Assembly: GCA_028275775.1 (NCBI GenBank)
Contig: JAPWTZ010000004.1
Span: 1 to 32,000, forward strand
From: Candidatus Nanopusillus sp.
Lineage (GTDB): Archaea; Nanobdellota; Nanobdellia; Nanobdellales; Nanobdellaceae
DNA length: 32,000 nucleotides
Reading direction: 5' to 3'
In this document: one piece after another, positions 1 through 32,000 of the stretch
How positions within the stretch are numbered: position 1 is the first letter of the stretch
Layout of the letters: each line of letters starts with the position of its first letter
Translations under genes and position numbers: made by a program
The notes under the pieces: model-generated
What the model was told of the DNA's origin: nothing
Databases searched by the model: none
What the model saw: only the letters and a program-made list of their open reading frames with translations

Positions 1-1
1 A

Positions 2-1372
2 GTAATAAATCCAAATGCTACTGTATATTTACAAAATTTAACATATTATCCATATATTTATAATACAAATCCTGGTGATGCAATTTATATTGGTAATATA
101 ACAAATGTTGGAGTTGGAAATCTTACAGTAAATATAAATTGGACTCTTCCAAATGATCCAAATAGTAGTTTCTTATTACAGCAACAGCAATATTCTCCAT
201 TATATATTTATTTCCCAACAAATCTATGTCCTCATGAAAATTGTACAATAAATTATAGTGTAACATATCAAAATCCATATGGATTAACAGTATATAGTCC
301 TGTAACATATTATGGATATGTAAATATAAACTGGGATACATTAAATATATATACTAATCCATCATTAACTCAAATAACATATGGACAACCTTCATATATA
401 TCATTAGCAGTACAAAATACAGGACCAGTACCTGCTGAAAATATTTCTGTACAAAATATATATTATAATTCAAATTGTATACAAATATTAAATACTGGTG
501 GTCAAATAAATTCATTAAATACAAATCAAGTAGGTTACTTAAATGTAGAAATTAATATAACAAACCCATATTGTTCTCCGCAAGATTATAATATAACATT
601 TACAATTTATGGATGGAATACATATATATATAATTATTCAATAATATTACCAATAAGTTATATAATTTCCCCACCAAATGGGGCACAATTACAATCATTA
701 ACAACATTTAATATAGTGGATGATAATGCACAAACATGTTATATAATATTTAATGGAGCGCAATTCTCTAGAAATTGTAATTCAAACTTTGTATATCAAC
801 AATATATGTGTGCAGGATCATTATGTAATACACAAATTCAATCAGTAAATAATTATGCAGAATTCTATGAAAATTATGTATACTATAATTATTTAACTAA
901 CCAATCATCAATAATGGGAATAGCAGTTGCATCAAATGTAATAAGTTTATATGTTGGACAAGAATATAAATATCCTGTCCTAATAAAGAATTTAGTACCA
1001 ACAGATATTCAATGTTCTCTAGTTCCAACTCCATCAACTACAAATGATAAAGCAATTGTTACAAATTATAGTATAAATGGAATAAGTAGTAATGAATTTA
1101 CTATAAGTCCTTATGGATCTGCAGAATTGGATATAAATATTTTAGGAGCTTCTAGTGGTATAAGTAGTTTATTATATGGTGTAATATGTAATTCTACATA
1201 TGGTTCTTCATCATTTAGTACTCAGGTTACAGTATATGTATTAGGACCAAATAATGTAATAGCAAACTATACCCAATCTCAATTAATAGTATCTGAGAAA
1301 ATATCTCCAATAAATTTAATTGGAATTGGAGGTTTAATAGTAGGATTACTTGCTTTGTTTAATATAATCTAA
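2..1372 (+). CDS. C-terminal ~456 aa of a large secreted or cell-surface protein; the 5' end lies outside the window. Beta-rich, Asn/Tyr/Thr-rich, many N-x-S/T sequons, single C-terminal TM anchor. S-layer or adhesin-like.
   Basis: Frame 2 is open from position 2 to the TAA at 1370-1372. I translated 2..715 by hand (VINPNATVYLQNLTYYPYIYNTNPGD...) and found no stop, so the GTG at 716 in the ORF track is not the true start. The C-terminus PINLIGIGGLIVGLLALFNII is a hydrophobic anchor. No family-specific motif recognised. Confidence 0.75.
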   Translation, partial: VINPNATVYLQNLTYYPYIYNTNPGDAIYIGNITNVGVGNLTVNINWTLPNDPNSSFLLQQQQYSPLYIYFPTNLCPHENCTINYSVTYQNPYGLTVYSPVTYYGYVNINWDTLNIYTNPSLTQITYGQPSYISLAVQNTGPVPAENISVQNIYYNSNCIQILNTGGQINSLNTNQVGYLNVEINITNPYCSPQDYNITFTIYGWNTYIYNYSIILPISYIISPPNGAQLQSLTTFNIVDDNAQTCYIIFNGAQFSRNCNSNFVYQQYMCAGSLCNTQIQSVNNYAEFYENYVYYNYLTNQSSIMGIAVASNVISLYVGQEYKYPVLIKNLVPTDIQCSLVPTPSTTNDKAIVTNYSINGISSNEFTISPYGSAELDINILGASSGISSLLYGVICNSTYGSSSFSTQVTVYVLGPNNVIANYTQSQLIVSEKISPINLIGIGGLIVGLLALFNII

Positions 1373-1657
1373 TTTTTTTAATCTTTTTCTTATTTCTAAT
1401 ATTGCATCATGAATTGCAGCACCTAAAAATAATGTTGTTAATATATATAATTCATATAAATATGTAATCATTCCAATTATTGCTGGTATTATCCCAAATA
1501 TTGATAAATATACATGATGAATTTTTGCTCTATATTCCTTTGTCCTTGTTTTAATTTCAATAAAGAATTCTGGTGAAAATTTCTTAATTATATAATCTGC
1601 TGAAAAATATCCTATTAGGAATGATAAACCATAAGTCATTATAGTAATATCATTCAT
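1346..1657 (-). CDS. Small integral membrane protein, unknown function
   Basis: 103-aa ORF with hydrophobic segments (GLSFLIGYF, VYLSIFGIIPAIIGMITYLYELYILTTLFLGAAI) and a basic C-terminal tail. It has a 27-nt convergent overlap with the surface-protein gene. No family recognised. Confidence 0.5.
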   Translation of the reverse strand: MNDITIMTYGLSFLIGYFSADYIIKKFSPEFFIEIKTRTKEYRAKIHHVYLSIFGIIPAIIGMITYLYELYILTTLFLGAAIHDAILEIRKRLKKLDYIKQSK

Positions 1658-1711
1658 TTTATAATATTGTTATTCATTATTTTAAAAAATTATATCATAT
1701 AAATTATTTAC

Positions 1712-1996
1712 ATGGAACTAAAAATAATAAGTAGAGAAAATAATCAATTATTAAATAGGGAAGAAATTATTGTTTTAATAGATCATAAAAATGAACCAAC
1801 ACCAAAGAGAGATGATATAAGGGAAAAAGTTTCTGCAATGATTGGAAAGGACAAAAATTTAATTGTAGTAGAAAAAATATTGACAGAATTTGGAAAACAA
1901 AGATCAAAAGCATTTATAAATGTATATCAGAATGAAGAAGATATGAAAAAATTAGAGCCAAAACATATATTAAAAAGGAATAAAATTATACAATGA
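1712..1996 (+). CDS. rps24e: 30S ribosomal protein S24e
   Basis: MELKIISRENNQLLNREEI...HKNEPTPKRDDIREKV...EPKHILKRN matches the archaeal S24e pattern. It is followed with a 4-nt overlap by S27ae, the conserved archaeal pairing. Confidence 0.9.
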   Translation: MELKIISRENNQLLNREEIIVLIDHKNEPTPKRDDIREKVSAMIGKDKNLIVVEKILTEFGKQRSKAFINVYQNEEDMKKLEPKHILKRNKIIQ

Positions 1997-2196
1997 GCGA
2001 AAAGAAAGATTTGAAAATATTAAGATTATATAAGGTTGAGGGTAATAAAGTAACTAGATTAAAAAAGATATGTCCAAAATGTGGAAGATTTATGGCAGAA
2101 CATGAAGATAGATACCATTGTGGATATTGTGGATATACAGAATTTAAGCAAAATATAGAAAAGAAATATATAAAAGAAATTGGAATACAAATATAA
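1993..2196 (+). CDS. rps27ae: 30S ribosomal protein S27ae (zinc ribbon)
   Basis: 67 aa with a C4 zinc ribbon (CPKCG ... CGYCG), in the conserved position after rps24e. Confidence 0.9.
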   Translation: MSEKKDLKILRLYKVEGNKVTRLKKICPKCGRFMAEHEDRYHCGYCGYTEFKQNIEKKYIKEIGIQI

Positions 2197-2500
2197 TATA
2201 AAATATTTTGGTCCTATTAGATCTTTTATTGGTTTAATGTTTCAGTTACCAAAAAAGAATACAATATATATTTTAGATTTAAAAAAAGATGTTGAAGATG
2301 GATTTGTTCATACATTTTTTTGTCTAAAACCGTTAGATATTTATTTATATAATTCAAATTTTGAATTGATTCAATATTATAAAAAATTAAAACCATTTAA
2401 AATTTTAATTCCAAAGAAAAAATTTAGGTATATAATTGAAGGTTTAGATATAAATGAAGATATGTTAAAATATTCGATAGAATATTTAAAATCACTGTAA
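2180..2500 (+). CDS. DUF192 (COG1430)-like small protein
   Basis: FIGLMFQ ... VHTFFCLKPLDIYLYNSNFELI resembles the DUF192 signature (GLM(F/G)R ... HMFFMxFPIDVVFLD). The predicted start is TTG at 2180, overlapping rps27ae by 17 nt, so the start is uncertain. Confidence 0.5.
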   Translation: MEYKYNIKYFGPIRSFIGLMFQLPKKNTIYILDLKKDVEDGFVHTFFCLKPLDIYLYNSNFELIQYYKKLKPFKILIPKKKFRYIIEGLDINEDMLKYSIEYLKSL

Positions 2501-2872
2501 ATTATTAGTTAGTATTTCTATCTCTATAAATAATTTATCAATCATACTTCTTACTTCTTTTATTCCATTATTTATTTGTCCAATAATTTCTGTTTTTATA
2601 TTTGGTGTTATATATGGATTTCCGCTTATTTCTTTATAATATAATGCTATATAATCTTTTATACTCTCTAAAATACTTATTAATAATTTCATTGAATTTA
2701 TTAAATTATTAATTTCTTGTACTTGATAGTTATATAAATAGTAATAATTTCCACTAATATTCTTTTCATATTCATTTAAACTTTGTAATTGCAAAATATT
2801 ATTATTTATTTGTGATAATAAATTTCTTATTTGAGCTAATAATTGATTTTCTAAATCTTGTATATTATCCAT
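2492..2872 (-). CDS. Hypothetical coiled-coil protein
   Basis: 126-aa ORF rich in heptad-like Leu/Ile/Asn/Gln repeats at both ends (DLENQLLAQIRNLLSQINNNILQLQSL; IKEVRSMIDKLFIEIEILTNNLQ). No diagnostic motif. Confidence 0.5.
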   Translation of the reverse strand: MDNIQDLENQLLAQIRNLLSQINNNILQLQSLNEYEKNISGNYYYLYNYQVQEINNLINSMKLLISILESIKDYIALYYKEISGNPYITPNIKTEIIGQINNGIKEVRSMIDKLFIEIEILTNNLQ

Positions 2873-2905
2873 AAATAATTAATATTTTAACTATTTTATA
2901 TTTTT

Positions 2906-2956
2906 TCAGGGAGGAGGTGTATTCATCATTTATTCAGTCGCGCGCAACATCATCAT
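2906..2956 (-). ncRNA. C/D box sRNA (2'-O-methylation guide)
   Basis: Minus strand reads ATGATGA (C, 2956-2950), TGTTGCGCGCGA (12-nt guide), CTGA (D', 2937-2934), ATAA, ATGATGA (C', 2929-2923), ATACACCTCCTCC (13-nt guide), CTGA (D, 2909-2906). This is the canonical archaeal box order and spacing. It lies in a local GC-rich island in AT-rich DNA. The 5' flank TTAT can partly pair with the 3' flank AAAA/ATAA. Confidence 0.8.
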
Positions 2957-3567
2957 ATAAATTTTAATATTCCTTCCTTTTTATCCTTATTTAATATTTC
3001 TTTTATTGTTTTAAAATCTTGATCAAAATATTCTCTCCATTCTTTATGATATAATGTAGATGCTGGATGCAATGTTGGTATTATTGTAACATTTTTTCCC
3101 CATTTATTTACTCTAAATATTTTTCCTCTTAATTTTGTTATTGAAGAAAATTTTAATTTAAAATAATCGAAAATCCATTTTGTTGAATAATGACCTAAAG
3201 TTACTATTATATCCGGTTGAATTATTTCTAATTGCTTTTCTAACCAAATAGAACATGCTTTTATTTCTTCTTCTTCAGGTTCTCTATTTTCTGGAGGTCT
3301 GCATTTAATAACATTAGTTATATATACATCTTTTCTATCCATATTCAATATATTTTTTATATTTTCAGTTAATACTTGTCCAGCTTTTCCAACAAAAGGT
3401 TTTCCTTGTTTATCCTCTTCTCTACCAGGTGCTTCTCCTATAAATAATATTTTTGAATTTGGATTACCATCTCCTGGAACATAATTTGTTTTAAATTTAT
3501 ATAAAGGACACCTAGTACATTTTAATATTTGATTATTTAATTCTTCAATCATCTTTTCTTTATCCAT
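2953..3567 (-). CDS. udg: Uracil-DNA glycosylase, family 4 (thermophile-type, Fe-S cluster)
   Basis: CTRCPL ... VPGDGNPNSKILFIGEAPGREEDKQGKPFVGKAGQVL ... ITNVIKCRPPENR ... HPA are the family-4 UDG motifs (GEAPG, FVG-x-AG, Cys ligands). Confidence 0.92.
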   Translation of the reverse strand: MDKEKMIEELNNQILKCTRCPLYKFKTNYVPGDGNPNSKILFIGEAPGREEDKQGKPFVGKAGQVLTENIKNILNMDRKDVYITNVIKCRPPENREPEEEEIKACSIWLEKQLEIIQPDIIVTLGHYSTKWIFDYFKLKFSSITKLRGKIFRVNKWGKNVTIIPTLHPASTLYHKEWREYFDQDFKTIKEILNKDKKEGILKFI

Positions 3568-3600
3568 TAAAAATATAAGTATGATAATTATTTTAGTTTA

Positions 3601-4437
3601 ATGTTTGCACATGCTCAGGGTGAATATGATAAATCAAAATGGATAATAGTAGGAATCCCATCTGAAATTGGTAGTTTATCTCATATAAAAAATTATATTG
3701 AGGGACCTGGATCAATTAGAGATGCATCATATAGAATATTTTCTCCAATATTTGGGGATATAAATATGGAAGAAATATATGATTATGGTGATATAGATTT
3801 AGAAGATATAAAAGATCTAGATAAATTATATGAAAAAATATATAATGAAATTAAAAAAATATATAGGAAAGATAAAAAATATATATTTTTGGGAGGAGAT
3901 CATTCAATAACATATCCAATATTAAAAATTGTTAAAGAAAATTGGGAAGATTTTTATTTATTATATTTTGATGCACATCCAGATATTCATCCAGATCCTT
4001 ATCCAAATTATCAAAGTTTTATTTATCATTTAATAAAAGAAAATTATATCGAACCTGAAAAAATTATTTTTGTTGGTATATCTAATCTATCATTTGAAGA
4101 AAAGAATATAATAAAAGAATGGGGGATAAAATATTATGATCCTTTATATATTTGGGATAATATAAAAGAAATATCGAGAGAAATATCAAATATATTAGAA
4201 AATAAAAATGTATATATTTCAATTGATATAGATGTATTTGATACAGGATGTGGACATTGGTTGGAAGGTATTGGAATTAGACCATATCATTATTTTAAGA
4301 TTATAAAGGAATTAAGGAATGTTAATTTAATTGGTTTTGATTTAGTAGAATTATTTTCAAATGAAGTATGTGATAATTTAGCTGCAAAAATTGTTATTGA
4401 ATCAATAGCAATTTTTAATAAATTTATGCAATCTTAA
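3601..4437 (+). CDS. speB: Ureohydrolase family protein, probable agmatinase
   Basis: Arginase-family metal-binding motifs are present: GGDHSITYP, FDAHPDIH, SIDIDVFD, GFDLVE. The segment after DIDVFD (TGCGHWLEG) departs from the usual DPAFAPG. Confidence 0.8.
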   Translation: MFAHAQGEYDKSKWIIVGIPSEIGSLSHIKNYIEGPGSIRDASYRIFSPIFGDINMEEIYDYGDIDLEDIKDLDKLYEKIYNEIKKIYRKDKKYIFLGGDHSITYPILKIVKENWEDFYLLYFDAHPDIHPDPYPNYQSFIYHLIKENYIEPEKIIFVGISNLSFEEKNIIKEWGIKYYDPLYIWDNIKEISREISNILENKNVYISIDIDVFDTGCGHWLEGIGIRPYHYFKIIKELRNVNLIGFDLVELFSNEVCDNLAAKIVIESIAIFNKFMQS

Positions 4438-5071
4438 AATATGTTTGATTAATTCTTTCTAAATATACTGTTACAAATTGATAAAATGTAATATTATTTA
4501 TTGAATAGCATGGTATATAATTGCATATAATATTTCCATTTGTATTTTCTGTACATGTAATATTTCCAGATAAATTTGTTGGAAATAGAAATACAAATGT
4601 TTGATTTGAAGTACTTTCGTTACTCAAACAAAAATAATATAAAAAATAGTAAAAATCTGAATAATAATTTTTACATATGGTTAATTTAATATAATCTAAT
4701 GAATAAGCTATAGAAATTGGATATACATATGTATTGCAATTTCCATTAAAATTTATTATTCCAAAACTATAATTATTTATTTCTGCTCTAAATGCATAAG
4801 GAAATATTGTACAATTTGGAAGTTCATTATAATATGTTTGGTTAAACTGTTCTATTTTTTCTAATGTTGTAAAATATACTGGATAATTTGGATATCCTAA
4901 ACAATTTGGAGAAAATAAATCATATATTATATCCTGTTCATATGAAAAAGATGTTTGTTCTTTATAATTTGTTAAATTTATATTAGAAAATATAGCTAAT
5001 AAAATTATCATTCCAACTAAAAATAATACAATTAATATTGTTATAAATACTATAGATAATTGTTCCTTCAT
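4424..5071 (-). CDS. N-terminally anchored, Cys-rich extracellular protein; last gene of the surface cluster
   Basis: 215 aa. N-terminus is MKEQ plus a hydrophobic helix (LSIVFITILIVLFLVGMIILLAIF). The rest is Asn/Tyr/Cys-rich with N-x-S/T sequons. It lies 7 nt downstream of the preceding cluster gene. Confidence 0.65.
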   Translation of the reverse strand: MKEQLSIVFITILIVLFLVGMIILLAIFSNINLTNYKEQTSFSYEQDIIYDLFSPNCLGYPNYPVYFTTLEKIEQFNQTYYNELPNCTIFPYAFRAEINNYSFGIINFNGNCNTYVYPISIAYSLDYIKLTICKNYYSDFYYFLYYFCLSNESTSNQTFVFLFPTNLSGNITCTENTNGNIICNYIPCYSINNITFYQFVTVYLERINQTYFKIA

Positions 5072-5078
5072 TTATTTT

Positions 5079-6398
5079 TTATCTAATATGTATGTTTTTT
5101 CCACCTCCTCCACCTCCACCGCCAGATCCACCCCCACCATTTTGTCCACATGAAGATTGACCAGATGGTTGCGGTACACATTGATCTGGGAAGGGTATAG
5201 TTTGTGGACATGTTGGATTATTTGGACATGCACCAGGTAAACATACAGGACATGGAGCAGAACCAATTATGCAAATATAGCATTCAATTGGTATTGAATA
5301 ATAATATGGAAATGTATATGTTATTTCACAATCTTGTTGATTTGTATTTACATTACCACAACCGTTAAGGGGTGTACATGAATATTGTTGACTTTCTAAT
5401 GTACAACTTTTAGATATTACTTGATTGTTTGTTAAATTATATGTTTCAGTACATTTATATATGCAATTTAGATAATATTGATTTGTTACATTTTCATAAA
5501 AAACTATAGAAGTAATTATTATTGTTTGTGGATATGTATTGCCATTATAATATACATTATATTGGTTATCAGAGCATCTTAATATTACCCTGCATGCAAT
5601 TTCCCAAGGATATAAACATGCTTTACATAAAGGAATATCTATACATTGATATGGAATTATTGTTTCATTACATTCAATATAAGGATTATTTGAAAATTGC
5701 TCAAAGGCTTGCACACAATTATTAGTTGTAACATGATTATATATTTCATTATAACAATCTTGGAAAGAACATTCTGAAAATTCTCCACTTTGAGAAAATT
5801 GATATGCTAAATTGTATAAATAAAATGCAGGATTGTTTGTTATATTCGATGTAGTTGCATATGGAATTATTGAACCAGAAGAAGGACCTGTAATATTTAT
5901 ATATAATCCTTGAACATAAATTGGAAAATTATAATTATATTCTCCAGAAGTTATATTACTGCAATCTCCAATAATTCCTGCTTGATAATTATTTGAAAAA
6001 TTGAAAGATATATTATAAGGATAGTAATATTTATATGTAGTTAAATATTGATCCCCATAAGTTAATAAAGTTTCATATCCAGAAGATAATAAATTATTAT
6101 AATATTGAAGCGCATTTTGACATGGTTGAGGTAATATACATCCTGGAGGAAAAGAAGCCCATTCCTCTTTTCCCCATCCATTTGTTCCAGCTATATAGGA
6201 TTCTGAATAACCTGTTTGTGCTAATAATGTTTGTAAATATCCTAAAAAATAATTTGATAATGTAGATAAAGAGGTAAATCTATTAAAAACAATATTTTGA
6301 TTGTAATTATATGTTAATGCATAAAAAGATAGAAGGATTATTAATATTGCAATTGTTAAAAATAAAACTACATAAATAACTTCTACCTGATTTTTCAT
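5079..6398 (-). CDS. N-terminally anchored, highly Cys-rich extracellular protein with a Gly-rich C-terminal tail
   Basis: 439 aa. N-terminus is MKNQ plus a hydrophobic helix. My hand count gives about 26 Cys, concentrated in the C-terminal half (CPVCLPGACPNNPTCPQ...). The tail is GQNGGGGSGGGGGGGGKNIHIR (nt 5100-5138). 4-nt overlap with the upstream gene. Confidence 0.75.
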   Translation of the reverse strand: MKNQVEVIYVVLFLTIAILIILLSFYALTYNYNQNIVFNRFTSLSTLSNYFLGYLQTLLAQTGYSESYIAGTNGWGKEEWASFPPGCILPQPCQNALQYYNNLLSSGYETLLTYGDQYLTTYKYYYPYNISFNFSNNYQAGIIGDCSNITSGEYNYNFPIYVQGLYINITGPSSGSIIPYATTSNITNNPAFYLYNLAYQFSQSGEFSECSFQDCYNEIYNHVTTNNCVQAFEQFSNNPYIECNETIIPYQCIDIPLCKACLYPWEIACRVILRCSDNQYNVYYNGNTYPQTIIITSIVFYENVTNQYYLNCIYKCTETYNLTNNQVISKSCTLESQQYSCTPLNGCGNVNTNQQDCEITYTFPYYYSIPIECYICIIGSAPCPVCLPGACPNNPTCPQTIPFPDQCVPQPSGQSSCGQNGGGGSGGGGGGGGKNIHIR

Positions 6399-7606
6399 AT
6401 TTTTAATTTAACATGTAGATATATAAATGTTAATATAAGAATAGGTGTTACTAGTCCATGTATAATTCCAAGTGCTATTAATATATTTGGTATAGATATT
6501 AAATGTATACTACTTGGTCCTCCAAATAATACTGATTCGAGGAATTCTCCAGTTATATTTTGTAATAAGATTAAAATACCAATGGAAATACCTAAAGCTT
6601 TTGTTATTACCTTTTTGCTGTTTCTAAATATTTTATAATGTATACCCATAAAGAAAAATAATAAAGCAATTAAATATCTAGTATGTAATGCTGCAGAAGT
6701 AAAATCTGTATATAATAGATATAGTTCTCCAAAAAATATTATTAAGACCATTGTTATAAGCAAAAAATAGTTTGTTGGTATATTATATTTTAAATTTCTA
6801 TAAACTAAAATATAAATAATGATTTCATATATTGATAAAAGTATTAAGGATTCATATATATATAAATAATATTTTCCAATTAAACTACTTATAACTAAGT
6901 TTCTATATATTAATAATTGATTTAATGAAATAAAGATTTGGATTATTATAATAGAAAATATTAATAGAAAAATGTATTTTTTATATTTATAAATTTCAGA
7001 AATAATTCTAAATATTTTTGTTTTTGATAATAATATTTCATTTCCATTAAAGTACATAACTAAGAATAAGAAAATTGCAAAAACAATAAATAATAAGGTA
7101 TATATTATTTCAAAGGTATAAAGATGTAAATATGAGTAATTAATGAGCAAAGATATTATATAGTTCATTTTTACATCAAGATCTGTAGTTGCAGAATTAT
7201 AAATAAGTTCTAGGAAAAATTGTATTATAAATAATATTATTGAGATTATATAAAATATTGATGATTTCTTTGAAATATATAAATTGTTTTCAAATAGATA
7301 ATATCCCATAGAAAATGCTATAAAATAAAATATCCAATAATTTACTATATAAGTAAATATTGATGGAAATGGAAAAGGTAAAGGCAAATTGGTGTAAATT
7401 CCAAAGATTCCAATTGGTATATATAATGGAAATATTAATTTATATATTAAAGATGTATTCTTTGAATTTTTTAATATAAAAGATAATAAGAACAAATATA
7501 CTGTACCGAAAATAATTATATTAATATTAAAGTTGCTAATATAAGTAAAAAGTAAAAACAATATTAAATATATAAAAAATAAAATTTTATCTTCTTTTTT
7601 TACCAT
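6395..7606 (-). CDS. Polytopic integral membrane protein (about 10-12 TM), unknown family
   Basis: 403 aa, almost entirely hydrophobic segments separated by short polar loops. No GxGD (prepilin peptidase), WWDYG (AglB) or Walker motifs seen. It overlaps both neighbours (7 nt and 4 nt). Confidence 0.7.
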   Translation of the reverse strand: MVKKEDKILFFIYLILFLLFTYISNFNINIIIFGTVYLFLLSFILKNSKNTSLIYKLIFPLYIPIGIFGIYTNLPLPFPFPSIFTYIVNYWIFYFIAFSMGYYLFENNLYISKKSSIFYIISIILFIIQFFLELIYNSATTDLDVKMNYIISLLINYSYLHLYTFEIIYTLLFIVFAIFLFLVMYFNGNEILLSKTKIFRIISEIYKYKKYIFLLIFSIIIIQIFISLNQLLIYRNLVISSLIGKYYLYIYESLILLSIYEIIIYILVYRNLKYNIPTNYFLLITMVLIIFFGELYLLYTDFTSAALHTRYLIALLFFFMGIHYKIFRNSKKVITKALGISIGILILLQNITGEFLESVLFGGPSSIHLISIPNILIALGIIHGLVTPILILTFIYLHVKLKI

Positions 7607-9222
7607 ACTGTTAATTCAGCAACTAGATACCCGCCCAGGAATGGTATACCCATTGGTAAATAAATATAAGAAACATATATATTTGTATTTGGAGGTATTG
7701 GATATCCCAAACTTATAGTTTCTCCACTACCTTCATACATATATGCATTTAGTTCTTCCACATTCCCTTTATCTGTAATACAATATGCTCTTGCCATTGC
7801 AACACCATTTCCTCCAGGATGAGGATCATAATATACTGCGGAAATTATAAATTGAGATGTATTTTGAGCTCTATCATCTATTACCCATTTAGTAATATTA
7901 AATCTATAAATTCCTTCTGCATTTGAATTTTGATTAAATAAATAAACTAAAGGGCATTCTTTTCCAACAATAATTCCATTTACATTTTGTACACTATCGA
8001 ATACACCAGTTGGACAATCTATTGTTTCTCCATTTAAATTATATTCACATAAAGGATCTGCTGCTAAAAATACATAATCTGGTTCTCCACTTTTATTTAA
8101 AAAAGAAATATACAATCTTACTACTTCATGCCATGGATAATCTATAAATACTTGTTGACAATTTGGAGGTATATTTACTATGCCTCTATAAAATGATCCA
8201 ACAATTAATTCCTGACCTCCACATTGCTGAGAAGGACCTGAATAGCTTGTACCGAATTCTTCTTGACATATCTTATTTAAATATTGTTGTGGGATTATAA
8301 ACTCTGCTAATCTATTTATATTGGTAGCAGTTTTATATACTGGAGGTCCATAATAATAGTAAGGAATACTTGTTAAATATTGAAAACCTGCTACTGGAGT
8401 TCCAATTCCTACCCATCCAGAGAAGAATTGTGGTAATGAAAAAGTTGGTTGTGGAGTTATTGAATAACTAAAGGTTTCATAATTTGGGAATAAATTCCAT
8501 TCACCTTGTGGGCAATATACAGAAGCGTTTGTAAAATTATAACTTGGAAATATTTTTGTTAATGGTGTACACAAGCCAGTTTGTACAGCTAGAGATTGAG
8601 TCATTCCATTATATAATGTTGGTAATCCCCACAAACTTATTGATTGAGACTGATGAAATGGCGCTGTTGCATTTACCCATCCTGCTCCATATAATGTTTG
8701 AGTTACTGGTATATTAATATTTTCTGTATAATTATCTACAAAGAAATATGTATAATTCCATTCATACCATTGTGTACCATCTGGATCTGGAGGGGGATTC
8801 ATTGAGCAAGGATCCCAATTTCCAATATTACCACCTACTATAAACATTTGAACAACCCATCCAGTTACTGGTGGGATAAAATATATAGTTAAGTTCCATC
8901 TATTTCCATATATACTATCAAAATAATTTATTAGATCTTCTGATATATTTGTACATATATTTTGATTTATACAATATGTATCATTTCCAGAAGATGAAAA
9001 ATAGGATAATAAAAATGCATAGGATAAATTAACTTTATGATCATAAATATAAGGTAATAGATCAATGCTATTTTGAATTGTTAATGTATATTGATTTTCT
9101 ACATTATATGTTTGTGTTATTTTAGAACTAGAACTGGTTGATAATAAATAAACCAAAATTATTAATAAAATTATTATTGAAATAATAATAACAAATGCTA
9201 ATGTATTAATCTGATTTTTCAT
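7600..9222 (-). CDS. N-terminally anchored large extracellular protein, unknown family
   Basis: 540 aa. N-terminus is MKNQ plus a hydrophobic helix (INTLAFVIIISIIILLIILVYLL). The ectodomain is rich in Tyr/Trp/Pro/Gly/Cys with many sequons. 4-nt overlap with the upstream gene. Confidence 0.75.
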   Translation of the reverse strand: MKNQINTLAFVIIISIIILLIILVYLLSTSSSSKITQTYNVENQYTLTIQNSIDLLPYIYDHKVNLSYAFLLSYFSSSGNDTYCINQNICTNISEDLINYFDSIYGNRWNLTIYFIPPVTGWVVQMFIVGGNIGNWDPCSMNPPPDPDGTQWYEWNYTYFFVDNYTENINIPVTQTLYGAGWVNATAPFHQSQSISLWGLPTLYNGMTQSLAVQTGLCTPLTKIFPSYNFTNASVYCPQGEWNLFPNYETFSYSITPQPTFSLPQFFSGWVGIGTPVAGFQYLTSIPYYYYGPPVYKTATNINRLAEFIIPQQYLNKICQEEFGTSYSGPSQQCGGQELIVGSFYRGIVNIPPNCQQVFIDYPWHEVVRLYISFLNKSGEPDYVFLAADPLCEYNLNGETIDCPTGVFDSVQNVNGIIVGKECPLVYLFNQNSNAEGIYRFNITKWVIDDRAQNTSQFIISAVYYDPHPGGNGVAMARAYCITDKGNVEELNAYMYEGSGETISLGYPIPPNTNIYVSYIYLPMGIPFLGGYLVAELTVW

Positions 9223-10043
9223 TTTAGATAATATAAAAGAATAACTAGGCCTATTATTATAATTACTATTACTATTGCTACTGGTAAAATTAAGTTAACA
9301 TTATTACTTTTATTACTTATATTTGGTTGTGGATAAATTAATTGTTGGGTATTATTTGTTTGATTTACTTGAGTCTGATTTATGCATTCAAATACTCCTG
9401 TACATGATATATATATAATATTTGGTGGTGGACATTGCTGTAAAAATTCTTGATATAATTGATTTAATGAATAATTATATGGACATCTAAACCAATCTCC
9501 TTCAAATGATAAGTTTTCTGGACAATATCCACATTGATATTCTTTTTGATATGCAGATAAAATAGTTTGATAAGAAGCATTACCTGTCAAATAAGATTGG
9601 GGTATATATGGTGGATTAAAACATGGATAAACCTGATTTGAACATGGTTGATAATACCATGGAGTATTTGAGCAATTTAATAAACTATTACAATATACTC
9701 TTGGAAGTATAATTAAATCTTCATATGCTGATGGAGGAATTAATGCATATGGACTAACCAATGTTCCATTTGGATATTCACAATAACTACTATTTACATA
9801 TATTAATCCATAATGGGCACAAAAAGAATATTGTGGAGGTACTTCGTTTTCATAATATTGTATAGCATCAAAATATGTACCATTTACAATACAATAAGAA
9901 CCTGTGCTGTTTGTATAATATGTTCCTCCACCATATTCACAATAAACTGCTAATGGATTTATCATGGAATGTATATTATAAAGTAAAGATATAAAAATAA
10001 TTATAAATAATATTAATATTTTTTTATTGTGCGAGAGTAACAT
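9219..10043 (-). CDS. Secreted Cys-rich protein with N-terminal signal sequence and C-terminal TM anchor; possible DUF333-like N-terminal module
   Basis: 274 aa. N-terminal hydrophobic signal (KKILILFIIIFISLLYNIHS). INPLAVYCEYGGGTYYTNSTGSYCIVNGTYFDAIQYY resembles the DUF333 pattern NPAxxYCxxxGG...C...G....W/Y. C-terminal anchor is LILPVAIVIVIIIIGLVILLYYLK. Confidence 0.65.
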   Translation of the reverse strand: MLLSHNKKILILFIIIFISLLYNIHSMINPLAVYCEYGGGTYYTNSTGSYCIVNGTYFDAIQYYENEVPPQYSFCAHYGLIYVNSSYCEYPNGTLVSPYALIPPSAYEDLIILPRVYCNSLLNCSNTPWYYQPCSNQVYPCFNPPYIPQSYLTGNASYQTILSAYQKEYQCGYCPENLSFEGDWFRCPYNYSLNQLYQEFLQQCPPPNIIYISCTGVFECINQTQVNQTNNTQQLIYPQPNISNKSNNVNLILPVAIVIVIIIIGLVILLYYLK

Positions 10044-11610
10044 TTTGGATTGCTACAACTACATAAGGAAATGATAAGCCATAAGGAGATTGATCAAATG
10101 GTACGTATACATATCCATCTTGCATCCAATAAACACCTCCACACGACCATTCTGATGATAAAGAAAATTCTTGCTCTAGTTCCTGATTGCAAAGCTGATA
10201 ATTAAAATAATATTCGCTGCATGCAGTAAGAGGGCATATAGAACTATAACATATATAGCTTACACCAATTTCACCATTTTGAGCAACAAGTATGCATCCA
10301 GATCTCTCCCCCCATTGGTTTTCAAATATCCAACATTTAGGAGTTCCATACATTTCTTGACATAGTTGAGAATTTATGGTATAGCCAACTAATAGCATGA
10401 CATGTCCCGAAGTTACATATTCTTCAGGATATATATTTGGATTAGATCCACCTGTCCCTCCCATCAATCCAGCAACTACTAATGGTCCATAACATAATAA
10501 ATCTTGGATTATTTGTTGATCGGATAAAGGTCCATTTTGTGAAAGAAAGATAACATCTTTTGGATAATACAATGGAGAGCTAGGTCCATTATAATTAAAA
10601 TTACATACATCACCCGGATAGCTATCATAGTTCTGATATTCTTCTTGTGGACAATGATTTCCTAAAGTAGATTCATAATAGCTCCATCCAGGATCGGGTG
10701 GTATACCGTATTGAGATGTATAATATATGCCATAATATAAACCAGATGCTGTGGGAATACCATTTTCATTAAAAATAGTCTCACTACCACGACAACCGCT
10801 ATTGTACTTGCAATAACTTGGAGCATTTGGATAACCATTATTACATTCTATTGCTAGATATGCTGGAGATAATTGTAATCCTTCATTTGGTTCGTTATTT
10901 CTTATCATATATACTGAAGCAATTCCATTTGAACTAGCAAAAGCCCAACAATCTCCGCAATCTCCCTGATCCCCTATTGGAGGTATATAGCTATTTCCAT
11001 TTACATCACCCCAGAAAAAACTTGCCTGTCCAGTATATTTAACTAGACATTGAGCATTTGGATTAATATTATTATTGTTATTTCCTTGATTATTTCCTCC
11101 ATTATTATTACTACTTCCCCCATTGTTTTGATTATTATTGTTTTGATTGTTTTCTGGAGTTATATATATAAGAGTTCCATTTGGTAAATATTCATTTAAT
11201 ATTGTAATTGAATTTTGAAGGTTTGTTGTAATAAAAACAGTATTATTTGTACTAACAAGATATATATAATTGTTTGGATACAGAAAACTTACATTTTGAT
11301 TATTATTATATAATGTTACATTCTTGTAAAAATTAATTGTATAATTGTTATTATTATATTGTATTATTAATTCAGTACCATTTGCAAATAATATAACTCC
11401 ATTTGGTATATTAACTTTTACATAAGTAGTGCCTTGAATACTATTTATTGTATTCTCTAAATTTTGTAAATTATTAATAAAATTTTCAAATATTAAATTT
11501 TCTTGTTGTTTTTTAATATTCATAGAATATTGATAATATATTATAAAAGCTAAAGATATAATTACCAATATTATTGCTACTGAAAGCAAATTTAATTGAT
11601 ATCTTTTCAT
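10024..11610 (-). CDS. Membrane-anchored papain-like (C1 family) cysteine peptidase with N-terminal beta-rich domain and an Asn/Gly low-complexity linker
   Basis: N-terminal anchor MKRYQLNLLSVAIILVIISLAFIIYY. Linker NNQNNNNQNNGGSSNNNGGNNQGNNNNNIN (nt ~11056-11154). Papain catalytic motifs are present in order: DQGDCGDCWAFASS (catalytic Cys codon 10948-10950), GHVMLLVGY (His), ENQWGERSG (Asn-x-Trp-Gly). Confidence 0.85.
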   Translation of the reverse strand: MKRYQLNLLSVAIILVIISLAFIIYYQYSMNIKKQQENLIFENFINNLQNLENTINSIQGTTYVKVNIPNGVILFANGTELIIQYNNNNYTINFYKNVTLYNNNQNVSFLYPNNYIYLVSTNNTVFITTNLQNSITILNEYLPNGTLIYITPENNQNNNNQNNGGSSNNNGGNNQGNNNNNINPNAQCLVKYTGQASFFWGDVNGNSYIPPIGDQGDCGDCWAFASSNGIASVYMIRNNEPNEGLQLSPAYLAIECNNGYPNAPSYCKYNSGCRGSETIFNENGIPTASGLYYGIYYTSQYGIPPDPGWSYYESTLGNHCPQEEYQNYDSYPGDVCNFNYNGPSSPLYYPKDVIFLSQNGPLSDQQIIQDLLCYGPLVVAGLMGGTGGSNPNIYPEEYVTSGHVMLLVGYTINSQLCQEMYGTPKCWIFENQWGERSGCILVAQNGEIGVSYICYSSICPLTACSEYYFNYQLCNQELEQEFSLSSEWSCGGVYWMQDGYVYVPFDQSPYGLSFPYVVVAIQNVTLAQ

Positions 11611-11646
11611 TATGAGTTAATAATATTTATAAAATTTTAAAAATTT

Positions 11647-12087
11647 TTAACTTGGATTTTCTATATAAATTGTTACTTCTGTTGGAGAAGTTTTTTCAAC
11701 AAGTAGTGGTATTTTTTCATTTGGATTTCCATATGATAATTCATAAAATAATCCAGAAGTATAATATTGAATCATACTATTTGTTGTATTTATTATTACA
11801 TTGCATGGCAATGTATAATTGTAGTATTCATCATATATATAACAACTTAATAAATTATTATTTGCATAAATATAATTTAAATACTTGTTTATTTCAATAT
11901 TAATATAAATTTCTGTTCCAGTATTTGAATAACATACTCTTTCAATTGTTGTATACAAATTCTGGCAAGATGATATATCTTGATATAATAATTGAGTTTG
12001 ATTATTTATACTTGAAAATTTAAAATATAAATATAAAGACAATCCAAAAGCAATAATTGTTACAATTATCCAAAACCACTTTTCCAT
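11647..12087 (-). CDS. Small N-terminally anchored pilin-like protein
   Basis: 146 aa. The N-terminal hydrophobic helix MEKWFWIIVTIIAFGLSLYLYF is followed by a Cys-containing beta-rich domain. It lies 2 nt downstream of the previous small ORF. Confidence 0.6.
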   Translation of the reverse strand: MEKWFWIIVTIIAFGLSLYLYFKFSSINNQTQLLYQDISSCQNLYTTIERVCYSNTGTEIYINIEINKYLNYIYANNNLLSCYIYDEYYNYTLPCNVIINTTNSMIQYYTSGLFYELSYGNPNEKIPLLVEKTSPTEVTIYIENPS

Positions 12088-12089
12088 TT

Positions 12090-12503
12090 TTATCCTTGAA
12101 CATTAATATAAACATAATTTCCTGCCGAATATATTAATATATATTCTCCAGGATTTATATTATAATTACAATTTTGCATTACTACATTTGGATCTATACT
12201 ACTTACATTATTTATTAAATCCTGACATGTAAATGGTTCTCCTTGATAGTTAATTAAATAGCAAAGACCCTGAGCTTTTTTATAATAACATGCCACTACA
12301 TCCATTGCAACATCTTGTATCGAATTTACATTTGTTTCTACTACAGTTTGTGTACTATTATATTTAGGCATTATACTACTAATGTAAGAAGTTATATTTC
12401 CTCTTAATAAAAATATTATTCCTAAAATTACTACTGTAACAATTATTCCTATAATTATTAAAAATGTATAATTAACTGGAAGTTCTTGAGACTTTATTGC
12501 CAT
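12090..12503 (-). CDS. Small N-terminally anchored pilin-like protein (paralog set)
   Basis: 137 aa. MAIKSQ then the hydrophobic helix (YTFLIIIGIIVTVVILGIIFLL). C-terminal strand motif EYILIYSAGNYVYI is shared with the two upstream ORFs. Confidence 0.6.
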   Translation of the reverse strand: MAIKSQELPVNYTFLIIIGIIVTVVILGIIFLLRGNITSYISSIMPKYNSTQTVVETNVNSIQDVAMDVVACYYKKAQGLCYLINYQGEPFTCQDLINNVSSIDPNVVMQNCNYNINPGEYILIYSAGNYVYINVQG

Positions 12504-12973
12504 ATTACAATATAACTATTGTTGTATATTATAAATATACTATTGTATGGATAAATATTTCCATCACTATTATTTAAATGAAATATAATATTATTTGGAT
12601 TAAATGTGGTATAATTTTGTATATATTGAATTAATATTGATGAATTAAGAACAATATTCTCATCTATATAAACATCATAACATATATTAAATAATTTATT
12701 TGTATTTACATTATTATTGTAGCAATTTAATATTAATCCTGTTATATCTGAATAAATTGTATCATTACTTTCATTTGTATACATAACATTTATTGCTGAA
12801 GGATAATATTTTTCACATGATGGAGAAAAACCACCTTGTGATATTAATGTTTGACAATAATATGCTTGAGAATTGCCAAAAAACTTTGTATAAATAATAT
12901 CTAATATAACTGCAACAGATATTATTGCTATTATAATAATAAATACAGTATCTATTGCTATATCATTCTTCAT
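12494..12973 (-). CDS. Small N-terminally anchored pilin-like protein (paralog set)
   Basis: 159 aa. MKND then the hydrophobic helix (IAIDTVFIIIIAIISVAVILDII). C-terminal motif SIFIIYNNSYIVIW. 4-nt overlap upstream and 10-nt overlap downstream. Confidence 0.6.
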   Translation of the reverse strand: MKNDIAIDTVFIIIIAIISVAVILDIIYTKFFGNSQAYYCQTLISQGGFSPSCEKYYPSAINVMYTNESNDTIYSDITGLILNCYNNNVNTNKLFNICYDVYIDENIVLNSSILIQYIQNYTTFNPNNIIFHLNNSDGNIYPYNSIFIIYNNSYIVIWQ

Positions 12974-13254
12974 ATATAATTAATACTTCCGTTATAAATA
13001 TATATAATTCTATAGCCTGCAGGTATTGTTATTCCATTTATTGTACAATTTTCATTAAGAAATACTTTAATATTAATTATTTCCTGAAAACTTTTATTAT
13101 ATAGATTTTCTAACTGTTGGCAATTAATTGTTTGTATATTATTTCCACTCAAATTATTTTTTATATTATAAATATAATAAAAAGAAAATAAACTAGCAGC
13201 TATAATTAATATAAAAGTTATTATAATCCAATATATTGATTGTTGCAATTTCAT
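12970..13254 (-). CDS. Small N-terminally anchored pilin-like protein (paralog set)
   Basis: 94 aa. MKLQQS then the hydrophobic helix (IYWIIITFILIIAASLFSFYYI). C-terminal motif YRIIYIYNGSINYI. 4-nt overlap with the platform-protein gene. Confidence 0.55.
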   Translation of the reverse strand: MKLQQSIYWIIITFILIIAASLFSFYYIYNIKNNLSGNNIQTINCQQLENLYNKSFQEIINIKVFLNENCTINGITIPAGYRIIYIYNGSINYI

Positions 13255-15221
13255 AATTGTATATTTGTTGGTAAATATGGGCCAAATACTGTATATACTA
13301 TCAATATTCCTATTATTGAAAATATTACATAAAATATTGTTCCAAATAATAAATTTCTACCTATATAATATGATGTCATTGTATTATCAAATCCATATTT
13401 TATTCCAGCACTCATATATGAAGTTATTATTACATATTCTATAAAAAATATACCAATTATTGCTTCAAAAAATGTTGGTGGTATTAAATTATATAGATTA
13501 AATGTATTTACAATGAAATTGAATAAGTTTGTTCCTCCACCAAGGCCAAAAGATTGGTCTATTAATTGAAAGAAATATGCAAGTGCAAAAAGCATTGAAA
13601 CTACTCCATTATTAAAGACCGTAACCATTCCAGAAATTAATGGTACTAGATCTCTTGATGTCATATCTATTAATCCAATTATTTCATTTAATATTTTTCT
13701 TACACTATATCTTATGTTATTTACATTTTCTAAGTTTATTGATATATTATATGCAATCTTTGATAAAACTTCAGGACCTTTTGATGCAGAAGTAACTAAC
13801 AATTGCATAGATTCTCTTACTAATTTTGATGGATATAAATTTAATGAGCCAATTTTTGGATCAAATATAGAAGTACCTAAATCATAACCTCTTCTTAAAT
13901 TATATAATGTTGTTTTTAGGAAATTTTCCATAACTCCAGATGATTTTATTATTTTATAATTATAATATGTTTTTTCAATTACTATTTCAAATGGATATCC
14001 ATCTTCCAATAATGATGCAAATTCATATACAACAATTGGAAACTCATTTTCTATTTCTTCAATTTGATATATTTTTTTAACTTTTTGGAAAGATGTTAAA
14101 TAATAATAAGATCCTATACCTAAACCCAATCCTAAAGGTAATGTTAAAGTTAAAACAGAATATATTAATGCTCTATCCTGATAAACTATATTTAAATAAT
14201 CACTCAAAAATCCTTGTGGAATAAATGTAATCCTTATAGCTAGAGAAACTAAATGATATATTCCCAAAACTGCAATTGATCCTAATATTATTGAAATTAT
14301 TATTGCTGGAACTTCCTTATTTCCAATTTTAAATTTTCCAGGTTTTGGTAAATCTCTTGCTAAGGATAAATCTGGAACAGAAAATGCAAATGGATTTTTT
14401 GATAAGAAATTTTGAATTATTAAAAATGTAATAACTGGTAAAATTATTATATATGAAAATGCTATGAAATAGAAACTTACTGTATTTAATAAAAATACGG
14501 ATATTATTGGTAACATCATCAAACTAACTATTGGCATCATTACTAAGAAAGATACTATAACTGTTGCTGGTTCTTTTAAAGCATCTACATATAACTGGGA
14601 TTTTTCTAGGGATTTCTTTAATACCCATCCCAAAATTCTATCTAATAATTTATTTATATCATCAATAGATGTTTTATATTTAATGTTTACAATATGTGTC
14701 ATTGCATATACAAAATCTGGACTTAAATAAAACCATCTTCTCTGATAATATTCTAATGCAGATTCTATATCTTTAAATTTATTTGTTTCTAAGTTATATA
14801 ATAATGATCTAAAGTCTGTTGCAATATAACCTCTCATATAATATGCTACATATTTTATTCCATTCTCTAAATTAGGATTTCTTTTTAGATATAATGATAA
14901 ATATAGAATTATCCATACAATTTCTGATGTTACCTGAATTCTAACTACTTGTGTATAGAATATTGGATAATATGCGAAATAGAATGATAAAATTAATAAA
15001 GATATTAACAAAGAAAAAGCAAATTGAAAGCTTACAAAACTTAAAATAAAATATATGATTATAGAAAATAATATAAGAGTTATTACGGAAGAGAATATAT
15101 TATCTGGATTTGTATTTAGTCTATTTAACCATAAATGAAATGCATATTTTTTATATATTGGACCAGGAGCTCTTAGTTTTATTAAATTAAAATTATTATA
15201 AAAATATTCAAAAAAACTCAT
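13251..15221 (-). CDS. Polytopic membrane protein resembling the FlaJ/TadC/PilC (T2SSF-type) platform of archaeal type IV filament systems
   Basis: 656 aa with a duplicated architecture. Two soluble helical regions of about 120-150 aa (approx. residues 100-225 and 385-520, e.g. EIENEFPIVVYEFASLLEDGYPFEIVIEKT...) are each flanked by clusters of TM helices, about 9-10 TM in total. This is the layout of archaeal FlaJ/TadC. It sits between pilin-like genes. The call rests on architecture and context, not a strict motif. Confidence 0.55.
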   Translation of the reverse strand: MSFFEYFYNNFNLIKLRAPGPIYKKYAFHLWLNRLNTNPDNIFSSVITLILFSIIIYFILSFVSFQFAFSLLISLLILSFYFAYYPIFYTQVVRIQVTSEIVWIILYLSLYLKRNPNLENGIKYVAYYMRGYIATDFRSLLYNLETNKFKDIESALEYYQRRWFYLSPDFVYAMTHIVNIKYKTSIDDINKLLDRILGWVLKKSLEKSQLYVDALKEPATVIVSFLVMMPIVSLMMLPIISVFLLNTVSFYFIAFSYIIILPVITFLIIQNFLSKNPFAFSVPDLSLARDLPKPGKFKIGNKEVPAIIISIILGSIAVLGIYHLVSLAIRITFIPQGFLSDYLNIVYQDRALIYSVLTLTLPLGLGLGIGSYYYLTSFQKVKKIYQIEEIENEFPIVVYEFASLLEDGYPFEIVIEKTYYNYKIIKSSGVMENFLKTTLYNLRRGYDLGTSIFDPKIGSLNLYPSKLVRESMQLLVTSASKGPEVLSKIAYNISINLENVNNIRYSVRKILNEIIGLIDMTSRDLVPLISGMVTVFNNGVVSMLFALAYFFQLIDQSFGLGGGTNLFNFIVNTFNLYNLIPPTFFEAIIGIFFIEYVIITSYMSAGIKYGFDNTMTSYYIGRNLLFGTIFYVIFSIIGILIVYTVFGPYLPTNIQL

Positions 15222-15225
15222 TACA

Positions 15226-15990
15226 TTAGCTTGTTGTGCTTGGTATATTATTTAACTGGGAATATGGTACTTGCAATAAGAATTGACATAATGGCATTCC
15301 ATTGGCATTATTATTTATACCCAATGCTGCGCAATTTCCAGTTACTGTTAATACTCCATTATTAACTATTAAATTCAAATTACATCCATCTGCAGTATTA
15401 TAATAGTTAATAATCTTTAATAATGCACCAAATACCTGGTTTGTAATCCATGTTGGTAATTGTGCAGAACATTGTACTGGACCTGGATTTAATATTGAAG
15501 ATGGAGAAGAAATTTGAATATTTGCTTGTCCAGATGCTACATTAAATGATGTAGTGGAAGAATAATTTCCGAATACATAACTTGTTGCTTGTTCTGGGCT
15601 ATAATATAAATTATCAATATAATTTTGACATTCTAGATACATACAATCTAGAGGTGTTATTGTATATCCTTCATATTGACATTGACTAGAAGAACCTCCA
15701 TATAATTGTAATAATACACTGCATGGGACAGCATTTGAACAAATATAATATCCCGGACTTACTTGTACAAGTCCATTTCCTATATCTTCATACTTTGTAC
15801 AAAATGTTGTTGGTGAACTTGAACAATAACTTGAACAATCTGAAACTGCCTGTTGTATTTGTGTATTTGATATCGTACTAATCTTTGATGATTGCTGCTG
15901 GAATAACTTAATTACAACAACTGCTACTACTAACATTATTATTATTACAAATATTAACTGTACAGCCATATCTATACCCCTCCTTTTCAT
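15226..15990 (-). CDS. Type IV pilin-like protein with class III (prepilin) signal peptide; first gene of the cluster
   Basis: MKRRG/IDMAVQLIFVIIIMLVVAVVVIKLF has a short basic leader ending in Gly followed by a hydrophobic helix of about 22 aa, as in archaeal prepilins. The mature part is Ser/Thr/Cys-rich (12 Cys by hand count). Confidence 0.65.
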   Translation of the reverse strand: MKRRGIDMAVQLIFVIIIMLVVAVVVIKLFQQQSSKISTISNTQIQQAVSDCSSYCSSSPTTFCTKYEDIGNGLVQVSPGYYICSNAVPCSVLLQLYGGSSSQCQYEGYTITPLDCMYLECQNYIDNLYYSPEQATSYVFGNYSSTTSFNVASGQANIQISSPSSILNPGPVQCSAQLPTWITNQVFGALLKIINYYNTADGCNLNLIVNNGVLTVTGNCAALGINNNANGMPLCQFLLQVPYSQLNNIPSTTS

Positions 15991-16013
15991 AATTAAGGAT
16001 AAACATTTTATTC

Positions 16014-16021
16014 TTTATAAA
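16014..16021 (-). promoter_or_regulatory. Candidate TATA box for the surface-cluster operon
   Basis: TTTATAAA lies 23 nt upstream of the ATG at 15990, in the 36-nt gap after the DUF371 gene. The spacing fits a leaderless or short-leader archaeal transcript. TATA-like strings are frequent in this AT-rich DNA, so specificity is low. Confidence 0.3.
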
Positions 16022-16026
16022 TATTT

Positions 16027-16434
16027 TTAGTAGTATATAATAAATTCCATATCCCTTTCATTCCTTAATCTTTCTATCAATCTTCTATCAATATCAATAG
16101 CACTCTTATTTGAATTTATTGCCAAAGTTCTATCATCAATATAATTGCTTTTTCTTATAACAATACTTCTATCACTTGTTAATAATAATTTTTTTGAACC
16201 ATATGCAATTATATCATCTATTAAATCATCAACTTTAATTACAATCTTTATTTTTCCTTCATTTAATAGATGATCTTTGAGGTCTTCTGGTAAATCTTTT
16301 ACAGAGTAATTTGCACTTATACCTATTATGCAATCCCCTCTTTCAGTTAAATAATTGTCCTTAGTAATTTCTAAAGTACTTCTATGTGTTGCTTTTATTA
16401 ATTTATTTCCTTTAGCTTTTATTACTAATCTCAT
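16027..16434 (-). CDS. DUF371 (COG2090) family protein
   Basis: IKATHRSTLEITKDNYLTERGDCIIGISAN matches the DUF371 signature (ATH-x-T-x-E-x-T...T-x-RGDCI(I/V)G). Confidence 0.75.
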   Translation of the reverse strand: MRLVIKAKGNKLIKATHRSTLEITKDNYLTERGDCIIGISANYSVKDLPEDLKDHLLNEGKIKIVIKVDDLIDDIIAYGSKKLLLTSDRSIVIRKSNYIDDRTLAINSNKSAIDIDRRLIERLRNERDMEFIIYY

Positions 16435-17263
16435 TTAAGTAATTTAATATTTCTCTTGTAATATTTTTATTTAAATATTTATCAAATCCTTCATATTGGA
16501 ATATATGATGTAAATCTATTAAATAATATTGATTATCTTTTAATAGTAGATCAAATGCGAATATTTGTAAGTCACATTTTTCCATAATTTTATATCCAAT
16601 ATCTATTATTTCTTCATCCAATTTATATGGTCTTCCATATGCACCTCTACTAATATTTGCCTTAAAACTATTTTTATTAATTCTTTCCATTGCACCAATT
16701 GGTTTTCCTATAAAAATTACTCTTATATCTCTTTCATAAGGTATATATTTTTGAAATATTAAATGTTTTATGTTTATTCTTTTTTCTAATAAATATTTTT
16801 CTAAAAAATCATACAGTTCCTTTTCATTATCTATTTTATATACAAATTCCCCCCTATGAATAAATTGATGCTTTATTACCATTGGAAAGCCTATTTTATT
16901 TATTACGTATTCTATATTATCTATTGAATATATTTTTGTGAATTCTGGAATTTCTATATATTTATTAAGAATGCTATAAAATAATGTTTTTGATATTATA
17001 GATTCTTTAACATGTATTTTATTTATTACTTCTTTTCCATTTTGTTTAAGATATTTTGCTAAAAAATGTATATCTGATAAAAAATTTGATCCGACAAAAA
17101 AGTAATATAAATCATAATTCAATATTTTCCCATTATATGGAAATATATTTTCTTTTTCTATATCAACTATTTCAATGTTATTATAATTTTTTATTTCTTC
17201 CTTTAACTTTATTATCCTATAATCTTGTAAATAAGGTTTTGTTAATATAGCTACTCTACCCAT
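16412..17263 (-). CDS. ATP-grasp enzyme, RimK/LysX-like ligase
   Basis: 283 aa. GFPMVIKHQFIHRGEFVY, IFQKYIPYERDIRVIFIG, FKANISRGA and FAFDLL...YYLIDLH follow the RimK-type ATP-grasp motif order. 23-nt overlap with the DUF371 gene. Confidence 0.75.
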   Translation of the reverse strand: MGRVAILTKPYLQDYRIIKLKEEIKNYNNIEIVDIEKENIFPYNGKILNYDLYYFFVGSNFLSDIHFLAKYLKQNGKEVINKIHVKESIISKTLFYSILNKYIEIPEFTKIYSIDNIEYVINKIGFPMVIKHQFIHRGEFVYKIDNEKELYDFLEKYLLEKRINIKHLIFQKYIPYERDIRVIFIGKPIGAMERINKNSFKANISRGAYGRPYKLDEEIIDIGYKIMEKCDLQIFAFDLLLKDNQYYLIDLHHIFQYEGFDKYLNKNITREILNYLNEISNKS

Positions 17264-17313
17264 TTCTAATATCTGAGAGGTAAAGTTATAAGTTTTTTAT
17301 AAAAAATAAATAA

Positions 17314-17628
17314 ATGGTTAAATCTACTAAAAAGCCTAAATCTAAAAAAACTTCTAAGGCTAATCAACCTAAAAAAAGTTTGAGAGAATTATCGGAAATT
17401 GATATAACAAAACATTATTTAGTACCAAAACATATAATATTATCTGAAGAAGAAAAGAAAGAACTATTAGAAAAGTATAAAGTATCTTTATCAGATTTAC
17501 CAAAGATTAAAATCTCAGATCCTGCGTTAAAGAATCTAAATGCTAAGCCAGGGGATATTGTTAAGATTATAAGAAATAATCCATGGATTGGAGAAGAAAT
17601 ATATTATAGGGTTGTTGTTGAAGATTAA
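17314..17628 (+). CDS. rpoH: DNA-directed RNA polymerase subunit H (Rpo5)
   Basis: [69 protein letters not shown] is the RpoH/Rpb5 C-domain. The ATG start gives a Lys-rich N-terminal extension of about 22 aa. An in-frame TTG at 17380 would give a canonical-length protein. Confidence 0.9.
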
Positions 17629-17660
17629 ACTTATAAGGATATCATATATATAAATAAAAA

Positions 17661-19175
17661 GTGGCTAATAATATAGATAATTATATCTTATTCTATAAAT
17701 ATTTAGAAGAAAATGATCTGTTAGGAGTACAACTCAGGTCCTTTGAATACTTTGTTGATGTAGAAATGACAAAGATTGGAAGAGAATTGGGAACATTTTC
17801 TCCAAGATTATTAGCTCCAGGATTAAAAGATTTACAGTTTAAAATAGAAAGAATATGGTTGGGGAAGGCAGACTTTATGGAAAAAGAGGGAGTTTCTAGA
17901 TTAATATATCCGATAGAAGCTAGGATCAGAAAACTTACATATGCTGGAACAGTATTTATGGAATTTTCTGTATATGAAAATGAAACATTTAAAAGTAAAT
18001 ATCAGGTAGCTATTGGTAGATTGCCAATAATGGTTAGATCAAAATATTGTAATACCTATGGATTGTCTGAAGAAGAATTGATAAGAATTGGGGAGGATCC
18101 GACAGATAGAGGTGGATATTTTATTATTAATGGAAATGAAAAATTAATTATATTATCTGAAGAACTTAGTACAAATAAATTTTATGTTCAAAGAGAATCT
18201 GGTTCTATAAAATATAGTGGATATTTGTTATCAGAATCTTTAACCCAATTAAGGGCTCATAGAATGGAAATGACAAAGGATGGTTTATTATACTTAACAT
18301 TTGAGAAATATAAAAGGATTCCATTAATACCTTTGGTAAGGGCTCTAGGTTTAGAAAAGGATGTTGAAATAAATCAATTAATTTCTGAAGGAGATGATTT
18401 TGAAGAAGTATATATTAATTTATTGGAATTTCAAGATATAAAAACTTCTGAAGATGCAATAAGATATTTAGCTGATAAATTAAAATTAACTGGATCTCCT
18501 GAAGTTAAAAGAGAAAAATTATTATCAATATTAGATAATTTATTATTACCAAATATTGGAACATCACCAAATGATAGATTATTAAAAGCTTACAATTTAT
18601 TGAAGATGGCAAGAAAGTTATTATTATTAGCTCATGAAAAAATTGATGAAGATATAAAAGATCATTTTTCAAATAAGATAGTTAGAACACCCGGAGAATT
18701 ATTAAGAGAACTTTTCTTAGTTACTTTAAGAACATTGATGACAGATGCAATGTATCAATATGAAAGATTAGTAAAAAGAGGGAAGATACCATCATATACA
18801 TCTATATTTAGATCAAAAATATTTACTGAAAGATTTGAAAATGCAATGGCTGTTGGAAAATGGACAAGAAATAGAACTGGAATTGCACAAAATCTTGATA
18901 GAACTAATAAAATTTCTGTCTTATCTCATTTAACAAGGGTTGTTTCTTCAATATCAAGTGAAGCTGAATTATTAGAAGCAAGAATGGTTCATGGTACTCA
19001 TTGGGGGAGATTAGATTTAATAGAAACACCAGAAGGTCATGAAACCGGGTTAAGAAAAAATCAAACAATATTATCAAAAATAAGTTTTGAGGAAGTTGAT
19101 AAAGATGAATTAATTAGGAAATTAGAGGATATAGGATTAAGGCCAATAGTTAAAAATATTTCAGATAAAAAATAA
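17661..19175 (+). CDS. rpoB2: DNA-directed RNA polymerase subunit B'' (N-terminal part of split Rpo2)
   Basis: 504 aa with a GTG start. Motifs GGYFIINGNEKLII and HGTHWGRLDLIETPEG are typical of the Rpb2 N-terminal half. It lies between rpoH and rpoB1. Confidence 0.95.
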   Translation: MANNIDNYILFYKYLEENDLLGVQLRSFEYFVDVEMTKIGRELGTFSPRLLAPGLKDLQFKIERIWLGKADFMEKEGVSRLIYPIEARIRKLTYAGTVFMEFSVYENETFKSKYQVAIGRLPIMVRSKYCNTYGLSEEELIRIGEDPTDRGGYFIINGNEKLIILSEELSTNKFYVQRESGSIKYSGYLLSESLTQLRAHRMEMTKDGLLYLTFEKYKRIPLIPLVRALGLEKDVEINQLISEGDDFEEVYINLLEFQDIKTSEDAIRYLADKLKLTGSPEVKREKLLSILDNLLLPNIGTSPNDRLLKAYNLLKMARKLLLLAHEKIDEDIKDHFSNKIVRTPGELLRELFLVTLRTLMTDAMYQYERLVKRGKIPSYTSIFRSKIFTERFENAMAVGKWTRNRTGIAQNLDRTNKISVLSHLTRVVSSISSEAELLEARMVHGTHWGRLDLIETPEGHETGLRKNQTILSKISFEEVDKDELIRKLEDIGLRPIVKNISDKK

Positions 19176-19177
19176 AA

Positions 19178-20980
19178 ATGGCATATGAGGTTTATGTAGA
19201 TAGTATTTTTGTTGGATATGTTGATGATGCTAATAAGTTTATTGAAGAATTTAAAGAAAAGAGAAGAAAAGGTATTATTCCATATTTTGTAAATATATAC
19301 TTTGATGAAACAAGAAATGTTATAGAAATATTAACAAGAAAGGGAAGGATATTAAGACCTTTAATTGTTGTAAAAGATGGAAAACCTTTATTAACAAAAG
19401 AACATATTGAAAAATTAAAGAGAGGAGAAATAAAATGGTCTGATTTAGAAAAAGAAGGTATAATTGAATGGGTTGATCCTGCTGAAGAAGAAAATTTAAA
19501 TGTTGCATTATATCCTGAAGATATAAAAGAAAATACAACTCATTTAGAATTATCTTCTTTAGTAATATTTAGTATAGCTACATCTTTAGTTCCATTTTCA
19601 AATAGAAATCAATCTGCAAGATTAAATAGAGGTGTTAGACCACAGAGACAGGCTCATGCTATATATTCATTAAATTTCCATAATAGATTTGATACAGATA
19701 TATCTGTTTTATATTATCCACAATACCCGATTACTAGGACTTTTTCTTTTAATATATTTAAGGATGATTATGCAATAGGACAAAATGTAATTGTTGCTGT
19801 AATGACACAGGAAGGATATAATATTGAAGATGCAATTATCATGAATAAAGGTTCAATAGATAGGGGTTTATTTAGATCTGTATATTTTAGATCTTATGAA
19901 ATAGAGAGATTAAGATATTCTGGAGGATTACAAGACGAAATTACAATTCCAGATCCATCTGTTGAATTATATAGAGGAAAAGATAAATATAAAAATTTAG
20001 AAGAAGATGGAATTGTTGGTGTTGAATCATATGTAAAACCTGAAGAAGTCCTTGTTGGTAGAGTATCACCTCCAAGATTCATTGGTTTAACTTCCGAATC
20101 TATTGCAACTGGTTTAAGAAAAAAAGATTCTTCATTAACTACTGGTAGCGGAGAAGAAGGATGGGTAGATAGGGTTATAATAACAGAATCTGCTGATGGA
20201 AATTTACTTGTTAGAATAAAATTAAGAGATCTAAGGATTCCTGAACTTGGAGATAAATTTTCTGTAAGACATGGACAAAAAGGTGTTTTAGGAATGATTG
20301 TTGATCCATCTGATATGCCGTGGTCATCTTCAGGTCTTGTTCCAGATATAATATTCTCTCCTGCTGGAATTCCATCAAGACAAACTGTTGGTTTATTATT
20401 AGAATTACTTGCTGGAAAAGTTGGAAGTTTGAATGGAAGATATGTTGATGGGACTCCATGGTATGGAGAAAGTGAAGAAGAATTAAGGAAAGAATTACTA
20501 TCCTTAGGATTTAGAGAAGATGGAACAGAAACATTATATAATCCTTTAACTGGAGATGAATTTAAAGTTAAAATATTTATTGGAAGTCTTTATTATTTAA
20601 GATTAAAACATATGGCAAAGAATAAATTACAGGCAAGAGCAACAGGTCCTGTTACATTATTAACAAGACAACCAACAGAGGGTAAATCAAAGAAGGGCGG
20701 TTTGAGATTTAGTGAAATGGAACATGAAGTTCTTGCTGCTCATGGTGCTTCTATATTATTAAGGGAACTATTTTCTTCTGATGATACAACTGTTTATGTT
20801 TGTGAAAAATGTGGTTCTCTTGCTGTTGAAGACAATATAAGAAATAGAGTTTATTGTCCTGTTTGTGGTGAAACTGAAAAAATATCAAAAGTTAAAATTT
20901 CTTATGCATTCTACTTATTATTAAATGAATTAATTTCTCTTGGAATTTGGCCTAGACTTAAGTTGGACTATAAGTTTTAA
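19178..20980 (+). CDS. rpoB1: DNA-directed RNA polymerase subunit B' (C-terminal part of split Rpo2)
   Basis: 600 aa. Motifs GYNIEDAIIMNK, GDKFSVRHGQKGV, RLKHMAKNKLQARATGP, GGLRFSEMEHEVL, and the C-terminal zinc ribbon CEKCG...CPVCG. Confidence 0.95.
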   Translation: MAYEVYVDSIFVGYVDDANKFIEEFKEKRRKGIIPYFVNIYFDETRNVIEILTRKGRILRPLIVVKDGKPLLTKEHIEKLKRGEIKWSDLEKEGIIEWVDPAEEENLNVALYPEDIKENTTHLELSSLVIFSIATSLVPFSNRNQSARLNRGVRPQRQAHAIYSLNFHNRFDTDISVLYYPQYPITRTFSFNIFKDDYAIGQNVIVAVMTQEGYNIEDAIIMNKGSIDRGLFRSVYFRSYEIERLRYSGGLQDEITIPDPSVELYRGKDKYKNLEEDGIVGVESYVKPEEVLVGRVSPPRFIGLTSESIATGLRKKDSSLTTGSGEEGWVDRVIITESADGNLLVRIKLRDLRIPELGDKFSVRHGQKGVLGMIVDPSDMPWSSSGLVPDIIFSPAGIPSRQTVGLLLELLAGKVGSLNGRYVDGTPWYGESEEELRKELLSLGFREDGTETLYNPLTGDEFKVKIFIGSLYYLRLKHMAKNKLQARATGPVTLLTRQPTEGKSKKGGLRFSEMEHEVLAAHGASILLRELFSSDDTTVYVCEKCGSLAVEDNIRNRVYCPVCGETEKISKVKISYAFYLLLNELISLGIWPRLKLDYKF

Positions 20981-23652
20981 TGATGAACGACATATTTTTC
21001 AAAAGAATTTCTGAAATCCAATATTTTCTATTAAGTCCAGATACAATAAGAAAAATGTCTGCAGCAAAAATAATTGTATCAGAGTTATATGATGAAGATG
21101 GGACTCCAATAAGGGGTGGATTGATGGATTTAAGATTGGGAGTAGTAGATCCAACATTTGTATGTGAAACATGTGGAAAAACTGCAGGAAAATGTTTGGG
21201 TCATTTTGGTCATATTGAATTGGCAAGACCAGTATTACATCCAGAATTTTTGCCAATTGTTAAAGAATTAATAAATGCTGTTTGTCATAATTGTGGTCAT
21301 GTAAAATTAACAAAAGAAGAGAGAGAATTTGCATTAAATAGAATAGAAAAATATAAGAATTCAAAAAGATGGAATAGATTATATAAATTTATAGTTAAGT
21401 TTGTATATTCTAAAGCTAAAAAAAGGTCAAAATGTCCTATATGTGGATATGAAAATCCAAAAGTAGAATTTAGGAAGCCATTTTATTTTTATGTTAAAGA
21501 TAAGGAAAATGAAAGAAGAATGTATCCTGTTGAAATTAGAGCAATATTTGAAAAAATACCAAATGAAGATTTACCATTAATTGGATTTGATCCATCACTT
21601 TCCAGACCAGAATGGATGATATTAACAGTTTTACCGGTACCTCCAGTAACAATGAGACCTTCAATAGTTTTAGAAACTGGTGAAAGAGCAGAGGATGATT
21701 TAACTCATAAATTAGTTGATATTATAAGAACAAATCAGAGATTAAAGGAAGATATAACAACAGGAGCCCCACAAGTTATTGTAGATGATATATATAACTT
21801 ATTACAATATCATATATTTACATATTTCAATAATACATTACCATATGTCCCGAAGGCTCAACATAAATGGGGAAAACCATTAAAATCATTAGTTGAAAGA
21901 ATATCTGGAAAAGAAGGAATAATCAGGAGATATTTGCTTGGAAAAAGAATAAATTATAGTTCAAGGGCAGTTATTACTCCAGATACAAAAATAAAGCCAA
22001 ATGAAGTTGGAATACCATTATATGTTGCAAAAACATTAACAGTTCCTGAAAGAGTTACTGAATGGAACATTGAAAAAATGAAGGAATATATATTGAATGG
22101 ACCTGAAAAATATCCAGGTGCAAATTATGTAATATCACCAGATGGAAGAAAAAGAGTAATTACTGAAGAAAATAAAGAAACACTTGCTTCAATGATTGCA
22201 CCAGGATGGATTGTTGAAAGACATTTAATGGATGGAGACATTGTATTATTATTAAGATATCCTTCTTTACATAGATTATCAATGATGGGACATTATGTTA
22301 AAGTACTTCCAGGAAATACTTTTAGGATAAATCCAATAATATGCAAACCATATAATGCAGATTTTGATGGAGATGAAATGAATATATTTTTGCCAAGAAG
22401 TGAAGAAGCAAGGGCAGAGACAGAATTTTTAGCAGAAATATCAAATAATTATATTACTCCAAGATATGGAGACTTTATTGTTGGTATGATTCAAGAAATG
22501 ATAACAGGATTATATTTAATAACACAGGATGATGTAAAAATACCAATTAATCAAGCCGCACAATTGGTATATATGTCAAATGCTAATGATAAAGATTTAG
22601 ATAAGTTATCTAATATTATTAAAAAAGCAAAAGAGGAAGGAAGAGATTATCTAACTGGAAAAGAAGTTGCTTCTGTATTTTTACCAGATAACTTTAACTT
22701 TGAAAATGATAAAATAAAGATAGAAAATGGAATGATAGTTAGAGGATATTTAGATTCAAGTTTAATAAAGGCGGAAAAAGGTAGATTATTTGTTGTATTA
22801 TATAAATTATATGGAAAAGAATATGTAACAGATTTATTACAAAAATATAGTTTGTTAGGAATATATTATCAATATAATTTGGGAATTTCAATGTCTATTT
22901 CAGACTTCGATTTACCAGAAGAAGCAAAAGAAGAAATAAGAAAGATAATAGATGATACACAAAAAACAGTAGATGATTTATATAAACAATATACTGAGGG
23001 AACACTTGAAAGAATTGCTGGTAGAAGTTTACAGGAAACATATGAATTAAAATCTATGCAAGTAATATCTGAAAGTGTTACAAAAATACAGGATGTTCTT
23101 AGAAAATATATGAAAAAGGATACAGGTACATATATTATGTCTGTAACTGGTGCGAGAGGTGATTGGCAGGATGCTGTAAAAATGGCTGGATCTTTAGGAT
23201 TTCAAGCATTTAGAGGAAGATTTATAGATTTTGGTTATAGAGGAAGAAATTTAACAATATTTGAGAAAAATATATATCATCCAAAATATCATGGTTGGGT
23301 AATAAGTTCATTTAGAGATGGATTAAAACCATGGGAAATGTTCTTCCATGCATTACCTGGTAGAGACTCTTTAATGGATACTGCAATAAGAACTGCCCAA
23401 TCTGGATATTTCTATAGAAGACTAGTATTAAGTTTATATGATCTTCATGTAAATGATGATTTAACTGTTAGAGATGCTTATAATAGAATTGTACAATTTG
23501 TTTATGGAGGAGATGGTGTTGCAGTACATAAATCAATAAATGGAAAATTAGATGTAAATTTACTGGCCCAAATTTTAAAACCTTATGTAGAAAATAATAA
23601 AGATGGAACTACCAGAAAAAATAAAAAAGGATCTAGAAAAAATAGAAGATGA
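20980..23652 (+). CDS. rpoA1: DNA-directed RNA polymerase subunit A'
   Basis: 890 aa. Zinc motifs CETCG...CLGHFGHIEL, PVPPVTMRPS, and the catalytic NADFDGDEMN. The start ATG overlaps the rpoB1 stop. Confidence 0.95.
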   Translation: MMNDIFFKRISEIQYFLLSPDTIRKMSAAKIIVSELYDEDGTPIRGGLMDLRLGVVDPTFVCETCGKTAGKCLGHFGHIELARPVLHPEFLPIVKELINAVCHNCGHVKLTKEEREFALNRIEKYKNSKRWNRLYKFIVKFVYSKAKKRSKCPICGYENPKVEFRKPFYFYVKDKENERRMYPVEIRAIFEKIPNEDLPLIGFDPSLSRPEWMILTVLPVPPVTMRPSIVLETGERAEDDLTHKLVDIIRTNQRLKEDITTGAPQVIVDDIYNLLQYHIFTYFNNTLPYVPKAQHKWGKPLKSLVERISGKEGIIRRYLLGKRINYSSRAVITPDTKIKPNEVGIPLYVAKTLTVPERVTEWNIEKMKEYILNGPEKYPGANYVISPDGRKRVITEENKETLASMIAPGWIVERHLMDGDIVLLLRYPSLHRLSMMGHYVKVLPGNTFRINPIICKPYNADFDGDEMNIFLPRSEEARAETEFLAEISNNYITPRYGDFIVGMIQEMITGLYLITQDDVKIPINQAAQLVYMSNANDKDLDKLSNIIKKAKEEGRDYLTGKEVASVFLPDNFNFENDKIKIENGMIVRGYLDSSLIKAEKGRLFVVLYKLYGKEYVTDLLQKYSLLGIYYQYNLGISMSISDFDLPEEAKEEIRKIIDDTQKTVDDLYKQYTEGTLERIAGRSLQETYELKSMQVISESVTKIQDVLRKYMKKDTGTYIMSVTGARGDWQDAVKMAGSLGFQAFRGRFIDFGYRGRNLTIFEKNIYHPKYHGWVISSFRDGLKPWEMFFHALPGRDSLMDTAIRTAQSGYFYRRLVLSLYDLHVNDDLTVRDAYNRIVQFVYGGDGVAVHKSINGKLDVNLLAQILKPYVENNKDGTTRKNKKGSRKNRR

Positions 23653-24697
23653 AAAATTAAGAAAAGTTGTAGAAGATTTCTCATATAGTTTTATAATAGA
23701 TCCTGGTGAACCTGTTGGTATAGTTGCTGCTCAATCAATTGCAGAACCAACTACACAAATGATATTGAGATCTTTCCACTTTGTAGGTATATCTGCTCAG
23801 CAGGTTTCTTTGGGTTTACCTAGAATTACTGAAATAACTGATGCAAAAAAGAAAATGAAGAGAAAATATATGATAATAAGGTTATTGGATGAGTATAAAA
23901 ATGATTTAAATGTAGCTCAAAATGTTGCAAAAAGGATAAAGGAATTATTATTGGAAGATTTATTATCATCAATAACATTGGATGTATTTGAAAATAAGAT
24001 AATAATTGTTTTGGATAAAGAAAAATTAAAAAAAGAAGAATTAACATTTGATGAAGTATTTAGAATATTAAAAAAGAAAATAAAGAAATATAGGGTTGAA
24101 AATGATAAACAAAAAATATATATAACTGCTCCTAAATTATCTGCAAGGGAATTATATTTGCTTAAAGAAATGGTAAAGAAAATATTAATAAAAGGGATAA
24201 AAGGAATTAAAGATGTAACTATACAGAAAGAAGATAATGAATATGTAATATATACTGTTGGATCTAATTTATTAGAAGTTATGAAAATACCTGAAGTAGA
24301 TTATACAAAAGTATATACAAATGATCTAAGGGAAATAGAAAAAGTATTTGGAATAGAAGCTACTAGGGCTGCAATATTACAAGAATTAGTTAAATTATAT
24401 GAACAGCAGGGTCTTAATGTAAATGTAAGACACTTTATGTTAGTAGCAGATATGTTAACATGGTATGGTACATATTTAGGTATAAATAGATATGGATTAC
24501 ATGCAGAAAAAGAATCTACGTTATCAAAAGCAGCATTTGAAACACCAGTTTCTATATTTGTTAGGTCTTCAATAATGGGACAATCTGATAAAGTATTAAG
24601 TGGAATAGATAATTCTATAATGAATCAGCCAATATATTTGGGTACAGGTTTGTATGATATATATTTTGTAGGAAATAAAAAGGAAGATAAGGAATAA
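23603..24697 (+). CDS. rpoA2: DNA-directed RNA polymerase subunit A''
   Basis: 364 aa. GEPVGIVAAQSIAEPTTQM (trigger-loop region) ... FETPVSIF. The ATG at 23603 gives a 50-nt overlap with rpoA1. Confidence 0.93.
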   Translation: MELPEKIKKDLEKIEDEKLRKVVEDFSYSFIIDPGEPVGIVAAQSIAEPTTQMILRSFHFVGISAQQVSLGLPRITEITDAKKKMKRKYMIIRLLDEYKNDLNVAQNVAKRIKELLLEDLLSSITLDVFENKIIIVLDKEKLKKEELTFDEVFRILKKKIKKYRVENDKQKIYITAPKLSARELYLLKEMVKKILIKGIKGIKDVTIQKEDNEYVIYTVGSNLLEVMKIPEVDYTKVYTNDLREIEKVFGIEATRAAILQELVKLYEQQGLNVNVRHFMLVADMLTWYGTYLGINRYGLHAEKESTLSKAAFETPVSIFVRSSIMGQSDKVLSGIDNSIMNQPIYLGTGLYDIYFVGNKKEDKE

Positions 24698-24723
24698 AAA
24701 TATTTTTTATATAGATAAATTTT

Positions 24724-24996
24724 ATGGTAACATTTGATGATTTAAGAAAGAAAATTGTTGATGAGAAAAGTGTAATTATTGGATATAATAGAACTTTGAA
24801 AATGATTAAAAGAGGAAAAGTAGAAAAAGTATTTTTAGCAAAGAATGTTCCTGAAAATATAAAAAAGGATATAGAATATTATCAAAAGTTAGGCAATTTT
24901 GAAGTAGAAATATTGAATTATTCAAATGAAGAAGTTGGTTTGTTATTGAAAAAGCCATTTAAAATTTCTGTTATATCTATATTAAAGAATGGCTAA
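24724..24996 (+). CDS. rpl30e: 50S ribosomal protein L30e
   Basis: 90 aa in the conserved position after rpoA2. The pattern [24 protein letters not shown] ... [16 protein letters not shown] fits L30e. Confidence 0.85.
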
Positions 24997-25417
24997 TGGA
25001 TTATTTGCTGCTAAAAAATTAATTGAAAATAGGAAAAAATTTAGATGGAGTAAGAAAGAATGGAAGAGAAGAATATTAAAATTAAAAGAGAAATATGATC
25101 CTCTGGAAGGAAGTCCAATGGCATCAGGAATTGTATTAGAAAAAGTACAGATTGAAAAAAGACAGCCATATTCTGGAATGATAAAGTGTGTAAAAGTACA
25201 ATTAAAGAAGAATGGAAAAATTGTTACAGCTTTTGCTCCAGGTGATAAGGCAATAAAATATATTGATGAACATGATGAAGTATTAATAGTTGGAATAGGG
25301 GGACCAAAGGGAAGAACTATAGGTTCAATACCAGGAGTAAGATATAAGGTAATACTAGTAAATGGACAGCCTTTAGAATTATTAAGGAAGGGTAAGATAG
25401 AAAAAGCTAGAAGATAG
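24989..25417 (+). CDS. rps12: 30S ribosomal protein S12
   Basis: [40 protein letters not shown]...[11 protein letters not shown]...[13 protein letters not shown] aligns to archaeal S12. The normally invariant KQPNSAIRK loop is altered (see findings). Confidence 0.92.
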
Positions 25418-25491
25418 AAAAGATAGATAAATAGTCGTTATTTTTTGATAACAAAAACAATATTTATATAATTTTATTATATAAAAAATAA

Positions 25492-26307
25492 ATGGTATAT
25501 GACTTATTTATATCTATAGGTTATTATATTGGTTTTTTAGTATTAGGTGGCATAATAGGTTATTTTATTGGATGGATAGTATATAAAGTATTGAACTGGC
25601 TATTTGCAAAATACATAAAAATAGAGAGTGTATATGAAAAATTAAAATCAACATTTAGCAAAATGCCAGAAATAAATGTAGCAGTCCTATTATCATATTT
25701 GGTTGGAATAATATTGGGAATATTAGTATTTAATAGTATATTATCATTAATGCCAAGTGTATTAACAGCAAATCAGTATTATTACATATCTAATATAGTA
25801 CAATTGACAATGACAGTTTCTTCAACATTATTATTAATATCAATAGTTGTATTAATAATAGCAGCGGGTGTAATATTTTCCATATTCTTTACATCATATC
25901 TATATATATTAATTGAAGGTTATAATGAATATGTAGCAGAATTATTGAAACTATTATTATTCTTAGGATTTGTATGGATAATAACATATTATTCTTTAGA
26001 ATTATTAGGATTCCAATATACACTATTCGATAATATTATAGGTGTATTTGTAATATTATCAATTGGATTAATTGTAATGAAATATATAACAGAAAATATA
26101 AGTGAAAATACATATTATAAAAATGTAAAACCATTTATCCAAGTATTTATATATTCAATATTTGTTATATCATCACTATCAGTATTAACTGTTGGATATT
26201 CAAATATTTCAGCAAGTGTAGAAAGTATATTTGCATGGGGCTTTGTAATATTATTTGTACTAACATTAATACCAGTATTGGTTAAGGCAATAAAAGAATC
26301 AGAATAA
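25492..26307 (+). CDS. Polytopic membrane protein (about 7-8 TM), unknown function, inserted between rps12 and rps7
   Basis: 271-aa hydrophobic ORF. No catalytic or transport motif recognised. Confidence 0.65.
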   Translation: MVYDLFISIGYYIGFLVLGGIIGYFIGWIVYKVLNWLFAKYIKIESVYEKLKSTFSKMPEINVAVLLSYLVGIILGILVFNSILSLMPSVLTANQYYYISNIVQLTMTVSSTLLLISIVVLIIAAGVIFSIFFTSYLYILIEGYNEYVAELLKLLLFLGFVWIITYYSLELLGFQYTLFDNIIGVFVILSIGLIVMKYITENISENTYYKNVKPFIQVFIYSIFVISSLSVLTVGYSNISASVESIFAWGFVILFVLTLIPVLVKAIKESE

Positions 26308-26338
26308 TTTTTTAATTTATTCTTTAATATTATTTTTA

Positions 26339-26944
26339 ATGGTAAATGATATTAATGATTTAAAATTCCTTGGAAGATGGAAATATGAAATAGATGTAGA
26401 AGATGAAACTTTAAGGGCATTTATGAATTTAAAGCCATATATTGTTCCAAAGACAAATGGTAGATATCAAAATAGAAGATTTGGAAGAAAAAATATACCA
26501 ATTATAGAAAGATTAATTGGTAGATTAATGACACCAGGTCACTATGGTAGAAAACATAAGTTTACATCATATTATGCTTCTGGAGAATATTATAAAGTAT
26601 TAAAAATATTAATAAAGGCATTTGAAATAATTGAAAAGGAAACAAAACAAAATCCAATAAAAGTATTAACAAAAGCAATAGAAAATGCTGCTCCAAGAGA
26701 AGAAATAACAAATATAGAAATGGGTGGCGCAAGATATCCAAAGGCAGTGGATATTTCACCTTTAAGAAGAATTGATCTTGCTATAAGACATATTGTTTGG
26801 GGAGCATATCATAATTCTAGGAATAAAAAAGATATGGCAAGTGCATTGGCAAAAGAAATAATAAATGCATATAAAAATTCTGTAGAATCTTTTGCAATAC
26901 AGAAAAAATTAGAATTAGAAAGGTTAGCTTCATCTTCTAGATAA
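26339..26944 (+). CDS. rps7: 30S ribosomal protein S7
   Basis: 201 aa. IIERLIGRLM, IENAAPREEIT, GGARYPKAVDISPLRRIDLAIRHI and the ending ...ELERLASSSR are the archaeal S7 pattern. Confidence 0.92.
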   Translation: MVNDINDLKFLGRWKYEIDVEDETLRAFMNLKPYIVPKTNGRYQNRRFGRKNIPIIERLIGRLMTPGHYGRKHKFTSYYASGEYYKVLKILIKAFEIIEKETKQNPIKVLTKAIENAAPREEITNIEMGGARYPKAVDISPLRRIDLAIRHIVWGAYHNSRNKKDMASALAKEIINAYKNSVESFAIQKKLELERLASSSR

Positions 26945-26975
26945 TTTATAAATTATAAAATTAATTTTTATTTTT

Positions 26976-27461
26976 ATGAACCCGCGGAGTCTAGTACCAA
27001 AAAAAGTTTTCTTTACTTCTGGTATAGGTATATCAGATGATCCATTATTAAGTTTTGAATATGCATTGAGAGATGCAAAAATAGAGAAGTTTAATTTAGT
27101 TCCAGTATCAAGTATAGCACCGCCAAATATAAAAATTATAGACATAGATGAAGGATTAAAATATTTAAAGGCAGGTCAGATTGTATTTTGTGTTTTATCT
27201 AGATTTACTTCAAATGAAGAAGGTAAAGAAATATTTTCATCAGTTGGAGTAGCATTACCTAAGGATAAAAAATATAATGGATATTTTACAGAATACCATG
27301 GATATTATACTGGAAAAGAGGAAGGATATGCAAAAAATATGGCAAAAAATATGTTAAAGTCTATGTATAATATAGAAATAGATAAGGAATTTGAAATATT
27401 TAAAAAAGCTACTGTAAAGGATTATACAACTGTTGTATCTGCTGCAGTTTTTATTTTATAA
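26976..27461 (+). CDS. pdaD: Pyruvoyl-dependent arginine decarboxylase
   Basis: 161 aa. VPKKVFFTSGIGISDDPLLSFEYALRDAKIEKFNLVPVSSIAPP matches PdaD, including the self-cleavage region around the SS dipeptide. Confidence 0.88.
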   Translation: MNPRSLVPKKVFFTSGIGISDDPLLSFEYALRDAKIEKFNLVPVSSIAPPNIKIIDIDEGLKYLKAGQIVFCVLSRFTSNEEGKEIFSSVGVALPKDKKYNGYFTEYHGYYTGKEEGYAKNMAKNMLKSMYNIEIDKEFEIFKKATVKDYTTVVSAAVFIL

Positions 27462-28289
27462 TTATTCGAATATTTTTTGATATATTTCTTTTAATTGACT
27501 TGGAACAACGTGAGTATATATTTGTGTAATATTTAATGAACTATGACCAAGTATTTCTTGTATATATCTTATATCAACACCTTTTGATAATAATGTTGTC
27601 GCAAGAGAGTGTCTTAATACATGTGGAGTTACTTTTTTGTTTATTCCAGCTTTTTTTGCAATATTTTTTATAATTCTTTCTACTTGTCTTGATGATAATG
27701 GAAATATATTTTCAGTATTTATTTTATTTATATAATCCTTTAATTCATTTAATAATTCTTTTGGTATTGGTACTATTCTTTCTTTTCCCCCTTTTCCATA
27801 TACTTTTACAAAACCCTCTTCAAAAATTATATCATTCTTTTTTATTTTTACTAATTCTGAAACTCTTACTCCTGTATAAAATAGGAATTTAATAATTAGT
27901 TTATCTCTATAATTTTCAGCATTTTCTATTAATTTATTTAATTCATCATATGTAATAAATTTTGGCAATCTTTTATCTACCTTTGGAGCTTTTATTTGTT
28001 TTGCCAAACTTTCATTATCTAAAAATTTTAAAAATGATGATAGAGCTCTAACATATAATCTTAATGAATTTGAATCCAATTTTTTCTTAACCTTTATTTC
28101 AGCTAAAAATTTTAGGATTAAATTTTTATCTAAAGAATTATTAATAGATTTTGTATCTGTAATAATTATTCCATTATTTATTAGGAATTCTAAAAACCTC
28201 TTTATTATACCTGAATATGTTTTTATTGTATTTTTAGATTTTCCCTGTATTTCTAACCATACTTTATATTCTTCAATAATTTCATTCAT
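27462..28289 (-). CDS. xerA: Tyrosine recombinase, XerA-like
   Basis: 275 aa. It has an N-terminal SAM-like core-binding domain and the catalytic motifs TGVRVSEL (Arg), HVLRHSLAT (His-x-x-Arg) and LGHSSLNITQIYTHV (His...Tyr). Its stop codon abuts the pdaD stop with zero spacing. Confidence 0.88.
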   Translation of the reverse strand: MNEIIEEYKVWLEIQGKSKNTIKTYSGIIKRFLEFLINNGIIITDTKSINNSLDKNLILKFLAEIKVKKKLDSNSLRLYVRALSSFLKFLDNESLAKQIKAPKVDKRLPKFITYDELNKLIENAENYRDKLIIKFLFYTGVRVSELVKIKKNDIIFEEGFVKVYGKGGKERIVPIPKELLNELKDYINKINTENIFPLSSRQVERIIKNIAKKAGINKKVTPHVLRHSLATTLLSKGVDIRYIQEILGHSSLNITQIYTHVVPSQLKEIYQKIFE

Positions 28290-28348
28290 TTATATTTCAG
28301 GAATTTTGTGATATAAAAATTTTAAATTATAAAAATATTATAATTTTA

Positions 28349-28403
28349 TCCCTACCTGCCATGCACTGGGGATATATGAACCAGTTCCTCCAGGTAGGGG
28401 AGA
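28349..28403 (+). ncRNA. GC-rich structured hairpin, candidate H/ACA-like guide RNA
   Basis: CCCTACCTG (28350-28358) pairs with CAGGTAGGG (28391-28399). The internal loop is CCATGC / TCCTC. The inner stem is ACTGG (28365-28369) / CCAGT (28381-28385). The 11-nt apical loop GGATATATGAA has GA (28371-72) and GA (28378-79) able to form tandem sheared pairs (K-loop-like). An AGA/ATA (ANA-like) triplet follows the lower stem about 16 nt from the base of the upper stem. Strand and class are not certain. Confidence 0.4.
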
Positions 28404-28406
28404 ATA

Positions 28407-28455
28407 ATGATGTGGTTGGCTTGAAACTGAAAAATGATGAATACGGCTACGCTGA
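28407..28455 (+). ncRNA. C/D box sRNA (2'-O-methylation guide)
   Basis: Plus strand reads ATGATGT (C, imperfect, 28407-28413), GGTTGGCTTGAAA (guide), CTGA (D', 28427-28430), AAA, ATGATGA (C', 28434-28440), ATACGGCTACG (guide), CTGA (D, 28452-28455). It lies in a GC-rich intergenic island. The boxes are present only on the plus strand. Confidence 0.7.
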
Positions 28456-28477
28456 TAATTGTTTCTCCAAAATATCT

Positions 28478-28756
28478 TTAGCTTCCAAAGAATATTTTTC
28501 TATGTTTTTCGGAATATTCATCAAATATTTTGTAAAGTAAATCTTTATCATAACCATATTTTTTCATTAAATAAGATATTATTTCTATATCTTTAAGGTC
28601 TTTTTCTTCATATCTTTTTAAATAAGTAAATATTTTATCTACTAACAAATATTCCATCTTAGCAATATATAATTTTATTTTCTCTTTTCTTATTTTTAGT
28701 TCTATTTCATTATTTATATTCTTCTCTTTGGCAATTTCTTTAATAAATCTATGCAA
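28478..28756 (-). CDS. Hypothetical small protein at the position normally occupied by ribosomal stalk protein P1/L12
   Basis: 92-aa ORF from a TTG start. An internal ATG at 28657 would give a 59-aa product, MEYLLVDK...RKIFFGS. Charged and helical, with no clear family. See findings for the P1 hypothesis. Confidence 0.4.
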   Translation of the reverse strand: MHRFIKEIAKEKNINNEIELKIRKEKIKLYIAKMEYLLVDKIFTYLKRYEEKDLKDIEIISYLMKKYGYDKDLLYKIFDEYSEKHRKIFFGS

Positions 28757-28793
28757 AAACTATAGAATATTAAAAATAATTTTAAAATTTGCC

Positions 28794-29657
28794 TTAATCT
28801 TTAATATTTAGCTTTTCTTTCAATATTATAGATCTTCTGTTTGTAATTCTTAATAGATCTTTTATTGTATCTTTTGTTGGTATTCCTGTATTTAATGATA
28901 ATTTTACTAGGTTTTGATATGCTTTAGTTAATAATAATTTTATATTTTCTTTTGTTGGGAATGAAATCTCTATTGTTAATGATATTGCTTTTCTAAATCC
29001 AGATCTTAATTGATTTATATATTCTTCTAAAGGTGTTGATAATATATCATATGTATATAATGTTTTTCCATCATATACTAATAATAATTTTATTTTTACA
29101 GGTATTGGAGTTATATTAAATTTCTGTAATAATGATACCAACCCGCTATCAACTTTTTGACCCTTTTTTGCTACTAATGTATCTTCGGTTATAACAATTT
29201 TTCCATTTTCAACCTTTGTTTTTATATTGTATTTCTTTAATTCAGTTAGTACAGGACCAGGTGTTAAATTGGTGGGTCCAGCTCTTATTATTACATCCTC
29301 TTCTAATATATCCCCTTCTTTGGCAGCTCTATAGCTTTTATTTTCTTCCAATATTTTGTTTAATAAGAAAGGATTTATTTCTTCTTTTGGTAATAGTAAT
29401 AAAACTGTAATTCTTTTATTTTCTTCAATTATATCTATCATCTTTTTAATATTTTGATCATTAATTCTTTCTAAAGCTTTAATAAAAAGATTCTTTTTAA
29501 CAACTTTTACATCAATATTCATCTCCTTTAATTTTTTTCTAATTATTTGTAGAGAATCTGTAGGGATATCCATTATATTTGCTACTCCAATTATTTTAGA
29601 ATTCGATAATTTAGAATATAAGTCATTTACATATAATATTTTTTGTTGGGATACCAT
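28794..29657 (-). CDS. rpl10: 50S ribosomal protein L10 (P0)
   Basis: 287 aa. The N-terminal L10 domain (IGVANIMDIPTDSLQIIRKKLKE...VKVVKKNLFIKAL) and the archaeal domain II (AGPTNLTPGPVLTELKKYNIKTKVENGKIVI) are present. It lies directly downstream of rpl1. No acidic or hydrophobic C-terminal tail. Confidence 0.88.
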   Translation of the reverse strand: MVSQQKILYVNDLYSKLSNSKIIGVANIMDIPTDSLQIIRKKLKEMNIDVKVVKKNLFIKALERINDQNIKKMIDIIEENKRITVLLLLPKEEINPFLLNKILEENKSYRAAKEGDILEEDVIIRAGPTNLTPGPVLTELKKYNIKTKVENGKIVITEDTLVAKKGQKVDSGLVSLLQKFNITPIPVKIKLLLVYDGKTLYTYDILSTPLEEYINQLRSGFRKAISLTIEISFPTKENIKLLLTKAYQNLVKLSLNTGIPTKDTIKDLLRITNRRSIILKEKLNIKD

Positions 29658-29658
29658 T

Positions 29659-30312
29659 TTACATTATTCTTATAGAATCACTCATTGTTAGCTTTATATA
29701 AACACTCTTTATGCTATTCTTATTTCCAGGGATTCTGTTAATAAAATATTCTAATACATGATTTGCATTTTCTAATATATCTTCATATTTCATATCTTCA
29801 GTTCCAATTGGGATACCAATGGTTTTATGATTTTTTACAACAACTCTAACCATATTTTGTAATCTATTATAAATTGATCTTAAGAAATCCTGATTTGCAT
29901 TATCTGGAATTATCATTCCATATTTTGGATTTGGCATTTTATTTTTTGTAGATAAATATTTACCCAAATATCTTCCTACATCCATCATAGTTGATGCTTG
30001 TGCTACAAAGATATAATATCTTCTAACCAATTTTTTTGCTTCTCTTTTATTTTCAGCTATTTCCTTTATTTTATCTTTAACTAATACAAAATCAAATACT
30101 TCTTTTGCTGGTTTTTCTAATTCAGGTCCAACAATTGCAGCAATTTTTATTTTCTTTCCTCTACCTTTAGGTAATTCAATATATTCTGTAAATCTATTTT
30201 CACTTTTATTTAAATCATATTCTTTCTTTAAATTAATTATTAATTCTACTGTTTGTTTAAATCTTCTCTTTTTTGATTTTTCTATTAGTGATTGTATAGT
30301 TTTAACATCCAT
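29659..30312 (-). CDS. rpl1: 50S ribosomal protein L1
   Basis: 217 aa. KKRRFKQTVELIINLK ... ELPKGRGKKIKIAAIV ... FVAQASTMMDVGRYLGKYL is the L1 pattern. Confidence 0.92.
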   Translation of the reverse strand: MDVKTIQSLIEKSKKRRFKQTVELIINLKKEYDLNKSENRFTEYIELPKGRGKKIKIAAIVGPELEKPAKEVFDFVLVKDKIKEIAENKREAKKLVRRYYIFVAQASTMMDVGRYLGKYLSTKNKMPNPKYGMIIPDNANQDFLRSIYNRLQNMVRVVVKNHKTIGIPIGTEDMKYEDILENANHVLEYFINRIPGNKNSIKSVYIKLTMSDSIRIM

Positions 30313-30343
30313 AGAAAAATGAAATATGGAATATATTTAAAAA

Positions 30344-30496
30344 TTATTTTTTAGCAAATAGCTCTATTATTTCTCTTATTGATTTTTTAGATGAGAAATA
30401 TTTCCTTATATAATATCTTATAATTAGAAAAATTATAACAATTGATATAATTATCCCAGATATTAAACCAATAAAAAAACTTAAAATATCAAACAT
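30344..30496 (-). CDS. Candidate 50-aa single-pass membrane micro-protein between rpl11 and rpl1
   Basis: Hand translation of the minus strand gives MFDILSFFIGLISGIIISIVIIFLIIRYYIRKYFSSKKSIREIIELFAKK*. The ATG at 30496 is 1 nt after the rpl11 TGA stop (30498-30500), suggesting translational coupling. It is below the ORF-track size cut-off, and small AT-rich ORFs can arise by chance. Confidence 0.4.
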   Translation of the reverse strand: MFDILSFFIGLISGIIISIVIIFLIIRYYIRKYFSSKKSIREIIELFAKK

Positions 30497-30497
30497 A

Positions 30498-30977
30498 TCA
30501 TTTTAATAGATTATCATACAAACCCTGATCTACTTCTTTTATTAATTCTTTTGGATTTCTATTATTTACTGTTAATCCTAAAGATAATGCTGTCCCTAGA
30601 ACCATTTTTACTGCAGATTTTAAATTATTAGTATTTAAATCTTTCATTTTCATTTTTGCAACCTTTATTATTTGTTCCATTGTAACATTTCCAACAATTT
30701 CACCAGGTTTTGTTCTTTTTGCAATTTCTATATTTGCTTCTTTTTTTAATAATGATGATGTTGGTGGTAATCCTACTTCTATTTCATATTTTCTTGTTTC
30801 TGTATCTACAATTATTTTTACAGGTACCTGTAAACCTTTGAACTCTTTTGTAACTTCATTTATTTTACTTATTACTTCTCCAATGTTTAATTTTAGTTGA
30901 CTCAATTTTGGTCCTATATTTGGTCCTGGTTTAGCATTTCCACCTTCTACTAATAATTCTATAACTTCCTTGCCCAT
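30498..30977 (-). CDS. rpl11: 50S ribosomal protein L11
   Basis: 159 aa. VEGGNAKPGPNIGPKLSQLKLNIGEVISKINEVTKEFKG ... VGLPPTSSLLKKE is the L11 pattern. Confidence 0.93.
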   Translation of the reverse strand: MGKEVIELLVEGGNAKPGPNIGPKLSQLKLNIGEVISKINEVTKEFKGLQVPVKIIVDTETRKYEIEVGLPPTSSLLKKEANIEIAKRTKPGEIVGNVTMEQIIKVAKMKMKDLNTNNLKSAVKMVLGTALSLGLTVNNRNPKELIKEVDQGLYDNLLK

Positions 30978-31018
30978 ATAGATTTGTTTTTTAAAATATA
31001 ATTTTAAAGATTATATAG

Positions 31019-31204
31019 ATGGGTATTATTGATAGTATAAAAGAAATGAAGGAGATATATGAAACAGCTAATAAACCTAGTTGGGATGAAGTAAAGAAAT
31101 TGGTTTATGTTACATTATTATTCTTTGCATTAGTTGCAGCTATTGTATTGCCTATATTTATAAGTTTACAGTATAGTATAATGATATGCCAATATATGCC
31201 ATAG
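31019..31204 (+). CDS. secE: Preprotein translocase subunit SecE (Sec61 gamma)
   Basis: 61 aa. NKPSWDEVKKLVYVTLLFFALVAAIVLPIFI is the tail-anchor helix after the K-P-x-x-x-E motif. It lies immediately upstream of nusG, overlapping it by 19 nt. Confidence 0.8.
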   Translation: MGIIDSIKEMKEIYETANKPSWDEVKKLVYVTLLFFALVAAIVLPIFISLQYSIMICQYMP

Positions 31205-31623
31205 TTGTAACAGCTGGAAGAGAAGAACTTGTAGCGGATATTTTGGCAAATGAAGGAAAAAATGGAAAGTATGCTATATATTCTATAATGCAAATACCTG
31301 GTGTAAAAGGATATTTATTTGTTGAAACAACTAATTCTTTAGAATTACAGAGAGCTGTTTTAGGAATAAGACATGTTAGAAGAGTATTACCTCAGGAAAT
31401 TCCAATAGAAGATTTATTAAAATACTTTGAAGAAGAAAAAGTTAAATATGATATAAATGATATAGTGGAAGTATTATCTGGAGCATTTAAGGGAACTAGA
31501 GGAAAAATAATAAATATAGATGAAAAGAAAAAGGAAGTAACAATAGAATTAATTGATGTTCCAGTTCCTTTACAATTAAATGTACCTATAAATAGCTTAA
31601 AATTAATAGAAAAATCTAAATAA
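31186..31623 (+). CDS. nusG: Transcription elongation factor Spt5/NusG
   Basis: 145 aa. NGN domain (IYAIVVTAGREELVADIL ... GYLFVET) and KOW motif (DIVEVLSGAFKGTRGKIINID). Confidence 0.9.
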   Translation: MPIYAIVVTAGREELVADILANEGKNGKYAIYSIMQIPGVKGYLFVETTNSLELQRAVLGIRHVRRVLPQEIPIEDLLKYFEEEKVKYDINDIVEVLSGAFKGTRGKIINIDEKKKEVTIELIDVPVPLQLNVPINSLKLIEKSK

Positions 31624-32000
31624 CTTCAATTCCAAGATCACTTTCTAGCTTTTTCTGTTCCTCAGGTTTTAATTCTTTCTCTCCTGATTTTATTCCTAAT
31701 ATAAATGATGGAGGAGCTTTTAATTTTGTAATTGTTAATGATACTCTTACATAATTCTTTTTATCTTCTTCAAATGTAATACCTTGTATTATTTTTGCTT
31801 TTGGATCTAATACAGATTTTACTGTATCTAATATTTTATTTATATCAGTAGGTGTTACATCTGGTGATGCAACAATTCTTACCAGTGCTGCTTTTGCTCC
31901 TGTAGCATCCACATCAACTAATGGATTATTTAATGCTCTTTGAACAGCTTCTGCAGCCTTATTTTCTGAATTTGATTCTCCAACTCCAAATACACCATAT
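31616..32000 (-). CDS. ftsZ: Cell division protein FtsZ, C-terminal part; the 5' end lies outside the window
   Basis: The frame stays open upstream of the GTG at 31912 to the window edge: YGVFGVGESNSENKAAEAVQRALNNPLVD-VDATGAKAALVRIVASPDVT... This is the FtsZ C-terminal domain pattern (A..A...PLL....GAk..L..I.gg.d). Confidence 0.85.
   Translation of the reverse strand, partial: YGVFGVGESNSENKAAEAVQRALNNPLVDVDATGAKAALVRIVASPDVTPTDINKILDTVKSVLDPKAKIIQGITFEEDKKNYVRVSLTITKLKAPPSFILGIKSGEKELKPEEQKKLESDLGIEVI

What the first reader, a model, noticed from the sequence alone, without database searches (positions are those of the whole stretch)
4424..15990. A 12-gene, 11.6 kb minus-strand cluster of pilin-like, protease and Cys-rich surface proteins: candidate uncharacterised cell-surface / cell-contact apparatus
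Twelve consecutive minus-strand ORFs run from 15990 to 4424. Their start/stop overlaps are 4-20 nt and gaps are at most 36 nt, so one or two operons are likely.

Gene order:
1. Prepilin-like protein with a class III signal (254 aa).
2. FlaJ/TadC/PilC-like platform protein (656 aa).
3. Four small N-anchored pilin-like proteins (94, 159, 137 and 146 aa).
4. Membrane-anchored papain-like protease (528 aa).
5. Signal-peptide protein with a C-terminal anchor (274 aa).
6. 540-aa N-anchored ectoprotein.
7. 403-aa polytopic membrane protein.
8. 439-aa hyper-Cys-rich ectoprotein.
9. 215-aa N-anchored protein.

Only the protease and, by architecture, the platform protein resemble known families; the large ectodomains match nothing I recognise. 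No Walker-A secretion ATPase and no GxGD prepilin peptidase is encoded in the cluster.

The surrounding genes suggest a reduced-genome archaeon. In that setting, a dedicated block of about one third of this window devoted to exported proteins is a plausible attachment, adhesion or host-interaction machine. It combines a type IV filament core with adhesins and a protease.
Basis: partly seen in the sequence, partly recalled or inferred. Interest (0 to 1): 0.85.

Follow-up and report, generated by a model that had tools for sequence, protein, structure and literature searches.

The report
Nanoarchaeal pilus-like surface gene cluster
A conserved 12-gene block in tiny host-dependent hot-spring archaea encodes a hidden pilus-assembly platform, one classic prepilin, eight more surface proteins with pilin-like anchors (one carrying a papain-type protease) and two accessory proteins, and it is a plausible but unproven part of how these cells attach to their hosts.

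Summary
Twelve tightly packed minus-strand genes (15990-4424) are real: all are under purifying selection and are conserved in order in at least seven Nanopusillaceae/Nanobdellales genomes, including cultured Nanobdella aerobiophila MJ1 and YN1.

- **Platform:** the 656-aa protein is a cryptic TadC/FlaJ-type platform. It has no direct Pfam hit, but full-length homologs carry T2SSF domains and sit beside T2SSE ATPases.
- **Prepilin:** gene 1 has a canonical class III signal, [KR]-R-[G/S/A]|hydrophobic.
- **Pilin-like anchors:** eight further proteins have a short charged N-terminus and one hydrophobic helix. Six share a cluster-specific M-[KR]-x-Q start.
- **Protease:** the papain-type domain keeps its catalytic residues. 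It sits on different pilin-like modules in different species and is missing in one.
- **Surface character:** ectodomains are Cys-rich (3.7% vs 0.55%), sequon-rich, fast-evolving and lineage-restricted.
- **Missing parts:** no ATPase or prepilin peptidase lies within 10 kb; related genomes encode ATPases elsewhere.

Best reading: a lineage-specific, ATPase-less variant of the archaeal type IV filament loci already inferred for DPANN. It probably displays adhesive and proteolytic modules for host contact. Filament formation and function are inferred, and the pilin fold test was inconclusive. A link to the uncharacterised attachment organelle is attractive but unproven.

The parts
16014..16021 (-). 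TATA-like box (TTTATAAA) at -31..-24 from the gene-1 ATG; candidate promoter for a leaderless transcript
   Evidence: A similar TATA-like element (TTTATAAA/TTATAAAT/TTTATAAG/TTTTATATA) sits 21-22 nt before the ATG in all six genomes compared, although the flanking sequence has diverged. Function is inferred.
15226..15990 (-). g1, 254 aa: prepilin with a canonical class III signal (MKRRG|IDMAVQL...), 12 conserved Cys; candidate major filament subunit
   Evidence: Position -1 varies only among G, S and A, and -2/-3 are K/R, in 7 orthologs. JGI names one ortholog 'pseudopilin PulG'. The AF2 model has a helix at 3-58 plus an alpha/beta head, pLDDT 73. It has the highest dN/dS in the cluster, 0.40, and 39 clusters at 90% identity in metagenomes. 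No PDB fold or sequence match.
13251..15221 (-). g2, 656 aa: cryptic TadC/FlaJ/PilC-type platform protein (two T2SSF-like halves)
   Evidence: No direct Pfam hit. Full-length homologs at E 1e-29 to 1e-65; 6 of 16 family members hit PF00482. The C-terminal half is above the gathering cutoff in three homologs and the N-terminal half is subthreshold in two. Family profile hits the GspF cytoplasmic domain at E 0.012. Distant homologs lie directly downstream of T2SSE ATPases. AF2 pLDDT 85. dN/dS 0.087, like RNA polymerase. The N. aerobiophila ortholog is named 'type II secretion system protein'.
12970..13254 (-). g3, 94 aa: small pilin-like protein, MK-x-Q start, 2 conserved Cys
   Evidence: candidate minor pilin by inference
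12494..12973 (-). g4, 159 aa: small pilin-like protein (MKND|IAIDT...), 4 conserved Cys
   Evidence: N-terminus resembles g1 ([ILV]-[DE] after a short charged leader). Weak full-length hhalign similarity to g5 (75% probability).
12090..12503 (-). g5, 137 aa: small pilin-like protein, 4 conserved Cys
   Evidence: JGI names one ortholog 'UPF0333 family'; N-termini
11647..12087 (-). g6, 146 aa: small pilin-like module with no charged leader (MEKWFW...), 4 conserved Cys
   Evidence: The L005 ortholog starts MRNQVEKFLW. In YN1 this module is fused to the C1 protease domain.
11626..11643 (-). AT-rich TATA-like elements in the 36-nt gap upstream of g7; possible internal promoter
   Evidence: TTAAA(A/T)-type element at a similar distance in four genomes; weak evidence in an AT-rich genome
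11176..11610 (-). g7 N-terminal pilin-like module (residues 1 to about 145, MKRYQ start), followed by an N/G-rich linker
   Evidence: This module is a stand-alone 141-143-aa gene in YN1 and L009. hhalign similarity to g6 (55%) and to the g9 N-terminus (88%).
10024..11052 (-). g7 papain-family (C1A) cysteine protease domain (residues 187-528), predicted extracellular
   Evidence: PF00112, 53.6 bits against a cutoff of 20.7. Gln, Cys221, His403 and Asn431 are conserved in all five orthologs. Best PDB relatives are cathepsin K and falcipain-2 at E about 5e-6. No prodomain detected. Absent from L009.
9219..10043 (-). g8, 274 aa: Sec-type signal, DUF333-like N-domain, Cys-rich region (14 Cys, 13 sequons), C-terminal TM anchor
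   Evidence: 6 of 7 family members hit DUF333, best E 1.3e-4, below cutoff. An extra short paralog exists in YN1 and L009.
7600..9222 (-). g9, 540 aa: MKNQ-anchored glycoprotein ectodomain of unknown fold
   Evidence: Only 6 representatives among 1.84 billion proteins. No Pfam, NCBIfam or PDB match. 12 sequons. A distant relative lies in L015 next to a g11-like gene.
6395..7606 (-). g10, 403 aa: polytopic (about 8-10 TM) membrane protein with invariant HTR, GIH, GE..E, IHG and LH motifs and no Cys in this window's copy
   Evidence: No D/GxGD motif, so not an A24 peptidase. A paralog follows g12 in MJ1 and YN1. Function unknown.
5079..6398 (-). g11, 439 aa: MKNQ-anchored, 26-Cys ectoprotein with a Gly-rich tail
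   Evidence: 22-26 Cys in every ortholog, many in invariant columns. No known relatives. A g11-like protein with 26 Cys occurs in the distant L015 locus.
4424..5071 (-). g12, 215 aa: MKEQ-anchored ectoprotein, 8 conserved Cys, 10 sequons

Best explanation
This is a lineage-specific type IV filament (TFF/T4P-like) locus of Nanopusillaceae/Nanobdellales that has lost its own ATPase gene. Shown: g2 is a divergent TadC/FlaJ-type platform under strong purifying selection. Shown: g1 carries a canonical class III (prepilin) signal. Shown: eight more proteins (g3-g7, g9, g11, g12) have a very short charged N-terminus and a single hydrophobic helix, six of them with a cluster-specific M-[KR]-x-Q start, followed by Cys-rich, sequon-rich ectodomains. 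Shown: one ectodomain is an intact papain-family protease, which sits on different pilin-like modules in different species. Inferred: g1 is cut by the cell's class III signal peptidase and polymerised on g2. Polymerisation would be driven by a secretion ATPase encoded elsewhere; related genomes hold three COG0630 ATPases, one in a canonical ATPase-TadC pair. Inferred: g3-g6 act as minor, priming or tip pilins. Inferred: the modular proteins (protease g7, glycoproteins g9, g11, g12) are either built into the filament or held at its base, as in a short pseudopilus or bindosome. This would put adhesive and proteolytic modules on the cell surface for recognising the host archaeon and breaching its S-layer. 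g8 (Sec-dependent, C-terminally anchored) and g10 (polytopic) would be accessory envelope components.
For: T2SSF membership by transitive homology and two-domain layout. Distant homologs form ATPase-TadC-multi-pilin loci that include large Cys-rich proteins. g1 signal with -1 restricted to G/S/A in 7 genomes. Independent COG-based names 'pseudopilin PulG' and 'UPF0333'. M-[KR]-x-Q plus a hydrophobic helix occurs in 30 of 186 ORFs across eight loci, and all 30 lie inside the cluster. Cys 3.70% against 0.55% and sequons 2.44 against 0.53 per 100 aa. Catalytic residues are conserved and the protease swaps between pilin-like modules. Full synteny holds in MJ1, YN1 and four MAG/metagenome lineages. 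TadC dN/dS is 0.087 against 0.20-0.40 for most surface proteins (g6 0.12). A TATA-like element upstream of g1 is conserved in position. Literature: several COG0630 ATPases and a separate ATPase-TadC pair exist in a Nanopusillus-type genome (PMC6142677 supplement). DPANN TadC islands are read as divergent pilins (PMC6393860). 'System 2' TFF loci have non-SPIII pilin-like proteins, membrane proteins and large adhesin-like proteins.
Against: No secretion ATPase or A24 peptidase in the window or within 10 kb of the cluster in six genomes. g2 has no direct Pfam or NCBIfam hit, and Foldseek against PDB was uninformative. The g1 head matches no solved pilin by fold or profile. Small proteins hit no pilin Pfam family beyond a weak Flp1_like match in 2 of 29. 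In the M-[KR]-x-Q proteins the residue before Q is N, S, A, V, L or E, which does not fit the small-residue rule known for PibD/FlaK, so they may be uncleaved signal anchors. One species lacks the protease. I found no expression or localisation data for these genes.
Confidence: 0.6

Rival explanations
1. This is a surface-protein island with no filament. The N-terminal helices are ordinary uncleaved signal anchors. The proteins are membrane-tethered envelope glycoproteins (protease, binding proteins). The TadC-like protein is a relic or has been recruited for another membrane role.
For: Non-canonical residues at position -1 in the M-[KR]-x-Q group, and g6 has no leader at all. No ATPase or peptidase nearby. 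No pilin fold or family match. In the distant L015 locus the g6/g9/g11-like genes are not next to a g2-type TadC.
Against: g2 is as constrained as RNA polymerase (dN/dS 0.087) and keeps the conserved motifs of both cytoplasmic T2SSF-like halves, which argues for a working ATPase-binding platform. g1 has a textbook class III site with G/S/A at -1. g1 and g2 are adjacent in seven genomes.
Confidence: 0.22
2. This is a T2SS-like or bindosome-like pseudopilus. A short, non-protruding assembly built on g2 positions or releases the protease and glycoproteins in the pseudo-periplasm under the S-layer, rather than forming a long adhesive pilus.
For: Many different pilin-like proteins carry functional ectodomains, as with the class III signal sugar-binding proteins of the Sulfolobus bindosome (my own knowledge). 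The protease is tethered to a pilin-like module by a long low-complexity linker. JGI gives a 'pseudopilin PulG' label.
Against: There is no way to tell a pseudopilus from a pilus by sequence alone. High g1 microdiversity and the highest dN/dS fit an exposed major subunit better than a buried one.
Confidence: 0.15
3. The cluster encodes structural parts of the cone, portal and filament 'attachment organelle' seen by cryo-ET in N. aerobiophila, YN1 and YN4.
For: The complete cluster is present in MJ1 and YN1, which both build the organelle (PMC11104419 and PMC11420986). The organelle's proteins are explicitly unknown. Its filament or tube is 7-8 nm wide, which I judge compatible with a type IV filament (my own knowledge). 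A protease would help breach the host S-layer. Kato et al. screened only proteins with recognisable signal peptides.
Against: This rests purely on co-occurrence. Every core gene of these genomes co-occurs equally. The filament is described as running from symbiont cytoplasm into host cytoplasm, which is unlike a membrane-anchored pilus. One species lacks the protease. I did not retrieve transcript or protein abundances for these genes.
Confidence: 0.15

Closest known systems
Archaeal type IV filament 'system 2' / clade 2 adhesion-pilus loci (e.g. Haloferax volcanii PilB3C3 with PilA pilins), as classified by Makarova et al. 2016 and bioRxiv 2026.04.22.720090
   Same: A single large TadC-type platform gene, several pilins, pilin-like proteins without a canonical SPIII motif, membrane proteins and large adhesin-like proteins in one locus. 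The distant DPANN relatives of g2 (L006, L011) have a 759-772-aa ATPase with this layout.
   Different: No ATPase gene in or near the locus. Platform and pilins are too divergent for Pfam or NCBIfam. The locus contains a papain-family protease and hyper-Cys-rich proteins. Six proteins share a three-residue M-[KR]-x-Q leader.
DPANN 'dark-matter' type IV pili islands (Makarova, Wolf and Koonin 2019, PMC6393860, Fig. 2A)
   Same: Same logic and same kind of object: TadC plus unannotated signal-bearing proteins read as highly diverged pilins.
   Different: Those islands keep the ATPase. This cluster, its conservation across Nanobdellales, the pilin-tethered protease and the M-[KR]-x-Q motif are not described in any paper I could read.
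Sulfolobus bindosome (Bas) system and bacterial modular pilins (e.g. Streptococcus sanguinis PilB/PilC); from my own knowledge, not tested here
   Same: Functional ectodomains grafted onto a pilin-like N-terminal helix and handled by a TadC/ATPase machine.
   Different: The cargo here is a C1 protease and orphan Cys-rich glycoproteins, not sugar-binding or von Willebrand/lectin modules. Processing of the N-termini is unproven.
Papain family C1A cysteine proteases (cathepsin K/L, falcipain-2)
   Same: Pfam PF00112 above its cutoff. The Gln-Cys-His-Asn catalytic set is conserved.
   Different: No I29-type prodomain detected. There are large Cys-rich insertions and a C-terminal extension. The domain is fused by a low-complexity linker to a membrane-anchored pilin-like module.

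Membership tests
Type IV filament (TFF) machinery | Polytopic platform protein of the PilC/TadC/FlaJ family (two T2SSF domains) | tested here: met
   Indirect but consistent. g2 has no direct Pfam hit. Full-length homologs (E 1e-29 to 1e-65) carry PF00482 on the C-terminal half above the cutoff (36.6, 31.0 and 26.5 bits against 25.2) and on the N-terminal half below it (24.2 and 17.0 bits). The profile hits the GspF cytoplasmic domain at E 0.012. Fold confirmation failed because the libraries were unavailable.
Type IV filament (TFF) machinery | Dedicated secretion ATPase (T2SSE/VirB11/FlaI family) in the locus | tested here: not met
   No T2SSE Pfam hit in any window ORF. tblastn with two DPANN T2SSE ATPases finds nothing in the window or within 10 kb in six genomes. 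Three COG0630 ATPases are listed elsewhere in a Nanopusillus-type genome (PMC6142677 supplement).
Type IV filament (TFF) machinery | Subunit with a class III signal peptide ([KR]-[G/A/S] cleavage site before a hydrophobic helix) | tested here: met
   g1 reads M-[KRG]-[KR]-R-[G/S/A]|[IVL]-[DE]-M-A-[VI]-[QE]-L in seven orthologs. For the other eight proteins the site is non-canonical, so the result is inconclusive.
Type IV filament (TFF) machinery | Class III signal (prepilin) peptidase, family A24 | not testable with these tools
   None in the window. g10 and the 7-TM ORF at 25492-26307 lack the D/GxGD signature. Whole genomes could not be searched. Archaella are assembled by MJ1 and YN1. Because archaellin processing is required for assembly (my own knowledge), this implies such an activity exists. 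Makarova 2016 reported two nanoarchaea without a detectable A24 gene.
Type IV filament (TFF) machinery | Pilin fold: long N-terminal helix plus a globular, usually beta-rich head | tested here: inconclusive
   The g1 AF2 model (pLDDT 73) has a helix at 3-58 and a mixed alpha/beta head. No Foldseek hit at E below 1. No PDB profile hit. No pilin Pfam family.
Peptidase family C1 (papain-like) | Family HMM above the curated cutoff and the catalytic Gln/Cys/His/Asn present | tested here: met
   PF00112 E 4e-14, 53.6 bits against 20.7. QGDCGDCWAF, SGHVMLLVGY and FENQWG are conserved in five orthologs. PDB hits to cathepsin K and falcipain-2.
DUF333 (PF03891) | Family HMM above the gathering cutoff | tested here: not met
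   Best E 1.3e-4, and the window protein scores 12.5 bits against a cutoff of 25. However, 6 of 7 g8-family members give the same weak hit on the NPxAVYC..GG motif. This is a resemblance only.

The most novel reading that the evidence does not exclude
The cluster encodes the filament, and the tools that breach the host envelope, of the Nanobdellales 'attachment organelle', whose protein composition is currently unknown. In this reading an orphan TadC borrows an ATPase from another system and polymerises g1. The modular pilin-like proteins deliver a papain-type protease and Cys-rich glycoprotein adhesins to the host S-layer. The M-[KR]-x-Q proteins would be a new class of near-leaderless pilins, either processed before Gln by a non-canonical rule or used unprocessed.
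Probability: 0.15. Interest if true: 0.85.

Novelty: new variant of a known kind. Interest (0 to 1): 0.58.

Why it matters
Nanobdellales (N. aerobiophila, YN1, YN4, N. acidilobi) are the best-cultured model DPANN ectosymbionts. Three recent cryo-ET studies state that the proteins of their host-attachment organelle and of a second, roughly 15-nm appendage are unknown.

This cluster is present and syntenic in those same strains. It was missed by the annotation pipelines checked here (no direct T2SSF hit) and would escape signal-peptide-based screens. It offers a short, concrete candidate list: one prepilin, one platform, eight pilin-like proteins and one surface protease. These can be tested with existing co-cultures by proteomics, immunolabelling and protease assays on host S-layer.

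More generally, it shows a TFF locus running without its own ATPase and with enzymatic cargo grafted onto interchangeable pilin-like modules. If the link to host contact fails, it remains one more divergent archaeal pilus locus.

Tried and rejected
- **Direct family searches.** Pfam and NCBIfam on all 12 proteins identified only Peptidase_C1.
- **Fold and profile search, g1.** The AF2 model found no solved relative, and the PDB profile search found none.
- **Profiles of other families.** g8, g9 and g11 profiles against PDB gave nothing significant; the only hint was a pilin hit at E 0.84 on the g11 N-terminal helix.
- **Pilin Pfam families.** A scan of 29 small orthologs gave only Flp1_like in 2 of 29 at E 0.003.
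- **g10 as the missing prepilin peptidase or a sortase.** Rejected: no D/GxGD motif, and no Cys in four of five orthologs.
- **The 7-TM ORF at 25492-26307 as the peptidase.** Rejected.
- **Finding the partner ATPase.** A search with the L006 ATPase saturated with more than 4,000 DPANN hits and showed no Nanopusillaceae copy in the top 120. I fell back on Jarett et al.'s supplement.
- **Internal duplication in g2.** hhalign support was weak (E 0.004, probability 8%).
- **Accessory genes of the canonical DPANN loci.** Not found near the cluster.
- **Expression data.** The Kato et al. supplement is not held.

Full report
**Source and observation**

The window is a low-GC (about 25%) archaeal fragment. 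It carries a split rpoB, rpoA'/A'', ribosomal protein genes and an arginase-family gene. It is identical in the cluster region to a JGI hot-spring metagenome contig. Its closest genome match is Candidatus Nanopusillus sp. RHS.bin.5, with 96% TadC identity.

Two further co-directional genes, a RimK-like ATP-grasp gene and a DUF371 gene, lie immediately upstream. However, a TATA-like box (TTTATAAA, window 16014-16021) sits 24-31 nt upstream of the gene-1 ATG, and a similar element sits at the same distance in all six genomes compared. That suggests the cluster has its own promoter. A weaker AT-rich element precedes g7.

**Are they real genes?**

Yes. All 12 have orthologs in the same order, between RimK/DUF371 plus the RNA polymerase operon on one side and arginase/UDG on the other. 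The genomes are:
- Nanobdella aerobiophila MJ1 (L016);
- strain YN1 (L002/L010);
- a Nanopusillaceae MAG (L009);
- a 55%-identity lineage (L004/L005);
- Ca. Nanopusillus sp. RHS.bin.5 (L008);
- L012, where the contig ends after g9.

BLAST recovers every family. Against L008, dN/dS is 0.087 for g2 and 0.06-0.10 for RNA polymerase subunits. It is 0.40 for g1 and 0.12-0.30 for the rest. All 12 are therefore under purifying selection. Apart from g2 and g6, cluster proteins evolve two to six times faster than RNA polymerase, and g10 (polytopic) falls in the same fast range.

**The platform protein**

g2 (656 aa) has no Pfam or NCBIfam hit of its own. This probably explains why it is called 'hypothetical' in most records, and why it is not among the T2SS-F/FlaJ genes listed in the part of Jarett et al.'s table that I could read (the stored file is cut).

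Its family reaches full-length homologs at 24-29% identity in other DPANN. Six of the 16 members hit PF00482. The domain falls on the C-terminal half above the gathering cutoff in three homologs, and on the N-terminal half just below it in two. That is the two-domain PilC/TadC/FlaJ layout. The family profile also touches the GspF cytoplasmic domain at E 0.012.

In Aenigmarchaeota (L006) and Woesearchaeota (L011) the homolog lies directly downstream of a 759-772-aa T2SSE ATPase. It is followed by about ten proteins with K-[KR]-G|hydrophobic N-termini, including 330-460-aa Cys-rich ones.

**Pilin-like proteins**

g1 has a textbook class III site: M-[KR]-[KR]-R-[G/S/A]|[IVL]-[DE]-M-A-V-[QE]-L. 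Position -1 varies only among the three residues that archaeal prepilin peptidases accept (the acceptance rule is from my own knowledge of PibD/FlaK).

JGI's COG annotation independently calls one ortholog 'pseudopilin PulG' and a g5 ortholog 'UPF0333'. From memory, UPF0333 is the archaeal class III signal family; I did not check this here.

g3, g5, g7, g9, g11 and g12 begin M-[KR]-x-Q followed by a helix of roughly 20 hydrophobic residues. Among 186 ORFs of at least 80 aa in eight loci, 30 start this way, and all 30 are cluster members. The motif also recurs in a more distant lineage (L015: MRSQ, MKNQ).

A Gln at +1 is known for Methanococcus EppA-type pilins (my own knowledge). The preceding residue here (N, S, A, V, L or E) is not reliably small, so cleavage is uncertain. 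g6 lacks a leader altogether in most species.

hhalign links g4 to g5, g6 to the g7 N-module, and the N-terminal 70-90 residues of g7, g9 and g11, all weakly. The pilin fold itself is unproven. The g1 model is a 55-residue helix plus an alpha/beta head at pLDDT 73. It has no structural or profile match, and no pilin Pfam family is met.

**Cargo**

The g7 C1 domain scores 53.6 bits against a cutoff of 20.7. It keeps Gln, Cys221, His403 and Asn431 in all orthologs. It is a divergent C1A enzyme without a detectable prodomain.

Its carrier varies by species:
- In the window, L008, L012, L005 and MJ1 it follows the 'g7N' pilin-like module and a low-complexity linker.
- In YN1 it is fused to the g6 module, while g7N stands alone.
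- L009 has no C1 domain at all.

This shuffling argues that the pilin-like modules are interchangeable carriers.

g9 has only six representatives in 1.84 billion proteins. g11 keeps 22-26 Cys. g8 has a Sec-type signal, a consistent but subthreshold DUF333-like domain and a C-terminal anchor. g10 is polytopic with invariant His, Glu and Arg motifs and no peptidase or sortase signature.

Cluster ectoproteins carry 3.70% Cys and 2.44 sequons per 100 aa, against 0.55% and 0.53 elsewhere in the window. These are the hallmarks of disulfide-bonded, N-glycosylated surface proteins.

**What is missing**

No secretion ATPase or A24 peptidase lies in the window or within 10 kb in six genomes.

Jarett et al.'s supplement lists three COG0630 ATPases in a Nanopusillus-type genome. 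One is a 2244-bp gene adjacent to a 2010-bp T2SS-F gene, which is the canonical DPANN pair. g2 is therefore an additional, ATPase-less platform paralog that must borrow an ATPase if it is active.

MJ1 and YN1 assemble archaella. Because archaellin processing is required for assembly (my own knowledge), this implies a class III peptidase activity.

**Interpretation**

The best-supported reading is a lineage-specific, ATPase-less variant of an archaeal type IV filament locus. It would display adhesive and proteolytic modules for host contact (confidence about 0.6).

The kind is known:
- Makarova et al. 2019 read DPANN TadC islands as divergent pilins.
- The 2026 TFF survey describes 'system 2' loci with non-SPIII pilin-like proteins, membrane proteins and large adhesin-like proteins.
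- Jarett et al. 2018 linked T4P and fast-evolving surface proteins to nanoarchaeal symbiosis.

The following appear in none of the papers I could read: this cluster, its cryptic TadC, the M-[KR]-x-Q motif and the pilin-tethered protease. Kato et al. note that they screened only proteins with recognisable signal peptides.

**Link to the attachment organelle**

Cryo-ET of N. aerobiophila, YN1 and YN4 shows a cone-portal-filament attachment organelle with a 7-8 nm filament or tube, plus a second roughly 15-nm appendage. The components of both are explicitly unknown.

The cluster is intact in MJ1 and YN1, so it is a reasonable candidate. The evidence is co-occurrence only, and I give this reading about 0.15.

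**Verdict**

This is a new variant of a known kind, of moderate to high interest to DPANN and archaeal cell-surface specialists, mainly because it gives a testable candidate list.

Noticed in passing
window 25492-26307 (+): A 271-aa, roughly 7-TM protein with no Pfam match, wedged between the ribosomal protein S12 and S7 genes. It has no A24/GxGD signature.
   Followed up: partly
window 716-1372 (+): A 218-aa ORF (GTG start) with 6 Cys and 4 N-glycosylation sequons and no Pfam hit. It may be another surface protein outside the cluster.
   Followed up: no
L016 20640-21686 (N. aerobiophila MJ1); L002 21375-end (YN1): An extra 348/349-aa polytopic membrane gene follows g12 and resembles g10. It is absent from the window, where g12 overlaps the convergent arginase-family gene by 14 nt.
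   Followed up: partly
L009 13201-15920; L010 13201-16741: The middle of the cluster is rearranged between species. YN1 fuses the C1 protease to the g6 module, keeps g7N as a stand-alone 141-aa gene and adds a short g8 paralog. L009 has the same layout but no C1 domain at all.
   Followed up: yes
window 3601-4437 (+), 16027-17263 (-), 26976-27461 (+): Arginine/polyamine-type genes surround the cluster: an arginase-family gene, a RimK-like ATP-grasp gene plus DUF371 co-directional with the cluster, and a pyruvoyl-dependent arginine decarboxylase. RimK/DUF371 adjacency to g1 is conserved in all the Nanopusillaceae loci.
   Followed up: no
L006 4821-7712 and L011 4753-7437: The canonical DPANN ATPase-TadC loci are preceded by three paralogous membrane proteins of about 170-198 aa, a roughly 237-aa protein and a roughly 130-aa coiled-coil protein. 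The set is conserved between Aenigmarchaeota and Woesearchaeota and has no counterpart near the window cluster.
   Followed up: partly
one search hit list (homologs of the L006 ATPase): Several DPANN T2SSE ATPases of this family are about 1250 aa long and carry PF14528/PF14890 (LAGLIDADG/intein-type) domains, so these secretion ATPases appear to contain inteins.
   Followed up: no
(P0055): A 148-aa fragment 87% identical to g1 is attributed to 'Candidatus Nanopusillus massiliensis' on a 607-kb contig. Such close identity to a hot-spring sequence is notable if that organism comes from a different habitat.
   Followed up: no
window 27462-28289 (-): A 275-aa tyrosine recombinase (Phage_integrase family, E 3e-43) sits among housekeeping genes. 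It is probably a XerA-type chromosomal recombinase rather than a mobile-element marker. No tRNA genes were found in the window.
   Followed up: no

Follow-up and report, generated by a model that had tools for sequence, protein, structure and literature searches.

Two groups of archaeal guide RNAs are known in which a box H/ACA hairpin is followed directly by a box C/D sRNA. Pab21 (Pf1) of Pyrococcus, which targets 16S 891, forms the 5′ portion of a longer transcript, snoR9 (RF00065), and is found with and without the C/D motif (PMC2377435, PMC4652768). In the Sulfolobales RNAs Sso1/Sso-159, Sto1/sR4 and Sac1/sR39 the C/D motif comes directly after the H/ACA part and is co-transcribed with it, and Northern blots of Sso1 revealed long and short forms (PMC2651775); the targets of these tandems are pre-tRNA-Tyr U35 and 23S sites. 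The C/D part of the RNA described here has orthologous guides in sR13 and sR18 of N. equitans and in the A1408/G1508 sRNA predicted in N. acidilobi (Seistrup 2017) (PMC3491384, PMC5389701). sR13 stands alone and couples an A1408 guide with one for the anti-Shine-Dalgarno (anti-SD) site A1534. In N. equitans, measurements have shown both Am1408 and Gm1508, which were attributed to the orthologous guides (PMC5389701). Finally, Pab19 of P. abyssi, with its long 5′ guide strand, and the atypical sR136 of S. islandicus share by position, and by a U-G-C context, the helix-34 target discussed below (PMC2377435, PMC11077068); neither has been described as joined to a C/D sRNA, and they are compared here by target, not by sequence.

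We analysed a 32,000-nt stretch of DNA (the window) from Candidatus Nanopusillus, a very small symbiotic archaeon of hot springs, and it contains a tandem of the same order: on the + strand, a single-hairpin box H/ACA guide, a 3-nt linker and then a C/D sRNA (Table 1). The preliminary description had pointed to a G+C-rich patch of ~110 nt, and positions 28349-28455 indeed have 46.7% G+C, versus 25.2% across the window. Its remark that composite guides are not known from archaea does not hold, given the published Pyrococcus and Sulfolobales RNAs. Like Pab21/snoR9, the window element has a single 5′ hairpin running into a C/D sRNA, with different guides; since RF00065 had no match in the window, either at its gathering score or at E values up to 10, the element is a layout analogue of that family and not a member of it. 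At gathering scores, Rfam had no matches anywhere in the window. The order of modules is also that of Sso1, Sto1 and Sac1, whereas the three predicted targets of the window RNA all lie in 16S.

Table 1. Coordinates of the tandem, its flanking features and related elements in this and other genomes.
Feature	Position	Strand	Remarks
Single-hairpin box H/ACA guide module	28350..28403	+	Fold, covariation, conservation in 17 genomes
Lower stem, 5′ arm (partner 28392-28399)	28350..28357	+	3/8 pairs change on both sides
5′ guide strand of predicted pseudouridylation pocket	28358..28363	+	6 bp with 16S helix 34, 3′ of target U-G; 96% identity in 8 distant relatives
Upper stem, 5′ arm (partner 28381-28385)	28365..28369	+	100% paired; one G-C/A-U/G-U covarying pair
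K-loop (GA ... UGA), predicted L7Ae site	28370..28380	+	GA and UGA invariant, loop middle variable
3′ guide strand of predicted pocket	28387..28391	+	5 bp with 16S helix 34, 5′ of target U; 96% identity
ANA box AGA	28401..28403	+	One base past stem, 14 nt from pocket, 3 nt before box C
Box C/D sRNA (C 28407-13, D′ 28427-30, C′ 28434-40, D 28452-55)	28407..28455	+	Ortholog of N. equitans sRNA13
D′ guide	28414..28426	+	Predicted 2′-O-methylation of 16S A1408 (E. coli numbering)
D guide	28441..28451	+	Predicted 2′-O-methylation of 16S G1508
Candidate TATA (box A), ~26 nt 5′ of hairpin	28320..28327	+	Sequence inspection; weak, as background is 75% A+T
xerA-type tyrosine recombinase, divergent neighbour	27462..28289	-	Pfam PF00589, E 3e-43
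AbiEii-like nucleotidyltransferase gene fragment, outside RNA	28478..28756	-	tblastn, 50-81% identity to C-terminal part
Second H/ACA + C/D tandem, same genome	L104 = G000:C24:16701-16810	-	Predicted targets 23S helix-69 U and P-loop G
Stand-alone H/ACA hairpin orthologous to the window's	L106:1499-1560 = G019 N. equitans C1:427539-427600	+	
Three-guide C/D RNA (C, D′, C′, D, C′, D) behind H/ACA hairpin	L018:1140-1211 (G012; L081, isolate MC-1)		

Folding of the + strand reproduced the hairpin architecture that had been proposed, with a 9-bp lower stem (28350-58/28391-99), a 6+5 internal loop, a 5-bp upper stem (28365-69/28381-85) and an apical loop with tandem G-A pairs. The folding energy was slightly beyond chance (z -2.1; 7/200 shuffles). 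Because folding energy alone is weak evidence, we compared relatives for conservation and compensatory changes, a check that the preliminary description had suggested. Sixteen other genomes carry the element, with identities of 75-99%, and among the 12 distinct sequences 97% of the stem cells were paired, compared to 21-60% in slid controls; four pairs had changed on both sides, a kind of count that kinship inflates. When 185,579 species were scanned for the pattern, 16 records matched; all were from Nanopusillus, Nanobsidianus, Nanobdella, Nanoclepta or their kin, which assigns the window to the Nanopusillaceae. Identity reached 96% in the pocket strands and 75-83% in the lower-stem arms, against 54% in the upstream and 37% in the downstream flank. 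This conservation pattern, with the pocket strands kept best, is the one expected of a guide RNA. Invariant GA and UGA around a variable middle are the signature of a K-loop, so that the apical K-loop suggested earlier stands as a predicted L7Ae binding site. Both A residues of the ANA box are invariant, and the box reads AGA in most of the genus, ACA in six relatives and AUA in one. The ANA-like triplet was thus correctly placed at AGA, at 14 nt from the pocket, where the preliminary description had counted ~16 nt from the base of the upper stem; ATA, also offered as the box, was rejected since it is not conserved whereas AGA/ACA is. The working pocket uses a register one base away from that originally given, with the top G-C pair opened, as the original register leaves three unpaired bases and scores below the shifted one. 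Lower stem, pocket, upper helix, K-loop, distance to the ANA box and bipartite pairing around an unpaired U-N all agree with an archaeal box H/ACA guide.

Of the genome's own 16S, 411 nt at the 5′ end and 93 nt at the 3′ end are all that is assembled. As the parts holding helix 34 and A1408 are therefore missing, the 16S of a close relative (G002) was used. The search for rRNA complementarity to the pocket, another of the checks suggested, gave a top target: when every U in 16S and 23S was scanned, the U-G in 16S helix 34 ranked first in 7 of 8 genomes. Pairing consists of 5+6 bp around the unpaired U-G, with 14 nt to the ANA box, and 14 of 300 shuffled pockets were as good. This geometry satisfies the published H/ACA rules, which ask for a helix 2 of 5-6 bp and 14-15 nt to ANA (Muller et al., PMC2377435). 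The target U lies at about position 1013 (E. coli 1052 by our own numbering), 79 nt past the equivalent of 966. In S. islandicus, the mapped pseudouridine 1009 lies 79 nt past 930 and has been equated with P. abyssi 1017, the target of Pab19 (PMC11077068). From this spacing and context, we infer that the helix-34 U is the equivalent of Sulfolobus pseudouridine 1009. The pocket has a mismatch in one genome, that of a Nanobdella (G006). A second candidate, 23S U87, pairs over 9 bp and was not accepted because the pairing is lost in several relatives.

Downstream of the hairpin, a C/D sRNA had been expected to begin 3-7 nt past the ANA-like triplet, and boxes C, D′, C′ and D are all present, with guides of 10-13 nt and complementarity that follows the N+5 rule, as in archaeal box C/D sRNAs. 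The best Rfam match of this part was snoPyro_CD (E 1.4e-5), a match that falls below the gathering score of that family. The D′ guide forms 11 Watson-Crick pairs at the top of helix 44, and 1 of 300 shuffles was as good; in G012, three positions of the guide differ along with their partners in the target, and the 11 bp are preserved. The top target of the D guide is at the junction of helices 44 and 45 (9 pairs; 26/300 shuffles as good). Its site at G1508 is present in the genome's own 16S (C40:16651), and the guide is the same as that of N. equitans sR18. Taken alone, the shuffle results for the pocket and for the D guide are of modest weight. Across the island, the N. acidilobi locus and the window are identical but for one base in the linker, so the C/D half of the element is in effect already published; the main text on that sRNA (PMC5389701) makes no mention of an attached H/ACA hairpin. 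A Nanobdella (G006, L016) and a Nanoclepta (G013, L015) have a drifted D guide that fits G1508 poorly, possibly retargeted to 16S G1494 in G006 or to 23S in G013. The window holds another C/D sRNA at 2905-2956 (- strand). Its D′ guide pairs with 16S near 1198, and its D guide pairs over 9 bp with the same stretch of helix 34, at a G ~4 nt before the target U.

The linker from the ANA box to box C measures 2-5 nt in all 17 genomes, which leaves no room for a second promoter. T/A boxes similar to that found ~26 nt upstream of the hairpin precede the element in several orthologs, and T-rich tracts follow box D. The short linker, the T/A box and the T-rich tracts together make it likely that both modules are made as one transcript. 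A scan for sigma-70 promoters and hairpin terminators, a type ill-suited to archaea, had no matches. The divergent xerA neighbour had been correctly identified and is present in 16 of the 17 loci, the remaining one lying where a contig ends; nothing in the 17 loci compared pointed to a functional link between xerA and the guide RNA. On the other side, the "small convergent ORF" of the preliminary description turned out by tblastn to be an AbiEii-like nucleotidyltransferase remnant with a frame change near its end. The intact gene has ~200 aa in relatives, and the neighbour at this side varies between loci. The remnant occupies the slot after rpl10 (P0), which is the usual place of rpl12.

Genes for a Cbf5-type protein, Nop10, L7Ae, Nop5 and fibrillarin are present in the genome; no Gar1 gene was found in the assembly, which is 80% complete. 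We propose that a single promoter, divergent from xerA, would drive an RNA of ~107 nt with two guide modules. In the 5′ hairpin, L7Ae would bind the K-loop and Cbf5-Nop10 the ANA box, and the pocket, paired with 5+6 bp around the helix-34 U-G, would direct conversion of the U into pseudouridine. The 3′ module, with L7Ae, Nop5 and fibrillarin, would methylate A1408 through the D′ guide and G1508 through the D guide, so that all three predicted targets are in 16S around the decoding site. As with Pab21 and Sso1, part of the long form is probably cut, here at the 3-nt linker, each module then acting as an ordinary guide. With good confidence, although its transcription, processing, protein binding and modifications are deduced from sequence, we read the element as such a partly processed two-module guide RNA. 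The preliminary description had left the choice between co-transcribed guides and a composite RNA: a co-transcribed tandem is very probably correct. That N. equitans encodes the modules as separate genes favours a tandem with partial processing over an obligate composite of the scaRNA kind. Eukaryotic composite scaRNAs of the U85 type target snRNAs and carry, between boxes C and D, a nested two-hairpin H/ACA domain with a CAB box. Unlike these, the window RNA has one hairpin, outside and 5′ of box C, and rRNA targets.

How the tandem was put together can be followed among relatives. In N. equitans, the element model located sR13 at 318.9 kb, where it lacks a preceding hairpin. A hairpin that shares both pocket strands lies at 427.5 kb, with an ACA box and a T tract and without a C/D sRNA downstream; the three guides thus lie in three separate genes. 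Randau 2012 (PMC3491384) reported a single H/ACA RNA in N. equitans, located elsewhere, and does not list the 427.5-kb hairpin. When the hairpin model was run on 150 genomes across the phylum, N. equitans was the sole match. The G018 hairpin runs into an RNA of the sR13 type, and the second guide of that RNA pairs over 9 bp with a canonical anti-SD tail. G012 has an sR13-type unit followed by an extra C′/D module with the G1508 guide, giving three guides (Table 1), and its own 16S tail fits the middle guide poorly. For the second guide of G012 and G018, C1397 is one of two target options, the other being a canonical anti-SD tail. The other genera have the A1408 and G1508 guide pair and a 16S tail without an anti-SD. 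At the 16S 3′ end (G000:C40:16600-16692, L033-L044), the anti-SD is absent in most Nanopusillaceae, degenerate in G012 and intact in N. equitans. These observations suggest that the G1508 guide replaced the anti-SD guide as that rRNA tail was lost. In a 16S tree, G012 groups with N. equitans against the rest (100/99), which is consistent with addition of a guide followed by loss. Since the three-guide form comes from one assembly and G018 has no rRNA, the order of events is a proposal. The start of a G018 contig (L017:1-58) carries an inverted copy of the C/D sRNA, probably an assembly artefact.

The alternative that deserves most attention is that the 107-nt RNA works uncut, as a dual RNP that would hold helices 34, 44 and 45 simultaneously and serve as a checkpoint or chaperone of small-subunit assembly in organisms without RsmA/Dim1. 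Such a role for sR13 was proposed by Seistrup et al. (PMC5389701), and a search of 16 genomes of the order turned up no full-length RsmA; the location of the three targets around the decoding site, the linker that never exceeds 5 nt and the 23S-only targets of the genome's second tandem also speak for it. Yet N. equitans likewise lacks RsmA and encodes each of the three guides in a gene of its own, G018 has a paralogous helix-34 hairpin attached to another C/D sRNA, and both published tandems are partly processed. Moreover, G043, a genome outside the order, has an sR13-like RNA plus a full RsmA, so that sR13 is not tied to the loss of RsmA. We consider the dual RNP unlikely. The same low probability applies to its evolutionary version, according to which the uncut RNA would be a three-site assembly factor of RsmA-less nanoarchaea that arose stepwise when a free helix-34 H/ACA gene joined sR13, the G1508 guide was added as a third one and the anti-SD guide was lost along with the disappearing anti-SD tail, the linkage ordering the modification of helices 34, 44 and 45.

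That only the C/D sRNA guides, the hairpin being a 5′ leader for protection or maturation that has lost pseudouridylation (for instance when ACA drifted to AGA), is very improbable. The AGA box in most of the genus, the pocket mismatch in G006 and the Gar1 gene not found in an 80% complete genome would fit such a leader, but conservation is higher in the unpaired pocket strands than in the stems, the stand-alone ortholog of N. equitans retains these strands, the genome has Cbf5-type and Nop10 genes, and the archaeal rule is ANA rather than strict ACA (PMC2377435). We give hardly any credence to the island being a DNA element or a short coding sequence, that is, an xerA operator, a recombination site or the 59-codon ORF at 28361. 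The island adjoins xerA in 16 of 17 loci and does contain the start of that ORF; against this, the ORF ranges from 2 to 63 codons among relatives, and was rejected as a gene for lack of conservation, G-U pairs and complementarity to rRNA are properties of an RNA and specific to one strand, and in N. equitans, where sR13 is expressed, the modules lie away from xerA. The partly processed tandem thus remains our preferred reading.

The joining of modules extends beyond this locus. Because a hand-written H/ACA scan missed the hairpin of a second tandem in the same genome (C24; Table 1), covariance models were used. A broader hairpin model, trained mostly on joined examples, gave 41 distinct candidates in 20 genomes of the order, 31 with a C/D sRNA 0-5 nt downstream and 10 without. 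Twelve genomes of the genus have the C24 family in joined form; its hairpin is free in G012. Among the 13 C/D candidates in the genome, two only, those of the window and of C24, have a hairpin leader. Two more H/ACA + C/D tandems were seen in G018 (L103, L107; C4, C2), the C2 hairpin having a pocket for the same helix-34 U and a different C/D partner. H/ACA-like hairpins also lie just 5′ of the 16S gene in G016, G017, G013 and N. equitans (L123, L150, L151, L159), and in G008:C11 and G003:C26 (L162, L163) an H/ACA-like hairpin with ACA stands a few bases before an apparent tRNA gene.

The H/ACA-then-C/D design was thus known twice before and the C/D half had been predicted; what is new is the evolutionary series and the third target at the decoding site. 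The literature searched contained no report of the attached hairpin, the stand-alone N. equitans ortholog or the three-guide relative. These results add a third archaeal lineage to the short list of those with H/ACA-C/D tandems; each of the two H/ACA hairpins detectable in Nanopusillus is followed by a C/D sRNA. The N. equitans ortholog points to an H/ACA gene there beyond the single published one. For the RNA suggested by Seistrup et al. as a substitute for RsmA/Dim1, a third predicted target at the decoding site is added, in a lineage of which N. acidilobi and Nanobdella aerobiophila are cultured species. The relatives form an unusually clear series of guide exchange, including a three-guide form, that appears tied to the loss of the anti-Shine-Dalgarno sequence.
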